Assembly (NCBI GenBank): GCA_963735025.1
Contig: CAVTJG010000009.1
Span: forward strand, 202,225-266,224
Direction of reading: 5' to 3'
From: an uncultured beta proteobacterium
GTDB lineage: Bacteria > Pseudomonadota > Gammaproteobacteria > Burkholderiales > SG8-39
DNA: 64,000 nucleotides
A program made the position numbers and the translations under genes. Shown here piece after piece: positions 1-64,000 of the stretch (position 1 is its first letter; every line of letters starts with the position of its first letter). Below the pieces are notes generated by a model. It ran no database searches, was not told the DNA's origin, and saw only the letters and a list, made by a program, of their open reading frames with translations.

Positions 1-832
1 GGTGCTCGTTCGCAAGCTCCGCCAGCCGATCGTAGACCTGCTTCCACACGTCGCCCGACATCACGGCTTCGAGCGGCGCGTCCGGCAGCTCGATCGCGAG
101 ATCGCGGTCCCGCACGTGCCCGGTATCGACCACCGCGCATTCGGCCGTGGCGCGCGCGCCGATCAGGAACTGCGCGATCTCCTCGATCGGCTTCACCGTC
201 GCGGAGAGCCCGATGCGTACGAGGTTGCCTCCCGTCAGCGCTTCGAGCCGCTCGAGCGAGAGCGCGAGATGGGCCCCGCGCTTGCTCGCCGCCAGCGCGT
301 GGATTTCGTCGACGATGACGGTGCGCGTGGTCGCCAGCATCTTGCGGCCGGATGCGCTGGTCAACAGGATGTAGAGCGATTCGGGCGTCGTGACGACGAT
401 GTGCGGCGGGCGGCGGCGCATGGCCGTGCGCTCCGACTGGGGCGTGTCGCCCGTGCGCACGAACGTGCGGATCTCGACGTCCGGCAGACCCAGCACCTCC
501 AGCTCCGCGCGGATGCCCGCAAGCGGCGCCTCCAGGTTCTTCTGGATGTCGTTCGAGAGTGCCTTGAGCGGCGAGACGTAGACGATCTGCGTTTCGTCCG
601 CCAGAACTTGGTCGACCCCCGCGCGCTCGACGCCAGCGCGCACCAGTCCGTCGATCGCGGCGAGAAAGGCGGCAAGCGTCTTGCCCGAACCCGTCGGCGC
701 AGCGACCAGCGCGTGGCGTCCCGACTTGATTGCAGGCCACGCCTCGATCTGGGGCGCGGTCGGCCCGGCGAACGCCGAGCGGAACCAAGCGCCCACCGCG
801 GGATGAAATAGGTTGAGGCTTTGTTCAGTCAT
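1..832 (-). CDS. lhr: Lhr-type DExH-box ATP-dependent helicase, N-terminal part (3' end runs off the window)
   Basis: Absent from the ORF track because there is no stop inside the window. My minus-strand translation from ATG 832..830 reads [21 protein letters not shown]...[13 protein letters not shown] (Walker A)...VIVDEIHAL (DExH)...LSATV. The + strand ORF 2..811 is its Arg-rich antisense shadow. Confidence 0.85.
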
Positions 833-847
833 TCGCCAAGAAAGAAT

Positions 848-917
848 GTCATTCCCGCGGAAGCGGGAATCCAGGGTTTTCCGGGGCCGAATGGATCCCC
901 GCGTACGCGGGGATGAC
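848..917. repeat. REP-like composite palindrome, copy A (GTCATTCCCGCGgaagCGGGAATCC ... GGATCCCCGCGtaCGCGGGGATGAC)
   Basis: Two GC-rich stem-loops in the gap between the helicase start and the rhodanese-fragment stop. The outer arms GTCAT/ATGAC are themselves inverted. The same architecture recurs at 6116-6190 and 47493-47568. Confidence 0.75.
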
Positions 918-925
918 CATCGGCT

Positions 926-1210
926 CTAATCGTACGCCCGAAACCTTACTGTCGGTTCTCGCTTGATCTGCTCGACGAGCCCCACCTCCCAGGTCAGGTA
1001 AGCGCGCGCGTGCTGCTCGTAGCCCTGCGCGTGGTCATACGGCTTGTACCAGACGTCGTCGAGCGTGGTGGTCGTCCGCTCGATGCCCGATTCGGTCGGC
1101 GCGTCCGCGGCGAACCAGGCGGCATTTCCGCCGGCCAGCACCCGAACTTCCGCAGCGGGCCAGAGCGCCACCGCTTCGGGCGCCGCGAAACTGCAAGAAC
1201 GCAGCGTCAT
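926..1210 (-). pseudogene. Duplicated 3'-terminal fragment (last ~90 codons) of the rhodanese sulfurtransferase gene
   Basis: The 94-aa ORF ...FAAPEAVALWPAAEVRVLAGGNAAWFAADAPTESGIERTTTTLDDVWYKPYDHAQGYEQHARAYLTWEVGLVEQIKREPTVRFRAYD is nearly identical to the C-terminus of ORF 2154..3284. It has no upstream rhodanese domains. Confidence 0.8.
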
Positions 1211-1478
1211 CTGACGCCGAAGGACGCCGCGGAGAAGCTGACATTGGCCTCCATCGGACGAGCGGCTTCCATAAGCCTGACGACGAGCAAAGGAGGCTCA
1301 CATGAGATCCCGATTCGCCATTGCAAAAGGTCGATACCGATCGTGCATCGCCATTGCGGCACGCTCCAAGCTCACGGGTCGATGAATCCACCTCAACTTC
1401 GGTTTGAAGAATGAGCATTGGGGGTCGATCGGTGCGCCGTCTCGGGTCTTGGAGGCACGCATCTTGGAGGCACGCAAT

Positions 1479-1745
1479 ATGACTGGGGCAGACGCAATCG
1501 GCTATCTTGCCGCAAGCCTCGTTCTCGTGACGTTCTGCATGCGCACGATGAACAACCTGCGTTACGTGGCAATTGCGAGCAATCTGGCCTTCATCGTCTA
1601 CGGCTACTGTGGCGATCTGATGCCAGTGCTGCTTCTTCATCTGGTATTGCTCCCAGTGAATATTCGTCGCCTTACTGAACTTGCTGCGCCTCGACGCGCG
1701 GCGCCGACCTCGGCGACGCTTCGGACACCACGCCCAGGGACGTAG
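1479..1745 (+). CDS. Small two-TM membrane module, probably the truncated N-terminus of a larger (cNMP-binding-type) protein
   Basis: MTGADAIGYLAASLVLVTFCMRTMNNLRYVAIASNLAFIVYGYCGDLMPVLLLHLVLLPVNIRRL, then a non-conserved Pro/Arg tail and TAG. ATG 1479 sits 2 nt after a 15-bp tandem duplication containing GGAGG. Local G+C is lower. Confidence 0.35.
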   Translation: MTGADAIGYLAASLVLVTFCMRTMNNLRYVAIASNLAFIVYGYCGDLMPVLLLHLVLLPVNIRRLTELAAPRRAAPTSATLRTPRPGT

Positions 1746-2153
1746 ATCGACGGCAGCGCAGCCAATCCGGAGGTCGTGGCGTACCGCGATCCGAGCATGG
1801 ACCACACGAACTTTGTCCCCAACCGCTATTTCACCGCAAGCGATGTCTGGGAATTTTTCAAGGCGCCCCCGCGCCTCGACGTGTGAACCGGTGTGGGGAG
1901 TACCTCAGCGAGACGCCCGACCGCGCCGTCCCACGCGCGCAACCGTCATCGCTTCGCTCAGGTCCTCGATGCGGGCGATGACGGCCCACCTCCATTCTCG
2001 CGCTCCGTGAAATAACTTCGCGGCGGACATCAGCCGGGCCGGGCCGTGCTCCAGGCGGGAGCTTGTCTCCCTGGATTTCGGATTGATTAGCCGCACATCA
2101 TCTTGCTAGAGAAAGGTCGAAGAGCTTGAAACGGTCGATACTGCGAGAGCTCT

Positions 2154-3755
2154 CTAGTCGTAACTGCGAAAGCGCACCGCGGGTTCTCGCTTGATCTGCT
2201 CGACGAGCCCCACCTCCCAGGTCAGGTATGCGCGCGCGTGCTGCTCGTAGCCCTGCGCGTGATCATACGGCTTGTACCAGACGTCGTCGAGCGTGGTGGT
2301 CGTCCGCTCGATGCCCGATTCGGTCGGCGCGTCCGCGGCGAACCAGGCGGCATTTCCGCCGGCCAGCACCCGAACTTCCGCGGCGGGCCAGAGCGCGGCA
2401 GCTTCGGGCGCCGCGAAACTTGCCAGAACGCCATCCTCCGACGTGAGGACAATGAAACGCGCATCGACCAGCCGTTCGCGCGCCGACGCGAGACGCGCAC
2501 GCACTGCCCACCATGCGCCGGGCACATGTCGGTCACGAAAATTAAGGCTCGTCGTGAGATCGAGCACCGTCGCGTCACCAGCCGGCAGCCGCGCAGCAAG
2601 CTCGCCCACACCGATCGTCGGCGCGGGAACGAACCCCGCCGCTTTCCGTTCGCGTGGCCTGCGCGCAACTTCCCACCCGGCAAAGCCGTCCGCACCTTCG
2701 GGTTCGAGCACGTGCACGTCGTCCCAGCCCATCTGGTTCAGCCAGGACGCCGTCATTACCGAGCGCACCCTCGCCGGGTCGATCAGCACTATGCGCGCGT
2801 TGCGCACCGCCACGAATTCGTCGGTGGCCTGCACCAACTGGCCGCCCGGCGCATGACGCGAGCCCGCGATGTGGCGCGCCTCGAATTCCTCGCGCGAGCG
2901 CACGTCGAGTATATAGAGCGTGCGGTCCACGTCGGCGCGCCAGGCTTGCACCCCATTGCGCGACACGAATTTCACCTCGAACCGCTGTGCCACCCGTTCG
3001 GCCGCCGCGCGCGCGCGCGCGAGTCCAGCTTCCGAGGGAGCCGGAGCGACGTTCGTCGCACCGCGCTCGCAGGCGTAGCCCGCCAACTCCCAGCCCATAG
3101 TGCCGTCCTTGAGCGCGACGACCCGGTTCGGAATGCCGGCGTTGCGCAGGGATTGGCAGCCGATGATGCTGCGCGTGCGTCCCGCGCAATTGACGACGAC
3201 GAGCGTGTCAGGGTCCGGCGCGAGATCGTGCACGCGATAGGCGAGCTCGGCACCCGGCACGTCCACGCCGCCGGGTATGTTCATGCGGTGATACTCGCCG
3301 TATGGACGCGAATCGAGGACGACGAGGCGGGGTGCCCGAATCCATCAGCGGCGCAGCTCCTGCGGTGGAATGCGCGGTGTCTCGAAGCGATGCTCGACGA
3401 ATTCCCCGAACGCCTTCGAGGGCACGTTGACGCCACTGAAGAGCTCGCCGCCCGTCGCTTTCCATGCCGCGCAGCCACCTTCCAGGATCGCGACGTCGGA
3501 GTAGCCGAGCGCTGCAAGCTTTGCAGCCGCGCGTTCGACCAGCCCGCCGCCGTCGTCATCGATCAGCACGATCGGCGCCGAACGCCGCGGCACCAGGTCT
3601 TCCACCATCAGCTCGAGGCGGGAGAGCGGGAGCGAGCAGGCGAAAAATGGGTGGCCCTGATAATGCACGCCCTGCTCGCGCACGTCGAGGAGCGCGAGCT
3701 CGCCGCCGTCCAAGAGTCGCTCGCGCAGCGCGTCGGACGAGATGCGCGCTGTCAT
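2154..3755 (-). pseudogene. Multi-rhodanese-domain sulfurtransferase (~533 codons), frame broken by an in-frame TGA at 3345..3347
   Basis: ORFs 3345..3755 (MTARISSDALRERLLDGGELALLDVRE...) and 2154..3284 (MNIPGGVDVPGAELAYRVHDL...NCAGRTRS active-site loop) are in the same frame (1602 nt = 534 codons). They are separated only by TGA plus ~20 codons. The start overlaps the cupin stop by 4 bp. Confidence 0.75.
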
Positions 3756-4339
3756 GCGCGTCCGGGACGCGCTTCGCGAATGTCCGGATGCGCCGGATAC
3801 ACCGCCCAGGCCTTTTTCGCGAAATCGTAGAACTCGCGAGCCGGAAGCTTTTCGAGCGCGCGGCCGTACATGTGGAAGTTGAGCACCGCGCCTTCGATGT
3901 GAATCGAGTGGAAGTCTTGCGGCATGAAGGCAACGCCGGTCCCCTGGCGCACCACGTGCTGGCCCTTCTCGCGCACGCCGCCGTCCGGCGTGCGATCGTA
4001 GAAGCGGTTCAGCTCGTCGCCGGTCACACCGACGATCACTGCCCAGGTCGTGTGATTGTGCACCGGCGAGGCATACTGACCGTTGCCGGTGTTCGCGTAA
4101 AGCGCAAACCGATGATCGTCATCTTCGGCGAGCCGGTAGAGGCACGAAGTTCGCCGGTCGCCTGGCTTCGGCGGCGGAAAGTCATCGAGGGTGAAGAGAT
4201 CGGTGCGCTCCGCGAGCTTCGCGAGGCGTGCGCGCATATGCTCGAGGCTCTCGTACGTCACCCCCTCACGCGCCTCGATGGCGCGTACGTCGGCAACGAC
4301 CGAGGCGATCAGGTTGTTACGTTCGTCCGTTCGGTTCAT
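3752..4339 (-). CDS. Cupin-fold cysteine-dioxygenase-like (thiol dioxygenase family) protein
   Basis: MNRTDERNNLIASVV...YASPVHNHTTWAVIVGVTGDELN...FHSIHIEG (His-rich cupin metal motifs). Strong SD AAGGAGG 7 nt upstream of ATG 4339. The cupin plus rhodanese operon pairing is typical. Confidence 0.75.
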   Translation of the reverse strand: MNRTDERNNLIASVVADVRAIEAREGVTYESLEHMRARLAKLAERTDLFTLDDFPPPKPGDRRTSCLYRLAEDDDHRFALYANTGNGQYASPVHNHTTWAVIVGVTGDELNRFYDRTPDGGVREKGQHVVRQGTGVAFMPQDFHSIHIEGAVLNFHMYGRALEKLPAREFYDFAKKAWAVYPAHPDIREARPGRA

Positions 4340-4375
4340 GGCACCTCCTTGGCAGTCTGCTCGCATTGCGGCTCG

Positions 4376-6064
4376 TCAATTCATGAAGCGATCGAGAACG
4401 TGTCCGGGTCCCTCCGTGAGCGGCGCGTACTGCTCGCCGTCGAACACCCGCGTGCCGTTCACCCACACGCCGTGCACGCCGCGCGGCCGCCGGATCATGC
4501 GGGTGCCGCCGCCTGGCAGGTCGCTCACCCGCTCGAGCCTGGAAATGCCGACCGTCTGCGGATCGAAGAGCAGCAGGTCTGCCCAGGCGCCTGGCTCGAT
4601 GCGGCCGCGCTCGGGGATACGGTACTTGCGCGCCGGATCGCTCGTCAGGCGCCGCACGCCTTCCTCGAGCGTGAATGCGCTGCGCTCGCGCACCCAATGG
4701 CCGAGGAAATGCAGGCCGAATCCGGCGTCACAGAGAAACTTGAGATGCGCGCCGGCATCCGAAAGCGCCACCACCCCCGCGGAGTGCTGCAGCAGCGGCT
4801 GTACTCCGTCGTCGTCGCTGTTGAAGAACTTTCCGACGAACACCGTATCGAGCCCGTCGGCGAGCGCCGTATCGAAGAGCACGTCGACCGGATCACGACC
4901 CGACTCCCGCGCAAGCTCGGCGATCGTGCGACCTTCCAGCGCCTTCACCGCCTCGGTCGCCGCCTGACCGATCTCGATCTTGCCCCAGTCGCCGGCGAAG
5001 ATGATCCCGGCCTTCGGGCGCGCCAGATCGGCGCGGAACGCGGCGCGGAACGCACGATCCTCGTACACCGCGGGCAGCGCGGCTCTGTCAGCCTGCTTTA
5101 CACGCGCGAACGAGTCGTGGCTGTAGAGGACGTAAGGATCGCGCAGCGTGAAATCGAACGAAAGCGGCTGGCAGCTCGAGTGAATGTAGACCTCGCGGCC
5201 CCGCTCGTTGGCCGCGCGACACCGCTCGTAGTAGTCGAGCGCCTGGCCGGGATGGGCATCGTTGTACATCGTGAGCACCGTGACGATGAACGCGGGTCGA
5301 CCGGTCGTCGCGGCGATGTTTTCCATGTACTCCGGCGTCGCCCGCGGACCGGTCGCCGACACGAACATCCCGCGCCCTTCCTCGCCCAGCACGCCGACGA
5401 GCGCCGCGAGCTCGTCGTCGGGCGCGAGAGTCGAGGGCATCGGTCGCGAACCCCAGCCGCTATGGTTCGGAGAGAACGACGACGCGAGTCCGATCGCGCC
5501 CGCGCGGATCGCGCCCCGCACGATGTCGCGCATCCGGGCCAGCTCCTCCGCGGTCGGTTGCGCACGCTCGCACGCCGCTTCGCCCATGACGGCGGTGCGG
5601 ATCGTCGAATGCTGGGCAAGAACCGCGACATTGGCGAACAGCCGCCGGGCGCGCAGCGCCGCGAGGTATTCCGCAAAGGTTTCGAAATCCCAGCGGGTGC
5701 CGGTGAGCAGTGCATCGAGGTCCATGCCCTCGACAACCGAAAGGTTCTTCAGCAGCAGCTCGCGGTGCTCGGGGGGGCAGGGCGCGATCCCGAAGCCGCA
5801 GTTGCCAATGACCGCCGTCGTCACGCCGAGCGATGGCGATGGCGACAGCGTGGCATCCCAGGTGGCCTGGGCATCGTAGTGGGTGTGGACGTCGATGAGC
5901 CCGGGTGCGAGCGCGAGACCATCAGCGTCCACGGTCTCTCGTGCCGACTCCGCGAGCGAACCAACCATCGTCACGCGACCGTCGTGAACGCCGACGTCGA
6001 CGCAGCGCGGCGCCCCACCGGAGCCGTCATAGACCGTTGCGCCGCGAATTGCGAGATCAAGCAT
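4376..6064 (-). CDS. N-acyl-D-amino-acid deacylase (D-aminoacylase), amidohydrolase superfamily
   Basis: 562-aa ORF MLDLAIRGATVYDGSGGAPRCVDVGVHDGRVTMVG...PGLIDVHTHYD (HxH metal motif). Full-length architecture. Confidence 0.85.
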   Translation of the reverse strand: MLDLAIRGATVYDGSGGAPRCVDVGVHDGRVTMVGSLAESARETVDADGLALAPGLIDVHTHYDAQATWDATLSPSPSLGVTTAVIGNCGFGIAPCPPEHRELLLKNLSVVEGMDLDALLTGTRWDFETFAEYLAALRARRLFANVAVLAQHSTIRTAVMGEAACERAQPTAEELARMRDIVRGAIRAGAIGLASSFSPNHSGWGSRPMPSTLAPDDELAALVGVLGEEGRGMFVSATGPRATPEYMENIAATTGRPAFIVTVLTMYNDAHPGQALDYYERCRAANERGREVYIHSSCQPLSFDFTLRDPYVLYSHDSFARVKQADRAALPAVYEDRAFRAAFRADLARPKAGIIFAGDWGKIEIGQAATEAVKALEGRTIAELARESGRDPVDVLFDTALADGLDTVFVGKFFNSDDDGVQPLLQHSAGVVALSDAGAHLKFLCDAGFGLHFLGHWVRERSAFTLEEGVRRLTSDPARKYRIPERGRIEPGAWADLLLFDPQTVGISRLERVSDLPGGGTRMIRRPRGVHGVWVNGTRVFDGEQYAPLTEGPGHVLDRFMN

Positions 6065-6115
6065 TGCGCGGATTCTCCTCTCGATCCAATCTCATGCACA
6101 TAGTCGCGGGTCGAG

Positions 6116-6190
6116 TCATCCCCGCGTAAGCCGGGATCCACTATGCCAGTGAACGGGGTAAGCCTGGATTCCCGCTTACGCGGGAATGAC
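6116..6190. repeat. REP-like composite palindrome, copy B
   Basis: GTCATCCCCGCGtaagCCGGGATCC ... GGATTCCCGCttaCGCGGGAATGAC, intergenic between the D-aminoacylase and dienelactone hydrolase genes. Confidence 0.7.
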
Positions 6191-6207
6191 GGGTCCTTAG
6201 ACGTTCC

Positions 6208-6879
6208 CTAGCCCGCGATCTGCTTCTTCAGGAACGCGAGCGTGCGCTCCCAGGCGAGCTTGGCCGCGGCCGGATTGTGATTGTCGCCGGTCTCGTTGCC
6301 GAACGCGTGGTTCGCGTCGTAGCGGTGGAACTCGTGGGGCACGTTGCCCGCCTTGAGCTTCGATTCGAACGCATCGACCGAGGCGGGCGAGAAATACGCA
6401 TCCTGTAGGGCGAAGTGCCCCTGCACCGGGATGCGGATCTTGCCCGGATCACCAGCCTCGGGCGGCGGCACGCCGTACCAGGACGATACGGCGTCGGTCT
6501 CCGGCACGTACATGGCGGCGAGCATCGTGAGGGCACCGCCCATGCAGAAGCCGATCGTCGCGACCTTCGCACTGTCCTTCTTCAGGTACTGAGCGGCGCC
6601 GCGCACGTCCTGCGTGGCCGCGTCCTTGAAGTCGAGATCGGTCATCAGGTGCGACGCTTCGGCGGCATCGAGCGTCACCTTGCCGCGATAAAGATCGGGC
6701 ACCAGCGCGCGAAACCCCTCGTTGGCCAGGCGATCCGCGACGCCCTTGATCTGGTCGTTGATGCCCCACCACTCCTGGATGACGACGACGCCCGGCGCCT
6801 TGTCGCCGGCGGCCGGTCGCGCGTAGTAGCCGACGCAATCCTTGCCGTCGGGACGCTTGAACGTGATTTTCTCGCCCAT
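6208..6879 (-). CDS. Dienelactone hydrolase family protein
   Basis: 223 aa. GVVVIQEWWGINDQIKGVADRLANEGFRALVPDLY and the Cys nucleophile elbow IGFCMGG. SD GGAGGAAA upstream. Confidence 0.85.
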   Translation of the reverse strand: MGEKITFKRPDGKDCVGYYARPAAGDKAPGVVVIQEWWGINDQIKGVADRLANEGFRALVPDLYRGKVTLDAAEASHLMTDLDFKDAATQDVRGAAQYLKKDSAKVATIGFCMGGALTMLAAMYVPETDAVSSWYGVPPPEAGDPGKIRIPVQGHFALQDAYFSPASVDAFESKLKAGNVPHEFHRYDANHAFGNETGDNHNPAAAKLAWERTLAFLKKQIAG

Positions 6880-7037
6880 GCTGTTTTCCTCCTTCGGGAT
6901 TGCCGCGGCAGACGAAGCGCCGGGCGGGAATTTCGGGGTCGGGAGCTACGGGAGCGGGACTTACAATACTCCAGGTTATACGATTCGCCCATGCCCCATG
7001 ATCCCGGGGCGTGTGCCCGGCAAGGAGGAGCCAGCTC

Positions 7038-7784
7038 ATGAGCAGCGTGCAGCGCCAGTCGGCCTTCGACCCGGAAGTGATCGACCGGCTGAGGCGGATC
7101 AGCACGGCCACGCTCACCATGGTGCTGCTCAAGCGCGGCATCCGACGGAGCTGGATGCGCGGTCCGACGCCGGTTTTTCCGGACGCGCCGCGCGTGGCCG
7201 GCCCCGCCTTCACCGTGCGCTTCGTTCCCGCGCGCGAAGATCTCGCGACACCCGAAAGCTATGCGAAGGTGGGCTCCTTCCGCGACGCGATCGAAGCTTG
7301 CCCCGCGGGCAGCATCATGGTGATCGATGGTTGCGGGACGCAGGAGGCGGCCACGCTCGGCGACATCCTGATCGCCCGGTTGAAAGTCAACGGCGTGGTC
7401 GCTGCGGTGACCGATGCGCCCGTTCGCGATATCGCCGAGATCCGCAAGGTCGAGCTGCCGGTGTTCTCCGCTGGCGCCGCGGCACCGCCCAGCATCACGG
7501 GCCTCGCTTACGCAGGGTACGGAGAGTTGATCGGCTGCGGCGGCGTTGCGGTCGCGCCAGGTGACATGGTGGTGGGCGATGCGGACGGCATCGTCGTCGT
7601 GCCGAGCGCGCTGGTCACCGAAGTTGCGGATGCCGGCATCGAGCAGGAGCGGTACGAGCGCTTCGTGCAGATGCGGGTCCTGCAAGGTCGGCCGGTGGTC
7701 GGCCTCTATCCGCCCAACGCGGAGACGCTCGCGACCTACCAGCGCTGGATCGCGACCGGCGAGCCCGCGAACTGGAAAGATTGA
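7038..7784 (+). CDS. RraA-family protein (RraA / 4-hydroxy-4-methyl-2-oxoglutarate aldolase-like)
   Basis: MSSVQRQSAFDPEVIDRLRRISTATLTMVLLKRG...GDILIARLKVNGVVAAVTDAPVRD...GDADGIVVVP. SD AAGGAGG before ATG 7038. Confidence 0.75.
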   Translation: MSSVQRQSAFDPEVIDRLRRISTATLTMVLLKRGIRRSWMRGPTPVFPDAPRVAGPAFTVRFVPAREDLATPESYAKVGSFRDAIEACPAGSIMVIDGCGTQEAATLGDILIARLKVNGVVAAVTDAPVRDIAEIRKVELPVFSAGAAAPPSITGLAYAGYGELIGCGGVAVAPGDMVVGDADGIVVVPSALVTEVADAGIEQERYERFVQMRVLQGRPVVGLYPPNAETLATYQRWIATGEPANWKD

Positions 7785-7789
7785 TCAAG

Positions 7790-8851
7790 TCATCCCCGCG
7801 ACGGCGGGCGGCCTTCCCAGGCGGCGCGCAGCAGCGCACGCAAGCCGGCCGCCTCAGGCGTCCGCGGATTCCAGCCCGGACGTGCGAGCGTCGCGCTGAC
7901 GGCCGCCTCGATGCCCTCCTCCGGCATGCCGATCTCGCGCAGGCTAGTCGGCGCCCCGATGCGCCGCGCGAAAGCATCGATCGCCCGCGCGGGATCGGAA
8001 TCATCGAAGACCTCCGCGATCACGCGCGCAGCTTCGGGCGCCGCGGCCGCGTTGTATGCGACCACGTGCGAAAGAACCACACTGTTGGTCTCTCCGTGCG
8101 GAAGATCGAAGAGCCCGCCGAGCACGTGGCACAGCTTGTGATGCAGCGCGATCCCCGTCATACCGATCAACAGCCCGCCGAGAAAGGCGGCGTAGAGTAC
8201 ACGCGAGCGCGCCTCGATATCGGTGGGATGTTCCACTGCGCCCGGCAGGCCGTCGCGATGTGCAGCAAGCGCTTCGCGCGCAAGCACGATCGCCACGGGG
8301 TTCGGCGTCTGTGGATAGAGCGCCTCGACCGCATGCGCGAGGCTGTTCATGCCGGTGGTCACCGTCTCGTGGCGGGGCAGCCCGAGCGTGAGCTCGGGAT
8401 CGTAGATCACGGTGTGCGCGCGGCACTTGACGCTGCGCGCGGTGCGCTTTTCATTGCCGACCTTGCGCCCGTAGATGTCCGTCATCTCCGAACCCGAGTA
8501 CGTGGTCGGGATACAGACGAATTTCGCGCCCTCTTCCACGGTCAGATTCTTGCCGAGCGCAATGGTGGAACCGCCGCCGACGGTCACCACGCCGTCCGCG
8601 CCGGCACTTCGCCATAGCGCCCGACAGCGCTCGACGACGGGTTCGGGACAATGCGGCTCGGCTTCTGCGAACGTCGCGACGAGGCGCGCGCCGAGCGCTT
8701 CGGCAACTGCCCGGTAGCGGGCAGCCCCCCCAGGCGTACAGATCAGCACGGCGCGCTTGAGGCCCAAGCGATCGCATTCCTCTGCGAGCAGATCACGCGC
8801 GCCGGTGCCGAAGCGGACGCGGGCCGGTTGCAGTTCTACCGCAAAGTTCAT
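7790..8851 (-). CDS. Maleylacetate reductase / iron-containing alcohol dehydrogenase family
   Basis: 353 aa. VVTVGGGSTIALGK, IPTTYSGSEMT, HHKLCHVLGGLFDLPHGETN. The stop codon lies in a half REP (GTCATCCCCGCG at 7789-7800). Confidence 0.8.
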   Translation of the reverse strand: MNFAVELQPARVRFGTGARDLLAEECDRLGLKRAVLICTPGGAARYRAVAEALGARLVATFAEAEPHCPEPVVERCRALWRSAGADGVVTVGGGSTIALGKNLTVEEGAKFVCIPTTYSGSEMTDIYGRKVGNEKRTARSVKCRAHTVIYDPELTLGLPRHETVTTGMNSLAHAVEALYPQTPNPVAIVLAREALAAHRDGLPGAVEHPTDIEARSRVLYAAFLGGLLIGMTGIALHHKLCHVLGGLFDLPHGETNSVVLSHVVAYNAAAAPEAARVIAEVFDDSDPARAIDAFARRIGAPTSLREIGMPEEGIEAAVSATLARPGWNPRTPEAAGLRALLRAAWEGRPPSRG

Positions 8852-8909
8852 CGAGAGTAGCTCCGCGAGAGTGTCGATGTGCGACCGCAGTGTGATGTCT
8901 CATACCGCT

Positions 8910-10061
8910 TCAGATCGGGCCGATCAGATCCGGCGTGATGTCCACGACCGAGCGGACACCGGAGAGCTTCATCGCGCGCTCGAACTCGCCGGTGAGAATC
9001 TCGAGCGCCCGCCGCGCACCCGGCTCGCCGCCCGCCATCACGCCGTAGAGCGGGGCACGCCCGGCAAGCACCGCCTGCGCGCCGAGCGCGCGCGCCTTCA
9101 GGAGATCCACGCCGCGGCGCACGCCCCCGTCGAGCAGCACGGTGAGCTTGGCGCCCACTGCGCGAGTTATGGCCGGCAGCGCGTCCAGCGTTGCCGCCGC
9201 GCCGTCGAGCTGCCGCCCGCCGTGGTTCGAGACGACGAGCCCATCGCACCCGATCGTCAAGACTCGCGCCGCATCGTCGGGCCGGGCGATACCCTTGACG
9301 AGGAGCCTGCCCGGCCACTGGTCGCGCACCTGCTTCAAGCCCTCCCAGTCGAACGAGGCATCCTGGGAGCGGCCGACCGAGGCCGCGCCCGCGTCGGTCA
9401 CGCGCGTGGACCATTGCACGAAACCCGCGAGGTTTTCCATGCGCGGAATGCCATGCCGCAGCATGTCGATCACCCAGGCGGGCCTGCGCCACATGTCGCG
9501 CGAATTCCGCCAGGTCGGCCGAAAGGGTGCCGTGAAGTCGTTGCGCGAGTCGCGCTCGCGCTTGCCTCCGACCGGCACGTCCACAGTAACCAGCAGCGCC
9601 TCGTAGCCGGCCGCGTGCGCGCGTGCGACGAGCTTGCGCCGGAACTCGGCGTCGCGCAGCACGTAGAGCTGGAACCAGAGGCGGCCACCGACCTCGTTCG
9701 CCACGCGCTCGATGGACGTGGTGGCCGGCGTCGCTAGCGTGTATGGGATGCCATACGCTTTGGCCGCGCGCGCGAGGTCCAGGTCCGCGCCGGTCCGGCC
9801 CGCGCCGATTGCACCCATGGGCGCGATGGCCAGCGGAAATCGCGAGTCGACGCCGAACAGCTCGGTGCGCGTATCCACTTCCGCGACGTCGACGAGCACT
9901 CGGGGCAGCAGCCGGACGCGCTCGAACGCCGCGCGGTTCGCGCGCAGCGTCACCTCGTCTTCGGCGCCGCCGTCGAAGAAATCGAAAATCGCGCGCGGCA
10001 CCCGCGAGCGCGCGATGCGGCGCAGATCCTCGATGTTGAACGCGCGGGAAAGGTCGGCCAT
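8910..10061 (-). CDS. FMN-dependent alpha-hydroxy-acid dehydrogenase (L-lactate dehydrogenase / glycolate oxidase family)
   Basis: From MADLSRAFNIEDLRRIARSRVPRAIFDFFDGGAEDEVTLRAN... to VVSNHGGRQLDG...LLDGGVRRGVD. The track ORF (580 aa) has an implausible Arg-rich 197-aa N-terminal extension. Confidence 0.85.
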   Translation of the reverse strand: MADLSRAFNIEDLRRIARSRVPRAIFDFFDGGAEDEVTLRANRAAFERVRLLPRVLVDVAEVDTRTELFGVDSRFPLAIAPMGAIGAGRTGADLDLARAAKAYGIPYTLATPATTSIERVANEVGGRLWFQLYVLRDAEFRRKLVARAHAAGYEALLVTVDVPVGGKRERDSRNDFTAPFRPTWRNSRDMWRRPAWVIDMLRHGIPRMENLAGFVQWSTRVTDAGAASVGRSQDASFDWEGLKQVRDQWPGRLLVKGIARPDDAARVLTIGCDGLVVSNHGGRQLDGAAATLDALPAITRAVGAKLTVLLDGGVRRGVDLLKARALGAQAVLAGRAPLYGVMAGGEPGARRALEILTGEFERAMKLSGVRSVVDITPDLIGPI

Positions 10062-10110
10062 GGCGGGCGAAAGCCCGCAGTGTACCTGCGCGCAGCGGGA
10101 GCAACGTCCA

Positions 10111-10157
10111 GTCATCCCGCGTCGTGTCATCACCGGCCGCCATTGCGCGGGGATGAC
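10111..10157. repeat. Degenerate REP-like hairpin (GTCATCCCGCG...CGCGGGGATGAC)
   Basis: Inverted arms of the same GTCATCCC(C)GCG family with a ~25-nt loop, between the hydroxy-acid dehydrogenase start and the DoxX stop. Confidence 0.4.
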
Positions 10158-10168
10158 GGAGTACTTCG

Positions 10169-10585
10169 CTAGTGACGATCGAACGCCAGCCGTCCCGGTC
10201 CGTGCGCAGCCACGAGCAGCAGTCCGCCGAAGACGGCAAGATTCTTCAGGAAGTGATTCAACTGGTTTGCATACTGCGCGGGATCCACCGCCCAGAACCG
10301 GTGCGCCAGAAGCGTGGCGACGATCACGAACGCTGCGAGCCCCAGTGCTGCGAGCCGAGTGTGCCAGCCCGCGATCAACATGAGCGCGCCGACGATCTCG
10401 AACGCGATCATGAACCACGTGACGATCCCGGGCATGGGCACACCGAGCCGCGCGAGGTACCCGGAAGTCCCTGCGACGGCAGCGAGCGAACGGAGGCCCG
10501 ACACGAGAAATAGCGCGGCGAGCAGCATTCGCGCGATCAGCGGTATCACCGCCGGACCGCGCGCGCCGCTGGAAAATGCGTTCAT
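10169..10585 (-). CDS. DoxX family membrane protein
   Basis: MNAFSSGARGPAVIPLIARMLLAALFLVSGLRSL...LLAHRFWAV...NLAVFGGLLLV. SD GGAGG before ATG 10585. Confidence 0.75.
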   Translation of the reverse strand: MNAFSSGARGPAVIPLIARMLLAALFLVSGLRSLAAVAGTSGYLARLGVPMPGIVTWFMIAFEIVGALMLIAGWHTRLAALGLAAFVIVATLLAHRFWAVDPAQYANQLNHFLKNLAVFGGLLLVAAHGPGRLAFDRH

Positions 10586-10666
10586 GAAACCTCCGAAAAC
10601 GACCGCGGACACGGAGACAGGAATCGGCGGCAAGTGTACGCTTTCGCAACACGAGGAGGAGAAGCC

Positions 10667-11449
10667 ATGAGCGGCAAGCTGCTGGAAGGAGACACCGCGC
10701 TGGTCACCGGTGCGGCGTCGGGGATCGGACGCGGCATCGCGGAGGCGCTAGCGCGCGAAGGCGCGCGCGTCGTGCTCGCGGATATCGACACTGCGCGCGG
10801 CGCGCCGATCGCCGCCGCGCTGCAAAAGGAAGGCCATGATGCGCGATTCATCGCGACAGATCTCTCGACCGCCGAAGGGCCTGCCAAGCTGCTGCAGGGC
10901 ACGCTGGATGCGCTCGGCTCGATTTCCATCCTCGTCCACAGCGCCAGCCCGCGCCGCCTGGAGGCCGACAACATCATGGCGGTCAGCGATGCGACCTGGC
11001 ATGGAATGATCACGGTCAATCTGCACGCGGGGTTCGCACTGGCGCGCGGCGCCGCACGCGAGATGATCGCGCGCAAGACGAAGGGCCGCATGCTGTTTCT
11101 CACCTCGCTGCACGCCGAGTCGCCGCGCAACCTGCCGCATTACAGCGCATCCAAGGCGGGCCAGACGATGCTCATGAAGGAACTCGCGCGAGCGCTCGGC
11201 CCGCACGGCATCCGCGTGAACGCCATCGCGCCGGGCGCGATTCCGGGCGGCGGGTTCGATGCAAACGCTGCGGGCGTCGAGAATCTCACGCGGTGCACCA
11301 GCCTCGGGCGTCTCGGCACGCCGGAGGATATCGCCGGCATGGCCGTCGCGCTGCTGGCGGACCGCTTCTCGGCCTACGTCACCGGGACGACGGTCGTCGT
11401 CGACGGCGGGATCGCATTGCACAACTGGATCGAGCCACCTACGCTCTAG
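10667..11449 (+). CDS. Short-chain dehydrogenase/reductase (SDR)
   Basis: ALVTGAASGIGRGIA (TGxxxGxG) and YSASKAG (YxxxK). SD GAGGAGGAG before ATG 10667. Confidence 0.85.
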   Translation: MSGKLLEGDTALVTGAASGIGRGIAEALAREGARVVLADIDTARGAPIAAALQKEGHDARFIATDLSTAEGPAKLLQGTLDALGSISILVHSASPRRLEADNIMAVSDATWHGMITVNLHAGFALARGAAREMIARKTKGRMLFLTSLHAESPRNLPHYSASKAGQTMLMKELARALGPHGIRVNAIAPGAIPGGGFDANAAGVENLTRCTSLGRLGTPEDIAGMAVALLADRFSAYVTGTTVVVDGGIALHNWIEPPTL

Positions 11450-11450
11450 G

Positions 11451-13955
11451 TCAGCTCGACCCCAGATAGGCGCGCTCGAGCGCGCCGTCCGCAGCGATCT
11501 CCGCCGCAGTACCGCTCGCCGCGACGACGCCGGCGTCCATGACGTACGCCCGATCGGAAAGCGCCAGCGCCAGGCCAGCCATCTGGTCGACGAGCAGAAT
11601 CGTCGCCTCCTCCTGGCGCAGGCGATCGAGCACGCGGAACAGTTCCGCGATCACGGCGGGCGCCAATCCGAGCGAGGGCTCGTCGAGCAGCAGCATCTTC
11701 GGCTTGGCCATCAGGCCACGCGCGATCGCGAGCATCTGCTGCTCGCCGCCCGAAAGCAGCCCGGCGCGCTGGTGCAATCGCTCCCGCAAGCGCGGAAACC
11801 GTTCGAGCAATGCTTCCAGGTCGGCGTCGGTCGCGTCCTTGCGCAGGAAGGCGCCAAGCCGGATGTTGTCGAGCACGCTCAGCTCGGGAAACACCTGGCG
11901 GCCCTCGGGCACGAGCGCGACGCCCTGGGCGACCACCCGATGCGCCGGCAACGCGCCGATCTCGGCCGCCTGAAATGCGATGCTGCCCGATATCGGCCGA
12001 TGCAGCCCCGCGAGCGCGCGCATCAGCGTCGACTTACCCGCGCCGTTGGCGCCAAGCACGGCCACCATCTCGCGCTCACGCACGTTGAGCCCGATTTCGC
12101 GCAGGACGGGCTCGGCGCCGTACCCCGCTGTCAGTCGACCGACCTCGAGCATGGGCGCACCCGGCTCACGCCGCTCGGTCGCCGCAACGCTGGCACGCGC
12201 ATCGTCACCGAGATAGGCCTGCTTCACGGCGGGATCCTGTTGCACATTCTGCGGCGTACCCGCAGCGATGCGAGCGCCGGCATCGAGCACCACGACATGG
12301 TCGGAAATGCCCATCACGAGCGACATGTCATGCTCCACGAGCAGCACCGCGACGCCACCTGCGGCAACCTCGCGCAGCAGCTTGCCGACCCGCTCCTTGT
12401 CCTCGCGCGAAAGCCCCGCCGCCGGCTCGTCGAGCAGCAACGCCGCGGGATCCGTGGCAAGCGCGCGGGCGATTTCCAGCAGCCGCCGATCGACGTGCGG
12501 CAGGTCGGCGGCGCGGCGCAGCATGTCTCCCCGGTAACCGACGAATGCCGCCAGCGCTTCGGCGCGTGCAACCGCCTCCCGCCGCAAGGCGCGCTCCGCG
12601 CGAAAGAGCGGCACGCCGAGCCGCCCCTGCGATTGCGCGATGACCAGGTTGTCGAGCACGGTCATGCTGCCGAAGAGCTGGGACGTCTGGTAGGTCCGGG
12701 CGATGCCCGCACGCGACGCCTGATACGCGGGCCGCCCTGCGAGCGACTCCACACCCAGGCGGATCGCGCCGCTGTCGGGTCGATAGAAACCGCTCAACAT
12801 GTTGAGCACCGTCGTCTTGCCGGCGCCGTTCGGTCCGATGAGACTGGTCACCGCACCGGGCTCGGCAGCGAATGCGAGGTCGGTCACCGCCCGGATGCCG
12901 CCGAAGCTGATCGAAAGATGCTCCATTGCCAGCGGTCGACGCTGGGAATGCAGTGCCCTTGCGCGGGCTTGCGTGCGCATGGCTGCAGTCATTGCGGTGC
13001 CGCGCCGTGCAAAAAGCTTCGCGGCCGCTCCCACGATCCCCTGCGGTGCCACCCAGAGCACGATCAGCATCAGCCCACCGAAGAAGAGCAGCCGGTACTC
13101 GGCCAGCCCGGCGAGCACCTCCGGCAGCAGCACCACGACGGCCGCGCCGATGATCGGGCCCGTGACGGTGCCGGCGCCACCGACGATCACCACCAGCATG
13201 AAGAGAATCGACTGGAGAAACGTGAACGTCGAGGGCGTGACGAAGCTCGACAGCGGTGCGAAGAGCCCGCCGGCGATCCCGGCACAGAACGCAGACAGGC
13301 CGAATGCCATCGTCTTGATCGCCACCGGGTTGAGCCCGATCGACTCGGCTGCGGTCTCGGAATCCTTGACTGCGCGCATGGCGTGTCCCCAGGAGCTCGC
13401 GGAGAGCCGCCAGAAGGCGAAGAGCAGGACCGCTGCGATGAACAGCGCAAGCAGCGTCACGCCACGTTCGCCGAGCGTGATGCCCATCGCAGACGGCGAG
13501 GGAATGCCCATGATCCCGTTTTGTCCGCCGGTGAGCGCGCGCCATTCCACGGCGCTGTGCTCGACGATGAAGCCGAAGGCGATCGTCACCATCGCGAGAT
13601 ACGGCCCCTTCACCCGCACCGCCGGCAACGCGAGCAGCGCACCCGTGATGCCGGCCAGCGCCGCCGCAATCGGCAGCGCGAGCCAGAAGCTCATCTCGGT
13701 CTTGGTCGTGAGGATCGCGACGGCGTACGCGCCGATGGCGTAGAACCCGACGTGGCCGAAGGAGACCTGGCCGGACAATCCGAGCAGCACGTTCAGGCCG
13801 ATGCCGACAATGGCAGTGAGCGCGAGCGTGCCGATGACGAACACGTAGTAGCCGTTCGCGAACGCCGCGAATGCTGCCGACGCCGAGAAAGCAGGCCGAC
13901 CACCAGCACGGCATGGAGCGGCCGCAGCCGTCGGCATCGTCCCGTAGGCGCTCAT
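11451..13955 (-). CDS. Branched-chain amino-acid ABC transporter, fused permease LivM + ATPase LivG + ATPase LivF (834 aa)
   Basis: One uninterrupted frame. The LivM part runs MSAYGT...GLNVLLGLSGQVSFGHVGFYAIGAY. The LivG part has GPNGAGKTT...LLLDEPAAGL. The LivF part has GANGAGKST...LSGGEQQMLAIARGL...LLLDEPSLGL. ATG 13955 overlaps the livH stop (ATGA). Confidence 0.8.
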   Translation of the reverse strand: MSAYGTMPTAAAAPCRAGGRPAFSASAAFAAFANGYYVFVIGTLALTAIVGIGLNVLLGLSGQVSFGHVGFYAIGAYAVAILTTKTEMSFWLALPIAAALAGITGALLALPAVRVKGPYLAMVTIAFGFIVEHSAVEWRALTGGQNGIMGIPSPSAMGITLGERGVTLLALFIAAVLLFAFWRLSASSWGHAMRAVKDSETAAESIGLNPVAIKTMAFGLSAFCAGIAGGLFAPLSSFVTPSTFTFLQSILFMLVVIVGGAGTVTGPIIGAAVVVLLPEVLAGLAEYRLLFFGGLMLIVLWVAPQGIVGAAAKLFARRGTAMTAAMRTQARARALHSQRRPLAMEHLSISFGGIRAVTDLAFAAEPGAVTSLIGPNGAGKTTVLNMLSGFYRPDSGAIRLGVESLAGRPAYQASRAGIARTYQTSQLFGSMTVLDNLVIAQSQGRLGVPLFRAERALRREAVARAEALAAFVGYRGDMLRRAADLPHVDRRLLEIARALATDPAALLLDEPAAGLSREDKERVGKLLREVAAGGVAVLLVEHDMSLVMGISDHVVVLDAGARIAAGTPQNVQQDPAVKQAYLGDDARASVAATERREPGAPMLEVGRLTAGYGAEPVLREIGLNVREREMVAVLGANGAGKSTLMRALAGLHRPISGSIAFQAAEIGALPAHRVVAQGVALVPEGRQVFPELSVLDNIRLGAFLRKDATDADLEALLERFPRLRERLHQRAGLLSGGEQQMLAIARGLMAKPKMLLLDEPSLGLAPAVIAELFRVLDRLRQEEATILLVDQMAGLALALSDRAYVMDAGVVAASGTAAEIAADGALERAYLGSS

Positions 13956-14821
13956 ACCTTCTTCACCTCCGCGCGCCCGAACAGTCCGTTCGGCCGCAGC
14001 GCCAGCGCGACGATGACCAGCGCGAACGTGAGGATCTGCGTGTAGGTAGAGCCCAGGCCGGCCGTGATGAGACCTTCGATGACGCCGAACAGCAGCCCCG
14101 CAATCATCACGCCCCACGCACTCGTAATGCCGCCCAGGATCGCGACCGCGAACGCCTTCAGGCCAAACAGAGTGCCCATGTCGGAGTGCACGTTGTAGAG
14201 CGGCGCGATCATGATCCCCGCGACTCCCGCGAACACCGTCGAGACCGCAAACGCCAGCGTGATCGCAGCCGACACGTTGATGCCCATCAGGCGCGCCGCG
14301 TCCTGGTTCTGCACCACGGCGAGCAGCGCCTTGCCGAGTCGCGCCCGGCGCATGAAGAAATGCAGCAGTCCGGCCAGCGCGAGCCCGATCACCGGAATCG
14401 CGAGCTGCAGCGGCGAGACGCCGATGCCCAGGATCTGCACGTAATCGCTGGCAATCGGCAGTGGGAACCCGCGCGGCTCCTTGCCGAAGGTGAACAGCAC
14501 CGTGTTGTCGGCGACGATCCCGATGGCGACGGTGGCCATCAGCCACGCGCTCGACCCGCGCTGCGCGAACGGCCGAATCGCGACCCGCTCGACCACCACG
14601 CCGTACAGCGCGCAAAGCGCGAGCGCGACGATCACCGCGGGCACGAACGGCCAGCCGAGCGTCACCGCGAAGGTGTAGGCGAACACCGCGCCGAGCATCA
14701 TCGAGCTGCCCTGCGAGAAATTGACGGTGCTCGAGACCGAATAGGTGATGTAGAACCCCAGCGCGAGGAGCCCGTACATGCTTCCCAGTCCGATGCCGGA
14801 GACGAGTGCGGAGGCGAGCAT
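13952..14821 (-). CDS. livH: Branched-chain amino-acid ABC transporter permease LivH
   Basis: MLASALVSGIGLGSMYGLLALGFYITYSVSSTVNFSQG... The alternative ATG at 14860 lies in the loop of the upstream hairpin, so 14821 is preferred. Confidence 0.85.
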   Translation of the reverse strand: MLASALVSGIGLGSMYGLLALGFYITYSVSSTVNFSQGSSMMLGAVFAYTFAVTLGWPFVPAVIVALALCALYGVVVERVAIRPFAQRGSSAWLMATVAIGIVADNTVLFTFGKEPRGFPLPIASDYVQILGIGVSPLQLAIPVIGLALAGLLHFFMRRARLGKALLAVVQNQDAARLMGINVSAAITLAFAVSTVFAGVAGIMIAPLYNVHSDMGTLFGLKAFAVAILGGITSAWGVMIAGLLFGVIEGLITAGLGSTYTQILTFALVIVALALRPNGLFGRAEVKKV

Positions 14822-14846
14822 TACGATGCAGGTCGATACAAATGAA

Positions 14847-14870
14847 GACGGCCGCCGCATGGCGGCCGTC
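14847..14870 (-). terminator. GC-rich hairpin (GACGGCCGCC gcat GGCGGCCGTC) between the binding-protein gene and livH: intra-operon attenuator/terminator
   Basis: Perfect 10-bp stem with a 4-nt loop, followed on the coding (minus) strand by TTCATTTGT. This is the classical position for decoupling binding-protein and permease expression. Confidence 0.45.
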
Positions 14871-14927
14871 CGATCCGGCCGATGATAGCCGACCGGGGCG
14901 CGGCAGCCGCGCCCCGCAGGCGGTCCG

Positions 14928-16128
14928 TTACTTCACCATCCCGACCGGCAGGATCTTGCCGTCGATGAACTGCGTCCAGACGTAATCGTTCTCGGTGATC
15001 GCGTCGTGGACCTTGGGCGAGAACGGCTTGGTGTAGGTCTTGATCAGGCCCTCGTACTTGTCGATCTTGTAGAACGCCTGGCGGATCGCGTCGCCGTCGG
15101 TCGAGCCGGCGATCTGGATCGCCTGCGCCACCAGCATCATCGCGTCATAGGCGTTCGCCACCCCGACGGCCGGCGTCACGTCACCCGGACCCTTGATGTC
15201 CGGATACTTCGCCATGAGCTCCTTCATCACCTTTTCTCCGACGGGCGTCTGCTTGCCGAAGAAGCTGTAGGTCTGGACGAAGTGCACCTTCTTGGCATTC
15301 GGACCTGCAAGCTCGGAGAAGCGGCCGCCCGCCGGTCCCCAGTGCGAGACGATCGGCACGTCCCAGCCCATGCGATCGAGCGATTTCACGACCTGCGCGG
15401 ACGGTCCGACGTTGCCGACCATGAACAGCGTATCGGCGCCGGCTTCCTTCAGGCGCGTGAGCTGCGGGACGACGTCGATGTCGTTCCCCTCGAATTTCTC
15501 GATGCCGGCAGGCTTGACGTTCTTGGCTTCCATGGCCGCGCGGAGCCCCTTCTCGTTCGACTCGCCCCACGGATTGTTGATGAGGATGAGTCCAGGCTTC
15601 TTGGTGTTGAAGTTCTTCTGCGCGTACTGCAGCATCGCCTTGTCGACGATCTCGTCGACGGCCGAGACACGGAACACGTAATTGGGGTTCCCCTTGTTCT
15701 TGGTGATCGGCGTGCCCGCCGCCCACGGGCCGATGAACGGCACTTTCGCCTGGTTCATGATCGGGACGATGGCGAGCGACACCGGCGTGTCGAGCCCGCC
15801 GAAGAGCACCGCGACCTTCTCGTTGAAGACGAGCTCGCGCGCGGCGGTGACGCCCTTGGCCGGAGTCGCCTCGTCGTCCCGGCGAATCAGCTCGAACTTG
15901 CGGCCACCGAGGACGCCGCCATTGGCGTTGAGCTCGTCGATGGCGATGGTGAGACCGCGCGTGATGGCCTCGCCAGCGCGGGCCGATTGCCCCGAGAGCG
16001 CGGTGGTCAGGCCGATCTTGATCGGATCTGCCGCCACGGCGGGGAAACGTCAGCCCCGCACTGATTGCGATCAGGCCGAGCTTGAGAACCGAGCGCCGCC
16101 GCCAGGCGGCCGTGTCGATGCGAGTCAT
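14928..16128 (-). pseudogene. Liv-type (family 4) periplasmic amino-acid-binding protein, 1-bp frameshift between signal peptide and mature domain
   Basis: The mature part (ORF 14928..16037) reads AADPIKIGLTTALSGQSARAGEAITRGLTIAIDELNANGGVLG. The signal peptide MTRIDTAAWRRRSVLKLGLIAISAGLTFP (ATG 16128, SD GAGGGGGA) is in another frame. The join lies at the C4 run near 16046. Confidence 0.8.
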
Positions 16129-16470
16129 GAAATCCCCCTCAATTTTGACCGAACTTGTTTGCGAGCAAATTCTGCCCCGCCCGGCGCGGGCCAGGTCGGA
16201 GATCATTCAGCAAGCGACGTGCCAATGTGGCGACATGAAGTGGGGCCGCCGCCTGCTAAGATTGCAGCGGAGTCCTCAGGAAGCACCCCGTGCCACTGCA
16301 TAATATCCCAACTCGCTCGATGCCCTCGGACGCCGCTGCGGAGGCCTGCGCGCCGCGCTGACCGCCCCCATCGGCGCCGAATGGCGCACTGCTCCAGTGC
16401 GTCGCGCACTGCGTCGGGGCACCAATTCCACGATTCACCCAAATTTCAACTTTCGCTAGCGGACTACTTC

Positions 16471-17103
16471 ATGGATCTCGACTTCGGCACGCTCACCGAG
16501 CATCAGCGCTACAAGCTGATGGCAAGCCTCATCATCCCCCGGCCCATCGCGCTCGTCACGACCGTCAATGCGCGCGGCGTGGTCAATGCGGCGCCCTTCA
16601 GCATGTTCAACATGCTGGGCGAGGAACCGCCGATCGTGATGATCAGCCTCAACAAGCGCGAGAGCGGCGAAGTCAAGGACACAGCGGCCAATATCCTTGC
16701 CAGCGGCGAGTTCGTCGTGCATCTGGTCGACGAGGCGATCGCCGACCAGATGCATCGCTGCGGCGCGCACTATCCACCCGACGTGAGCGAAGTCGAGGTC
16801 GTGGGATTCACCACCGTGCCATCGATCGCGATCAAGCCGCCGCGGATCGCGGAGGCACCGGTGTCGCTCGAGTGCACGCTCTTCGAGAAGATCGAAACGC
16901 CGAGCCGGCACATCTTCATCGGGCGTGTGCTCTGGATGCACGCGCGCGACGACCTGATCGACCTGGAACGCTACCGCGTGCACTTGCAGAACTATTTCCC
17001 CATCGCCCGTTTCGGGGCGAGCTTCTACACGCGTACGCGCGACCGGTTTGCGATCAGCGAAGGCGCCCACCCGGAAAATTCCACGTCCATCGACGAGATC
17101 TGA
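16471..17103 (+). CDS. Flavin reductase-like (FMN-binding split-barrel) protein
   Basis: MDLDFGTLTEHQRYKLMASLIIPRPIALVTTVNARGVVNAAPFSMFNMLGEEPPIVMISL... Confidence 0.8.
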   Translation: MDLDFGTLTEHQRYKLMASLIIPRPIALVTTVNARGVVNAAPFSMFNMLGEEPPIVMISLNKRESGEVKDTAANILASGEFVVHLVDEAIADQMHRCGAHYPPDVSEVEVVGFTTVPSIAIKPPRIAEAPVSLECTLFEKIETPSRHIFIGRVLWMHARDDLIDLERYRVHLQNYFPIARFGASFYTRTRDRFAISEGAHPENSTSIDEI

Positions 17104-17113
17104 CCGTCCGGAT

Positions 17114-17998
17114 ATGCGCACACTTCGCTCTCACGGCCGCTACGACTACGCGCCGATCACGCGCCGCCCGGATTTCGCGTGGCCCGAGGGCAAGCGCCTC
17201 GCGCTCTACATCGGATTCAACATCGAGCACTTCGAATTCGGAACCGGACGTGGCGCCAAGCTCGCGCCGTCGAGCGAGCCGGACGTGCTCAACTACTCCT
17301 GGCGCGACTACGGCAACCGCGTCGGCGTGTGGCGCTGCATCGAGCTCTTCGATTCGCTCAAGTTGCCGGTCGGCGTGCTGGTCAACACCGGGATCTACGA
17401 CTACTGCCCGGAAGTGATGGCGGCGTTCCGGAGCGGACAGTACGCGTGGGGCGCCGAGGTGATCGGGCACGGCCACACGAATGCCGAGCACCAGGGCGAG
17501 ATGTCCGAGGAAGCGGAGCGCAAGCTCATCGTCTATTGCACCGAGCGCATCGCGCGGGAAGAAGGCCGTCCACCGGCGGGATGGTTGTCGCCGTGGATCG
17601 CGGAAAGTCACGTCACACCCGATCTTCTTCAGGAAGCGGGCTACAAGTACGTGCTGAACTGGGCGCACGACGATCAGCCAACGCGCTTCCGCACGCGGGG
17701 AGGCTCGCTCTGGTCGATTCCGTACCCCCAGGAGATCAACGACATCCCCGCCGTGATGGCGCGCCTCGCCGGCGCCGACGAATTCGCGAACATGATCATC
17801 GACTGCTACGACGAGATGCTCGCGCAGTCGGCGAGTCAATCATTGGTCATGGGCATCGCATTGCACCCGTACATCGTCGGCCAGCCGCACCGACTGCGCC
17901 ATCTCCGCCGGGCGCTCGCGCATATCGTGCAGAGCGGGCGGGCATGGTGGACGACGCCTGGTGCCATCCAAGACCACGTGTCGCGAAGCGCGTGCTGA
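17114..17998 (+). CDS. Polysaccharide deacetylase family protein (PuuE-allantoinase-like subgroup)
   Basis: MRTLRSHGRYDYAPITRRPDFAWPEGKRLALYIGFNIEHFEF...VIGHGHTN...GIALHPYIVGQPHR. A paralogue lies at 63252-64000. Confidence 0.8.
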   Translation: MRTLRSHGRYDYAPITRRPDFAWPEGKRLALYIGFNIEHFEFGTGRGAKLAPSSEPDVLNYSWRDYGNRVGVWRCIELFDSLKLPVGVLVNTGIYDYCPEVMAAFRSGQYAWGAEVIGHGHTNAEHQGEMSEEAERKLIVYCTERIAREEGRPPAGWLSPWIAESHVTPDLLQEAGYKYVLNWAHDDQPTRFRTRGGSLWSIPYPQEINDIPAVMARLAGADEFANMIIDCYDEMLAQSASQSLVMGIALHPYIVGQPHRLRHLRRALAHIVQSGRAWWTTPGAIQDHVSRSAC

Positions 17999-18558
17999 GA
18001 CGCCGAGCGCGCGCGTGAATGCCATCAGCGCAGCATTGCCCGCGGCGTCCGAGCGCGCGTGGTAGTGCGGGGAGCGAGCGTAGATCCCGCGCGCACAATG
18101 TTCTCTGCATCGTCCAAGGCCCCTCGCCAAACCGCGCTGGTACCCCTCAGGTCGGTGCGGCCTGTTGGAGCTGATGGGCACGCTTCCCGACGATCCGCAC
18201 AGCCAGCTGGAGCAACCACCGACGGACCCGATCGGGACAAGCAGTGCAAGGTGATTCGAAGAGTCAGGCACTCGCCACCGAACTTCGCCCAGATGGGTGC
18301 CGCCGATGGACTGTAACGCGCTTTCTTGACACGCAACTCGACGGGCCAGTACTGTCAAGAGCGAGGCTATGCTTTTCAGCATGCGCATAGAGGGTCGGTA
18401 AATTCAAGCAGCCGGGATGCCCGGTTTTCGGATTTGAGAACCGCCTATCGCGAGAGGGATCTTAGTTTGATGAAAAGCGTCCACGATTCCGTTGACTTGT
18501 CTATTGCCTTCCCGGCGCCGACCTCGGCAGAGCCGGCCATCGCAGAGGTGAGCGTTTC

Positions 18559-20046
18559 ATGCTGACAGACGGACGGTTGGGCGTTCCTCCGATGAAAAGT
18601 CTGAGCGACCATGTCAACCACATTCAGCTGGCATCCGAGCTAGATAATCTCCAAGAGTTCATCGAGCTCGATCTGGCTCACGTGATCACCCTGGCCGAGT
18701 GCGGCGCGTTGAGCCGCAGCGTCGCTGCGAAGCTACTGACGGCCCTGCTGAGAGTTGAAGGCCCGAATCCTAAGGTTCAACTCGCCGTCGACAACTCCCG
18801 CGGAAGCATGCTGCTCCAAATCGAAGCGTACCTGATCGCTGAGTGCGGTCCCGATGGGGGGATGCTCCAGTTGGCCCGAAGCCGGATCGATCAGAGCGCG
18901 GCTGCGATGCGGCTTCTCGCACGCCGGCATACCGACGCCGTCATCGCCGCTCTATTGACGGTCGGAGAAGCGCAGCTCAAAGCGGCTGCGCGATACGATC
19001 TTCAACCGATTCCGGGATACACCCACTTTCAGCATGCCCAGCCAACAACACTCGGGCACTACCTCAACGCACACTATTGGGTGACCAGCCGAAACATCGA
19101 ACGACTGGAAGAGGCTCTCGCACGCATCGACCTTTCCGCCCTTGGCGGCGCGGCCATGGTCGGTACCGACTGGCCAATCGACCGGGAGCGTACTGCCGCC
19201 CTGCTCGGCCACCGCGGCCTCGTCGTGAACGCCCGCGACGCTGGGGCATTCGCTCTGGACATCAACGCTGAGATTGCCGGTGGACTCGCCTTGACGCTCA
19301 GCGGTCTAGGGCGCCTCGCCGGAGACTTCTTGTATTGGTCCTCATCCGAGTTGCAATATGTGAAGCTCTACGCCGGGCTGTGCGGCACGTCGAGCATGAT
19401 GCCCCAGAAACGCAATCCCTACGCCCTCGAGCGCGTGCGTGCACTCTCAGGCGAGGCAATTGGCTGGCCGGCATCGCAACTGGGTGTGGTGAAACTGGCT
19501 ACCTCGACCGACGGGGACATCGTGCTTTCCACGAACCGGGTACCCGAAATGTGCGAGACGGTCGTCGGAGCGATCGAGCTCATGACCGACACCATCAACA
19601 CGCTGGAGATAGACAGCGAGGCGATGCGTCGCTCCGCTGGGTCGGGTTGGTCAACGGTGAGTTCCCTCGCCGATGAGCTCGTCCGCCATACAAGTTGCAG
19701 TTTCCGGGTGGCCCATGACATCGTCGCGCGTCTAGTGCGGCTAAGCGAAGAGAAAGGCCGCACAGCCGAGCAGCTCGAGAGCGAGGACCTGAAGGCAGCG
19801 GTCGTCGATGCAGGCCTTGACGTCGATGTCGATAACATCGATATCCGCAGCGTCCTGGATGTCGATCGCTTCATCGCTACCCGAACCAGCTTCGGCGGCG
19901 CGGCGAAAGAAGAGCGCGTCAGGCTGGCCACTCTGGCCTTAGCTGATCTGCAGCACCATCACAAGAAATTTACCGAGACTCAAAACCGCGTAAGCGCGGC
20001 GCACGACGAGCTACTCACAATAGCTCGTGAAATGGCATCGCACTGA
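18559..20046 (+). CDS. Argininosuccinate lyase / fumarate-lyase superfamily protein (divergent)
   Basis: 495 aa. PGYTHFQHAQPTTLGHYL and the superfamily signature GTSSMMPQKRNP. SD GAGGTGA before ATG 18559. G+C is visibly lower than in the neighbours. Confidence 0.8.
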   Translation: MLTDGRLGVPPMKSLSDHVNHIQLASELDNLQEFIELDLAHVITLAECGALSRSVAAKLLTALLRVEGPNPKVQLAVDNSRGSMLLQIEAYLIAECGPDGGMLQLARSRIDQSAAAMRLLARRHTDAVIAALLTVGEAQLKAAARYDLQPIPGYTHFQHAQPTTLGHYLNAHYWVTSRNIERLEEALARIDLSALGGAAMVGTDWPIDRERTAALLGHRGLVVNARDAGAFALDINAEIAGGLALTLSGLGRLAGDFLYWSSSELQYVKLYAGLCGTSSMMPQKRNPYALERVRALSGEAIGWPASQLGVVKLATSTDGDIVLSTNRVPEMCETVVGAIELMTDTINTLEIDSEAMRRSAGSGWSTVSSLADELVRHTSCSFRVAHDIVARLVRLSEEKGRTAEQLESEDLKAAVVDAGLDVDVDNIDIRSVLDVDRFIATRTSFGGAAKEERVRLATLALADLQHHHKKFTETQNRVSAAHDELLTIAREMASH

Positions 20047-20225
20047 TCGGGGCGGATCGATAGGAGAATCAATTCTGCACTCCGTGCGTCGAATCGCCGG
20101 TTTACGCCGATTGCGGCGCACTGAACATGATTGACGCGCGACAGGCCGAAGGGCGCGGCGCATGGAATCTGAAGATCTGAAGTATAGCCACGCCGCCGGG
20201 CGCGGAAAACATGGACTGTCCCTAG

Positions 20226-21485
20226 TTGGTCCCTAGAATGCCGCGCATGATTGCGGGTTCCCGCCTGTTCTTCGGTGTCACGCTCCCGCTCACGGGTCTG
20301 AACTTCCTCAACCAGGCGTCGCGCACGGTGATGGCGATCATCGGGCCGGTGCTCGCGGTGGAGTTCGGGCTGTCGGCGAGCGAGCTGGGGCTGCTTGCCG
20401 CTTGCATGTTCGCGTCCTACGGCCTTGCGCAGCTGCCGGTGGGGATCGCGCTGGACACCATCGGGCCGCGCCGCCTGCAGGCGGGGCTGAGCCTCGTGGC
20501 GGCGGCGGGCTTTGCGGTGTTCGCGCTCTCCAGCGGCCTTGCCGGCTTCTCGGTCGCGCGCGTGCTGCTGGGCGTGGGAATGTCGGCAGGGCTGATGTCG
20601 ATCCTCAAGGCCAATACGCTCTGGTTCCTGCCCACGCAGGTGGCGGGCATGACGGGCATCGCGATGGCGATTTCGTCGCTGGGAAGCGTGGCGACCACTT
20701 CGCCTGTGCAGTGGGCACTGCCGGTGCTCGGCTGGCGCGGCGTGTTCTGGCTGCTCGCGGGCGCCGCGTTCGCAGTGTCGCTGTGGATCTTTCTGTCGGT
20801 GCGCGACAAACTCACGGCAGCGCCGCGTCGCAGCCTGAAAGACGAGCTCGCGGTGATGGGCGCGATCTTCGCTTCGCGACCCTTCTGGCGCTACGGGCCG
20901 CCGGTCGCCTTCCTCTCGGCGAGCAACTTCGCTTACCTCGGACTTTGGGCCGGGCCGTGGCTGCGCGATGTCGCCGGCTACGATGGCGCGGCGCGCGCGC
21001 AGACGCTGTTCTTCTACACGCTCGCCATGATGGCGGGCGGCGCGATCAACGGCCAGATCGCGAGCCGCTTGCAGGCGAGTGGCTATCCGGCGCTCTTCGT
21101 GCCGGTGGTTTGCATCGCGGGATTGCTCGCGGCGCAACTCGGACTCGCGCTGCAGCCTGCGAACGGCGCGGCGGTGCTCGCACTGTGGCTCGCCTTCGCG
21201 TTCTTCGCCTCGGGCGCTGCACCGGCCTACATCGCCGTCGGCCAGATGTTTCCGGTCGAGCAGATGGGCCGCGTCTCCACGGCGATCAACTCGCTCACGC
21301 TCGCGGGCGCCTTCCTGCTGCAGTCGGCGGTGGGCTGGATCCTCGACCTGTGGCCGCGCACCGCGGCGGGCGGCTGGGATTCGCGCGGCTATTCGGCCGC
21401 GCTGCTCGTCTCGGTGGCGATGCAGGTGCTCGCCAGCGTGCACTTGGCGCGGTGGACGACGGGCTGGATCCGCCGGCGCCATTAG
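20226..21485 (+). CDS. MFS transporter
   Basis: 419-aa maximal ORF with 12 predicted hydrophobic helices. It contains LNQASRTVMAIIGPVLAVEFGLSASELGLLAACMFASYGLAQLPVGIALDTIGPRR. Likely starts are ATG 20238 or 20247. Confidence 0.8.
   Translation: MVPRMPRMIAGSRLFFGVTLPLTGLNFLNQASRTVMAIIGPVLAVEFGLSASELGLLAACMFASYGLAQLPVGIALDTIGPRRLQAGLSLVAAAGFAVFALSSGLAGFSVARVLLGVGMSAGLMSILKANTLWFLPTQVAGMTGIAMAISSLGSVATTSPVQWALPVLGWRGVFWLLAGAAFAVSLWIFLSVRDKLTAAPRRSLKDELAVMGAIFASRPFWRYGPPVAFLSASNFAYLGLWAGPWLRDVAGYDGAARAQTLFFYTLAMMAGGAINGQIASRLQASGYPALFVPVVCIAGLLAAQLGLALQPANGAAVLALWLAFAFFASGAAPAYIAVGQMFPVEQMGRVSTAINSLTLAGAFLLQSAVGWILDLWPRTAAGGWDSRGYSAALLVSVAMQVLASVHLARWTTGWIRRRH
20234..20239 (+). promoter_or_regulatory. 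TAGAAT -10-like box 7 nt upstream of ATG 20247 (possible leaderless MFS transcript)
   Basis: GGTCCCTAGAATGCCGCGCATG. The same motif and spacing occur at 21709 and 59830. Confidence 0.3.
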
Positions 21486-21551
21486 CGATTGCCACGGCGT
21501 CTCGCGGTTGCGCTCACCGGCGCGCCGAGCGGCCGGCCAGATGATTGTAGA

Positions 21552-21636
21552 TATGTGATCGAGACCGGCGAGATCATGCTGGAGGGCGAGGCTCGCGGGC
21601 CCGCGCGTCATCGAGTCGTATCTCGGCGGCGGGGCG
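21552..21636 (+). pseudogene. Remnant of the 3' end of a LivF/LivG-type ABC ATPase gene
   Basis: My translation gives YVIETGEIMLEGEARG, then (+1 frame) PRVIESYLGG. This matches the conserved C-terminal ending of Liv-type ATPases. There is no upstream ATPase body. Confidence 0.5.
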
Positions 21637-21708
21637 CAGCCCTGGTTCCAGCAGCAAAGGGACGATAGGTCGCCCGGGCCAGGCTTTACCCGTCCGCGCG
21701 GTCCCCCC

Positions 21709-21714
21709 TAGAAT
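21709..21714 (+). promoter_or_regulatory. TAGAAT -10-like box 7 nt upstream of ATG 21722
   Basis: GGTCCCCCCTAGAATGGCGCCCATG, with TTACCC 17 bp upstream as a weak -35. The downstream ATG would give the canonical lipoprotein start MRVLITLF...LLLVGC. Confidence 0.3.
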
Positions 21715-22603
21715 GGCGCCCATGCGCGTCCTGATTACCCTGTTTACCGGCGGGGTTTCTCTCCTGCTCGTCGGTTGCGCCGTCCTGCTCGAACCGCTCG
21801 AGAAGAGCCTTCTCTATCGGCCGTGGTCGCCGGGTTCCGAGTACCTCACGTCGATTGCTTCGCACGAGAACGGCATCGAGGAGGTGCGCCTCACCACGCC
21901 CGACGGCGTGAAGCTGCATGGCTGGCTGAAGCACCCACCGGGGGCACGGCGCGGCGAGCGGTTCCCGATCGTGATCGTCTTCGGCGGCGTGCGCCGCGAG
22001 ACGTCGTGGATGATCAACCAGGGCGAGAAGCCACGCGAATGGGGCTGGCTGTTCATCAACTACCGCGGCTACGGCCTCTCGGAGGGCGAGCCCTCCGAGC
22101 AGGTCATTCTCGAAGACGCGAAGCTGGTCTACGACTACGCGGCCGCGCGGCCGGATGTGGATCCGGCTTCCATCGTGCTCCTGGGCCGCAGCCTCGGCTC
22201 ATATGTCGCCGTGAAGGTGGCGGCAGAGCGCAGGACGCGTGGCGCGATTCTCGCCACCCCCTTCGACAGCTTCGCCGCACTCGGCGCCGAGCGCTACCCG
22301 TATCTGCCAGTCGGGTTGCTGCTCAACGGGCACTATGATTCGGCGGCGATTGCGCCGACGATCACGGCGCCGGCGCTTTTCGTGCTCGCGGAAAACGACA
22401 ACGTCACCCCGGTCGCGAACGGCTCGGCGCTCGCACGCGCATGGGGCGGGCCGCATCAGACCGTGATGCTCGCCGGTGCGCGCCACTACGGCATCGAGCG
22501 GCGCGACGAGTTCTGGCGGGCCGTTGGTGAGTTCCTGCGTGAACTTAAGCCCGCGCTCACCGTTCCTGCCAGCAAGGAATTCAAAGTCGGGTCACAGCCT
22601 TAG
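21713..22603 (+). CDS. Alpha/beta hydrolase, probable lipoprotein
   Basis: Signal peptide plus lipobox LLLVGC, nucleophile elbow GRSLGS. DGVKLHGWL...IVIVFGG. Confidence 0.75.
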   Translation: MAPMRVLITLFTGGVSLLLVGCAVLLEPLEKSLLYRPWSPGSEYLTSIASHENGIEEVRLTTPDGVKLHGWLKHPPGARRGERFPIVIVFGGVRRETSWMINQGEKPREWGWLFINYRGYGLSEGEPSEQVILEDAKLVYDYAAARPDVDPASIVLLGRSLGSYVAVKVAAERRTRGAILATPFDSFAALGAERYPYLPVGLLLNGHYDSAAIAPTITAPALFVLAENDNVTPVANGSALARAWGGPHQTVMLAGARHYGIERRDEFWRAVGEFLRELKPALTVPASKEFKVGSQP

Positions 22604-22608
22604 ATGCG

Positions 22609-24315
22609 CTACTTCCGCCGCGGAATGATCGGCACGAGCAAATAGGCTTCACGCTCGGGGCCGGTGTATAGCGTCGTCTCGCCGCCGAATATGTCCGCTG
22701 GCCTATCGTGCGGATCGTCGTGTAGCCACGGCCCCGATCCGCGCGAGCGGAAAGCCGGGTTCGCATCGCCGCCCGGCCGCTCGAAATCCTTGCCGGAAAT
22801 GTTGACCGCGATCCGGTAGCCCGCCAGCAGCACGACGCTCATCGGCCAGACCTCGACGTCGAGCTCGTAGACCTGCCCGGGGCGCAGCGGCCACTTGTCG
22901 TCGTGCGCGTGGTACGGACGATAGGGCAGCGACTTGGCTTGATCAAGCTTGCGGTGCGAGGCACGCAGCCAACCCTGGGCGAGCGGCGTTTTCGGATCGA
23001 CGGTGCCCTGGAAAGTGACCTCGCGGCCGTCGGGCGCGAACGCCATGACCGTGGCGAAAAGATCCGCGTCGTGGGTCGACGAGGATACGTAGAGCCTGAG
23101 CGCCATCGGCCCGGTCAGCTCGGTCTCCTGGTCGAGCGGCGGCGACATCCAGCGGATGCCCTCGCCCATCGCCGCGAAGCTCGCCTGTCCCGTGGCCGCC
23201 GGTGCGCGCCAGTCGAGCGCGCCGCCTTTCGCGTCGAGAAAGAGCTTGGTCCACTGCGTGCCTTCCAGCGGCCAGGCTTGCTCCTTGCGCAACTCGAACT
23301 CGTTCTTGAACGGCCGGCGGAGATTGAGCCAAACGCGCGGCTCCTTGTCCCAACCGTTGTCGGCGCCCTTGAGAAAGTGGTCAAAGAACTTTTTCTGGAG
23401 GTCCATGCCGTACTTGAGGTAGAACCACTCCTCGTGGCGACCGGGATGACCATCGAGCCACTTCTGCTGCGCGGCGGCCTGCGTGAACGCCTCGAAGTTG
23501 CCCCGCGGGTGCAGGCCGAAACCCGCCCAGCTTGCAGCGCTGACGAACGGCGTGATCACCTTGGACCAGTCGGGCGAGCGATCGCGGTACCAGGCGTCGT
23601 CCATCTCGCGCGCGCGGGCGTTCGCGAGCGTGTCGCAGTGGTTGGCGGCAAGCGCTTCTTCGGAGAGCTCGGCTGGTCCGGTCGAGGACTCGTCCAGCCA
23701 GTGGTCGCGCGGCGCCTTCGGGTTTCCGTGCTGCACGGCGAGCACCTGGCGAGGAAACCAGGCCTCCATGAACTTGTTCGAGAGAATGCCGCCGTGCCGG
23801 TACCACTCGCGGTACATGTCGGCCGCGCCTTCCCACGCCACCATGGCCGTGAGGTGCGGCGGCTGCAGCGTGGCGACGTGCCATTGGTTGATTGCGTAGT
23901 AGGAGATGCCGTTCAGCCCCACCTTGCCGTTCGACCACAGGCGCGTGCCGGCCCACTCAATCGCGTGATAGTAGTCCTGCGTCTCGCGCGGCGAGAAGAT
24001 GTCGAGATATCCCGGCGAGCGGCCCGCGCCGCGCGAATCGACGCGCACCACGGCGTAGCCCCACGGCACCCAAACCTCCGGATCGACGGTTTCCCACGTG
24101 AGGTAGCTGCGGGTGGAGCCCGGCAGCATGTCGGGATGCTCGGCGGCAAGCCAATCCCACATCAGCTTGTAATGTTCCTGCCACTTGACGCCCTTGCCAT
24201 AGGGCCCGTGGGTCATGATGACCGGAACCGGCGCAGTGGTTTCGGGCCGGTAGACGTCGGCGCGCAGTACCAGTCCATCATCCATCGTGATGGGCAGATC
24301 CCTTTCGATCAGCAT
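22609..24315 (-). CDS. CocE/NonD family hydrolase (X-Pro dipeptidyl-peptidase S15 family)
   Basis: MLIERDLPITMDDGLVLRADVYRPETTAPVPVIMTHGPYGKG...VRVDSRGAGRSPG...GISYYA. SD GGAGGAG before ATG 24315. Confidence 0.85.
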   Translation of the reverse strand: MLIERDLPITMDDGLVLRADVYRPETTAPVPVIMTHGPYGKGVKWQEHYKLMWDWLAAEHPDMLPGSTRSYLTWETVDPEVWVPWGYAVVRVDSRGAGRSPGYLDIFSPRETQDYYHAIEWAGTRLWSNGKVGLNGISYYAINQWHVATLQPPHLTAMVAWEGAADMYREWYRHGGILSNKFMEAWFPRQVLAVQHGNPKAPRDHWLDESSTGPAELSEEALAANHCDTLANARAREMDDAWYRDRSPDWSKVITPFVSAASWAGFGLHPRGNFEAFTQAAAQQKWLDGHPGRHEEWFYLKYGMDLQKKFFDHFLKGADNGWDKEPRVWLNLRRPFKNEFELRKEQAWPLEGTQWTKLFLDAKGGALDWRAPAATGQASFAAMGEGIRWMSPPLDQETELTGPMALRLYVSSSTHDADLFATVMAFAPDGREVTFQGTVDPKTPLAQGWLRASHRKLDQAKSLPYRPYHAHDDKWPLRPGQVYELDVEVWPMSVVLLAGYRIAVNISGKDFERPGGDANPAFRSRGSGPWLHDDPHDRPADIFGGETTLYTGPEREAYLLVPIIPRRK

Positions 24316-24483
24316 GGCATCTCCTCCGATTGGGCCGTCTTGTGGGGGTTGGGCGCGAACGCGCGGAACCCATTCTGCGACTGGCCGCGTCGGGTGTCGA
24401 GCCGTCAGCCCGCGGACTGGGGTTGCGGCTCGCGAACATCGTGCGCGAGAATTGCCGCTCCACATGGCGGCGGCGACTCACCG

Positions 24484-24753
24484 ATGCCAAAAGTCGTTTT
24501 CACCACCCAGCTCCAGCGGCACATCCCGTCTCCGACATGCGAGGTGAACGGGGAGACGGTGCGCGCGGCGCTCGACGCCGTCTTCATCGAGCACGGTGCG
24601 CTGCGCGGCTACGTTCTGGACGACCAGGGTCATCTGCGCAAGCACGTGGCGATCTTCATCGACGGCGCGCGCGTGCAGGACCGGGAGCGATTGTCCGACG
24701 CCGTGCGGCCGGAGAGCGAAATCTACGTGCTGCAGGCGCTGACCGGCGGCTGA
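24484..24753 (+). CDS. MoaD/ThiS-family ubiquitin-like (beta-grasp) small protein ending in Gly-Gly
   Basis: 89 aa: MPKVVFTTQLQRHIPSPTCEVNGETVRAALDAVFIEHGALRGYVLDDQGHLRKHVAIFIDGARV...EIYVLQALTGG-stop. Confidence 0.7.
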   Translation: MPKVVFTTQLQRHIPSPTCEVNGETVRAALDAVFIEHGALRGYVLDDQGHLRKHVAIFIDGARVQDRERLSDAVRPESEIYVLQALTGG

Positions 24754-24772
24754 GGGCTGAAGGAGGATTCCA

Positions 24773-25861
24773 ATGAGCGATCGCGTGCGCGTTGCCACTC
24801 GCAAGGGGCTCTTCACCATCACCCGGCGTGGTGGCCGCTGGGAGATCGGCACACCCGAGTTCCTGGGCGACCCCGTGACCAACGTGCTGGACGACTCCCG
24901 CGACGGCACGCTGTACGCCACGCTCAATCTCGGTCACTTCGGCGTGAAGCTCAAGCGCTCGCGAGACGACGGCAAGTCATGGGAGGAGCTCGCGGCGCCG
25001 ACCTATCCGCCGCAGCCGGAGGGTGCGCAAGGCGCGCCGTGGAAGCTCGTGCTGATCTGGGCGCTCGAGACCGGCGGGAAGAACGAGCCCGGTCTGCTCT
25101 GGGCGGGAACGATTCCCGGGGGACTGTTCCGCTCGCGGGACCACGGCGAATCATGGCAGCTCGTCCGGTCGCTTTGGGACCATCCCGACCGGCTCAAGTG
25201 GATGGGCGGCGGGTATGACCACGCGGGCATCCACTCGATCCTCGTCGATCCGCGCGACGCGGCACGCGTGACGCTTGGCGTCTCGACGGGCGGCGTGTGG
25301 ATCAGCGCGGACGCGGGCGAGACATGGCGTGTTTCGGGGACCGGTATGCGCGCCGCCTACATGCCCCCGGAGCTGCAAGGCGATCCGATTGCGCAGGACA
25401 TCCATCGTATGGTCGCGTGTCCGGTGCGGCCGGAGACGCTATGGGTGCAGCATCACTGCGGAATTTTCCGCTCGGTCGACTCCGCGGCAACGTGGGCCGA
25501 GATCAGCGAGGTCACACCCTCGTCGTTCGGCTTTGCGGTTGCCGTGCATCCGCACGACCCCGATGTCGCGTGGTTTGTCCCGGCCATCAAGGACGAGCGC
25601 CGCGTCCCGGTCGATGCGCGCTTCGTGGTCACGCGCACGAGGGACGGCGGCAAGCACTTCGACGTGCTGAGCGCTGGCCTGCCTGCCCAGCCTTCCTACG
25701 ATCTCGTCTACCGCCACGGCCTCGCCGTCGACGCGACCGGGAGGCGGCTCGCGATGGGCTCGACGACGGGCGGGCTGTGGATTTCCGAAGACTCCGGCGA
25801 CTCCTGGCACTGTGTCTCGCTCAACCTGCCACCGATCGCCGCCGTGCGATTCGCCGACTGA
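24773..25861 (+). CDS. BNR/Asp-box repeat beta-propeller protein (sialidase-fold / Ycf48-like)
   Basis: Repeated Asp-boxes SRDDGKSW, SRDHGESW, SADAGETW, SVDSAATW, TRDGGKHF, SEDSGDSW spaced ~50-60 aa apart. It starts 20 bp after the MoaD-like stop. Confidence 0.8.
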   Translation: MSDRVRVATRKGLFTITRRGGRWEIGTPEFLGDPVTNVLDDSRDGTLYATLNLGHFGVKLKRSRDDGKSWEELAAPTYPPQPEGAQGAPWKLVLIWALETGGKNEPGLLWAGTIPGGLFRSRDHGESWQLVRSLWDHPDRLKWMGGGYDHAGIHSILVDPRDAARVTLGVSTGGVWISADAGETWRVSGTGMRAAYMPPELQGDPIAQDIHRMVACPVRPETLWVQHHCGIFRSVDSAATWAEISEVTPSSFGFAVAVHPHDPDVAWFVPAIKDERRVPVDARFVVTRTRDGGKHFDVLSAGLPAQPSYDLVYRHGLAVDATGRRLAMGSTTGGLWISEDSGDSWHCVSLNLPPIAAVRFAD

Positions 25862-25903
25862 CTCCAGCGGGTCGGCCAGACAGAAGGGCGTTCCTTCCCG
25901 CTG

Positions 25904-26974
25904 TTACTGCCGGACCGAGTACGAGACGAACTGTCCGCAGACCGAATCCACACACGTCGTAGTCATCCTTGTACCGTCCGGGGAAATTGTCCCGGTGCAG
26001 CGTCCTTCCGAGGGCATCGTCGTGCGGTACGCGACCTCCACGCGTGTTCCTTGGATCGAGCCCGCGCCAGCTGCCCGGAAGCTTCCCCGGCATGCAATCC
26101 CCGACGAGGTGTACTGGAACGTGTCCCCGTTCTGGACGAACTCCGAAACGTGTCCCCAGGTAGTGTCGCGCCACGAGCCGCGGATCTGGATTGGCGGCGT
26201 CGCGGATGCGCGGGGTGGCGTATCAGTCTGCGGACGGGGCGCTGGCACGGTCCGGGCGCTCGCCGCCGCTGCCTCCTTCGCGCGCCGGTCTTCCTCTACC
26301 TGGCGCTGAGCCGCCTCTCTGCGCGCGGCTTCCGCAGCGTTCTGCTCGGTCTGACGACGGGCTTCTTGCTCCGCCGCGATCCGCTCGTTCATCGTGTCGT
26401 AGGTCACGTACGCGACGGCAAGCAAGGCCAGTGCGACGCCAGCCACTGCCGCGAGTGTCGCCTTCGAGCGGCGCTGCACACTCGGGCGCCGCGCTTCCGT
26501 GCGCTCTGCCTGCGCACGCACAGGTGACGGCCGCGTTGCTGGTCTGGGCGCCGCAGGACCGGAATCGGATTTCGGTGCGGTGCCGCGATTTGCCAGTGCC
26601 TGGATGGCCCGGGACAGCTCTATGAACTGTGGATCCGACTGGGTCCCGCCCCAACCCGACAGGTCAGCCGCCTGCAATCTCCTGAATTCCAGCGGGATCT
26701 TCACGGGCTCGATCAGCACCGGCACGAGTATGCGGCGCTGCATCGCCTCCGCCGACTCATTCTTCACCCAGCTCGATGCGACGGAAGCCGTTGACCACAG
26801 CACCACGACGCACTTCGCCGCGTCGAGCGCTTCCTCTATGACCTCATCAAATGCCCGGCCTGGCGGGATCGTGCGATCCCACCATATGGACCAGCCTTGA
26901 CCCGCGAGGCTCTCGGCCAGGATCTTCGCACGGTCCCGATCAGCACTCGCGTAGCTGATGAAAACGTCTGCCAT
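25904..26974 (-). CDS. TIR-domain protein with one transmembrane helix and a C-terminal 4-Cys domain
   Basis: The N-terminus reads MADVFISYASADRDRAKILAESLAGQGWSIWWDRTIPPGRAFDEVIEEALDAAKCVVVLWSTASVASSWVKNESAEA (TIR_2-type). RRPSVQRRSK is followed by the helix ATLAAVAGVALALLAVAYVTY. Then come an E/R/A/Q-rich segment, a Pro-rich linker and a ~95-aa Cys-containing domain. Confidence 0.85.
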   Translation of the reverse strand: MADVFISYASADRDRAKILAESLAGQGWSIWWDRTIPPGRAFDEVIEEALDAAKCVVVLWSTASVASSWVKNESAEAMQRRILVPVLIEPVKIPLEFRRLQAADLSGWGGTQSDPQFIELSRAIQALANRGTAPKSDSGPAAPRPATRPSPVRAQAERTEARRPSVQRRSKATLAAVAGVALALLAVAYVTYDTMNERIAAEQEARRQTEQNAAEAARREAAQRQVEEDRRAKEAAAASARTVPAPRPQTDTPPRASATPPIQIRGSWRDTTWGHVSEFVQNGDTFQYTSSGIACRGSFRAAGAGSIQGTRVEVAYRTTMPSEGRCTGTISPDGTRMTTTCVDSVCGQFVSYSVRQ

Positions 26975-26998
26975 AGACGGTACAAGCCAGAAAACCCG

Positions 26999-27754
26999 TC
27001 AAGCGCCCAGATTTAACACGATGCCGGAGAGGTGCGCTGCGCGATCGGAGGCGAGGAATGCCACCGTGTCGCCGACCTGCTCGGGCTCGATGATCTTCCC
27101 GAAGCTGCCGTCCTTCACGACGTCGTCGATGCGCGACTCGTCGCCGTACTTCTGCTTTGCCACATTGCGCATCAGCGTGACGATGCGATCGGTGCGCGTC
27201 GCGGGCGGGTGCACGGCCACGACGCGCACGCCGAACTGGGTCGACTTCTGCCCGAGGCCCTTGGTGAAGGCCGCGAGGCCCGCATTCGCCGTGGCGCCGC
27301 ACACGTACTCGAACGAGGGCTTCTCGCCGGCCATGCCGATCACGTTCACGATCACGCCATGGCCGCGGCCTTTCATGTGGCCGAGCATCGCGCGACTCAT
27401 GTTCACGTAGCCGAAGACCTTGAGGTCCCACGCATGGCGCCACGCATCCTCGTCGATGTCGAGCAGCGAGCCGCCCGGTATGTCGCCCGCGTTGTTCACC
27501 AGGATGTCGGCGGCGCTGCACGCCGCTGCAACCTTCTGCACGGCCGTGCTGTCGCGGAGATCGGCCGGATGAATCCCGATTTCGACCTTGTACTTGTCAC
27601 GCACCTGCTTGCGCGCGGCTTCGAGCCTTCCTGCGTCGCGCGAAACGAGATGCAGGTTGCAGCCCTCCGCGGCGAAGCTCATGGCACAGGCAAGCCCGAT
27701 GCCCTTCGACCCGCCGGTGACGAGAACGGTCTTGCCTTTCAGTCCGAGATCCAT
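26999..27754 (-). CDS. Short-chain dehydrogenase/reductase (SDR)
   Basis: MDLGLKGKTVLVTGGSKGIGLACA... Rossmann Gly motif, 251 aa. Confidence 0.85.
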   Translation of the reverse strand: MDLGLKGKTVLVTGGSKGIGLACAMSFAAEGCNLHLVSRDAGRLEAARKQVRDKYKVEIGIHPADLRDSTAVQKVAAACSAADILVNNAGDIPGGSLLDIDEDAWRHAWDLKVFGYVNMSRAMLGHMKGRGHGVIVNVIGMAGEKPSFEYVCGATANAGLAAFTKGLGQKSTQFGVRVVAVHPPATRTDRIVTLMRNVAKQKYGDESRIDDVVKDGSFGKIIEPEQVGDTVAFLASDRAAHLSGIVLNLGA

Positions 27755-27767
27755 GCCTCACTCCTTG

Positions 27768-28649
27768 TCACTTCTTGTCGAATCCGAGGATACCGCCCGC
27801 GACGGAGCGCGGATCGCGCGGTTCCCAGCGCCCCGCGTCCACGGCGGCAAGAAAGTCCGCGACCGTCGCATTAAAGGCGTCGGGCTCCTCAACGTTGATC
27901 GCGTGTCCCGAGCGCGGCATCACGACAAGGCCGGCACGCGCGATGTTGCGCTTGAGGAGAATTGCCGCCTCGAGACACGGATCGTCCTCGTCGCCGGTCA
28001 TCACGAGCGTGGGGACGTCCAGCCGCTGCATTTGGTCGACCAGCTCATAGAGCAGCGGGCGACGTATCTGCACGCCGCGCAGCGTGCGCACCACGCCCTC
28101 GAGCGGCCGGTTCGCAAATGCCTCGGACGCCGCGAGCCATCCACGCGGATCCTTGTTCCGGAAGCGAATCCGGGTCGGGCCCTCGGCATACTTCATGGCT
28201 GCTGCGGCGCCGGCCGTCTCGAAGCGTTGAGCGGCCGCTTCGCACTCTGCCCGGAAGTTCTCCTCCTCGCCCGGCTGCGCACCATAACCGCAGCCTGCAA
28301 CGACGAGTGACCGCGCGCGGTCGGGATACGCCAGGCCCACGTGCAGGGTCGCGAAGCCGCCCATCGACAGCCCGACCACGTGTGCCCGGTCCACTTCAAG
28401 ATGATCGAGCACCGCGATCACGTCGTCGCGAGCGCGCTCCTGCGAATAGCTCGCTGCGTCGGGAACGTCCGAGGGCACGTATCCTCGGGCGTTGTAGGCG
28501 ACGCAGCGGTAGCGCCGCGAGAAGAACCGCATCTGCGGCTCCCAGCTCTGGTAGTCGCCGGCAAGCTCGTGCACAAAGACGACGGTGGTGCCGCTGCCCG
28601 CCTCCTCGTAATAGAGCCGGACACCGTCGCTCGCAGTCGCGTGGGGCAT
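27768..28649 (-). CDS. Alpha/beta hydrolase
   Basis: MPHATASDGVRLYYEEAGSGTTVVFVHELAGD...VVGLSMGG (GxSxG)...SGHAINVEEP. SD GGAGGAAG before ATG 28649. Confidence 0.85.
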   Translation of the reverse strand: MPHATASDGVRLYYEEAGSGTTVVFVHELAGDYQSWEPQMRFFSRRYRCVAYNARGYVPSDVPDAASYSQERARDDVIAVLDHLEVDRAHVVGLSMGGFATLHVGLAYPDRARSLVVAGCGYGAQPGEEENFRAECEAAAQRFETAGAAAAMKYAEGPTRIRFRNKDPRGWLAASEAFANRPLEGVVRTLRGVQIRRPLLYELVDQMQRLDVPTLVMTGDEDDPCLEAAILLKRNIARAGLVVMPRSGHAINVEEPDAFNATVADFLAAVDAGRWEPRDPRSVAGGILGFDKK

Positions 28650-28796
28650 GGCTTCCTCCGGGTGGCGAAGTGAGAAGCCTACCGCGAAGCGCGCCGGTCT
28701 GGAACTTCGCCGGCAATGCGGTTGCTGCGACGCCCGCACCCGGACTAGACTGCAACGATCGCGGAGCGCACGCAGATCAAAATGCAAAGGTGGGAA

Positions 28797-29813
28797 ATGA
28801 AGAGGCTCGTGATGTTGGCCGGCACGGTGTCGCTGCTTCTCGCCGCAGCGCCGCAACCGGCCGCCGCGCAATCCACGCTCGACGCCGTCAAGGCGAAGGG
28901 GTACGTGCAATGCGGAGTCAACGTCGGTCTCGCCGGCTTCTCGCAGCCCGACTCGAAGGGCCAGTGGAAGGGGATCGACGTCGACCTGTGCCGTGCGGTT
29001 GCCGCAGCCGTGTTCGGCGACGCGACGAAGGTGCGGTACACGCCGCTCACCGCGCAACAGCGGTTCACCGCACTCCAGTCCGGCGAGGTCGACATCCTGT
29101 CGCGCAACACGACCTGGACGGCGACGCGCGATTCGAGCCTCGGGCTCAATTTCACGGGGGTGATCTACTACGACGGCCAGGGCTTCATGGTGCCCAAAAA
29201 GCTCAACGTGAAGAGCGCCAAGCAGCTGAATGGCGCGACCGTGTGCGTGCAGCCGGGCACCACGACAGAACTCAACCTTGCAGATTACTTTCGCGCCAAC
29301 AAGATGACTTTCAAGCCGGTGGTCATCGAGAAGCTCGAAGAGGTGCTCAACGCCTACTTCGCCGGACGTTGCGACGTCTACACGACCGACATCTCGGGAC
29401 TGGTGGCGGTACGAGCGTCGCGCGCACCGAACCCTGCCGACCACGTGATCCTTCCCGAAGTGATCTCGAAGGAGCCGCTCGGGCCGGTGGTGCGGCACGG
29501 CGACGACAAGTGGTTCGACATCGTCAAGTGGACGCTCTTTGCAATGATCGAGGCGGAGGAGCTGGGGCTCTCATCGAAAAGCATCGCGCAGAGCCTGTCC
29601 AGCGCCAATCCTTCGATCCAGCGCTTCGTGGGCGCGACCGGTGACATCGGCAAGATGCTCGGCCTGGACAATCGCTGGGCATTCAACGTCGTCCGGCAGG
29701 TCGGCAACTACGGCGAAGTCTTCGACGCAAACCTCAAGCCGCTCGGATTCGACCGCGGGATCAACAATCTCTGGACGAATGGTGGTCTGATGTACGCTCC
29801 ACCGATCCGGTAG
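28797..29813 (+). CDS. aapJ: General L-amino-acid ABC transporter periplasmic binding protein (AapJ/BztA type)
   Basis: MKRLVMLAGTVSLLLAAAPQPAAAQSTLDAVKAKGYVQCGVNVGLAGFSQPDSKGQWKGIDVDLCRAVAAAVFGD... Confidence 0.85.
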   Translation: MKRLVMLAGTVSLLLAAAPQPAAAQSTLDAVKAKGYVQCGVNVGLAGFSQPDSKGQWKGIDVDLCRAVAAAVFGDATKVRYTPLTAQQRFTALQSGEVDILSRNTTWTATRDSSLGLNFTGVIYYDGQGFMVPKKLNVKSAKQLNGATVCVQPGTTTELNLADYFRANKMTFKPVVIEKLEEVLNAYFAGRCDVYTTDISGLVAVRASRAPNPADHVILPEVISKEPLGPVVRHGDDKWFDIVKWTLFAMIEAEELGLSSKSIAQSLSSANPSIQRFVGATGDIGKMLGLDNRWAFNVVRQVGNYGEVFDANLKPLGFDRGINNLWTNGGLMYAPPIR

Positions 29814-29870
29814 CCGGCCGCGCGGTATCCTAACGCGAGCCGCGATGCGGCGCTCGGCGAGAGGGGGGAG

Positions 29871-31409
29871 ATGACGCAGCAGAGCGAGCAGATCGATCGC
29901 GGCGGCGGCCTGCGCGGCTTCGCGCTGCTGCTCGCGCTATCCGTGCTGCTCCTCGGGCTGGCGAGCTGGCTTGAGGGTAGCTCGGCATTGCGCCATCCGT
30001 TGCGCTGGCTCGCGACGCTCGACCAGTCCGCCGCACTCGCGGTGCTCATCGCCGCGGGCCAGGTCGTCGCGGGGATGCTCGCGATTCTGATCACCGTCGT
30101 CGCGATCGTGGTGCAGCTTGCCGCGACCCGCTACACGCATCGCGTCACCACGCTGTTCGTGCGCGACCGCGTCAACCAGGCAGTGATGACGCTATTCGTG
30201 CTCACGACGGCGCTCTGCATCTGGCTTGCGCTGGTGCTCACCGGGGAGGTGCACGACGCACCGATCGTTCCCCGCGGCGGCTTCCTCCTTGCCATGGGTC
30301 TGATGACCGCATGCGTGGTCGCGCTCGTCCCGTATTTCGGCTACGTGTTCCGCTTCGTCTCGCCGCTTGGCGTGATTCGCCGCATCCGGTCCGCCGCGCT
30401 GAACGAGGCGGAAAGCGCGGTAACGGGTGACCCGCATGCCGCGGAGCTCGCCGTGATCGAGAGCATCGAGGAGCTCGAGGACGTCGCGCGCGGCGCCATG
30501 AACAACTACGACCGCGCCATCGCAATGGCCGCCATCGAGGCGCTCGCGACGCTGCTCACGGACGTCGAGCGACTTCGGAGCACGCTGCCCGCGGAATGGT
30601 TTCGCGTCGACGAAGCCATCGCTCGCGACCCGGATTTCGTCTCGATGTCCAGGACTGCGCTCGACGAGGTTGCCCGCACGGGAAGCTGGTTCGAATCAAA
30701 GATTCTGCGCCAGTACCATGCGCTCTTCATCGATGCCGTCAATAGCGCGCGCGACGTGGCGGGCATGATCGCAATCCACACGCGCCGGCTGGGTGAGCAG
30801 AGCGGGGCCGGGCGACCGGAGCTCGTGGTGCTGTGCCAGCGCGCCTTCAACAGCTACCTGCGCGCGGCGATCAACGGGTCGGACGCGCGCACCGCCTATT
30901 ACGTGCTGCACCAGTACCGCATGTTCGGCGAGACGCTGCTTGCCCGCGGCGAGGAGCCGGCAGTGGTCGAGGTGGCGAGCCGCATCCGGCATTACGGCAG
31001 AGTGGCCAGGGCGAGCGGCCTCCCCTTCCTGCTCGAGGTCGCGGCCTACGACGTCGCCCAGCTCGTCGAGGTCGCCGTCGATAAGCCCGGCGTGCGCGAC
31101 GCGTTATTGAACTTGCTGCTCACGATGGATCAGCTGGGAGCGCAGAATCTGCCCGGGGTGCGGCGCGCCCAGGCGCAGCTCGCGACCTTCTTCCTCGTGC
31201 GCGGCGATACCGATACGGCGCGGCGCATCGCTGGCGACTTGGCGGGCGAGCGGCGCGAGCTGCTCGCGAGCATCCGCTTGGACATCGAGCGCGAGGTCTC
31301 GCCCCACTATTCCGAGATCGAGAATCGTGGCGCCAACTTCTCCTATCTTCCTCCCGAGCGTCGTGCGCAGCTCGACGCCCTCTACGCCATGCTGGGGGCT
31401 GCGGGATGA
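29871..31409 (+). CDS. Membrane protein, four N-terminal TM helices plus ~330-aa soluble domain (DUF2254-like)
   Basis: 512-aa ORF with SD GGGGGGAG. The hydrophobic helices lie in residues ~15-160. The family assignment is from memory only. Confidence 0.6.
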   Translation: MTQQSEQIDRGGGLRGFALLLALSVLLLGLASWLEGSSALRHPLRWLATLDQSAALAVLIAAGQVVAGMLAILITVVAIVVQLAATRYTHRVTTLFVRDRVNQAVMTLFVLTTALCIWLALVLTGEVHDAPIVPRGGFLLAMGLMTACVVALVPYFGYVFRFVSPLGVIRRIRSAALNEAESAVTGDPHAAELAVIESIEELEDVARGAMNNYDRAIAMAAIEALATLLTDVERLRSTLPAEWFRVDEAIARDPDFVSMSRTALDEVARTGSWFESKILRQYHALFIDAVNSARDVAGMIAIHTRRLGEQSGAGRPELVVLCQRAFNSYLRAAINGSDARTAYYVLHQYRMFGETLLARGEEPAVVEVASRIRHYGRVARASGLPFLLEVAAYDVAQLVEVAVDKPGVRDALLNLLLTMDQLGAQNLPGVRRAQAQLATFFLVRGDTDTARRIAGDLAGERRELLASIRLDIEREVSPHYSEIENRGANFSYLPPERRAQLDALYAMLGAAG

Positions 31410-31455
31410 ATCGGATCGCTCGATACGTGCGTCAACTCGTGGAGTAAGGTCGGTC

Positions 31456-31611
31456 ATGCCCGGCAAAGCGCTTACGCCCGTACAGATCGTCAATAAGCTG
31501 CAGCGCATCGCGCGCCTCACCGCGAGCGGCAAAATGCCGGCGCAGGCGTGCAAGCAGGCGGGCATCGACGAGCGGACCTACAAGCGCTGGCGCAAGGAGT
31601 ACGGCACGCTG
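31456..31611 (+). mobile_element. IS3-family OrfA-like helix-turn-helix segment forming the N-terminus of the GAF kinase ORF (IS remnant / domesticated HTH)
   Basis: MPGKALTPVQIVNKLQRIARLTASGKMPAQACKQAGIDERTYKRWRKEYGTL resembles the IS3 OrfA pattern (sPEQIixKLRexE...G...eaCRxxGisexTyYRWRKEYGGl). No OrfB/DDE transposase is present anywhere in the window. Confidence 0.45.
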
Positions 31612-31698
31612 GCGACGCGGCTCGCCAAGGCGAACGGCGGAAGCGCCCCCGGGGATCGCGTAACCGGCGACGCCGCTCTCGCCGCCGCCCGGGCGCAG

Positions 31699-34600
31699 CA
31701 GGCTGCGACCGCCGAGATCCTGCGCCTCATCAGCGACTCACCGACCGACCCGCAACCGATCTTCGATGCGATCGTGAAAAGCGCGGTGCGATTGTGCGGT
31801 GCCGTGTACAGCGCAGCGATGAGGGTGGAAAGCGGCCTGGTGCACCTCGTCGCCCAGCACGACTGGCCGGAAGAAGGCTGGGCGCTCGCGCGGCAGATAT
31901 TCCCGATGCCGCTCGATCGCGAACATCTCACTGCAGTTGCCATCCGGGAAAGCCGCGTCATCCACGTCGACCACCTGCAGGACAATCCCGATCTCCCCGT
32001 ATCGTCGCGCGAACTCGCGCGTGTCACCGGCTACCAGGCGCTTCTGGTCGTACCGATGATCCGGGGCTCGGAAGCGATCGGCGCGATCGCCGTGGCGCGG
32101 AAGACCGCGTTCACGGACGATCAGGTCGCGCTCCTCAAGTCCTTCGCCGACCAGGCGGTGATCGCCATCGAGAACACGCGCCTGTTCAACGAGACCCAGG
32201 AAGCGCTCGAGCGGCAGACCGCGACCGCCGAGATCCTGGAGGTCATCAGCCGGTCGCAGAGCGACCTGCAGCCGGTCTTCGACACGATCGCGGCGAGCTC
32301 GAAGCGGCTCTGTAGCGGCGATCAGGGCGTGGTCGTTCACCTTCGATGGCGAGCTGCTCCACATTGGCAGCTGTCGCGGCGCGTGAACGACTCCCGAAGA
32401 GCGAGAATAGCGCGCGACGATCATGGCCCGCGGCCGCGCCGACCGCGGCACCGTGGCAGGGCGAGCGGTCCTCACGCGCGCGACCGTCACAAGTCCCCGA
32501 CGTGCTCGAGGACCCGGAGTGCCAGCACGCGGGTGTTGCACAGGTCGGCGGCTGGCGCGGCATTGCCTCGGTCGCCGATGCTGCGCGAGGGAAACCTCAT
32601 CGGCGCGATCGTCGTTGCGCCGCCGAAGCCCGCGCCTTTCACCGATCACCAGGTCGCGCTGCTCAAGACCTTCGCCGACCAGGCGGTAATCGCGATCGAG
32701 AACGTGCGCCTGTTCAACGAGACCAAGGAGGCGCTCGAGCGGCAGACCGCGACCGCGGAGATGCTCAGCGTGATCGGAAGTTCGCCGACGGACACGCAGC
32801 CGGTGTTCGAGGCGATCGTGAACAGCGGGCTTGGGCTGTTCCCAGGCGCGATGATCACCGTCGCGCGTCCCGAAGGCGACCTTGTACGTGCAGCGGCGAT
32901 AGCGCACGACGACTCCGCGATGGTCGCAGGGTGGAGCGGAAAGGTTCACAACCCCGCTCTCCCGCGATCGTCTGCACGGCGCGGCGATTCTCGACGCCAT
33001 GCTTATCGACATTCCGGACGCGCGGGCCGAGGCAGACGGGCCTCTTGCGCCGGGCATTCGCAATTTTCTGTTGAGCGGCAATCGCGCGATCACGGTCATG
33101 CCGATGCTGCGTGGCAAGGACGCCATCGGCGTGATCAGCGTGACACGCGCTGTGCCCGGACTCCTGAGCGACAAGCAACTCTCGATCTTGCACACCTTCG
33201 CCGACCAGGCCGTGATCGCGATCGAGAACGTGCGCCTGTTCAACGAGACAAGAGAAGCGCTCGAGCAACAGACCGCAACCGCGGAAATACTCAAGGTCAT
33301 CAGCGAGTCGCCCACCGACGTGCAGCCGGTGTTCGACGCAATCGTGGCAAGTTGCACCCGCCTCCTTGCCTGCAACCATGCAACGCTGCGGCTGGTGAAA
33401 GGAGATCATGCCGAGTTCGCGGCGAGCAATTCGACGATCGGAGGGAAAACGGTCGTCGAATCTCCCATGTCGATCCACGACGACAGCATGCCCGTTTCGC
33501 ATGCGGTAGCGCGCCGGGAGGTGGTGCAGATTCCGGATACATCGGCGGAAGGCGTCTCCGTGCAGATGAAACAACGTGGCGAGCAGCGCGGCTTTCGCTC
33601 GCTCATGGTCGCGCCCCTGCTGCGGGACAACGATGTGATCGGCACGATCAATGTGCATCGCGCGACGCCCGGGCGCTTCACGGAAAAGGAAGTCGCGCTT
33701 CTCGAGACCTTCGCGAGCCAGGCGGTGATCGCGATCGCGAACGTGCGCCTCTTCAACGAGACCCGCGAGGCGCTCGAGCAGCAGAAGGCGTCGGGCGAAG
33801 TGCTGAGCGTGATCAGCAACTCGATCGCGGATGCGCAGCCGGTGTTCGAGAAGATCGTCGAGAGCTGCGAGCGACTGTTCCCCGGTGGCAAGATTGGGCT
33901 CAACCTTATCGGTCCGGATGGACTGGTGCATGCAGGCGCCTACGGAAACTTCCCCGGGGCGGCCAAGTTGAGGAAGGAGCACTTCCCTCACCCGGCCGCC
34001 GGGTCGGCTACCGGTGCTGCGATCGACGCGGGTGGGGTCATTCACTTTCCCGACGCGCTCGGCGATCCCGACGTCCCGCCATTCGCCCGGAGTGGAGCCG
34101 AGGCGGTGGGCTTTCGGGCGTTCATCGCGGCGCCGCTGCTGTCGGAGGGCCGTGGCCTCGGCGCGATCTTCGTCGGGCGTGGTGCGGTCGGTTCCTTCAC
34201 CGAAAAGGAGATCGCACTCCTCAGGACGTTCGCCGATCAGGCAGTGATCGCCATCCAGAACGCGCGCCTCTTCAATGAAACAAAGGAGGCACTCGAGCGG
34301 CAGACGGCGACGAGCGGCATTCTCGAAGTCATGAGCGGGTCCCCGACGGACGTTCAGCCCGTCTTCGACGCGATCGTAAAGAGCGGGGCGCGGTTGTTCA
34401 GTGGTGCCGGGGTGGCTATTGCGCTTCCCGATGCCGGCCAGGTGCGGCTCGCGTCGATCGCGGACGAAGACCCGGAACGATGCGCGAGATGGGCAGCGAG
34501 CTACCCGTTTCCTTTGACACGGGACTACATGCATGCGACGGCAATCCTGGACCGAAGAGTGATCGATGTACCGGACGCGCTCGACCCGCCCGCGCAGTGG

Positions 34601-36910
34601 GCGGCCGGAATCGAAAACTTCGTCCGCACCGGCTATCGCGCCATCACGATCATTCCGATGATGCGCGGCAATACCGACTTCGGCACGGTCAGCGTGGTGC
34701 GCATGGCGCCCGGACCGTTGACGGACAAGCAATACGCGATCCTGAAGACGTTCGCCGACCAGGCGGTGATCGCGATCGAGAACGTGCGCCTCTTCAACGA
34801 GACCAAGGAGGCGCTCGAGCAGCAACGCGCCTCGGGCGAGGTACTGAGCGCGATCAGCGAGTCGATCGCCGACACCGAGCCGGTGTTCGAGAAGATCCTC
34901 GAGAGCTGCGAGCGCCTGTTTGCGGTACGTCAGGTCGGAATCAACCGGGTCGGCGAGGACGGCAAGGTGCACCTCGCGGCCTTCCACGGGCCTGGACGCG
35001 AGATGCTCGATCGGATCTTCCCGCTCTCCCTCGAAGGGGATTCGGGCTCGAGCATCTGCCTGCGGGAACGGCGCGTGGTCCACTATCCGGATGCGCAAGA
35101 AGGCGCCGACGTGCCGTCGACGACGCGCCAGAGCTGCATTGCGACCGGCTTCCGCTCCATCCTCTTCGCGCCGATGCTCTGGGAGGGGCGAGGGATCGGC
35201 GTGCTGTTCATGGGCCGCGACCGGGTCGCTCCCTTCACCGAGAAGGAGATCGCTCAGTTCAAGACCTTCGCCGACCAGGCGGTCATCGCGATGCAGAACG
35301 CGCGCATGTTCAACGAGACCAGGGAGGCGCTCGAGCAGCAGACCGCGCTCAGCGAGATACTCGGCGTAATCTCGTCCTCGCCAACCGATGTCATACCCAT
35401 GTTGCACGCGGTCGCCGAGCGGGCGGGAAAATTGTGCGACGCCGACGTCTCGAACGTCCTGCTCGTGGAGGGCGAGGCGCAGCGTCTTGCCTCGAACTAC
35501 GTCAAGGACGGCGTTGCGAATCCGTTCGCCGGTCAGGGCCCAATGGTCCTTTCCCTCAGTCGCGGCTCGGTGTCGGGCCGCGCAATCATCGACCGCACTG
35601 CGGTGAACGTCCTCGACATGGGCGAGGCACCTGAGGATGAGTACCCGGTCGGCCGCGAGGTCTCGCAGCGGTTCGGCGTTCGAACCGTATTCGGAACCCC
35701 GCTGATGCGCGAAGGGCGTGCAATCGGCGCAATCGTCCTGGTCCGCATGCGAAAACAGGCATATTCGGACAAGCAAATCGCTCTGGTGCGGACCTTCGCC
35801 GACCAGGCGGCAATCGGCATCGCGAACGTGCGCCTGTTCAACGAGACCAAGGAGGCGCTCGACCAGCAGACCGCCTCGGCCGAGGTGCTGCGGGTAATCA
35901 GCAGCTCGCTCGCGGATGCCAAGCCGGTGTTCGAGATGATCCTGCAAAGCTGGAGCGGCCTGCTGGCGTGCCGGCACGACGGGGATCACGATAGCGGGCG
36001 AGGAGGGAAACGTCTTGAACCTTGGCGCATACCTCGGACCCGACGAAGAAGATGATGGAACGCATGTATCCCATGCCGCTCGAGGGTTCTGCCTCAGGAT
36101 TGGCGATTGTCGAACGCCGCGTGCTGCACTATCCGGATATCGACACGTGGGGCGAACGTGCCCGACCCTGTCCGCCGGGCCGCGAAAGTTACTGGCATTA
36201 CATCGTTCATCTTGTACGCCCTTGCTAGGCAAGGAGCGGGCGATCGGTACCATCTTCATGGGGCGCACTTAGTCGGCGCGTTCTCCGACAAGGAGATCGC
36301 GCTGCTCAGGACCTTCGCCGACCAGGCGGTCATCGCGATCGAGAACGCGCGCCTCTTCAAGGAGCTGGAGACGCGCACCGCCGAGCTCAGCCGCTCGGTC
36401 GAGCAGTTGACCGCGCTCAGTGAGGTCGGTCGCGCGGTCAGCGCGAGCCTTGACCTGGATACGGTTCTCACCACCATCGTGACCCAGGCAGTGCAGCTCT
36501 CCGGCCTCGACGGGGGCAACATCTACGAGTACGACGCGGAGCGGGAGGAGTTCGCGCTGCGGACCGCGCTTGGGGTGAATGCCCAGCTGGAGCAGCAGAT
36601 TCGGGAGACTCGGTTGCGCAAGGGCGAGGGCGCGATCGGCAGGGTCGCCGTGACGCTTGCGCCCGTGCAGTTCCCGGACATCCTCGCAGAGAGCAACTAC
36701 GACAGCCGCCTGCGCGAGAGCCTCGTCCATGCGGGCGCGCGCGCGGTGCTGGCTATTCCGCTCCTGCGCGAGGGCCAGCTCGTCGGGGGCCTCGTCGTGC
36801 TTCGCAACCAGCCGGGTGAGTTCGCGAAGAATGTCGTCGAGCTGCTGACCACATTCGCCGCCCAGTCGGCGCTGGCCATGCAGAACGCGCGCCTGTTCGC
36901 GGAGCTCGAG
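31699..36910 (+). repeat. Tandem array of ten GAF modules with a ~520-bp period (coding repeat)
   Basis: The linker core TTCGC(C/G)GA(C/G)CAGGCGG starts at 32143, 32671, 33197, 33710, 34229, 34751, 35267, 35795 and 36314 (spacings 513-528 bp). It is followed each time by a ...RLFNET.EALE.Q.A... helix. Confidence 0.85.
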
Positions 36911-36940
36911 CTGGCAAGCAAGCACAAGACCGAGTTCCTC

Positions 36941-36982
<42 letters not shown>

Positions 36983-37425
36983 ATCGGCTACAGCGAGATG
37001 CTGCAGGAGGACGCCGAGGACGCTCGGCACGGAGCCTTCGTGCCCGACCTGAAGAAGATCAACGCCGCGGGCCGGCACCTGCTGGAGCTGATCAACGACG
37101 TGCTGGACCTGTCCAAGATCGAGGCCGGCAAGATGGAGCTGCACCTCGAGGACTTCGGCGTCGCGGGCATGCTCGACGACATCGCCGCCGTCGATCCAGC
37201 CGCTGGTGGAGAAGAACGCGCAACCGCCTGGCGATACGCTGGGACGCCGCGCTCGGGCAGCCATGCACGCCGACCTCACCAAGGTCACGCCAGGTGCTGT
37301 TCAACCTGCTCAGCAACGCCTGCAAGTTCACCGAGAACGGCACGATCTCGCTCGGCGTGACGCGCGAAAGCGGGACGGACGGCGACTGGTGATGTTCGCG
37401 GTGCGCGACACCGGCATCGGCATGA

Positions 37426-37686
<261 letters not shown>

Positions 37687-38429
37687 TGATCGACGACGAC
37701 GCCGACGTCAGGGATCTGATGCAGCGCTTCTCGCCAAGGAAGGCTATCGCGTGGTGGTCACCGCAGCCGGCGGCGAGGAAGGCCTGCGGCTGGCCGAGAG
37801 CTGCGGCCGGACGCGATCACGCTGGACGTGATGATGCCGGGCATGGACGGCTGGGCGGTGCTGTCGGCGCTCAAGGCCGACGCGCGAACTGCGCGACATC
37901 CCGGTCGTCATGCTGACGATCATGGACAACAAGAACCTCGGCTACGCGCTCGGCGCCGCCGACTACCTGATCAAGCCCATCGACCGCGAGCGGCTCATCG
38001 GATGCCCTTGCGCAGTTCCGGCCGCGACCTGCCCGATCCTGGTCGTGGACGACGACGCGGCGCTGCGCGCGAGCTCTTGCGCCGCATCCTCGAGAAGGAC
38101 GGCTACACCGTGGTCGAAGCCGAGAACGGGCGCGAGGCGCTGGCGCGTGCTCGACGCAGGTCTCGCCGGGACTGATCCTGCTCGACCTGATGATGCCGGA
38201 GATGGACGGCTTCGAGCTCGTGGCTGAGCTGCGCGCGGCACGAGGCATGGCGGGCCATCCCGGTCATGGTCATCACGGCCAAGGAGCTGACGGCCGAGGA
38301 CCGGCGCAGGCTGAACGGATACGTCGAGCGGATCCTGCAGAAAGGGACTGCCATCGCGCGACGCGCTGCTGCGCGAGGTCGGCGATTCGTGGCAGCGCTC
38401 CATGGCCCATCCAAGGGAGCACGCAAGTC

Positions 38430-38806
38430 ATGACCAAGATCCTGCTCGTCGAGGACAACGAGATGAACCGCGACATGCTGTCGCGGCGCCTCGCCGCCGA
38501 GGGCTACGAGGTCGTCATGGCCATGGACGGCGAGCAGGGCGTGGCGATGGCCACGTCCGAACCCCCGCGCTCATCCTGATGGACATGAGCCTGCCCGGTA
38601 TCGACGGCTGGGAGGCCACGCGCCGGATCAAGGCGGAACCCGCCACCCGCGCCATTCCGGTCATCGCGCTGACCGCGCATGCGATGGAGGGCGACCGCGA
38701 GAAGGCGCTCGCGGCCGGCGTCGACGACTTCGACACCAAGCCCGTCGAGCTTGAGCGGCTGCTCGGCAAGATCGAAGCGCTGCTCGCGCGCAACGCCGCC
38801 TCCTGA
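38430..38806 (+). pseudogene. Single-domain response regulator (REC), one frameshift near 38565
   Basis: MTKILLVEDNEMNRDMLSRRLAAEGYEVVMAMDGEQGVAMATSE in one frame, then [74 protein letters not shown] in another. The ATG overlaps the kinase stop (ATGA). Confidence 0.65.
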
Positions 38807-38808
38807 AG

Positions 38809-40374
38809 ATGGATCGCGAGACGCTCGCCCAGCTGCGTCACGAGCTGCGCACGCCGCTGAATCACATCATCGGCTACACCGAGATGCTGATCGAGGACGG
38901 CGGGCCGCCGGAGCTCGCGCCTGCACTCCGCGCAGTGCTCGACGACGCGCAGGCACTGCTCGGTCTGATCAACGAGCTGCTCGGCCCGGCTGCTGCGGGC
39001 TCCCTCGAGTCCGCACAGCATCTCGCCGCGCAGCTCGGCGCACCCCTCGAGCGCATCCTCGATGCAAGCAAGGCCATCACGGCGAAGCTACTCGCAGCCG
39101 GCGCCGCAGAGGCGCACAAGGACGCGGATCGCATCCACGGCGCCGCCGATCACCTCGCCATGCTCGTCAAAGGCGGGCTCGCCCAGCGCGTGACCGAGCG
39201 CGCCGCCGCGAAGGCGACGCCGGAATTGCCGGCCGCCACCGTCCATGCAGCGAAATCGGGCGCCGGCGTCATCCTCGTGGTGGACGACAACGCGGAGAAC
39301 CGCGAGATGCTGGCGCGCCGGCTGGGGCGCGAGGGCTTCGAGGTCCTGCGGGCAGCTGGCGGCGCCGAAGCGCTCGCGACCCTCGAGAGCGCGGCCGTCG
39401 ATCTCGTGCTGCTCGACGTGATGATGCCGGACATCAACGGCTACGACGTTCTGAAGCGGCTCAAAGACGAATCGAGCGGCTGCGGCACATCCCCGTGCTC
39501 ATGATCTCGTCGCTCGACGAGGAAGAAAGCGTCGCGCGCTGCATCGAGCTCGGTGCCGAAGATTACCTGCCGAAGCCCTTCAGCCCGGTCATCCTGCGCG
39601 CCCGGGTGAGCGCCTGCCTCGAGCGGAAGCGTCTGCGCGATCAGGAGGTGCGCCACGCGGCCGAGCTCGAGGAGTGGAACCGGACGCTCGAGCAGCCGCG
39701 TGCAGGAAGGCGTGGCGCACGTCGAGAAGCTGGGCCGCCTCAAGCGCTTCTTCTCGCCGCAGCTCGCCGAGCTGATCGTGGCCGGCGGCGCCGACGACCC
39801 GCTGCGCACGCACCGCCGCCAGGTGACGGTCGTGTTCCTGGACCTGCGCGGCTTCACCGCGTTCGCCGAGACGGCCGAGCCCGAGGAGTCATGGGCGTGC
39901 TGCGCGAGTACCACGCCGCGATGGGCGAGCTGATCCTCGCGCACGAGGGCACGCTCGAGCGATTCACCGGCGACGGCATGATGATCTTCTTCAACGACCC
40001 GGTGGAAGTGCCGGACCATGCCGAGCGCGCGGTGCGCATGGCGCTGGCGATGCGCGACTGCGTGGCGAAGCTCGCCGCCGGGCTGGAAGAAGCAGGGCTG
40101 GGATCTCGCGCTCGGCGTGGGGATCGCGCAGGGCTACGCGACGATCGGCGCGATCGGCTTCGAGGGCCGGTGGGACTACGGCGCGATCGGCACGGTGACG
40201 AATCTCGCCGCGCGCCTGTGCGGCGAAGCAAAAGGCGGCCAGGTTCTCGTGTCGTCCCGCCTGGCGGGCGCGGTCGAGGACGTGGTCGAGACCGAAGAGG
40301 TCGGCTCCCTCACCCTCAAGGGACTCCATAAGCCTGTTCCCGCACTCAACGTGGTCGCGCTCAAATCCGGATGA
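38809..40374 (+). pseudogene. HisKA-only phosphotransfer domain - REC - class III adenylate/guanylate cyclase, four frameshifts as sequenced
   Basis: H-box [19 protein letters not shown] with no HATPase. REC shows [14 protein letters not shown]...[12 protein letters not shown]...YLPKPF. The cyclase motifs are [27 protein letters not shown] and [13 protein letters not shown]. Frame switches lie near 39468, 39698, 39890 and 40087. Confidence 0.75.
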
Positions 40375-41358
40375 GGCTTTCGGTCGGCGGTCCGAGGTTA
40401 CGCGCGATCGCGTACCAGACGACGGCGGTCGTTGCGGCTGTGCTCGTCGGCTGGTTCCTCATCCGGAACACGATCGCAAATCTCGAGGCGCGGCACATCG
40501 CAAGCGGATTCGGATTTCTCGCCCGCGAAGCGGGCTTCGAGATCGGCGAGACCTCGCTCATTCCCTACACCGCGGCCGATACCTACTTCCGCGCACTCAC
40601 GGTCGGTCTGGCCAACACGTTCCGCGTCGCGCTGGTCGGCATCGTGGTCGCGACCGTGCTGGGCACACTGATCGGCCTGGCGCGCCTTTCGCGCAACTGG
40701 CTGGTGGCGAAGCTCGCCGCCGGGTACGTCGAGTTCGTGCGCAACGTGCCGCTTCTGGTGCAGCTATTCCTCTGGTACGTCGTCATCACGGAGAACCTGC
40801 CCGGTCCGCGCGAGGCGCTCGAGCCCCTGCCAGGCGTCTTCCTCGCCAACCGCGGCATCTATTTCCCGGTGCCCACGTGGGACACCGCGCATCTCTGGAT
40901 GAGCGTTCCGCGGCTCGAGGGCTTCAATTTCGCTGGCGGAGGGGTGATCACGCCGGAGTTCGCCGCACTCACGTTCGGACTCATCCTATACACCGCGGCG
41001 TTCATCGCCGAGATCGTGCGCGCCGGCGTGCTCGCCATCCCACGCGGCCAGTTCGACGCCGCGTACGCGCTGGGATTGCGCCGCGGGCCCGCCATGCGGC
41101 TGGTGGTGCTGCCGCAGGCATTGCGCGTGATCGTGCCCCCGCTGACGAGTCAGTACCTCAATCTGGCCAAGAACAGTTCGCTCGCGGTGGCGATCGGGTA
41201 TCCCGGACCTCGTCTCGATCGCGAACACCGTGATGAACCAGACCGGCCAGGCGATCGAGGGCATCGCGATCATCATGGCGGTCTACCTGACGATCTCGCT
41301 CTCGATCTCGGTGTTCATGAACTGGTACAACGCACGCATCGCACTCACGGAAAGGTAG
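40371..41358 (+). pseudogene. aapQ: General L-amino-acid ABC transporter permease AapQ/BztB type, 1-bp frameshift near 41205
   Basis: MRLSVGGPRLRAIAYQ...NLEARHIASGFGFLAREAGFEIGE...LSRNWLVAKLAAGYVEFVRNVPLLVQLF... The C-terminal DLVSIANTVMNQTGQAIEGIAIIMAVYLTISLSISVFMNWYNARIALTER is in the next frame after cccGGacc. The ATG overlaps the cyclase stop. Confidence 0.8.
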
Positions 41359-41361
41359 CGA

Positions 41362-42432
41362 GTGAGAGCGATCTCCGCCTGGTCCTGGCTGCGAACGAAT
41401 CTCTTCTCGAGCTGGGCGAATTCTCTGCTGACCATCGCGGCACTGTGGCTGTTGTGGCGCGTGGTGCCGCCGTTCATCGACTGGGCGTTCCTGGACGCAG
41501 TCTGGGTCGCGCCAGACGCGCAAGCCTGCCGCGCAGCGGCCGGGTCGGGCGCGTGCTGGGCATTCATCGCCGAGAAGCACCGCTTCATCCTGTTCGGGAC
41601 CTATCCGTACGAGCAGCACTGGCGACCGGCGGCGGCGTGCGTGATCCTCGTCGCACTCTGGGTCGTGAGCGCGCTGCGCCGGTTCTGGAGCTGGCGGCTC
41701 GCGCCGCTCTGGGCGGCGGGCCTGGGCGCGGTCGGCGTGCTGATGTGGGGCGGCGTGCTCGGCCTGTCCTACGTGGAGAACGAGCGCTGGGGCGGTCTGA
41801 TCCTGACGCTGTTGCTGACGACCTTCGGCCTCGCGCTCGCGTTTCCGCTGTCGATCCTGCTCGCGCTCGGCAGGCGCTCCAGCATGCCGGTGATCCAGGG
41901 ACTGTGCGTCGGATTCATCGAGCTCGTCCGGGGCGTCCCGCTGATCTCGCTCCTTTTCATGGCCTCGGTGATGCTGCCGCTCTTCCTTCCGGAGGGCGTC
42001 ACGATCGACAAGCTACTGCGCGCCCAGATCGCGATGATCCTCTTCGCTGCCGCCTACCTCGCCGAGGTGGTGCGCGGCGGCCTGCAGGCGATCCCGCGCG
42101 GCCAGTACGACGCAGCCGACGCACTCGGGCTGACTTACTGGGGGAAGACCCTGCTCGTCGTGCTGCCGCAGGCGCTCCGGATCGCGATTCCGCCCACGGT
42201 CAACACGTTCATCGGTTTCTTCAAGGACACCTCGCTCGTGTTGATCATCGGACTGTTCGATCTGCTCTCGACGATCAAGGTGTCGCTTACCGAGCCGGCC
42301 TGGAGCGGCTTCGGCGTCGAGGCGTATCTTTTCGCAGCGCTCGTCTACTTCGCGTTCTGCTTCGCGATGTCGCGCTACAGCCAGAATCTCGAGCACACGC
42401 TCGCGCAGTCCGAAACGGGGCGGTGGCGCTGA
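41362..42432 (+). CDS. aapM: General L-amino-acid ABC transporter permease AapM/BztC type
   Basis: GTG start. MRAISAWSWLRTNLFSSWANSLLTI...ELVRGVPLISLLFMASVMLPLFLP...EVVRGGLQAIPRGQYDAADALGL. Confidence 0.85.
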   Translation: MRAISAWSWLRTNLFSSWANSLLTIAALWLLWRVVPPFIDWAFLDAVWVAPDAQACRAAAGSGACWAFIAEKHRFILFGTYPYEQHWRPAAACVILVALWVVSALRRFWSWRLAPLWAAGLGAVGVLMWGGVLGLSYVENERWGGLILTLLLTTFGLALAFPLSILLALGRRSSMPVIQGLCVGFIELVRGVPLISLLFMASVMLPLFLPEGVTIDKLLRAQIAMILFAAAYLAEVVRGGLQAIPRGQYDAADALGLTYWGKTLLVVLPQALRIAIPPTVNTFIGFFKDTSLVLIIGLFDLLSTIKVSLTEPAWSGFGVEAYLFAALVYFAFCFAMSRYSQNLEHTLAQSETGRWR

Positions 42433-42492
42433 ACACGTTGACGACGCTGCAAGAGCCCTCTCACCGCCCGCCCGCGCGCCTTCGTGCACGGA

Positions 42493-44358
42493 TCAGCAGT
42501 TCCGTGCCAGCGTGTCCAGAATCGCAAGCGGGTCCTGTCCGCGCGCCTCTGCGATCGCCTTGATTGCGGCCGCCTCGCCCACCTGTACCACCGCGCTCAC
42601 GGGAAAGTTTCCCGGGGTGTGCGGGAAAACCGATGCGTCGCTGACGCGGACGCCCCGGACGCCGATGACCTTCAGATCGCCATCGACCACTGCGTCCCGG
42701 TCGCTCCGCTTGCCCATCCTCGCCGTGCCATTGGCATGGTGGCCCCAAGTGTTGGACTCGATTGCGGTGCGGATTTCGGCGTCGGTCAGCACATCGGCGC
42801 CTGGCCAAGCTTCCCGATGCACAAGGCTGGCGTACGATTCGATGACCTCGCGCGCCGTCTTCACTCCGACGACGAGCGGGCGGCTGTCATTTTCACCCGG
42901 AGCGTCCTCCGAGTGGTACTTGAAGTTGATCTTCGGCTGCCCGAAGGGATCATGCGGGTCCAGCTTCACGTAGCCTTTCCTGTCGCCCTTGTTCTTGTAC
43001 AGGACCAGCCACGTAAGCTTGTTGGGATTCTTGGTGGCTTCCCTGAAAAAATCCGGAAAGTAACCCCGGAGGTCGGCCGGAAGGCAGAAAATGAAGAGAT
43101 CGGGCTCGCGAAGCCCCGCGATCGACTTCATCTGGAATCCGGCCACCACACCGTTGGTGGCATACACGCCGCGACCAGACTGAAGCCATTCGACGTAGTG
43201 CGGATCGGTCGGATCAACCTCGAATTTCACGCCTTCGAGCAGCGCGAAATTCTTCTTCATCTCGGTCACGACGCCGATTTCGTACCGGTCGTGCAGACCC
43301 TGACCCACGCCCGGCCGGTCAACGATCAGCTCCTTGATGCCTGCCTTCTTCAACTCGTCCACCGGGCCGATTCCGGAGCGCATGAGGATGGCCGGTGTCT
43401 CGAAGGCGCCGCCCGCAAGAAACACTTCCCGGCCTACGGGCTCCTCGTTCTCGGTGCCATCGGGAAGCGTGTACCGCACGCCTACGGCCTCCTGCTTCGC
43501 GTTGAAGACGATGCTTCTTACCCGCGCTCCCGTGCGAATGGTGAGATTGTCGGGATGGCTCGCCTGCACGGAGAGCAGGCGGTCCCGTACCCCACCGGCG
43601 CGGCGGCCCTGCCCGGTGACGGTCATCGGCGTGAGGACGAATCCCTCGGTGCGCTGGGTGCGATCGTCGTTGGGGTCGAACACGGTCAGCACGCGCATGA
43701 AAAGGTCGCGGAGACTACCGAGGCGCAGGGAAAAAAGGCCGGTCTTCAGCGCAATTCTCAGGATCTGCAGATCCTTGAGGACGAGTCCGAAACGGGCGCG
43801 CGTCGTCTCGATGTATCCATTGAAGCCGTGGCCGCGGCGGTTACGGAGCGCGGCGATGCCGAACGCCCGACCGAACTTGTCGAGCCACCTGAGCAGAGGA
43901 CGGTACTCGCATCGCTCGACGATCTGCAGGACCCGGCGCATGTTCCGCGCGGCCCAGAAACCGTCGCCCGTCGCCGTCGCGAAATTGTCCCAGTCGTCGT
44001 CGTCCACGCGGCACCAGACCAGGACGTTGACTTGTGTGCTGCCTCCGATTCGCCCGGTCCCGCGGGGATAGACGATGCCCGTTCTGTCCCCGCCCGTCTG
44101 GAACTTCCAGTCCCGCTTCGCAAGCTCGGGATCTTCGAAATGCTGGACGTAGTAGATTGTGGATGCGGCCGTATCCTCGGAGGCAGCGCCGGACAGCAGC
44201 GGAACGTCCACATACTTGCACGGGCCGTCGAGTCCCTGCTCGAGGACCAGCACCTTGAAGCCCGCTTCGGCGAGACGTGCAGCGGCGGGCGCGCCACCCG
44301 CCCCGGAGCCGACTACGATGTAGTCGAAAACCGCCTTGCCCGCGAGCGTGGGGTTCAT
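42493..44358 (-). CDS. GMC family FAD-dependent oxidoreductase
   Basis: FDYIVVGSGAGGAPAA (FAD GxGxxG) at the N-terminus. The C-terminal GMC signature region is GHHANGTARMG...VDGDLKVIGVRGVRVSDASVFP. Confidence 0.85.
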   Translation of the reverse strand: MNPTLAGKAVFDYIVVGSGAGGAPAAARLAEAGFKVLVLEQGLDGPCKYVDVPLLSGAASEDTAASTIYYVQHFEDPELAKRDWKFQTGGDRTGIVYPRGTGRIGGSTQVNVLVWCRVDDDDWDNFATATGDGFWAARNMRRVLQIVERCEYRPLLRWLDKFGRAFGIAALRNRRGHGFNGYIETTRARFGLVLKDLQILRIALKTGLFSLRLGSLRDLFMRVLTVFDPNDDRTQRTEGFVLTPMTVTGQGRRAGGVRDRLLSVQASHPDNLTIRTGARVRSIVFNAKQEAVGVRYTLPDGTENEEPVGREVFLAGGAFETPAILMRSGIGPVDELKKAGIKELIVDRPGVGQGLHDRYEIGVVTEMKKNFALLEGVKFEVDPTDPHYVEWLQSGRGVYATNGVVAGFQMKSIAGLREPDLFIFCLPADLRGYFPDFFREATKNPNKLTWLVLYKNKGDRKGYVKLDPHDPFGQPKINFKYHSEDAPGENDSRPLVVGVKTAREVIESYASLVHREAWPGADVLTDAEIRTAIESNTWGHHANGTARMGKRSDRDAVVDGDLKVIGVRGVRVSDASVFPHTPGNFPVSAVVQVGEAAAIKAIAEARGQDPLAILDTLARNC

Positions 44359-44491
44359 CGTGCGTTGGATATTGCGCTGGTACGACGCGGAGCGTCAATC
44401 GCCGCTCTGCGGGAGCTGAGCAGGCGACGAATGTCGGAGAGGAATCGAAGTGACATTCGATCGATCATCCGAGTCCGGGGCGTGATGGAGG

Positions 44492-45289
44492 TCATACTGC
44501 AAGACGCAACGCGGTGGTGTAGAGAACGATCGCGAACATCCGCCGCAGGACTGTGACCGGCAGCACATTCGTGAGCCGTGCGCCAACGGGCGCCATCAGC
44601 ATGCTCGGCAGAACGATTCCAATCACTGCAGGTAAGTATACGAAACCGAGAGTTAGCGCAGGTAGATCGTTGCGCAACATCCCGGACACGACGTAGCCGC
44701 GCGTGCCAGCGACGGCAATCGGAAAACCAAGCGCCGCCGCAGTACCGATGGACCGCTTGAGAGCGACACCGCACCAGGTCAACAACGGCACAAACAGTAT
44801 TGCGCCGCCAAAGCCGACCATTCCAGACAGGCCACCTACGAGAGCGCCCGCGAGCGTCAACGCACGCCTGGTGAGCGGTCGGGCGCGCACGCGTGGTTCG
44901 AGTCCGAGCAGCATCTGCGTGGCGATCACGGTGACGTACACGGCCAACCCGACACGCAGGGTGGCGACCGGGATCATGCTGGACGCAGCTGCGCCGGCGC
45001 CCGCGCCGACGACGATGCCGGGTGCAGCCCATCTGAACAGTCGCCACAGAACGGTCCCGCGGGCACTGTGAGCCCGTGCGCTCGAGGCGGATGTGAACAG
45101 AATGCATGCCATGGATGTGCCGAATGCGAGCGGCAGTGCGATCTCGGCCGGCAATCCGCGCGTGGCAAACACGTAGGCGAGCGCCGGCACGAGTATTAAT
45201 CCGCCGCCGATACCGAGCAGCCCGGCGAGGAAACCCGCCAGGCTGCCGAGTGTGGCGAACACCAATCTTATCGAGATCATCTCGTTCAC
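44492..45289 (-). CDS. TauE/SafE (DUF81) family sulfite/anion exporter
   Basis: GLLGIGGGLILVPAL and a second half GMVGFGGAILFVPLL. 265 aa, polytopic. The start is GTG or ATG. Confidence 0.8.
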   Translation of the reverse strand: MNEMISIRLVFATLGSLAGFLAGLLGIGGGLILVPALAYVFATRGLPAEIALPLAFGTSMACILFTSASSARAHSARGTVLWRLFRWAAPGIVVGAGAGAAASSMIPVATLRVGLAVYVTVIATQMLLGLEPRVRARPLTRRALTLAGALVGGLSGMVGFGGAILFVPLLTWCGVALKRSIGTAAALGFPIAVAGTRGYVVSGMLRNDLPALTLGFVYLPAVIGIVLPSMLMAPVGARLTNVLPVTVLRRMFAIVLYTTALRLAV

Positions 45290-45304
45290 GATCCATGCTC
45301 CGAA

Positions 45305-45571
45305 TTAGCGATCCTCGGGTTCGTCGTCCTCATCGGGCCAGCGCCGGGTATCGGCCTCCGCGTCGTCGCGCACATCGTCCGCGCGTTGAGACGCATCGTC
45401 CGCCGCTGGTGTCGGCAAGGCGACTTCCGGCGCCGGCGTCGACGTGACTTCCGCGACGGATACGTGCTGCGCCGTCGGAGATCCGGTCTGCGTTTCCTCC
45501 GCCATCGCTGGCTGCACCGAGAGAATTGCTGCGCAGACCACGGTCACGAACAGGTACTCGATGGTTTTCAT
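45305..45571 (-). CDS. Small secreted acidic protein (hypothetical)
   Basis: SD AAAGGA. Signal peptide MKTIEYLFVTVVCAAILSVQPAMA, then an acidic Pro/Ala/Asp-rich tail. High GC3. Confidence 0.5.
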   Translation of the reverse strand: MKTIEYLFVTVVCAAILSVQPAMAEETQTGSPTAQHVSVAEVTSTPAPEVALPTPAADDASQRADDVRDDAEADTRRWPDEDDEPEDR

Positions 45572-45600
45572 CTTCTTTATCCTTTGGTCGCGTATACGGG

Positions 45601-45933
45601 TTAGTACTCAACCGGCCGGTCCAATTCGTTCGGCCAGTCTTCGTCGCGGTAGATGACGTTGTCCGCCTTCCGCCAGTCGAATCCGAACTGCACCTCGCCT
45701 TCGCCGGCGCCCGCAACTGCGTTCGAATCCGAATCGGAATCGATTGCCGGGTATGTTCGTGCGCCAGCGGAAGCGACGTCGTCGCATCCGGCGAGCGCGG
45801 CGACGGCAAGTACGAGCGTGGCGACTGTTACGATCGCCGCGAGCTGACCGATCGCGCGAACTCGCAGCTCTCGCCAAGTCAGGTTCGGACGGCGGTCGAT
45901 CAGACGCGCTTGAAGCGGTGTGTTGGTATCCAT
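45601..45933 (-). CDS. Hypothetical lipoprotein
   Basis: ATG 45933 with SD AAGGAG. TM/signal LAAIVTVATLVLAVAALAGC (lipobox LAGC), then DSDSDSN and an acidic C-terminus. Confidence 0.5.
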   Translation of the reverse strand: MDTNTPLQARLIDRRPNLTWRELRVRAIGQLAAIVTVATLVLAVAALAGCDDVASAGARTYPAIDSDSDSNAVAGAGEGEVQFGFDWRKADNVIYRDEDWPNELDRPVEY

Positions 45934-46100
45934 GTGTTGCTCCTTGCGGTGCGCCGGGAGATCGTGCCGGCGCTGCACGACGGAGCGATCTCTTCTCGAT
46001 CCGTGCGTCGAAGTATGTGAATTCGAGCGCAGCAAGAAAATTGAGCAGGCGTACTAACCGCAATGCATTAGAAAGTGCGGGCCAAACGACTGGGCACGGC

Positions 46101-47006
46101 TCAGAGCGCGCCGAGCGCGAGCGACCAGACGGAGAGGGTGACAAACGACAGCGGAATGCCGATACCGACCATCAGCGTGACGAGCTCGGGGTCGAGCTTG
46201 TTCTCGATGGCGACGACGGCACCGCCGATCATCGGAGCCATGGCGGCCTCGAAGATGGTGATGCGAATCACCGGATCGTCCAGATCAGTGAGTGACGCCA
46301 GTACGATCAGCACGGCGATGGGGCCCGCCACGAGCTTGTAGGCGAGTCCGACCGTCAACGGTCGCCAGCGCTTGCGCAGCGCGCCCAGGCGCAGCTGGAA
46401 ACCGACCGAGAAGAGCGCCAGCGGAGCGAGCGTGTCGCCGAGTCGGGTGAATGTTCCCTCCAGCCAGTCGGGCAGCACCAGGGGCGCAGACGCGAGCGCG
46501 ACCAGCGCCGCGATGAACGGTGGAAACGTGCCGATCCGTCGCACGACGCTCCGGGCGGAAAGCGTCCCGGCGGAAAGTACGGCGGCGACGAGCAGGCCGA
46601 CCGTCGAGAGCACCACGTAGGTGCCGAGCTGATCGATGAGAATTCCCACCCCGAGATGCGCGCGTCCGAAGAAGCACTCGATCATCGGCAACCCGACGAA
46701 GGAAGTGTTGCCGAGCGCGCCGGTGAGAATCAATGCGCCGGTCGTCGCGCGCGACCAGCCCAGCATGCGGCGCGCCGCAAAGAAGAACGCGACGCCGAAA
46801 GCGAACAGGATCCACGCCATTGCGACCGGGAACGCCAGGCCGGCGTCGAGCGGCAGCTTGCGAAGGTGATGCAACGTGAGCGCCGGCAGTGCGACGTGGA
46901 TGATGAAGCCGTTCAGCGCAGCAGGCGTCGCCTCGGGTAGCCGGCCGCTCTTGCGCAGCACGATCCCGAGAGCGAAGCAGAGGAGCAGCAAAGCGAGGTT
47001 CTGCAC
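46101..47006 (-). CDS. AEC (auxin efflux carrier) family transporter; start uncertain (GTG 47006 up to ATG 47126)
   Basis: VQNLALLLLCFALGIVLRKSGRLPEATPAALNGFIIHVALPAL...GALGNTSFVGLPMIE... Confidence 0.75.
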   Translation of the reverse strand: MQNLALLLLCFALGIVLRKSGRLPEATPAALNGFIIHVALPALTLHHLRKLPLDAGLAFPVAMAWILFAFGVAFFFAARRMLGWSRATTGALILTGALGNTSFVGLPMIECFFGRAHLGVGILIDQLGTYVVLSTVGLLVAAVLSAGTLSARSVVRRIGTFPPFIAALVALASAPLVLPDWLEGTFTRLGDTLAPLALFSVGFQLRLGALRKRWRPLTVGLAYKLVAGPIAVLIVLASLTDLDDPVIRITIFEAAMAPMIGGAVVAIENKLDPELVTLMVGIGIPLSFVTLSVWSLALGAL

Positions 47007-47022
47007 GGCCGCGTCGCCAGGC

Positions 47023-47280
47023 TCAGCGATCGGCGCGCGGACGCAGCGCCACCCACGCAAACTCGACTGCGATCCAGGCGATCGGGAACATACCGACGAA
47101 CATCGCAAGCGGATCGTCGGACGCAAGCGCTGCGTTGAGAAAGTAGAGCGCTACCGCCACGGCGATGGCGACACGGACGATGCGCGGGACAGCGGAGACG
47201 AGGCGTTGCCGCAGCCGCGGCGCAACGTGCTCGTCCGCGTGAATGTCCGGCCGCTGCGACTGCGATAAGAAGTGTCCCAT
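47023..47280 (-). CDS. Small hypothetical membrane protein
   Basis: 85-aa ORF with high GC3 and two hydrophobic stretches (RIVRVAIAVAVALYFL, MFVGMFPIAWIAVEFAWVAL), immediately upstream of the AEC gene. No recognisable family. Confidence 0.35.
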   Translation of the reverse strand: MGHFLSQSQRPDIHADEHVAPRLRQRLVSAVPRIVRVAIAVAVALYFLNAALASDDPLAMFVGMFPIAWIAVEFAWVALRPRADR

Positions 47281-47492
47281 GATGTCCTCCCGATGATCGG
47301 CGCCGCGCCGCTGGCTTGCTGCGTGGCTGAGGACATTCTTCGCGCGAACGACGGCCTGGGAAATTGAGCGGACGCGCTAGCCGCTCCGGGTGAACTGCAG
47401 TTGTTGGCCGCGCCGCCGTCCCACCGTGACGGGCTAGCTCGGACGTACTACCGATTACGGGACAACTCGAGCGCTACGGAAGGTCCGATCAA

Positions 47493-47568
47493 GTCATCCC
47501 CGCGAACGCGGGGATCTAGCATGCCTTTCAAGCAACTCAGGCTGGATTCCCGCGTTCGCGGGAATGAC
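47493..47568. repeat. REP-like composite palindrome, copy C
   Basis: GTCATCCCCGCGaaCGCGGGGATC ... GGATTCCCGCGttCGCGGGAATGAC. Both hairpins are near-perfect. It is intergenic, upstream of the FAD oxidase stop. Confidence 0.8.
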
Positions 47569-47587
47569 GGGTTCTTGCGGACCTTCC

Positions 47588-49099
47588 CTAGGCGGCGAGG
47601 AGTTTTGCGAAGTAGTCGTTGAGCATCCGGTTCGTGGGATCGAACTCCCGGCGAATTGCGTCGAACTCTGCGAGAAGATCGGCGCCGAACGCCCGCACGA
47701 CGTGCCTTCGTTCCAGAAGCGGAGTCTGGTTGAGCAGCGGAACGCCGCCCTTTTCACTGCAGAAATCGTTGAACTTCTCGAGAAAGGGCTTCCAGCCCTT
47801 CTCGCCCTCGGGACAGATCGGGTCGAGGGTCCAGACCGGGCCCGCGCGCGAGTACGAGAGCAGGGAGCGCTCGTCCTGCGCGATGTGATAGCTCACGTGC
47901 GGCAGGCAGCTGCGGTAGGTTGCCTCGTGCTCATCGCAGAGCGCGAAGTACTGCGGAAGAATGTCGGGAAAATCGGCCTCCGGGAATGCCCACATGCTGA
48001 AGGTGAACCGGTGGTCCGGATCGTCCTTGTCGAAATCCACGACCTGGGCGACCGGGTTCACCCGGGAGAGCCGGAGCACCTTGTCCAGCCACTCCGCCAG
48101 AAGCTTGTCAAACACATTAAAGAGTTGGCGCTTGACTGCGTCGATCGGCATGGTCTTCGCGAACTCATTCCAGTCGTGACTCCCCTTCTCCCAGAAGAAG
48201 TTCCTGGTCTGCAGACGAACCGACTTCTCCTCCAGCTCTCCGGTTGTCGCGGGCTTCCGGCGCAGCTCCGCCACGATCCGCTCGCGTAACGGAAACAGAT
48301 ACAGGAATACGGCGGTGTCTTCAACGGCGGTGTCTTCACGGCCGCCGCTGCGGAGGCAGTCGTTGAGAAAGGCCCTCAATTCCGTCGCGGTGAATTTCTC
48401 ACCGGCCGGCTTCTCCTTGTCGTGCTTGAGGGAGATGGGCTCGAGCGGATAGACGCGGAAAGTGACCTCCGTGACGATCCCGAACAATCCGTAGCTGCAG
48501 CGCAGCGCGGCAAGCTTGTGGTCATCTTCCGTGCCGGTGCCCTCGATGAAATCCTGGGGGACTCCGTCCGGTTTGACGATCCGCATCCCCACCACGTCCG
48601 CGCACACCTGACCGAATTCGCCAGGAAAGGACGAGTCCTTCGTCGCCCCGCACGCTGCGGCGCCCATCGTGAGCGTGCCGAGCTCGGTGTTGACACGAAA
48701 CACCCAGTCCTTTTCCTGCAATTCACGCGCGACACTGATGAACGTCCGTCCCGCCGGAACGGTCACCCTGCCTTCCTTCCCGTCCGCCCGCGGGATGACT
48801 TTCAGCGAGTCTTTGCCTTCGCCGCCTGTCCCGTCCCGCAGCGTGGTGAGCCCTGTCATGTCGACGAGCGTGCCCCAGCGTTCAGAGTCGCCAACCGCTT
48901 TGGCCGAGATGCATTCGGTCATCGAGTGCCGCGACCCGACAGGCCGGACCGGGGACGGAAACTGGTCCCCTTTCGTCAGGATGTCGATGACCTCGGCTTC
49001 GGTGGTCGGTTTCGCAATCCGACCGCCCGGACCCTGGATCGGGGCCCCGAACCAGCTCTCGTTCGGACCCCGGAGTACACCCTGTTTCGCATCAGCCAT
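47588..49099 (-). CDS. FAD-binding (PCMH-type, FAD_binding_4) oxidoreductase
   Basis: AKPTTEAEVIDILTKGDQFPSPVRPVGSRHSMTECI...YGLFGIVTEVTFRVYPL. It contains an in-frame 15-bp tandem duplication (TAVEDTAVED region). G+C is lower than in the flanks. Confidence 0.8.
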   Translation of the reverse strand: MADAKQGVLRGPNESWFGAPIQGPGGRIAKPTTEAEVIDILTKGDQFPSPVRPVGSRHSMTECISAKAVGDSERWGTLVDMTGLTTLRDGTGGEGKDSLKVIPRADGKEGRVTVPAGRTFISVARELQEKDWVFRVNTELGTLTMGAAACGATKDSSFPGEFGQVCADVVGMRIVKPDGVPQDFIEGTGTEDDHKLAALRCSYGLFGIVTEVTFRVYPLEPISLKHDKEKPAGEKFTATELRAFLNDCLRSGGREDTAVEDTAVFLYLFPLRERIVAELRRKPATTGELEEKSVRLQTRNFFWEKGSHDWNEFAKTMPIDAVKRQLFNVFDKLLAEWLDKVLRLSRVNPVAQVVDFDKDDPDHRFTFSMWAFPEADFPDILPQYFALCDEHEATYRSCLPHVSYHIAQDERSLLSYSRAGPVWTLDPICPEGEKGWKPFLEKFNDFCSEKGGVPLLNQTPLLERRHVVRAFGADLLAEFDAIRREFDPTNRMLNDYFAKLLAA

Positions 49100-49144
49100 A
49101 CTGGTTCTCCCTCTCGCTACCGGTAAGCCATTACCCTTGTGTAG

Positions 49145-51277
49145 TCACGCGTCCTGTGTCGGCCGGGCCCGCAGGATCAGCTGAAGCATCACCGTACGAA
49201 GCTGAGCGGGCTTCACGGGCTTGTGCAGCAACGGATAGCCGCTCTGCTGTGCTTCGCGAAGCCGGTCCGGCGCCGTGTCGCCCGTGATGACCAGCGCGGG
49301 AATGCGACTTCCGGCCACACCATGCAGATGCGCGATCGTCTCGATGCCCGAGGCATGCCGGCGCAACCGGTAGTCCACGATGAGAATGTCGGGCAGCGAC
49401 GCCCCGGATTCGACGCTCGCCTCAGCCTCCTCCGGCGTGGACGTCGTCGTCACTTCGCAGCCCCATCGCTCGAGCAGGCTGCTCATGGCGTCGAGCACCG
49501 ATACGTCGTCGTCGAGGACCAGCACGCGGGTGCCGTGCAGGTCAGCGCCGAGCGGGGTCACCATCGGCGCATGCGGCGCGCTGGTCCGGACCTCTCCGGA
49601 AACGGGAACCGTGATCGAGAATCGGGAGCCATGTCCGACAATGGATTGCACCTCTACGCGATGGCCGAGCAGGTCGGCGAGTCGCTTCACGATCGCCAGC
49701 CCTAGCCCCAGTCCCTTGCGCCGGTCCCGTTCCGGATTGCCCAGCTGATGAAACTCGAGAAAGATGTCATCGAGCGCGTCCTCCGGAACACCAGGCCCGT
49801 TGTCATAGACGTCGATCCGAATCGACCGGCCGCGCCGACGCGCGCCCACCAGTACGCGGCCGTTGACCGTGTAGCGCAGGGCATTCGAGATTAGGTTCGC
49901 GAGGATTCGCTGCAACATCGCAGCGTCGGACTGCACTACGGTATCCGTCGGGCGCACTCGCAGGCCGTTGCCGGTCAGCGTCGCGATGGGTTGGTGCTCG
50001 CCGTTCAGGCGCTGCAGTAGCGCACCGAGATCCACCGGGCCGACGTCCGGTCGTACCACGCCCGCATCGAGCTTGGAGATGTCGAGCAGGCTGTTCAGCA
50101 TCGAGTCGACCGCGTCGACCGCGCCGTCGATCTGCCTGAGCAGCGGAGCGGTGCGCTCGTCGCGCACGCCTTCGGCGAGCGTCGCGAACAGCAGGCCGAG
50201 CGCGTGGATCGGCTGCCGCAGGTCGTGGCTGGCGGCGGCGAGGAAGCGGGTCTTCGCCGCGTTGGCCTGCTCTGCGCTCCGGCGTGCGGCCTCGAGCGCT
50301 GCCTCGCGGCGCTTCAGATCGGTGATATCGGTGTAGGTGACGACGCGGCCGCCGTCGGGCATCGCGTTCTGCGCCACCTCCACGACGCTGCCGTCGGCAC
50401 GTCGATATTCAGCCAACTGGGAATCGCCGAGATCGAGCGGGGGGTCCGCGCTTCCCAGCACGTCGCCGATCGGAGCACCCTCGCGCGCCGTCGTCCCGGG
50501 GACGCCCAGCAGATCGGCGAACTGGGGATTCCACATTCGCAGGCGACCGCCCGCGTCCGAGAGGCTGATGCCCTGGCGCATGTTCTGCAGGGTCGCCTCG
50601 AGCAGCGCAGTCTTCTCCTCCGCCTCGCGGCGCAGCGCCACGTTCTCGAAACTGAGCTCGAGCGACTCGGTGAGGAGGCGATTAACGTTTCGCGCGCCGA
50701 CCACATATGCGATCGACGCGATTGCGGCGAGTAACGCGACCGTGCGGCTCACCGGATCGCCGTGCCACAGCAGCACGCCGACCAGAGCACCCATCGAGGG
50801 GCCGACCACGACCCAGAAGGACGGCAGGTAGGAGGCCAGGTTGACGATCGAGCCTGCACTCAAGCCCATCAGGATCACTGTCACGGTGATCAGACTGATC
50901 GGATGCGCCGGGTCGAGGAACAGGAAGCATGCAATGGCCCAGACAGTTCCGACCAGCGCCGATCCTGCGGCCGAGACCAATGCCCAACGCCCGATTCCGG
51001 AATTCGGTGGATTGCGACGGGCAAACACGCCGATCTGAACGAAGCGCAGCGTGTTCACTGCGACCAGCGCGACGAGCCAGCCGATCAGCGACTGCCGCGG
51101 GGCAACGTCCCACAGGATGTAAGCCAGGATCCCGGCCACGACGAAGAGCGTCACGATCGACCCCGGCGCCTGGCGGTAGAGATAGCGCACGAGTTCCCCG
51201 GTGACGTCATTGCGGAACGCGACTGTCCGCGGCGCTGCCGCGGTCATCCCGGACGTGGCCATAGCTCCACTCCCCAT
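49145..51277 (-). CDS. Membrane-bound hybrid sensor histidine kinase (TM region - PAS-like - HisKA - HATPase_c - REC)
   Basis: H-box FLAAASHDLRQPIHAL. N/G boxes NLISNALRYT, YDNGPGVPED, GLGLGLAIVKRL. C-terminal REC VLVLDDD...ILIVDYRL...LHKPV. The start is one of ATG 51277, 51262 or 51247. Confidence 0.85.
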   Translation of the reverse strand: MGSGAMATSGMTAAAPRTVAFRNDVTGELVRYLYRQAPGSIVTLFVVAGILAYILWDVAPRQSLIGWLVALVAVNTLRFVQIGVFARRNPPNSGIGRWALVSAAGSALVGTVWAIACFLFLDPAHPISLITVTVILMGLSAGSIVNLASYLPSFWVVVGPSMGALVGVLLWHGDPVSRTVALLAAIASIAYVVGARNVNRLLTESLELSFENVALRREAEEKTALLEATLQNMRQGISLSDAGGRLRMWNPQFADLLGVPGTTAREGAPIGDVLGSADPPLDLGDSQLAEYRRADGSVVEVAQNAMPDGGRVVTYTDITDLKRREAALEAARRSAEQANAAKTRFLAAASHDLRQPIHALGLLFATLAEGVRDERTAPLLRQIDGAVDAVDSMLNSLLDISKLDAGVVRPDVGPVDLGALLQRLNGEHQPIATLTGNGLRVRPTDTVVQSDAAMLQRILANLISNALRYTVNGRVLVGARRRGRSIRIDVYDNGPGVPEDALDDIFLEFHQLGNPERDRRKGLGLGLAIVKRLADLLGHRVEVQSIVGHGSRFSITVPVSGEVRTSAPHAPMVTPLGADLHGTRVLVLDDDVSVLDAMSSLLERWGCEVTTTSTPEEAEASVESGASLPDILIVDYRLRRHASGIETIAHLHGVAGSRIPALVITGDTAPDRLREAQQSGYPLLHKPVKPAQLRTVMLQLILRARPTQDA

Positions 51278-51660
51278 TGGGTGGTTTCTCCGGCACGCCC
51301 GGGCAACGTCGGCCGACCCGGGACCGAACCGGAGGTGGATCGGAGCCTATGCCTTTCAGGGGCGCGATGCCATAGTACGAACGTTTAGAGGGGTCTCCAA
51401 GCAATGCCCGCCGCGGCGGCTTCGAGTGGCGAATTCCGCTTGCAGGGGAAGCCCCGATCGTACGAGCAAGAGGGAAAGCCCCCTTGTACCTTGTAAATCC
51501 CCTGTGTGCGTGCGCGGAGTCTTTCGACAAACGGTTAGGCGGCTAAGCGCCGGGACGTTCCAGGCCGGCCGGACCGCGCTGTCGCGTCTCGGACCGCGCG
51601 CGCGGTCGGGCGCGGCGCGCTAAGATCCGGCCGAACAACGACAACACCGGATGAGCGCGG

Positions 51661-52359
51661 ATGAAGATCCTGGTCGTGGACGATCACCCGATGATGGCGG
51701 ACGCCATTCGTCAGGCGCTGCTCTCGCTCGAGCGCGAGGCCGAGGTGGTATGCGTGGGTGACCTCGCCAGCGCCCTCTCCGCGACCGTCGACGACGCCGG
51801 ATTCGAGCTCGCGCTGCTGGATCTCGGGTTGCCGGATTGCGCAGGGCCGGACGGGCTGGCCCGACTGCGGGAAGAGCGGCCTTATCTTCCAGTGGTGGTC
51901 GTCTCCGGTGCGAGCGATCCCGACACCATCGTCGCCTCGCTCGACCTTGGCGCGATGGGTTTCATTCCGAAGACCTCGTCGCGCGAGGTGCTCCTCAACG
52001 CTGTCCGGCTCGTTGCCTCCGGCGGCATCTACGTCCCGATGGAGGCGCTCAAGGCGCGCGCCGCGAAGGAAGCGATCACGGCAGAGAATCCAAAGTCCGC
52101 CGCTGCCTCGGATGCAACGTCCGACTCCTCGGGTGTTGCAAAGACCGCCCCTGCCGACCTCGGTCTGACGCCGCGACAGGCGGATGTGCTGTCGCTTCTG
52201 CTCAAAGGGCTGCCGAACAAGCTCATCGCCCGCAAGCTGGACATAGCGGAAAACACGGTCAAGGTGCACGTGAGCGCCGTCCTGCAGGCACTCAACGTCA
52301 GCACCCGCACTCAAGCGCTGATCGCAGCGACGCGACTCGGGCTACACCTGGACATGTAG
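51661..52359 (+). CDS. NarL/FixJ (LuxR-type HTH) response regulator
   Basis: MKILVVDDHPMM...LALLDLGLPD...GFIPK, then a long Ala/Ser linker, then LTPRQADVLSLLLKGLPNKLIARKLDIAENTVKVHVSAVLQAL. Confidence 0.85.
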   Translation: MKILVVDDHPMMADAIRQALLSLEREAEVVCVGDLASALSATVDDAGFELALLDLGLPDCAGPDGLARLREERPYLPVVVVSGASDPDTIVASLDLGAMGFIPKTSSREVLLNAVRLVASGGIYVPMEALKARAAKEAITAENPKSAAASDATSDSSGVAKTAPADLGLTPRQADVLSLLLKGLPNKLIARKLDIAENTVKVHVSAVLQALNVSTRTQALIAATRLGLHLDM

Positions 52360-52461
52360 CGTCTGTAACCGGCAGACAACGATCCTTCGCGCACCAAGCA
52401 GGGCGCGGATACTGCTCGAGGCTCAGCCTTCCGCCCGCGCATCCGATCCGCGCCCGCGCGT

Positions 52462-53820
52462 TCAATGCTCCTTCGGCATGAGCAGGTTGAGGATCATTGC
52501 GAGCAAGATGCCCATGACAATGCCGTCGCTGACGAGTATGCGGAGCGCCGGCTCGATCGCATTGAAGGTGCCGGGGGGCGCGGCCTGGATGCCGAGCCCC
52601 ACGCCGAGCGAAGCGGCGAGGATCACCGCGTCACGACGCGTGGCCAGGTTGCGTCCGATGATGTCCACGCCGACCGAGGCGACCATGCCGAACATGAACA
52701 ACAGCACCCCACCCAGCACCGCATTAGGCATGAGCGCGATGATTGCGCCGACCTTGGGCAACATTGCCATCAGTATCAGGAACGCCCCGCCGAACGCCAC
52801 CACGAACCGGCTGCCGACTCCGGTGAGCGAGATGACGCCGATGTTCTGCGAGTACGAGGTGAGCGCCATGCCGCCGAAGATGGCCGAGATCGTCGATCCG
52901 ATGCCGTCGTTCGCCACCGCACCCCGGATGCGCCAGTCTTCCGGCGGCACGCCGCAGATGCGCGTCACCGCGAGCGTGTGGCCGGTGGTCTCGACCGCCG
53001 TCGCGAAGAAGCACACGATGACCGTGATCACGCCGATCAAGCCTGGCCACTCGAGACCTCCGTACGGAAACGGTGACGGCACGGCGACCCAGCCCGCGTT
53101 GTAGACGGTATTGAGATTGATCAGGCCGAACGCGGCCGCGACGAGGTACCCGATGACCATCGTCAGGAACAGCGAGAGGGCCTTGACGAACCCCTTGGCG
53201 AACCGGTTGATGACGATGATCAGGACGATCATCAGCGCAGCGAGCCCCAGCGTCAGGGGCTTCCCGAATGCCGGGGAATTCGCACCCGAGGCGACGCTGA
53301 TCCCGATCTTCATGAGGCCGGTGCCGATGAGCAGAATGGTCGTGCCGGTCACGATCGGCGGGAAGAATCGCTGCAGCTTGCCGATCAGCGGGCTCCACGC
53401 GAACTGCACGAGGCCGCCGATCATCAGCGCGGTCATGGCCGCCGCGAGGCTCACTTCCTTGGAGATTGCGACGATCGGGCCGATAAAGATGTAGAAGACC
53501 CCCATGACGATCGGCAGCCGCGGCCCGATGAAACTGACACCGAGCGAGGAAACCATCGTCGCGATGCCGCAGCCGATCATCGTTCCCGACACCATCGCGA
53601 TGCGCGTCCCATCGGGAAGGTTCAGGAGGCGTGCCACGATGAGCGGGCCGCCCACCATCGCGGTGAACATCACCAGGACGTGCTGGATGCCGAACAGCGT
53701 GGTCTTGACCGGCCCGGGATAGTCGTTCAGCTGATAGTCGAGCTTGGCGAACCCGCGGTCGCCGTGATCCGCATGCCCGACCGCTTCCGGTGCTCCCGCT
53801 ACTGGCGCGTGTGCGCTCAT
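52462..53820 (-). CDS. NCS2 family nucleobase (xanthine/uracil-type) permease
   Basis: From MSAHAPVAG...TLFGIQHVLVMFTAMVGGPLIV...ETTGHTLAV...SYSQNIGVISLTGV. SD GGAGGGGA before ATG 53820. The track ORF carries a spurious 104-aa extension. Confidence 0.85.
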   Translation of the reverse strand: MSAHAPVAGAPEAVGHADHGDRGFAKLDYQLNDYPGPVKTTLFGIQHVLVMFTAMVGGPLIVARLLNLPDGTRIAMVSGTMIGCGIATMVSSLGVSFIGPRLPIVMGVFYIFIGPIVAISKEVSLAAAMTALMIGGLVQFAWSPLIGKLQRFFPPIVTGTTILLIGTGLMKIGISVASGANSPAFGKPLTLGLAALMIVLIIVINRFAKGFVKALSLFLTMVIGYLVAAAFGLINLNTVYNAGWVAVPSPFPYGGLEWPGLIGVITVIVCFFATAVETTGHTLAVTRICGVPPEDWRIRGAVANDGIGSTISAIFGGMALTSYSQNIGVISLTGVGSRFVVAFGGAFLILMAMLPKVGAIIALMPNAVLGGVLLFMFGMVASVGVDIIGRNLATRRDAVILAASLGVGLGIQAAPPGTFNAIEPALRILVSDGIVMGILLAMILNLLMPKEH

Positions 53821-53872
53821 TCTGTCTTCTCCCCTCCAGATCGCGCTCGGCCGGAGCGCAGCGGTATGACGC

Positions 53873-55687
53873 CTACTTGCCTTCCACGAACGTCCTCCAA
53901 CTTCCGAGTTCCGTGATGTCCCGCGCGCCCTGCGTGGCATATGCCTCGCACAGGAATCCGCGCACTTCGCGGCCGTCCTCGAGCATGATCGTGCCGATGC
54001 CCAGCGGCGCGGGAATGCCGTCGACGAAGCCGCCGAAGCGCTCTGCGGGCACTTCCCATACCTCCACTGCGATCGAGGCCCCCCGATCCGAGCGCACCAA
54101 TCCCGGTCGCGGCGGCGTGAAATCGGTGAGCGCATAGAGGCGGTAGTTCGGAGCGGTGCGGCAGACCCGTGCGAGACGCGCCCCGCGCTCCGTGAGCTGA
54201 TGATTCAGCGGCAGGCCCGCCATGTGCGCGCCGCAGACCGCGACGCGAATGGTGCGCCCCGCGTCATTCGTGACGATCGAGCGGACGGGGCGCGGCGCCG
54301 GGAGCTCGCGGCGCGTGGCGCCCATCGTCGTGACCGCCGCGCGCTGCGCGATATCGCCGAGCACGCAAAGGGTGCTGTCGCGAAACGGCGGTGCGACGAG
54401 CGTGACACCGAACGGAAGGCCGTCGCGCTGGAATCCGGCTGGCACGGCGATCGCGCAGAGATCGAGCAGGTTGAGGAAGTTCGTGTAGTAGCCGAGGTTG
54501 CTGTTCAGGCGGATCGGGTCGGCCTCGACTTCGGCAATACGGTAAATCGTGCCCGCGGTCGGCGTCATCACGATGTCGACTGTGTCCCAGACCGGGTCAG
54601 TCGCGCGACGCAGCGCTTTCAAGCGATAGTAGGCGTCGAACGTGTCGATGGCCGAGAACTTCACCGCGTTGCCGATGATCGCCCGGGTCGTCGGATGGAG
54701 GGCATCCGGGTGCTGCTCGATGAAGTCGCGGATGGCGACATAGCGCTCGGCGACCCACGGACCCTCGTAGAGCAGGCGCGCAGCGGTCAGGAACGGCTCG
54801 AAATCGATCTCGACGCTCGTCCCGCCGAGTGCCTCGATCCTGGCGATGGCGGCATCGAAGAGCTCCGCCGCATCCCGGTTGCCGAAGAACTCGAGCTGGT
54901 CGCGCCGCGGGACGCCGAAGCGAATATCCGCAAAACCTGCGACAACCTCCGCGCAGTCCGGCGGCGCACGGCGGGAAAAGGGATCCCCGGCGTCGTACCC
55001 CGCGGCCTCGCGCAACACGGCGGCGGCGTCGGCGGCGGTGAGGGCGAAGACCGACACGCAGTCGAGCGAGCGGCACGCGGGCACCACACCGCGAGCGCTG
55101 AGCAGGCCGCGCGTCGGCTTGTGCCCGACGATGTTGTTGAACGCCGCAGGGACGCGACCTGAGCCGGCCGTGTCCGTGCCGAGAGCAAAGCTCACGAGGC
55201 CCGCGGCGACCGCCACCGCGGAACCCGAGCTCGAGCCACCCGGAACGTAGGCCGGATCGAAGGTGTTCGCGGGCACTCCGTACGGCGAGCGCATGCCGAC
55301 GAGGCCGGTCGCGAATTGGTCCAGGTTGGTCTTGCCGATGAGAATGGCGCCCGCATTCGTCAGCGCCGCGACGGCCGGCGCAGTCTCCTGCGCGACGTAT
55401 GCAAACTCCGGGCATGCCGCCGTGGTCGGGTGGCCGGCGACGTCGATGTTGTCCTTGATCGCGAACGGTATCCCGTAGAGAGGGAGCTCTGCCGGCCCCC
55501 GCTGCTCGAGTTCCGCCGCGCGCGCCTCCAGCTCGGCGCGCGGCAGCAGATGGATCCACACCCTGTCATCGCCGCGGCGCTCGATCCGATCCAGAACCCC
55601 GGCCACGGTCTGCGACGGGCGCAGATTGCCCGACTGGTAGCGTTCGCGTAGCGTCGCGAGATCGAGTGCGTCGTCCGATTGCAGCAC
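53873..55687 (-). CDS. Allophanate hydrolase (amidase-signature domain plus allophanate-hydrolase C-terminal domain)
   Basis: 604 aa. The amidase signature is GGSSSGSAVAVAAGLVSFALGTDTAGSGRVPAAFNNIVGHKPTRG. Length and C-terminal domain fit AtzF/DUR1,2-type allophanate hydrolases. Confidence 0.85.
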   Translation of the reverse strand: MLQSDDALDLATLRERYQSGNLRPSQTVAGVLDRIERRGDDRVWIHLLPRAELEARAAELEQRGPAELPLYGIPFAIKDNIDVAGHPTTAACPEFAYVAQETAPAVAALTNAGAILIGKTNLDQFATGLVGMRSPYGVPANTFDPAYVPGGSSSGSAVAVAAGLVSFALGTDTAGSGRVPAAFNNIVGHKPTRGLLSARGVVPACRSLDCVSVFALTAADAAAVLREAAGYDAGDPFSRRAPPDCAEVVAGFADIRFGVPRRDQLEFFGNRDAAELFDAAIARIEALGGTSVEIDFEPFLTAARLLYEGPWVAERYVAIRDFIEQHPDALHPTTRAIIGNAVKFSAIDTFDAYYRLKALRRATDPVWDTVDIVMTPTAGTIYRIAEVEADPIRLNSNLGYYTNFLNLLDLCAIAVPAGFQRDGLPFGVTLVAPPFRDSTLCVLGDIAQRAAVTTMGATRRELPAPRPVRSIVTNDAGRTIRVAVCGAHMAGLPLNHQLTERGARLARVCRTAPNYRLYALTDFTPPRPGLVRSDRGASIAVEVWEVPAERFGGFVDGIPAPLGIGTIMLEDGREVRGFLCEAYATQGARDITELGSWRTFVEGK

Positions 55688-55744
55688 CGGTCCTCCCCAG
55701 GATGGATCGCGCCGGCCAGGCTTGCGCCGCGCGGTGCGGTTGGC

Positions 55745-55778
55745 CTACTATACGCTGGTATACAAGATTGTGTACAGG
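55745..55778. promoter_or_regulatory. AT-rich operator-like element with GTATAC / TGTACA cores in the divergent allophanate-hydrolase / fdrA promoter region
   Basis: CTACTATACGCTGGTATACAAGATTGTGTACAGG. TATAC repeats at a 10-bp spacing, followed by the palindromic TGTACA. This fits the GT-N-AC type half-sites used by GntR-family regulators, and a GntR gene lies at 59842. Confidence 0.3.
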
Positions 55779-55847
55779 ATGCCGGGGCGCGCCGGGCCCG
55801 TTCCCGGCGCAACGGCAGAGCCACGGTCCGCAGCTGGAGGGAGGAGC

Positions 55848-57404
55848 ATGGCGACGGCGCACAGAGTGATCCGGAACCTGTACCGCGACTCCGTGTCGAT
55901 GATGCAGCTCTCCGTGCTGCTGCGCGGCCTGCCAGGTGTCGAGCAGGCCTCCGCGATCATGGCGACCGCAGGCAATCTCGACCTTCTGCGCGAAGCCGGG
56001 TTGCTGACGGACCCGCCGGACGCGGGAGCGAACGATCTGCTGATCGCGCTCAAAGGCAAGAACTCGAGCGCGCTGGAGAGCGCACTCGCGGAAGCCGACG
56101 CGGAACTCCGCAAGGCGCCGAGTGCCGCAGCGGAGGGCGGCCCGCGCGCGCTGCCGCCCGCCAGCCTGCAGATGGGACAGACGCAGGTTCCCGACGCGAA
56201 TCTCGCGCTGATCTCGACACCGGGCGAATACGCAGCGGCCGAGGCCGCCAAGGCGCTTCGGCTGGGTTTGAACGTCATGCTGTTCAGCGACAACGTGCCG
56301 CTCGCGGACGAGGTCGCGTTGAAGAAGTTCGCGCTCGAGCGCGGACTGATGGTGATGGGGCCGGACTGCGGCACCGCGATCATAGATGGGGTTCCCCTCG
56401 GGTTCGCCAACGTGGTGCGGCGCGGGCCGATCGGTGTCATTGGCGCCTCGGGGACCGGCACGCAGCAGGTGACCTGTCTCGTGCACTGCTACGGCGAGGG
56501 AATCTCCCAGGCGATCGGTACCGGCGGGCGCGACATGCGCACCGAGGTCGGCGGCATGACGATGCTGCACGCGTTGAACGCCCTCGCACGCGAAGCGGCA
56601 ACAAGAGTGATCGTCCTCGTCTCCAAGCCGCCGGCGCCGGAAGTCGCGGCGCGCGTCCTCGCCGCCGCACGCAAGGCGCGCAAACCCGTGGTCGTGAACT
56701 TCGTCGGCGGTGCGCGTGCCGCGATCAAGGGCGCGAACCTGCACTTCGCAAGCACGCTCGAGGAAGCGGCGCGCGGCGCGGTTGCGCTCGCGCGGGGCCG
56801 CGCACCGACGTCGCGCGCGGCAGCGCGGGTGTCGCCAAGACTGCTCACCACGGTGCCGCGGCTTGCGGCGACCCAGCGGTACGTGCGCGGACTGTACAGC
56901 GGCGGCACGTTCTGCTACGAAGCGTCCGCGCTGCTCGGCGCAGCGCTCGGCGAAGTGCGCTCGAATGCCTCGGTCGATCCGCGGATGCATCTCGCGGATG
57001 TCTGGAAGTCGGTCGGACACACGGTCGTCGATCTCGGCGACGACGACTTCACCCGCGGCCGGCCGCATCCGATGATCGATCACAACTTGCGCAACGAGCG
57101 GCTTCTGAAAGAGGCGGCCGATCCGGAGGTTGCGGTGATCCTGCTCGACGTCGTGCTTGGCTACGGCGCGCACCCCGATCCGGCACAGGAGATGGTGCCG
57201 ACAATCGCCAAGGCGCGGGCGCTCGCCGCAAGGAAGCGACGGCGCATCGCCTTCGTCGGATTCATCTGCGGGACCGACGCTGACCCGCAGGATTTCGCGC
57301 GGCAGGAAGCGGCGCTGCGCGATGCGGGGATGGTGCTCGCGGAGAGCAACGCTCAGGCCGTGGGAATCGCCGCTGCGATCGCGCGCCGCCAGGTTGCACG
57401 CTGA
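55848..57404 (+). CDS. fdrA: FdrA family protein (succinyl-CoA-ligase-alpha-like)
   Basis: MATAHRVIRNLYRDSVSMMQLS...ISTPGEYAAAEAAKALRLGLNVMLFSDNV...MGPDCGTAIIDG...IGVIGASGTGTQ. SD GGAGGGAGGAG. Confidence 0.85.
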   Translation: MATAHRVIRNLYRDSVSMMQLSVLLRGLPGVEQASAIMATAGNLDLLREAGLLTDPPDAGANDLLIALKGKNSSALESALAEADAELRKAPSAAAEGGPRALPPASLQMGQTQVPDANLALISTPGEYAAAEAAKALRLGLNVMLFSDNVPLADEVALKKFALERGLMVMGPDCGTAIIDGVPLGFANVVRRGPIGVIGASGTGTQQVTCLVHCYGEGISQAIGTGGRDMRTEVGGMTMLHALNALAREAATRVIVLVSKPPAPEVAARVLAAARKARKPVVVNFVGGARAAIKGANLHFASTLEEAARGAVALARGRAPTSRAAARVSPRLLTTVPRLAATQRYVRGLYSGGTFCYEASALLGAALGEVRSNASVDPRMHLADVWKSVGHTVVDLGDDDFTRGRPHPMIDHNLRNERLLKEAADPEVAVILLDVVLGYGAHPDPAQEMVPTIAKARALAARKRRRIAFVGFICGTDADPQDFARQEAALRDAGMVLAESNAQAVGIAAAIARRQVAR

Positions 57405-57433
57405 TGCGATCAGTCCGATCAGGGAGTCTGCAG

Positions 57434-58840
57434 ATGAAGCCGCTCTTCTCGACCGACCTCTCGGTGCTGAACGTGGGTCTTGCGTCGTTCGCCGACGCGA
57501 TCGTCCACACAGGAGGGCGCGCAACGCAGATCGCGTGGATGCCGCCAGCGAACGGCGATGCGACGGCCGGCGCGGCACTGGCGCGCCTCGTCAATGCGCC
57601 CGCCATCGAGGCCGCCAACAACCAGGCGTGCGATGCCTACCTCACCGCGCAGCCCATGCTCGCCGGAGTCGGCGTGGCGCGCGAAGTGATTCCCGGCATG
57701 TCCGGGCTCACGATCCTGCACGCCGGGCCGCCGATCGCCTGGTCGAGGATGTGCGGACCGATGCGCGGCGCCGTGGTCGGCGCCATTCTCTACGAGGGCT
57801 GGGCGGACGACGCGGATCGGGCGGGCGCGATGGCCGCGAGCGGCGACATCGCCTTTGCGCCGTGTCACCACCATGCTGCCGTCGGTCCCATGTCCGGGGT
57901 CATCAGCCCGTCAATGCCGGTATGGATTGTCCGGAACGCTACGCACGGCAATGCGGCATTCTGCAATTTGAACGAAGGCCTCGGGAAGGTGCTCCGCTTC
58001 GGCGCGAACAGCGCGGAGGTGATTGCCCGGCTCAAGTGGATGGAAACTGTGCTCGGTCCGGCGCTGCGCGCGGCGCTGGAGGTGCTCGGCGAGACCCCGG
58101 TGAAGCCGCTCATGGCGCAAGCGCTGCACATGGGCGACGAGGTGCACAACCGCAACGTGGCCGCGTCGTCGCTCTTCGTGAAGCGTCTCGCGCCAGTGCT
58201 GCTAAAGACGCGCACCGCGCCCGCCGATATCGCCGCGGTGATCGACTTCATTGCCGGAAACGACCACTTCTTCCTGAACATTTCGATGGCAAGCTGCAAG
58301 GCGATGCTCGATGCGGCACACGGTGTTGCGAACTCGAGCGTGGTGACGGCTATGGCCCGCAACGGCGTGGAGTTCGGAATTCGCGTGAGCGGCCTCGGCG
58401 ACCGCTGGTTCACGACGCCCGCGCCGGTGGTGGACGGGCTCTACTTTCCCGGCTACACGATTGCGGATGCAGCGCCGGATCTCGGTGACAGCGCGATCAC
58501 CGAGACGGCGGGCGTCGGCGGCTTCGCGATGGCGGCGGCCCCGGCGATCGTGAAATTCGTCGGCGGCACCCCGCAGGACGCGGCCGCCAACACGCTCGCC
58601 ATGGGACACATCACGCTTCGGAAGAACGACGCCTTCACGCTGCCGACGCTCGATTTCGCGGGCACTCCGGCTTGCATCGACATCCGTCGCGTCGTCGACA
58701 CGGGTATTCTGCCGGTCATCAATACAGGAATCGCACATCGCGATCCCGGGGTCGGGCAGATCGGCGCCGGCGTGACACACGCGCCGCTGGTCTGCTTCAC
58801 CGAGGCGATCGCGGCACTCGCCGCGAGCGCGTCCCCTTGA
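57434..58840 (+). CDS. DUF1116 (YlbE-like) protein
   Basis: MKPLFSTDLSVLNVGLASFADAI...ILHAGPPI...HHHAAVGPMSGVISPSMPVW...NEGLGKVLRFG. The position directly after fdrA matches the E. coli fdrA-ylbE arrangement. Confidence 0.75.
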   Translation: MKPLFSTDLSVLNVGLASFADAIVHTGGRATQIAWMPPANGDATAGAALARLVNAPAIEAANNQACDAYLTAQPMLAGVGVAREVIPGMSGLTILHAGPPIAWSRMCGPMRGAVVGAILYEGWADDADRAGAMAASGDIAFAPCHHHAAVGPMSGVISPSMPVWIVRNATHGNAAFCNLNEGLGKVLRFGANSAEVIARLKWMETVLGPALRAALEVLGETPVKPLMAQALHMGDEVHNRNVAASSLFVKRLAPVLLKTRTAPADIAAVIDFIAGNDHFFLNISMASCKAMLDAAHGVANSSVVTAMARNGVEFGIRVSGLGDRWFTTPAPVVDGLYFPGYTIADAAPDLGDSAITETAGVGGFAMAAAPAIVKFVGGTPQDAAANTLAMGHITLRKNDAFTLPTLDFAGTPACIDIRRVVDTGILPVINTGIAHRDPGVGQIGAGVTHAPLVCFTEAIAALAASASP

Positions 58841-58856
58841 GCAGGAGCCGCTGGCG

Positions 58857-59807
58857 ATGACTTCGGGCGGGCTGGCAGTCGTGGCAATCGGGGGCAATGC
58901 GCTGATCCGCGATCGGCGGCACGAATCGATCCTCGATCAGTATGAAATGGTGCAACGGCTGGCCGCGGACATCGTGGGGATGATCGAGGCCGGCTGGAAC
59001 GTGGTCGTGACGCACGGCAATGGCCCACAGGTCGGCTACATCCTGCGGCGCTCGGAGCTCTCGATCTCCGAGGTGCCGCCCGTGCCGATGGACTACGCCG
59101 GGGCCGACATCCAGGGCGCGGTCGGGTACATGTTCGTGAAAGCGCTCGCCAACGAATTTCGCCGGCGCGGACTTGACCGGCGGGCCGTGGCGATCGTCAC
59201 CCAGACGGTGGTCGATCGAAAAGATCCCGCGTTTGCCGCGCCCACCAAGCCGATCGGCTCGCACATGGAGGAGGAGCGTGCGAAGCAGCTCGCCACGCAG
59301 TACGGGTGGACCGTGCGCGAGGATGCGGGGCGTGGCTGGCGGCGCGTGGTGCCCTCGCCGCGGCCCCAGCGGATCGTGGAAACCGAGATCATCCGGGAGC
59401 TCGCGCGCGCGGGGCGGATCGTCGTGGCGTGCGGCGGCGGCGGCATTCCCGTGATCGAGGACGAACACGGCGACCTTTGCGGCGTCGAGGCGGTGATCGA
59501 CAAGGATTTCGCCTCGAGCCTGCTTGCCCGCGCGCTCGGCGCCGACTCGCTCATCCTGCCGACCGGCGTGGAAAAGGTGGCGCTCGACTTCAACAAGCCC
59601 ACGCAGCGCTGGGTCGACCGGATGACGATCGCGGAGGCGAAGCGTCACAGCGCCGACGACCAGTTCGACGCGGGCAGCATGGGCCCGAAGGTATCGGCGC
59701 TGATCGACTTCGTGAGTGGCGGCGGCAAGTTCGGATTGATCACCGATCCGCCGAACGTCGCGCGGGCGCTGCGCGGCGAGGCCGGCACCCGCATCGTGCC
59801 CGACTGA
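58857..59807 (+). CDS. arcC: Carbamate kinase
   Basis: LAVVAIGGNAL...NVVVTHGNGPQVG...VVACGGGGIPV...AVIDKDFASSLLA. 316 aa. Confidence 0.9.
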   Translation: MTSGGLAVVAIGGNALIRDRRHESILDQYEMVQRLAADIVGMIEAGWNVVVTHGNGPQVGYILRRSELSISEVPPVPMDYAGADIQGAVGYMFVKALANEFRRRGLDRRAVAIVTQTVVDRKDPAFAAPTKPIGSHMEEERAKQLATQYGWTVREDAGRGWRRVVPSPRPQRIVETEIIRELARAGRIVVACGGGGIPVIEDEHGDLCGVEAVIDKDFASSLLARALGADSLILPTGVEKVALDFNKPTQRWVDRMTIAEAKRHSADDQFDAGSMGPKVSALIDFVSGGGKFGLITDPPNVARALRGEAGTRIVPD

Positions 59808-59829
59808 CACCCGACAGACCGATCCCCAA

Positions 59830-59835
59830 TAGAAT
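59830..59835 (+). promoter_or_regulatory. TAGAAT -10-like box 6 nt upstream of the GntR ATG (59842)
   Basis: CCCCAATAGAATGCGGGGATG. There is no SD between the box and the ATG. This is the third instance of the TAGAATG-N5/6-ATG layout. Confidence 0.3.
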
Positions 59836-59841
59836 GCGGGG

Positions 59842-60564
59842 ATGAAAAAGCCCCGCAGCAACCTGTCGGACACGGTTTACCGACAGCTCAAGGACGACAT
59901 CTTCGATTTCGCCTTGCTGCCGGGAGAGCGGTTCAGCGAGAACGAGATCGCCGGCCGGCTCGGCGTATCGCGCACGCCGGTGCGCGAAGCACTCTACAAG
60001 CTGCAGCGCGAGGGCTACATCGACGTTGCGCCGCGCTCCGGTTGGAACGTGCGGCCGTTCGACTTCGCGGTCTTCGAGGATCTGTACGACCTGCGGACCG
60101 TTCTCGAGCTGGCGGCGGCCAAGCGGGTTTGCATGGCCGAAAAGGTACCGGAGCTGGAGACGCTGAGGCGCGTGTGGCTGGTCCCGGCGGCGAAGCGCCT
60201 GACCGATCCCTGGAAGGTCGCGCAGCTCGACGAGCGATTTCACACGACGCTCGTCGATGCCGCGGGAAACCGGGAGATGGCGCATGTGCATCACGACATC
60301 ACCGAGCGCATCCGCATCATCCGCCGGCTCGATTTCACCGAGCGTGAGCGGATCCGGCACACCTACGAGGAGCATGCCGCGATCGTGAAAGCGCTCGTCG
60401 CACGGAGCTATCGCGAAGCCAAGCTGCTCCTCACGGCGCACATCGCCTCGAGCAAGGCGGAGGTGCGCCGGATCACGCTGCACAAGCTGCACGCGTTGCG
60501 CGTGCCGCTGCGCAGGTCGGTGCACACCGCGCGCCGTCGCGCCGGTCGAAAAGCAGTACCATGA
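59842..60564 (+). CDS. GntR family transcriptional regulator (FadR/FCD-type C-terminal domain)
   Basis: VYRQLKDDIFDFALLPGERFSENEIAGRLGVSRTPVREALYKLQREGYI (winged HTH), then a helical FCD-like domain. Confidence 0.85.
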   Translation: MKKPRSNLSDTVYRQLKDDIFDFALLPGERFSENEIAGRLGVSRTPVREALYKLQREGYIDVAPRSGWNVRPFDFAVFEDLYDLRTVLELAAAKRVCMAEKVPELETLRRVWLVPAAKRLTDPWKVAQLDERFHTTLVDAAGNREMAHVHHDITERIRIIRRLDFTERERIRHTYEEHAAIVKALVARSYREAKLLLTAHIASSKAEVRRITLHKLHALRVPLRRSVHTARRRAGRKAVP

Positions 60565-60595
60565 GACCCGTATTACCCCAACAAAGGAGGAGGCC

Positions 60596-61615
60596 ATGAG
60601 GATCACGACTCTCGTTGTCGTTCGCTGTCTGGTCGCCGCGGCGCTCGCAGCACCGCTTTCGGCATTCCCGCAGTCGGACGACCTTCGCAAGCCGCTCCCT
60701 GCACCGGTCAAGGTCAAGCAGGGCATGCTCAACGTACCGGCTCTGTCGCCGCTGTGGCTGCTGCCCGAGGAGGCGGCGAAATACAACATCCAGATCGAGA
60801 TGGTGATGTTCCAGCGCTTCGCCGACGCGCGCACGGCGCTGGTCTCCGGCGACATTCAGATCACCGCGTTCGGACCGCAGGACATCTCGTTTGCCGTGGG
60901 ACAGGGCGCGAAGACCGCGATCGGCGTCGCGGGCGTCGGCTCGGGCAACGACTGCCTGGTGGTGCGCAAGGGCGACGACATCAAGGACTGGAATACACTC
61001 CCCGGGAAACGCATTGGCGTCGGTGCGGGCTCGATCTCGTGGCTGAAATTCGCAGCCTCGGTCAAGGAGCACGGGTTGAATTACAGCAACCTCAAGATAG
61101 TGAACATCGTCGGCGGCGGCGCGAACTACCTGAAGGCGTTGCGCGGCAACGAGATCGACGTGGCGGTGGTGTGGCAGCCGTCCTGCGCGCAGGCGATCGT
61201 CGAGGGCTGGGGCGCCTATCCGACAATCGATCACAATCGCTCGAAGACCGTCGGTGGGCTCATCTCGGTGCTCGCGGTGAACCGCGACTTCATGGACAAG
61301 AACCCTGACGCCGTGCAGCGCCTGGTGGTCTCATATGTCGACGCGCTGAAGATCGCGACCGCCGATACCAAGCGCTGGGCGCAGATCTACGCGGAGAAGG
61401 CCGGCCTTCCCCTGCCCGTCGCCGAGGAGTCGATTCGCATCACGAAGCTGGATCCGACGCTGCCGCTCGAGTCGATCAAGCGCATCTCGAAGTTCCTGTC
61501 CGACAACGGCGTGATCGTCCGCGACGTCTCGGGCGAGATCGGGCAGTATTACACCTACGATTTCCTGTCGAAGGCGACCGGAAAATCGCCGGAGCAGCTC
61601 GGCATCAAGCAATAG
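60596..61615 (+). CDS. NitT/TauT-family ABC transporter substrate-binding protein (NMT1-like)
   Basis: Signal peptide MRITTLVVVRCLVAAALAAPLSAF. SD AAAGGAGGAGG. It is followed by the cognate permease and ATPase genes. Confidence 0.8.
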   Translation: MRITTLVVVRCLVAAALAAPLSAFPQSDDLRKPLPAPVKVKQGMLNVPALSPLWLLPEEAAKYNIQIEMVMFQRFADARTALVSGDIQITAFGPQDISFAVGQGAKTAIGVAGVGSGNDCLVVRKGDDIKDWNTLPGKRIGVGAGSISWLKFAASVKEHGLNYSNLKIVNIVGGGANYLKALRGNEIDVAVVWQPSCAQAIVEGWGAYPTIDHNRSKTVGGLISVLAVNRDFMDKNPDAVQRLVVSYVDALKIATADTKRWAQIYAEKAGLPLPVAEESIRITKLDPTLPLESIKRISKFLSDNGVIVRDVSGEIGQYYTYDFLSKATGKSPEQLGIKQ

Positions 61616-61637
61616 ACAGCAAAGCATCGGAGGTCCC

Positions 61638-62435
61638 GTGCCCAAGGTGCTGCGCGCGCCGTGGTTCCTGCTGCTTCCCCTGGCGTTTCTCGCGCTCTGG
61701 CATTTCGCCGTCGCCGAGCGCTGGGTGGTCGAGGGGATCATCCCGGCACCGGCGCAGGTGGTCGACTCCTGGTACATCTGGATCTTCGGCAGCGAACAGG
61801 CTTCGCTCTCGCCGTACTCGGGAACGTGGCTCGCCAACGCCACGTACTCGATGCGGCGGGTCCTGCAGGGCTTCGGCCTCGCGGCGGCGGTGGCAATTCC
61901 GCTCGGTTTGATGATCGGATGGAATCGGCTGGTCGCGCGCATCGTCGATCCGTCGATACAGCTCTTTCGGCCGGTGCCGATCACAGCGTGGCTACCGTTC
62001 GCGATCGCGGTATTCGGCATCTATGACGCGAGCGCGCTGTTCCTGATCGGCCTTGGCGCCTTCTATCCGGTCGTGGTGAACACGACCCACGGCGTGCGCG
62101 ACACGAATCTCCTCTTGCTCCGCGCGGCGCGCATGATGGGGGCACGGCCCGCGACCGTGCTCGGCAAGGTCGTGTTTCCTTCCGCACTGCCTTCGATCTT
62201 CACCGGCTTGCGGCTGGGCATCGGAGTGGCCTGGACCGCGGTGATCGTCGCCGAGATGATCGCCGTCAAATCGGGGCTGGGTTACGTGCTCTGGGACGCG
62301 TACTACGTCGGGCGCATGGACATCTGCGTCGCGACCATGTTCTCGGTCGGGCTCCTCGGCTATCTCTCGGATCGCGTCATCGTCGCTGCGTCCCATTTCC
62401 TCCTGCGCTGGCGCACGCTGGAGGCGCACGAGTGA
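61638..62435 (+). CDS. NitT/TauT-family ABC transporter permease
   Basis: GTG start. ...PVPITAWLPFAIAVFG...ARMMGARPATVLGKVVFPSALPSIFTGLRLGIGVAWTAVIVAEM (EAA-like loop). Confidence 0.85.
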   Translation: MPKVLRAPWFLLLPLAFLALWHFAVAERWVVEGIIPAPAQVVDSWYIWIFGSEQASLSPYSGTWLANATYSMRRVLQGFGLAAAVAIPLGLMIGWNRLVARIVDPSIQLFRPVPITAWLPFAIAVFGIYDASALFLIGLGAFYPVVVNTTHGVRDTNLLLLRAARMMGARPATVLGKVVFPSALPSIFTGLRLGIGVAWTAVIVAEMIAVKSGLGYVLWDAYYVGRMDICVATMFSVGLLGYLSDRVIVAASHFLLRWRTLEAHE

Positions 62436-63238
62436 GCGCACCGGCCGCGATCGCGCTCGAGCAGGTGCGCAAGGAGTTCGTCAAGGGCGAACGGCGCGTG
62501 CTCGCGGTTGACGATGTCGATCTCACGGTCGCCGACCGCGAGTTCACCGCGATACTCGGCCCTTCGGGTTGCGGCAAGTCGACGCTGCTAAATCTGGTCG
62601 CCGGATTCGATCGCCCGACAAGCGGCCGAGTGCTCGCGGGCGGCGAAGTGGTCAGCGAACCGTCGCCCACGCGCGGCGTCGTCTTCCAGGAGCCAGCGCT
62701 CTTTCCCTGGCTCAGCGTGTTCGAAAACGTGGTGTTCGGCCCGAAGACCCAGGGGCAACCTGCCGCCGATTACCGGCCGCGCGCCGCGCAGTTCATCGAG
62801 CAGGTCGGGTTAAACGGGTTCGAGTCCCACTATCCTGCCGAGCTCTCTGGCGGCATGCGGCAGCGGGTCGGCATCGCGCGGGTCCTCATGCTGCAGCCAC
62901 AGATCATGCTGATGGACGAGCCGTTCGGCAGCCTGGACGCGCAGACGCGAACGCTGATGCAGGAACTCCTGCTCGAGGTCTGGGAGCGGCACCATCAGAC
63001 AGTGCTTTTCATCACCCATGACATCGAAGAAGCGTTGCTCCTCGCCGACCGCGTGTGCGTAATGACCGCACGGCCGGGCCGCATCAAGAAGACGATCCAG
63101 GTCGATATCCCTCGGCCGCGCTCGATCGAGGTCACCACGTCGCCGGAGTTCAACCGGTTGCGGGCCGACGTGTTCGCGCTCATCCGCGATGAGAGCCATC
63201 GCGCGGCGGCAGAGAGCTCGCGCGCGACGGCCGGCTAG
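62432..63238 (+). CDS. NitT/TauT-family ABC transporter ATP-binding protein
   Basis: Walker A ILGPSGCGKSTLLN, signature LSGGMRQRVGIARVL, Walker B IMLMDEPFGSLD. The GTG start overlaps the permease stop (GTGA). Confidence 0.9.
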   Translation: MSAPAAIALEQVRKEFVKGERRVLAVDDVDLTVADREFTAILGPSGCGKSTLLNLVAGFDRPTSGRVLAGGEVVSEPSPTRGVVFQEPALFPWLSVFENVVFGPKTQGQPAADYRPRAAQFIEQVGLNGFESHYPAELSGGMRQRVGIARVLMLQPQIMLMDEPFGSLDAQTRTLMQELLLEVWERHHQTVLFITHDIEEALLLADRVCVMTARPGRIKKTIQVDIPRPRSIEVTTSPEFNRLRADVFALIRDESHRAAAESSRATAG

Positions 63239-63251
63239 TTCGACCCCCTGC

Positions 63252-64000
63252 TCAGGCCGCGGGCGACTGCGCCACGAACCAGTCGGCGACCTGGCTGCCG
63301 GTCATGAAGCAGACGTCCTTGCGCGCCAGCAGGAAATCGATCATGCGCTCCATGTCTCCCCACCGATGCGGAACCCCCATCAGGTGCGGATGCAGGCCGA
63401 TCGGCAGGATGCGCGTCTGGTGCTCGGCCTCGCGCGCGAAACACTCGACGGTACGCACGAGCCGCTTGTACATCTCGTCGGTCGACTGCTGCTGCACGGC
63501 GTAGATCAGGCTGTCGTTCACCTCGAGGTTGTACGGCATGGCGATGATCGGTCCGTGCTTGGTCCTGAACCACACCGGCACGTCCTCGATCACCCAGTCG
63601 TGGCAGTACTCGATGCCGCAGGACTTCAGAACGTCTAGCGTGTCCCACGTCTGGCGCAGTCCCGGGGAGAGCCAACCGCGCGGCCGCTTGCCGGTGAAGC
63701 GCTCGATCTTGTCGAGCGACGCCTCGATGATCTCGCGCTCGTTCGGCGCGGCAGTCAACGTCTTCTGGTGCATTCCGTGCCCGACGAATTCCCACCCGGC
63801 CTCGAGCATCGCCTGCGCCGCTTCCGGATAGGCGTCGATCACGCCCGCATTGAAGCTCGTCGCGACCGGCAGGCGGCGCTCGGTGAACAACGCGAGCATG
63901 CGCGGCAGTCCGCAGCGCATCCCGTAGTCCGCCCAGCTGAAGTTCGGCACGTCGGGAATCGTTTCCTTGCCGTGCGGCGGAGTGATCAGCGTGCGCGGCA
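63252..64000 (-). CDS. Polysaccharide deacetylase family protein (PuuE-like paralogue), 5' end beyond the window
   Basis: ...PNFSWADYGMRCGLPRMLALFTERRLPVATSFNAGVIDAYPEA...FVGHGMHQ...IGLHPHLMGVPHR. The frame stays open to position 64000 (upstream residues ...LITPPHGKETIPDV). Confidence 0.8.
   Translation of the reverse strand, partial: PRTLITPPHGKETIPDVPNFSWADYGMRCGLPRMLALFTERRLPVATSFNAGVIDAYPEAAQAMLEAGWEFVGHGMHQKTLTAAPNEREIIEASLDKIERFTGKRPRGWLSPGLRQTWDTLDVLKSCGIEYCHDWVIEDVPVWFRTKHGPIIAMPYNLEVNDSLIYAVQQQSTDEMYKRLVRTVECFAREAEHQTRILPIGLHPHLMGVPHRWGDMERMIDFLLARKDVCFMTGSQVADWFVAQSPAA

Follow-up and report, generated by a model that had tools for sequence, protein, structure and literature searches.

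A gene encoding a single-pass membrane protein that joins a TIR domain to a predicted extracytoplasmic β-barrel was identified in the 64,000-nucleotide stretch of DNA analyzed here (termed the window). The gene is real, stand-alone and accessory. It occupies positions 25904 to 26974 of the minus strand as a complete open reading frame (ORF) of 356 codons plus a stop codon, and the product consists, in order, of the TIR domain, a linker, a transmembrane (TM) helix, a stalk, a second linker and the barrel. With a probability of a little under one-half (~0.48), this protein may be a one-component transmembrane sensor for conflict or defense in which binding of a ligand by the barrel would lead to clustering and, hence, to NADase activity of the TIR domain. 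Comparison with homologues indicated that the protein belongs to a new family, in which an enzymatic-type TIR and one TM helix are constant and the predicted extracytoplasmic domains are interchangeable.

The reading frame starts with an ATG codon, and the N terminus of the product (MADVF...) matched the start of 24 homologues in a full-length alignment. The GC3 value was 0.75, as compared to 0.81 to 0.87 for the neighboring genes. An SDR gene (26999 to 27754) lies upstream across an intergenic gap of 24 bp, while the downstream neighbor, a BNR/sortilin-like gene (24773 to 25861), is convergent. A promoter scan detected no sigma-70-like promoter in the 24-bp gap, a terminator scan gave matches no better than chance, and a search of the whole window with Rfam gave 0 matches. 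An earlier note on this DNA had described the ORF, a TIR domain, a lone hydrophobic helix and a C-terminal β domain with four Cys residues, all of which were borne out by Pfam searches, hydropathy analysis and AF2 modeling.

The N-terminal domain (residues 1 to 130; 26585 to 26974, minus strand) was assigned to the AbTIR/TIR_2 type by Pfam, PDB sequence and Foldseek searches. Pfam TIR_2 (PF13676) matched residues 4 to 111 with 90.3 bits against a cut-off of 28 bits (E value of 1.7e-25), and the PDB sequence matches included a TIR-STING fusion, BtTir, AbTIR and RPP1. Foldseek matched many TIR structures, among them the Hydra TRR-2 TIR (TMt of 0.85) and AbTIR (7uxu; TMt of 0.75), in line with the flavodoxin-like TIR fold; this part of the full-length AF2 model had a pLDDT of ~87. 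The earlier placement of Glu73 at the catalytic position also held. This residue, encoded by a GAG codon at 26756 to 26758 (minus strand) and forming a W69-x3-E73 motif, aligned with the Glu of AbTIR (WTNYELDG) and of RPP1 (WCLDEL), and W69 aligned with the Trp of both; we take the AbTIR counterparts to be W204 and E208. E73 and W69 were invariant in alignments of 25 and 86 sequences, and the WxxxE motif, with its catalytic-position Glu, and the DxFISxAS motif were unchanged across more than 100 sequences. A conserved catalytic Glu on helix alphaC with a Trp at −4 is a feature of enzymatic TIRs; thus, the domain retains features of NAD-cleaving TIRs, and NADase activity is predicted.

The TIR domain is followed by a Pro/Ala/Arg-rich, probably cytoplasmic linker (residues 131 to 171; 26462 to 26584, minus strand) that ends in RRPSVQRRSK. 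AF2 predicted this region to be disordered, with a pLDDT below 50 for residues 133 to 175 of the full-length model, and its identity to homologues was 10 to 37% versus 65 to 81% for the TIR domain. The single TM helix (residues 172 to 192; 26399 to 26461, minus strand) has the characteristics of a signal anchor with an N-in orientation. The earlier note had placed one hydrophobic helix here, in agreement with a Kyte-Doolittle maximum of 2.3 over 19 residues (172 to 190), the sole peak at TM level in the protein. Direct reading of the sequence found the helix to be rich in Ala and Gly. AF2 extended it into one unbroken helix spanning residues 172 to 241, of which the portion beyond the membrane forms a putative periplasmic stalk rich in Glu, Arg, Ala and Gln (residues 193 to 241; 26252 to 26398, minus strand). 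The stalk is 43% charged and 31% Ala, contains three strongly hydrophobic residues and, on analysis of its composition and register, has no heptad register. It is, therefore, probably an ER/K-like single helix rather than a convincing coiled coil, and the earlier proposal of a coiled coil at residues ~195 to 240 was abandoned. Both the length and the sequence of the stalk vary among homologues, several of which have Pro-rich linkers instead. A Pro/Thr-rich flexible linker (residues 242 to 257; 26204 to 26251, minus strand; pLDDT below 50 for residues 243 to 256 in the AF2 model) connects the stalk to the barrel.

The sequence data support an N-in, type II inner-membrane topology, with the TIR domain predicted to be cytoplasmic and the barrel periplasmic. 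The same orientation had been proposed previously on the basis of the positive-inside rule. The N-terminal flank of the TM helix carries six Lys/Arg residues and the C-terminal flank has three Lys/Arg and four Asp/Glu residues. Across the family, the net charge of the flanks agreed with the rule (+2.4 on the N-terminal side versus +0.3 on the C-terminal side), but the count of Lys/Arg alone did not (3.2 versus 3.0). Other evidence for the topology came from the Cys residues and from the arrangement of related proteins. The protein contains Cys at positions 55, 295, 326, 341 and 346, the last four being in the barrel; 108 of 109 clade members had an even number of Cys residues in the ectodomain. 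As the barrel is always C terminal, is in most cases preceded by a TM helix or by an N terminus resembling a signal peptide and has its Cys residues in pairs, it is likely to reside outside the cytoplasm. In other barrel architectures, these preceding segments were judged by hydropathy and by eye.

The C-terminal domain (residues 258 to 356; 25907 to 26203, minus strand), noted previously as ~95 residues of β-looking sequence with C295, C326, C341 and C346, was modeled by AF2 as an all-β, eight-stranded up-and-down barrel with high confidence (pLDDT of 94.7, pTM of 0.82). A GxW motif on strand 1 is invariant and an Arg on the last strand (Arg355) is near-invariant; these are presumably the hallmarks of calycins. 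Foldseek searches of the PDB, the check that had been suggested for this domain, gave designed barrels as the best matches, followed by bradavidin2 (TMq of 0.73), avidins (0.65) and lipocalins and nitrobindin (0.55 to 0.60); the E values against natural ligand-binding barrels were 1e-4 to 1e-2, indicative of fold-level similarity only. On these models, the barrel appears to belong to the calycin-like class of ligand-binding folds represented by avidin and lipocalins. Sequence-based searches with the barrel gave no match to Pfam or NCBIfam models and a probability below 1% by hhalign against avidin and streptavidin (sequences entered by hand). A Foldseek search of BFVD gave nothing below an E value of 6.6e-3, and a search of a word-indexed database with the C-terminal domain alone returned one, uninformative, candidate. 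The best match in a PDB sequence profile search, CFA/III pilin, had an E value of 0.04 and was judged to be due to chance.

An exhaustive profile search showed that the barrel family comprises 498 representative clusters and is unannotated. The barrel is fused to TIR, caspase, CHAT, trypsin-like protease and PG_binding_1 domains, and a second, unrelated TIR clade also bears the TM-stalk-barrel arrangement (e.g., P0169). Among 147 barrels, the Cys patterns were all four present (n = 48), the inner two only (n = 57), none (n = 33) and odd numbers (n = 9). The Cys residues covaried, with the same two pairs being lost together, and disulfides are, therefore, predicted between C326 and C341 and between C295 and C346. 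We infer that the barrel may sense an extracytoplasmic cue; as it also occurs on apparently wholly periplasmic proteins, it could alternatively be a targeting module.

A targeting role for the barrel would be in keeping with a different explanation, namely, that the protein is a membrane-tethered TIR effector that is triggered from inside the cell. In this case, a phage or stress cue would be recognized in the cytoplasm by the TIR domain or the cytoplasmic linker, and the stalk and barrel would only hold or position the protein at sites such as the peptidoglycan, the poles or the outer membrane, without transmitting a signal. The fusions of the barrel to periplasmic proteases and to PG_binding_1, for which targeting would be natural, are consistent with this explanation, as is the occurrence of clade members of 268 to 279 amino acids that have the stalk only, lack a folded ectodomain and occupy the same locus as the full-length versions. 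The characterized single-gene TIR defense proteins are also described as sensing phage proteins directly (PMC11350192 and an abstract on SpbK). We nevertheless regard triggering from inside as unlikely, due to the conservation patterns of the clade. A total of 897 homologues of the TIR protein were found, forming a metagenome-rich family, and 85 of 86 sampled proteins of the TIR clade had the TIR-TM arrangement, the TIR domain being highly conserved; a comparable TM helix was present at residues 160 to 230 in 85 of 86 other clade members. Upon this constant TIR-TM chassis, the barrel is exchanged for a His/Cys domain, a MORN domain or a stalk only, and such exchange of unrelated folded domains is what would be expected of a specificity module. 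Both end domains are under purifying selection, with crude Nei-Gojobori estimates of dN/dS being ~0.15 to 0.17 for the TIR domain and the barrel alike, so that the ectodomain is as strongly constrained as the TIR domain. The cytoplasmic linker, in contrast, is disordered and poorly conserved and, hence, there is no obvious internal sensor. There was no signal of diversifying (positive) selection on the barrel in these dN/dS estimates, although such a signal would be expected of a sensor engaged in an arms race.

If the barrel is the sensor, signaling from outside to inside could proceed as follows. The floppy linker of ~40 residues, the TM helix, the stalk of ~7 nm and the Pro/Thr linker would hold the ectodomain in the periplasm, where the barrel would bind a cue from the envelope or from outside, such as a component of a phage or of a competitor, a piece of the cell wall or a hydrophobic small molecule. 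Ligand binding would then cluster receptors in the plane of the membrane, clustering would draw the TIR domains into head-to-tail assemblies that form the active site, and the assembled TIR domains would use up NAD+ or produce a signal derived from ADPR, resulting in growth arrest or abortive infection. To our knowledge, head-to-tail assembly is needed for formation of the active site in all enzymatic TIRs studied. Both linkers are predicted by AF2 to be disordered, which makes it unlikely that a conformational change is relayed rigidly across the membrane.

The same topology would also allow for regulated proteolysis, as with type II anti-sigma factors such as RseA, whereby an envelope signal would bring about cleavage first of the ectodomain and then of the TM helix, leaving the TIR domain free in the cytoplasm to self-associate and become active. 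Membrane anti-sigma factors share the N-in, single-TM, C-out arrangement, Ala and Gly are abundant in the TM helix, zinc-ribbon-TM-barrel proteins are found in the barrel family, and the anti-sigma factor RsfG was a structural match of the barrel (TMq of 0.60 by Foldseek). The likeness to RsfG is, however, weak and restricted to the fold, no anti-sigma family showed sequence similarity to the protein, and no protease gene or conserved partner was present at the loci. Nothing in these analyses separates proteolysis from clustering, and we consider proteolysis to be very unlikely.

The earlier note had grouped the TIR gene with the alpha/beta hydrolase and SDR genes as three same-strand genes. 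The shared strand was confirmed, but a functional unit was not. An origin as the third gene of a metabolic operon would fit the 24-bp gap and its lack of a promoter-like site, and the hydrolase-SDR-TIR order recurred at four other loci (L003, L004, L009 and L010). In the syntenic locus L018, by contrast, the hydrolase and SDR genes are followed directly by the BNR gene, and 18 bp are present where the window has 1,136 bp (25863 to 26998), consisting of the ORF with 24 bp upstream and 41 bp downstream; blastn alignments broke exactly at the borders of this segment. No target-site duplication or direct repeats were seen by eye at the borders of this indel. The absence of exactly the TIR gene from a syntenic relative indicates that the apparent operon is fortuitous and that the TIR gene is dispensable. 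The orthologues occupy five unrelated neighborhoods, with those of P0009, P0012, P0016 and P0024 having wholly different neighbors, and the SDR family has a far wider distribution than the TIR gene; the named matches of the neighboring SDR were Burkholderiales MAGs with 72 to 80% identity. The operon explanation is extremely improbable and was rejected, being largely refuted by the L018 indel.

No gene for SIR2, SLOG, Macro, STING, Argonaute, a cyclase or a CD-NTase was present within ~12 kb of the TIR gene, and PADLOC detected nothing on the ORFs within this distance, in line with the lack of a SIR2, SLOG, Macro, STING or Argonaute partner recorded previously. No partner gene was conserved across the orthologue loci. 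In the remainder of the window, PADLOC matches to mad3 and mad8 (62432 to 63238), CARF3 (51661 to 52359), SduA (38809 to 39504) and Csx19 (on a GAF protein) were rejected as partners, each being a weak or generic similarity located 12 to 35 kb away. A PycC match in the window (E value of 7.8e-6) lies on an ORF outside the set tested within ~12 kb. Among the ~10 orthologue loci inspected, one (L013) had genes for a patatin, a TPR-S protein and a second TIR beside the orthologue, another (L015) had HsdR and NERD genes a few kilobases from the TIR gene, and L006/L007 had a Phd/PIN toxin-antitoxin pair ~6 kb away; the remainder contained metabolic and transport genes and were not defense islands.

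These neighborhoods bear on whether the protein has any role in conflict. The TIR domain could be a nonenzymatic interaction scaffold in an envelope or signaling process of a housekeeping nature, as might be suggested by the number of ordinary chromosomal, metabolic neighborhoods, the lack of defense-island enrichment among the few loci seen and the stable chromosomal position of type-2 relatives across related genomes. Against this, the catalytic Glu, WxxxE and DxFISxAS are invariant in more than 100 sequences, the gene is missing from a close syntenic relative, and the TIR gene evolves faster than its flanks, with the protein being 68.5% identical where the flanking genes are 93% identical. 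A housekeeping role is, on this evidence, distinctly improbable. A scan of GTDB genomes for close relatives gave two distant, TIR-only matches, one in a Phenylobacterium MAG and one in an unclassified alphaproteobacterial MAG. Matches in plasmid collections were at the level of the TIR domain only (≤40% identity), with no close relative, and there was no match to the TIR protein in phage collections.

Comparison with known systems places the sensor reading in context. AbTIR, BtTir, PdTIR and BtpA resemble this TIR in fold (as for AbTIR, above), in the DxFISxAS motif and in W-x3-E with its catalytic-position Glu, but the sequence identity of AbTIR-type proteins is only ~20 to 30%, and these soluble proteins, which carry either an N-terminal coiled coil or no further domain, lack a TM helix and an extracytoplasmic domain. 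Thoeris ThsB, Escherichia coli TIR-I to IX, SpbK, TIR-SAVED, TIR-STING and SPARTA likewise have a TIR with a catalytic Glu encoded by an accessory gene. The PADLOC and NCBIfam matches of the protein to such systems scored far below the family cut-offs and reflected no more than a general likeness among TIRs. No ThsA effector gene (SIR2/SLOG or Macro/TM) is adjacent, as would be the case in Thoeris, and the ThsB, ThcB4 and retron-TIR models scored far below their cut-offs (30.8 versus 220 bits for ThcB4; 31.9 versus 600). The TIR effectors of CBASS, Pycsar and type III CRISPR systems (TIR-SAVED, TIR-STING and PycTIR) have a nucleotide-sensing domain and a cyclase or CD-NTase gene, neither of which was found here (the regions beyond the TIR are the TM helix, stalk and barrel only, and the genes searched lie within ~12 kb), and the SAVED_TIR model covered the TIR part alone. 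Short pAgo/SPARTA systems have an APAZ domain and an adjacent Argonaute; the Aga_TIR model matched residues 4 to 109 only and there is no neighboring Argonaute. Single-gene TIR proteins can protect E. coli from phages in a manner requiring the TIR active-site residues and, as proposed here, combine sensor and effector in one protein (PMC11350192); the presumed sensor of the present protein is outside the cytoplasm. In the papers found, the characterized bacterial TIR immune proteins sense inside the cell or through a nucleotide signal made there.

The barrel described here resembles avidin, bradavidin, lipocalins, FABP and nitrobindin in being an eight-stranded meander barrel of ~100 amino acids that is predicted to be extracytoplasmic and to contain disulfides; calycin-type barrels had no sequence-level relationship to it (hhalign below 1%, no Pfam match). 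Comparative genomics has predicted conflict proteins in which a death or immunity effector (TIR, caspase, CHAT or trypsin) is combined with a C-terminal sensor that varies and in some cases is extracellular (PMC8195603, PMC10907252). Caspase-TM-CHASE2 is one example, and the barrel is found on exactly the same set of effectors. These reports do not contain the barrel or the TIR-TM clade, the NTPase, adaptor and DGR components of those systems are absent here, and the hosts here are Burkholderiales-like soil bacteria, whereas those papers stress multicellular taxa. A literature search found no paper describing the TIR-TM-barrel architecture as characterized, and the earlier note had likewise known of no characterized example. 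The unannotated, widespread extracytoplasmic barrel defined here, with its ~500 representative clusters, could serve as a handle for further envelope-linked conflict proteins since it is common to TIR, caspase, CHAT and trypsin effectors. Furthermore, a small protein from a single gene lends itself to testing.

Envelope sensing is a current question in phage defense, with Zorya and Kiwa as recent examples, and we know of no TIR that has been tied to it. By analogy, the protein and its family might be a prokaryotic functional counterpart of Toll-like receptors; the periplasmic barrel, or one of the domains that take its place, would detect a cue (possibly a phage during adsorption, a toxin from a competitor or a fragment of the cell wall), and clustering of the receptor would switch on a TIR NADase. 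We consider this doubtful. Were this analogy correct, the protein would represent the first bacterial TIR pathway triggered outside the cytoplasm and the ectodomain swaps would constitute a repertoire of specificities, while outside-in signaling, if true, would mean that the receptor logic of Toll-like receptors also exists in bacteria, here coupled to an enzymatic output, the ancestral one. Beyond the TIR domain, nothing points to common descent with Toll-like/IL-1 receptors. These receptors are single-pass proteins with an exterior ligand-binding domain and a cytoplasmic TIR; for the protein described here, one TM helix and an exterior disulfide-type domain are supported computationally, and ligand binding is predicted. 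Ligand-driven approximation of TIR domains is the natural model for both. The two differ in that the present protein has the reverse domain order with an N-terminal TIR, a type II orientation and a barrel of 99 amino acids instead of LRR or Ig domains. Furthermore, the TIRs of Toll-like receptors have classically been regarded as scaffolds, while the TIR of this protein retains the enzymatic Glu.

The TIR gene (25904..26974, minus strand) encodes from an ATG start a protein of 356 aa, termed here the TIR-TM protein. The N-terminus, MADVFISYAS, coincided with those of two dozen full-length homologues in an alignment, fixing the start codon. A Pfam search placed a TIR_2 domain, as proposed in an earlier note, at residues 4-111 (E 1.7e-25; 90 bits against a threshold of 28), and a 19-residue hydropathy scan gave one peak of TM strength (2.3 at 172-190), in agreement with the single membrane helix claimed there. 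The helix was flanked by six Lys/Arg in 15 residues on the N side and by three Lys/Arg and four acidic residues on the C side. Cysteines were present at 295, 326, 341 and 346, as described previously, together with one further Cys at 55. A full-length AlphaFold model, built on a 25-sequence alignment, predicted with confidence a TIR fold at residues 1-130 (pLDDT about 87), followed by a disordered stretch (133-175), one unbroken helix comprising the TM segment and stalk (172-241), a disordered Pro/Thr linker (243-256) and an all-beta domain (266-355). The coiled coil proposed to follow the membrane helix was not upheld, as residues 193-241 had no heptad register and only three strongly hydrophobic residues. 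This stalk, which is 43% charged and 31% alanine with many i/i+4 opposite-charge pairs, resembles a single helix or spacer of the ER/K type and is swapped for Pro-rich linkers in several homologues.

In a phmmer comparison with PDB sequences, residues 3-93 aligned with a TIR-STING fusion, BtTir, AbTIR, RPP1 and PdTIR. Glu73, previously suggested to occupy the catalytic position, did align with a Glu in both AbTIR ('WTNYELDG') and RPP1 ('WCLDEL'). This Glu is the catalytic residue in TIR NADases (AbTIR E208 and the plant TIR Glu). Trp69 aligned with the conserved Trp. E73, W69 and the BB-loop region WWDR-IPPG were invariant in 25 full-length relatives and 86 further members of the clade. Structural neighbours of the domain included AbTIR bound to 3AD and the SARM1 and SPARTA TIRs. 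The TIR domain looks, from these alignments, to be of the enzymatic kind; that the protein is a non-enzymatic housekeeping scaffold appears quite improbable.

The C-terminal beta domain was recovered when the last 99 residues (258-356) were modelled alone on an 18-sequence alignment, AlphaFold predicting eight consecutive strands of up-and-down topology (pLDDT 94.7, pTM 0.82). Foldseek searches of the PDB matched this barrel to barrels designed de novo (6czj, TMq 0.73), bradavidin2 (0.73), avidins (about 0.65) and the anti-sigma factor RsfG (0.60), as well as to nitrobindin, lipocalins and FABPs, with E-values of only 1e-4 to 1e-2. Its modelled fold places the domain in the calycin-like class, whose small barrels bind ligands. 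Pfam and NCBIfam searches gave no match, a PDB profile search gave no credible match, and hhalign against streptavidin and avidin gave a probability of <1%. In alignments, strand 1 had a G-x-W that never varied and the final strand an Arg that was nearly invariant. Together these form the structural signature of calycins, which we regard here as a lead rather than as a test.

A profile search of 1.84 billion representative proteins detected the barrel in 498 clusters at E <=1e-3 (209 at <=1e-10), always at the C-terminus; the barrel is a domain of about 500 representative clusters with no Pfam or NCBIfam model. Architectures were scored on the best 146 of the 498 clusters. Most were short proteins with one N-terminal TM helix, two TM helices, or a TM helix together with a zinc ribbon. 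Others had a signal-peptide-like N-terminus, called by eye and hydropathy rather than by a predictor, followed by a Peptidase_C14 caspase (6), CHAT (4), a trypsin-like protease (5) or PG_binding_1 (2). Sixteen were TIR proteins, and in many of these a TM helix separated the TIR from the barrel. Examples of barrel proteins outside the TIR-TM clade are P0178, P0214, P0171, P0182, P0165 and P0169.

Three independent lines of evidence, namely the constant C-terminal position, these architectures and the Cys patterns, place the barrel outside and bear out the earlier assignment of the TIR to the cytoplasm. Among 147 barrel sequences, the pattern was CCCC in 48, xCCx in 57, none in 33 and odd in only 9. 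As the cysteines change as two pairs, these patterns imply probable disulfides C326-C341 and C295-C346. The number of ectodomain cysteines was even in 108 of 109 members of the TIR-TM clade, the cytoplasmic part of which mostly had one Cys. The positive-inside rule, on which the earlier note had relied, offers weaker support than was judged: family-wide, it held for net charge (+2.4 on the N side versus +0.3 on the C side) but not for K/R counts (3.2 versus 3.0). The TIR-TM protein is thus predicted to be a type II membrane protein, with TIR inside and barrel outside.

Among the candidates scored, the full-length protein had 897 database relatives at E <=1e-3, roughly 30 of them with the same TIR-TM-stalk-barrel layout. 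A TM helix lay 160-230 residues in for 85 of 86 other close relatives sampled. TIR domains were very alike across the clade while ectodomains differed, being the barrel, MORN repeats, a charged stalk alone or, more commonly than the barrel, a domain ending ...VPGDSxTPxPHxHTxRL...DGSLRFxQNCPxPGxCY. This last domain, with its His-rich motif and two Cys, carries no annotation. The TIR-TM chassis is constant and its ectodomains are interchangeable. TM-stalk-barrel was also joined to another TIR clade, unrelated to this one (e.g., P0169, MRAIFISYRRDD...), indicating that this combination arose more than once. Among orthologues, TIR and barrel were conserved and the linker, TM and stalk drifted (identities to the relative P0005 of 81% for TIR, 34% for linker, 52% for TM, 68% for stalk and 81% for barrel). 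Crude dN/dS values against the orthologue on contig L003 were 0.165 for TIR and 0.153 for barrel (0.083 for the adjacent SDR), indicating that both end domains are functional; no diversifying selection on either was obvious in this comparison. These values speak against an explanation in which the TIR is triggered from inside and the barrel only anchors or targets the protein, which we consider unlikely. The dS against L003 was higher for the TIR gene (0.73-0.76) than for the SDR (0.45; 26999-27754), a hint that the TIR allele may have a history other than that of its flanks, through replacement or recombination, or a weaker codon bias.

The exact protein had no match in a collection of 15 billion proteins; named relatives of the SDR were Burkholderiales MAGs (72-80% identity), and the window most probably derives from an uncultured soil bacterium of Burkholderiales-like affinity. 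In the close relatives L009/L010 (93% identity) and L003/L004 (68.5%), as in the window, hydrolase, SDR and TIR follow one another in this order and the BNR gene is convergent. The earlier note had described the TIR gene as the last of three same-strand genes; the short gap to the SDR was confirmed, at 24 rather than 25 bp, but a functional unit was not. On L018, a 431-kb contig with an 87% identical SDR, the synteny (SBP_bac_3, hydrolase, SDR, then BNR, ThiS-like, S15 peptidase) was intact without the TIR gene, and in blastn positions 25863-26998 (1136 bp: the ORF with 24 bp on its upstream and 41 bp on its downstream side) corresponded to 18 bp, with no direct repeats seen at the junction. 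More distant orthologues occupied four further, unrelated neighbourhoods. The apparent operon is, therefore, an accident of insertion or deletion, and membership of a metabolic operon with the hydrolase and SDR is essentially refuted. GC3 was 0.75 for the TIR gene versus 0.81-0.87 for its neighbours, and on L003 the TIR-TM protein was 68.5% identical versus 93% for the flanking hydrolase and SDR. The gene is a dispensable unit that stands alone and evolves fast. The earlier statement that no partner lies nearby stood, PADLOC giving no match in ORFs tested within about 12 kb and only generic, weak matches beyond; no close relative was found in sequenced plasmids and phages. Of the contexts seen, only one of these four, on L013 (1794-8982), resembled a defence island. 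The barrel-type orthologue P0016 comes there after part of an integrase (rve_3), a TPR-S protein, a patatin and an ORF of 133 aa, and some 1 kb downstream of it lies another TIR_2 protein (332 aa), to which it is distantly related. Relatives with the His/Cys ectodomain lay at a stable position, flanked by an SBP gene and tctC (SBP_bac_1, TIR, TctC, PrpD, TctA; L014 6001-7203, L015 6001-7134, L016 6001-6807), the protein at this one locus being full length (377-400 aa) or a 268-aa stalk-only form.

Several other features of the window were observed. A ThiS/MoaD-like small ORF (24484-24753, plus strand) directly precedes the BNR/sortilin-like gene (F510_1955 type, glycosyl hydrolase-like; 24773-25861, plus strand), a pair kept in L003, L009 and L018. 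A multi-GAF hybrid histidine kinase (31327-39504, plus strand) is split into several ORFs (31327.., 32999-36055, 36107-37360, 38809-39504), while its syntenic gene in L009 encodes a single 2486-aa product; frameshifts, assembly errors or pseudogenisation could account for the split. An ORF within a same-strand run (62432-63238, plus strand), 35 kb from the TIR gene, matched PADLOC 'mad3' (5e-30) and 'mad8' (2e-8), a score suspected to reflect generic ATPase similarity. The 127-aa ORF 53111-53494 (plus strand) had GC1 of 0.41 and GC3 of 0.92, unlike every other ORF in the window.

The modelled linkers on each side of the membrane are disordered and appear flexible, making a rigid trans-membrane conformational relay implausible. 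All enzymatic TIRs studied so far need self-association to form their active sites, as in SARM1, in filaments of AbTIR, TIR-SAVED and TIR-STING, and in tetramers of plant TNLs. Clustering would, therefore, be the simplest mechanism: a ligand would cluster the ectodomains, concentrating the TIRs and switching on NAD+ cleavage or signal production, with growth arrest or abortive infection as the outcome. We assign this reading a probability of roughly 0.5. Release of the TIR by regulated proteolysis, in the manner of anti-sigma factors, seems improbable. Architecture, topology and orphan status hold; the sensor role is a proposal.

Membership of Thoeris, CBASS/Pycsar, SPARTA or retron-TIR systems was rejected because partner genes and fused domains were absent and family-model scores were far under cut-off. 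In its working, the protein may resemble single-protein TIR defence genes, which protect E. coli and need the TIR active site (PMC11350192). The literature found contained no description of the TIR-TM clade or the barrel and no characterised example, and the earlier note likewise knew of none. Comparative genomics had already predicted effector-TM-extracellular-sensor proteins, e.g., caspase-CHASE2, and TIR, caspase and trypsin effectors on variable sensors (PMC8195603; PMC10907252); the same effector set shares the barrel seen here. An E. coli TIR survey noted that TLR-like membrane features seem to be missing from bacterial TIR systems. The boldest reading, that this bacterial protein is a genuine TIR receptor of TLR-like kind signalling from outside to inside, is tentative and rather doubtful. 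The TIR-TM protein is a putative TIR effector of bacteria whose extracytoplasmic domain is new and of sensor type, and its receptor-like layout resembles that of a TLR turned round.

Follow-up and report, generated by a model that had tools for sequence, protein, structure and literature searches.

The general L-amino-acid ABC importers AapJQMP of Rhizobium leguminosarum and BztABCD of Rhodobacter capsulatus, of the polar amino-acid uptake family, are encoded by contiguous four-gene operons. We analysed a 64-kb stretch of DNA from an uncultured beta proteobacterium (GCA_963735025.1, CAVTJG010000009.1:202225-266224; hereafter the window) that carries a related locus. Like the Aap and Bzt systems, it encodes an AapJ-type binding protein of 338 aa and two long permeases with a HEQRo 3-TM/BPD_transp_1 core and EAA-type motifs. 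Unlike them, it is not contiguous, as a signalling block of 10.5 kb separates aapJ from aapQ; aapP is not adjacent in the window or in its relatives L007 and L006; and AapQ is 56 aa shorter in the window clade. We consider it fairly probable that the locus is a lineage-specific yet native variant of the aap operon of uncultured Burkholderiales, in which one insertion was followed by co-divergence of block and flanks, and that the indels in the window copy are error. The arrangement is real and only moderately unusual, and its carriers form a small set of uncultured Burkholderiales from soil. A literature search found no account of an aapJ–block–aapQM arrangement and none of DUF2254 function, and an exact-sequence look-up of the window AapJ and DUF2254 proteins in the collection gave no match.

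Table 1. Features of the interrupted aap locus, with positions counted from the first nucleotide of the window.
Feature	Position	Strand	Remarks
aapJ-type periplasmic amino-acid binding protein gene	28797..29813	+	intact, 338 aa; Pfam SBP_bac_3
Left junction	29814..29870	+	aligned with block-less L006 and block carriers L007 and L001
DUF2254 membrane protein gene	29871..31409	+	intact, 512 aa; Pfam PF10011
Soluble hybrid histidine kinase gene	31456..38433	+	Pfam on window fragments and on intact L007 orthologue
Single-domain response regulator (REC) gene	38430..38806	+	125 aa in relatives; 3 frame-breaking indels
HisKA(DHp-only)-REC-class III nucleotide cyclase gene	38809..40374	+	520 aa in relatives; 4 frame-breaking indels
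aapQ permease gene, short form 328 aa	40371..41358	+	extra G at 41206 shifts frame
aapM permease gene	41362..42432	+	intact, 356 aa; Pfam BPD_transp_1
GMC oxidoreductase gene, convergent	42493-44358	-	
Indel-dense tract	32334..41206	.	first to last uncompensated indel vs L007
About 11.4 kb absent from L007, between aapM and convergent amidase gene	42433..53881	.	aapP position in L009

The genes run in the order aapJ, DUF2254, multi-GAF hybrid kinase, REC, HisKA-REC-cyclase, aapQ and aapM, followed by the convergent GMC oxidoreductase gene (Table 1). This is the layout given by the first-pass annotation, including aapJ followed by a DUF2254 gene (we found both intact), the two permease genes placed after the block, and the overlap of the cyclase stop with the aapQ start, an ATGA at 40371-40374. 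Its description of the kinase, REC and cyclase genes stood in part: GAF, HisKA, HATPase, REC and cyclase coding is present, but the reading frames are not intact in the window, and we drew the boundaries of these three genes from the intact orthologues in L007. Scanning the window for Rfam families and tRNAs gave no match.

The transporter genes are of the expected type. AapJ has the SBP_bac_3 domain and length of an AapJ-type binding protein, and its orthologues lie directly 5' of aapQM in L003, L004, L006 and most metagenomic loci; NCBIfam holds no AapJ-specific model, and its best match to the window protein fell below the cut-off. AapQ and AapM both carry BPD_transp_1/HEQRo_perm_3TM, as a two-permease importer should, though AapQ needs one base removed to restore its frame. 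The 56 aa by which AapQ is shorter in the clade of the window, L007 and L003 correspond to two transmembrane helices. AapM is 95% identical to a database homologue, and homologues at 83-95% are named general L-amino acid transport permease by JGI, which labels close homologues aapM.

The absence of an aapP/bztD-type ATPase gene after aapM, also reported in the first pass, held up across the 64-kb window, where we found no GlnQ/AapP-type orthologue or remnant. ABC ATPases are otherwise limited to LivG/F-like ones at 11.4-12.9 kb and NitT/TauT-like ones at 62.4-63.1 kb, none of them above 36% identity. Among relatives, aapP lies directly 3' of aapM in L009 and is displaced by 2.8 kb in L004 (at 89.7% identity), and no aapP adjoins aapM in L007 or in the block-less L006. 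Because aapP is kept in a block carrier, L009, and is not adjacent in L006, its absence is unrelated to the block; comparison of these loci indicates that the loss is real in the window and a separate event from the insertion, and it probably came about through rearrangement 3' of aapM. As both permeases retain EAA coupling motifs, they presumably work with an ATPase encoded elsewhere.

The block encodes a predicted membrane protein and three signalling proteins. The DUF2254 protein has 4-5 N-terminal transmembrane helices and an all-alpha solenoid (hydropathy; AlphaFold model, pLDDT 84), and a fold search of the model against the PDB returned generic alpha-solenoids only (best E 0.014). The kinase is soluble, with an HTH-like N-terminus, about 10 GAF modules (10-14 across carriers) repeating with a period of about 520 nt, HisKA, HATPase_c and two REC domains. 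Its L007 orthologue is an intact hybrid kinase of 2486 aa with HisKA, HATPase_c and two REC domains (Pfam); the window fragments carry HisKA and GAF in a broken frame. The kinase stop overlaps the REC start (ATGA). The repaired window cyclase translation is 96% identical to P0121, and the L007 cyclase contains a Guanylate_cyc domain (PF00211, E 9.6e-21).

The catalytic domain of the cyclase resembles those of receiver-regulated class III adenylate cyclases, its closest folds being Pseudomonas aeruginosa CyaB (3r5g, the nearest at E 1e-33), Spirulina CyaC (1wc1) and Synechocystis Cya2 (2w01). As in these enzymes, a receiver lies N-terminal to the cyclase domain, and alignment with 3r5g places the metal-binding Asp residues in FlD and GDG and the transition-state Asn and Arg in NLAARL; unlike them, the block protein has, ahead of the receiver, a DHp (HisKA) domain that lacks an accompanying ATPase domain. 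In class III cyclases, Lys with Asp or Thr specifies ATP and Glu with Cys or Gly specifies GTP. The block cyclase has Arg (leRFtGD) and Gly (dYGaiG) at these positions, compared with Lys/Thr in CyaB and Glu/Gly in Cya2, and its product is therefore not predictable.

Phospho-acceptor His boxes and receiver Asp motifs are present in the block proteins, and the set as a whole recalls the His-Asp-His-Asp phosphorelays of ArcB, EvgS and CckA-ChpT-CtrA, the last of which uses a DHp-like protein as phosphotransferase. Shared with them are receivers on the hybrid kinase, a separate DHp module that bears a His and precedes the output receiver, and one further single-domain receiver that could be a sink or connector. 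The relay predicted here differs from those systems in carrying its phosphotransfer His domain on the output protein itself, as a fusion, and in sensing through 10-14 GAF modules that form a soluble array with an N-terminal HTH. We suggest that phosphate would pass from the kinase His to a kinase receiver Asp, then to the DHp His and finally the receiver Asp of the cyclase protein, whose phosphorylation would switch on cNMP synthesis, and that DUF2254 may keep the relay at the membrane as a tether or scaffold.

L007 and L009/L010, on independent contigs, have the window gene order with all genes unbroken and evolving under purifying selection, whereas L003, L004/L005 and L006 have contiguous aapJ-aapQ-aapM beside the window's upstream neighbours. 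A canonical contiguous J-Q-M-P order also occurs in most of 80 metagenomic loci from a scan with AapQ, which are mostly distant relatives (50-74% identity), informative for canonical order and not for junctions. A genome scan with DUF2254 found two loci only, one of which, L002, has DUF2254 alone in an unrelated context. The first-pass annotation had proposed that a mobile or recombined cassette invaded the operon; the block-less relatives and the junction support this as history, but the intact interrupted order in L007 and L009/L010 speaks against a recent event, and the arguments originally offered for it fail, as set out below.

At the left junction, the 31-nt aapJ-aapQ spacer is kept at 29814-29844, followed at 29845-29858 by a 14-nt relic of the aapQ start (ATGCGGCGCTCGGC) upstream of DUF2254; full-length aapQ stands 3' of the cyclase, and the block starts 14 nt into aapQ. 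From the relic ATG runs a mini-ORF of nine codons, and its TGA shares an ATGA with the start codon of DUF2254. The ribosome-binding stretch of DUF2254 (GAGAGGGGGGAG) lies within the junction, and in L001 the relic encodes MRLST, the N-terminus of AapQ. The junction, relic aapQ start included, is identical in both carrier lineages, and we infer from this one old insertion with secondary losses: a four-gene signalling module would have entered the aapQ frame a single time, 14 nt from its start, leaving two copies of that start. In L015, other genes have independently struck the aapJ|aapQ spacer.

Block carriers and block-less relatives interleave in the phylogeny, with block-less L003 inside the clade of the window and L007 (bootstrap 91-100%), block-less L004 as sister (98%), and carrier L009 paired with block-less L006 (about 70%). 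The window AapJ is 95.6% identical to that of L003, where aapJ lies directly 5' of aapQ-aapM; its DUF2254 protein is 96.7% identical to that of L007, and its cyclase 96% to L007 and 89% to L009/L010. Between lineages the block proteins (DUF2254 88%, cyclase 89% identity) have diverged as much as the flanking AapJ (88%) and AapM (85%), which makes the insertion an old one. For the six loci on which the count rests, one gain and three losses is only the most parsimonious reading, and allele exchange by homologous recombination would leave an identical pattern; the resemblance of the L003 and L004 spacers to deletion scars is loose and no more than suggestive. Since its insertion, the block would thus have co-diverged with aapJ, aapQ and aapM under purifying selection and been lost again in some relatives.

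A recent invasion by an IS- or transposon-borne signalling cassette could account for the duplicated target of about 14 nt flanking the insert and for the L015 event. It would also fit the spread of the signalling module, which occurs in at least three genomic contexts, has other surroundings in L011, L095, L093 and L094, and is circularly permuted at other loci of related genomes, compatible with a circular intermediate. The 14-nt duplication, however, is not diagnostic of an insertion sequence, and a microhomology test found no similarity between the cyclase-DUF2254 junctions of the permuted module (L011, L095) and the duplicated aapQ start. We found no transposase, integrase or DDE transposase domain in the block, and no terminal inverted or other repeats at its ends; only the GAF array and paralogous domains repeat. 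The IS3-like HTH cited in the first pass weakly resembles the N-termini of IS630 and IS3 transposases over 50 aa, far below the cut-offs (25 bits against 100 and 21 against 160), which does not make an element of either family; it lies inside the block rather than at its edge and is the conserved kinase N-terminus of L007, L009 and L010, under purifying selection. GC content and codon usage of the block, which might have betrayed a foreign cassette, equal those of the flanks, and on this native composition we reject recent foreign acquisition. Together with the age of the insertion, these observations make a recent mobile-element invasion very improbable. The chance that the transporter and signalling genes were joined by chimeric assembly is vanishingly small: the repetitive GAF array and the error-rich tract clearly make the region hard to assemble, but both junctions are alike in three independent assemblies from different projects (L007, JGI; L009, NCBI; L010, JGI), and these independent contigs effectively refute a chimera.

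The broken reading frames allow two explanations. Between 31879 and 41206 the window differs from L007 by 66 indel events, and 63 of these, from 32334 to 41206, break frames (kinase 55, REC 3, cyclase 4, aapQ 1). The aapQ frameshift, a single extra G, is real in the sequence as annotated, but as one of 63 breaks in an 8.9-kb error-like tract it does not serve as a sign of invasion; the first pass had seen only this one. Genuine pseudogenisation, with kinase, REC, cyclase and aapQ decaying while aapJ, DUF2254 and aapM survive, would explain why the four broken genes are contiguous and functionally linked and why 15 or more flanking genes are each a single full-length frame; the absence of aapP from the locus could also have relaxed selection on aapQ. 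Decay nonetheless seems unlikely, as the 63 breaks come without excess substitutions or nonsense codons (none in more than 3000 repaired codons), and the repaired proteins are 94-96% identical to L007, equal to or above their intact neighbours. Third codon positions dominate the differences in all genes compared, and divergence by codon position in the frameshifted cyclase (.025/.015/.108) matches that in intact DUF2254 (.023/.016/.107). Insertions outnumber deletions about 2.5 to 1 and are mostly non-homopolymer (29 of 38 1-bp insertions do not adjoin an identical base), the opposite of natural bacterial decay; the indels form dense clusters of a few hundred nt to 1.4 kb (32334-32625, 35953-36270 and 37192-38562), and every start and stop codon stands at its orthologous position. 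The indels of the window copy are thus most probably sequencing or assembly error, not biology. One caution attaches to this reading: the tract falls on four genes that are linked in function, a pattern that decay would predict as well.

All eight genes are co-oriented, with spacers of 0-57 nt or ATGA overlaps, and we found no convincing internal terminator within the gene run; a sigma-70 scan gave no promoters and terminators were at chance level, both scans being uninformative in GC-rich DNA. This layout makes co-transcription of a cNMP phosphorelay with amino-acid uptake genes, the other proposal of the first-pass annotation, plausible. Transcription may start at the aapJ promoter and run through all eight genes as a single unit, with ATGA overlaps possibly coupling translation from the relic aapQ mini-ORF to DUF2254, from kinase to REC and from cyclase to aapQ; conditions that induce uptake would then also express the phosphorelay. 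As in the trigger transporters PstSCAB-PhoU-PhoR, DctA-DcuS and BceAB-BceS, transporter and signalling genes are physically and probably transcriptionally linked. In contrast to those systems, the link here is known from gene adjacency and not protein contact, the signalling genes split the operon instead of flanking it, and a cyclic nucleotide takes the place of a transcription factor as the predicted output. A bolder, and quite improbable, idea is that the split operon is a transporter-derived sensor, an ABC-importer 'transceptor' in which AapJ and AapQM would report periplasmic amino acids through the DUF2254 solenoid to the multi-GAF kinase and on to cNMP. It refers to the clade of the window and L007, which has lost both its adjacent ATPase gene and two transmembrane helices of AapQ.

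The 8.9-kb error-rich tract in the window would produce false pseudogene calls. Lack of an adjacent ATPase gene recurs independently in the betaproteobacterial aap lineage studied here, and the locus offers a first genomic setting for a subfamily of DUF2254, in which a membrane anchor neighbours a very large soluble GAF kinase. Were all eight genes co-expressed, they would be a clear natural example of uptake genes and a cyclic-nucleotide phosphorelay forming one transcription and translation unit, for which the presence and absence alleles in close relatives may serve as natural controls.

Judged from sequence comparison, the split operon for the general L-amino-acid ABC importer is a long-standing form of the aap operon whose genes are intact in relatives. 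Pfam gene placement bore out the gene order, coordinates and ATGA overlap of cyclase and aapQ proposed in the first-pass annotation, in a region of 65–69% GC whose third codon positions carry a strong GC signal. Among related loci from database searches (L-numbers), the closest, the JGI metagenome contig L007, has the order aapJ, DUF2254, kinase, REC, cyclase, aapQ, aapM and then a convergent amidase; all genes of its split operon are intact and aapP is absent. L009, which is also the L001 contig of a Betaproteobacteria MAG, and L010, a further assembly, have the same order, with kinases of 2998–3001 aa. The interrupted order thus occurs with intact genes, yet block-less relatives also exist: aapJ, aapQ and aapM adjoin in L003, L004/L005 and L006 (AapM 95%, 87% and 83% identical to the window's), which share with the window upstream genes for Peptidase_S15, ThiS-like, BNR, adh_short and alpha/beta hydrolase proteins. 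Because of this contiguity and these shared neighbours, aapJ and aapQM are parts of a single system and the four-gene block is an insertion relative to the block-less state.

Features of the window and protein lengths in the relative L007
Feature	Window position	Basis or remark	L007 (aa)
Argininosuccinate-lyase-like gene	18559-20046	absent from L001	
MFS transporter gene	20226-21485	absent from L001	
TIR_2 (ThsB-like) domain gene	25904-26974 (-)	GC3 0.75, r 0.73	
SBP_bac_3 protein (aapJ)	28797-29813	Pfam	
Relic aapQ start	29845-29858		
DUF2254 protein	29871-31409	Pfam	512
GAF, HisKA, REC fragments (kinase)	about 31.4 to 38.8 kb	Pfam	2486
Kinase HTH	31456-31620		
REC and Guanylate_cyc fragments (REC; cyclase)	up to 40374	Pfam	125; 520
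BPD_transp_1 permease no. 1 (aapQ)	40371-41358	Pfam	328
BPD_transp_1 permease no. 2 (aapM)	41362-42432	Pfam	356
GMC oxidoreductase	44358 down to 42493	convergent; absent from L007	
PAS hybrid kinase	49145-51277 (-)	absent from L007	
LuxR-type regulator	51661-52359	absent from L007	

The junctions record how the block entered. In block-less L006 the aapJ stop is followed by a 31-nt spacer and then ATGCGGCTCTCGAC-CGGCGATCCG; that spacer and the opening 14 nt of aapQ (ATGCGGCGCTCGGC, encoding MRLST in L001) are retained left of the block in the window, L007 and L001, followed by GAGAGGGGGGAG and the ATG of DUF2254. This relic start opens a 9-codon mini-ORF, conserved in both carrier lineages, whose end overlaps the DUF2254 start as ATGA. 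At the right end the cyclase has lost one or two terminal codons that non-aap copies have (ALKSG or ALKA versus KAGA before the stop), and its stop comes from the start of aapQ (as ATGA in the window and as TGATG in L009). That two lineages share these breakpoints exactly indicates a single insertion event, and an old one, since between those lineages the block genes (88–89% amino acid identity) are as diverged as the aap genes (85–88%). In bootstrapped neighbour-joining trees of AapQ and AapM, block-less L003 fell inside the clade of the carriers, window and L007 (91–100%), block-less L004 was sister to that clade (98%), and the carrier L009 grouped with block-less L006 (about 70%), so carriers and non-carriers are interleaved. 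For the block-less alleles, secondary loss or allele replacement is the best reading; the L003 and L004 spacers are longer, and their likeness to deletion scars is loose.

Other features of this spacer were also observed. In L001 (9945-10000) and L006 (8812-8856), the aapQ start codon (a relic where the block is present) is paired in a hairpin of the aapJ-distal spacer, with z about -2; the window version is weak. Three unrelated opposite-strand genes (TctC, TPP enzyme, PF04199 cyclase) lie between aapJ and aapQ in L015 (1030-5000), an independent event in another lineage, and L054 has 2.6 kb of unannotated ORFs there; the aapJ–aapQ spacer seems to be a recurrent insertion site.

The first-pass annotation had noticed a frameshift in aapQ only, but the window's kinase, REC and cyclase are likewise not open reading frames, and the coding frame changes dozens of times. 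Relative to L007 there are 66 indel events from 31879 to 41206 (+1, n=38; -1, n=16; +2, n=7, among others), more insertions than deletions, clustered at 32334-32625, 35953-36270 and 37192-38562, and none in 29295-31878 or 41207-42432. The kinase carries 55 frame-breaking indels, REC 3, the cyclase 4 and aapQ 1; all 63 lie in an 8.9-kb tract (32334-41206) and are mostly non-homopolymer 1-bp insertions (29 of 38 single-base insertions lack an adjacent identical base), with no excess of substitutions. Real and very recent decay of the window copy is an improbable explanation: orthologous start and stop codons are all retained, more than 3000 repaired codons contain no nonsense substitution, and the repaired proteins are 94–96% identical to L007, equal to or above intact neighbours. 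Mismatches by codon position are alike in the broken cyclase (.025/.015/.108) and intact DUF2254 (.023/.016/.107), and each of at least 15 flanking genes is one full-length frame. The pattern is very probably the signature of a low-quality consensus, and such a tract would yield false pseudogene calls.

The suggestion that a mobile cassette invaded the operon therefore holds as insertion history, given the block-less relatives and the junction, but its mobile-element and decay arguments do not. The single frame-breaking indel in aapQ is most likely sequence error. The IS3-like HTH cited as a mobility sign is a conserved kinase domain inside the block rather than at its edge, making up roughly the first 50 residues of the L007, L009 and L010 kinases, with substitutions biased to the third codon position. 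It matches HTH_23 at E 1.4e-4, and its likeness to transposase HTHs stays under the family cut-offs (IS630, 25 bits where 100 is required; IS3, 21 where 160 is required); soluble multi-GAF kinases do not usually begin with such a domain. GC, GC3 and codon usage of block and flanks match (r about 0.9), giving no foreign signal, and no transposase, integrase or terminal inverted repeats were found at the block. Only the 14-nt duplication and the occurrence of the module in several locations point to mobility: in L011/L012 and L095 it is circularly permuted to kinase-REC-cyclase-DUF2254 and lies beside unrelated genes, L093 and L094 have GAF kinase(s) and cyclase without DUF2254, and L002 has DUF2254 alone. 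The permuted module spans L011 1-6613 and L095 1-5660, both contigs beginning within the kinase.

Elsewhere in the window, the TIR_2 gene, with atypical codon usage, is shared with L004 (<70% identity), is absent in L001, L003 and L006, and may be a variable defence gene. The segment 17995-21669 is absent from L001.

Neither a motif scan nor tblastn searches using two AapP orthologues as queries found a GlnQ-type ATPase or remnant within the 64-kb window, in agreement with the first-pass reading; the sole ATPase matches were LivG/F-like and NitT/TauT-like (≤36% identity). Most of 80 metagenomic aapQ loci have the canonical J-Q-M-P order, and closer betaproteobacterial loci without an adjacent P are L015, L019, L021, L022 and L049. 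A GlnQ-type ATPase gene (aapP) directly follows aapM in L009, an orthologue (89.7% identical) lies 2.8 kb downstream in L004 behind an inserted P-type ATPase gene, and none was found nearby in L006 and L007. Because its presence and position vary among relatives, aapP was lost in a rearrangement of its own, within the plastic stretch that follows aapM. Compared with L007, the interval from aapM to the amidase gene is longer in the window by 11.4 kb (42433-53881), and 55700-58850 is likewise absent from L007; besides tabulated genes, these segments encode a Mem_trans protein, a FAD_binding_4 oxidase, a xanthine/uracil permease, then CoA-ligase-like and AllG genes. AapQ and AapM keep EAA-type motifs and are under purifying selection, and we infer that they work with an unlinked ATPase. 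AapQ of the window, L003 and L007 is 56 residues (two predicted TM helices) shorter than the 384-aa form of L004, L006 and L009.

The kinase, in which no convincing TM segment was found, consists of a GAF array followed by HisKA, HATPase_c and two receivers. The window copy has about 10 GAF modules, L007 has 11 and L009 about 14. This variation among close relatives implies that the array has recombined unequally or was collapsed in assembly; its period is about 520 nt (window 31700-36900, L007 2164-9624, L009 628-9624). The cyclase protein begins with a HisKA/DHp domain (H-box HELRTPL) without an ATPase domain, followed by a receiver and a class III cyclase domain closest to Pseudomonas aeruginosa CyaB (E 1e-33). 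It retains the metal-binding Asp, Asn and Arg. The specificity pair of class III cyclases usually combines Lys with either Asp or Thr, or else Glu with either Cys or Gly; in this cyclase domain (39900-40374) the two positions hold Arg and Gly, leaving the putative nucleotide product uncertain. DUF2254 was modelled confidently (pLDDT 84) as 4–5 TM helices and an all-alpha solenoid, with no meaningful fold match in the PDB. From this domain content, the block would form a His-Asp-His-Asp relay ending in cNMP synthesis, which DUF2254 may tether.

Every component comes from known families; what is new is how they are embedded in the operon, through exact junctions with predicted translational coupling, an arrangement limited within our sampling to a few uncultured Burkholderiales. 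In these bacteria, transcriptional coupling of amino-acid uptake genes to a cNMP phosphorelay is plausible from the gene arrangement.
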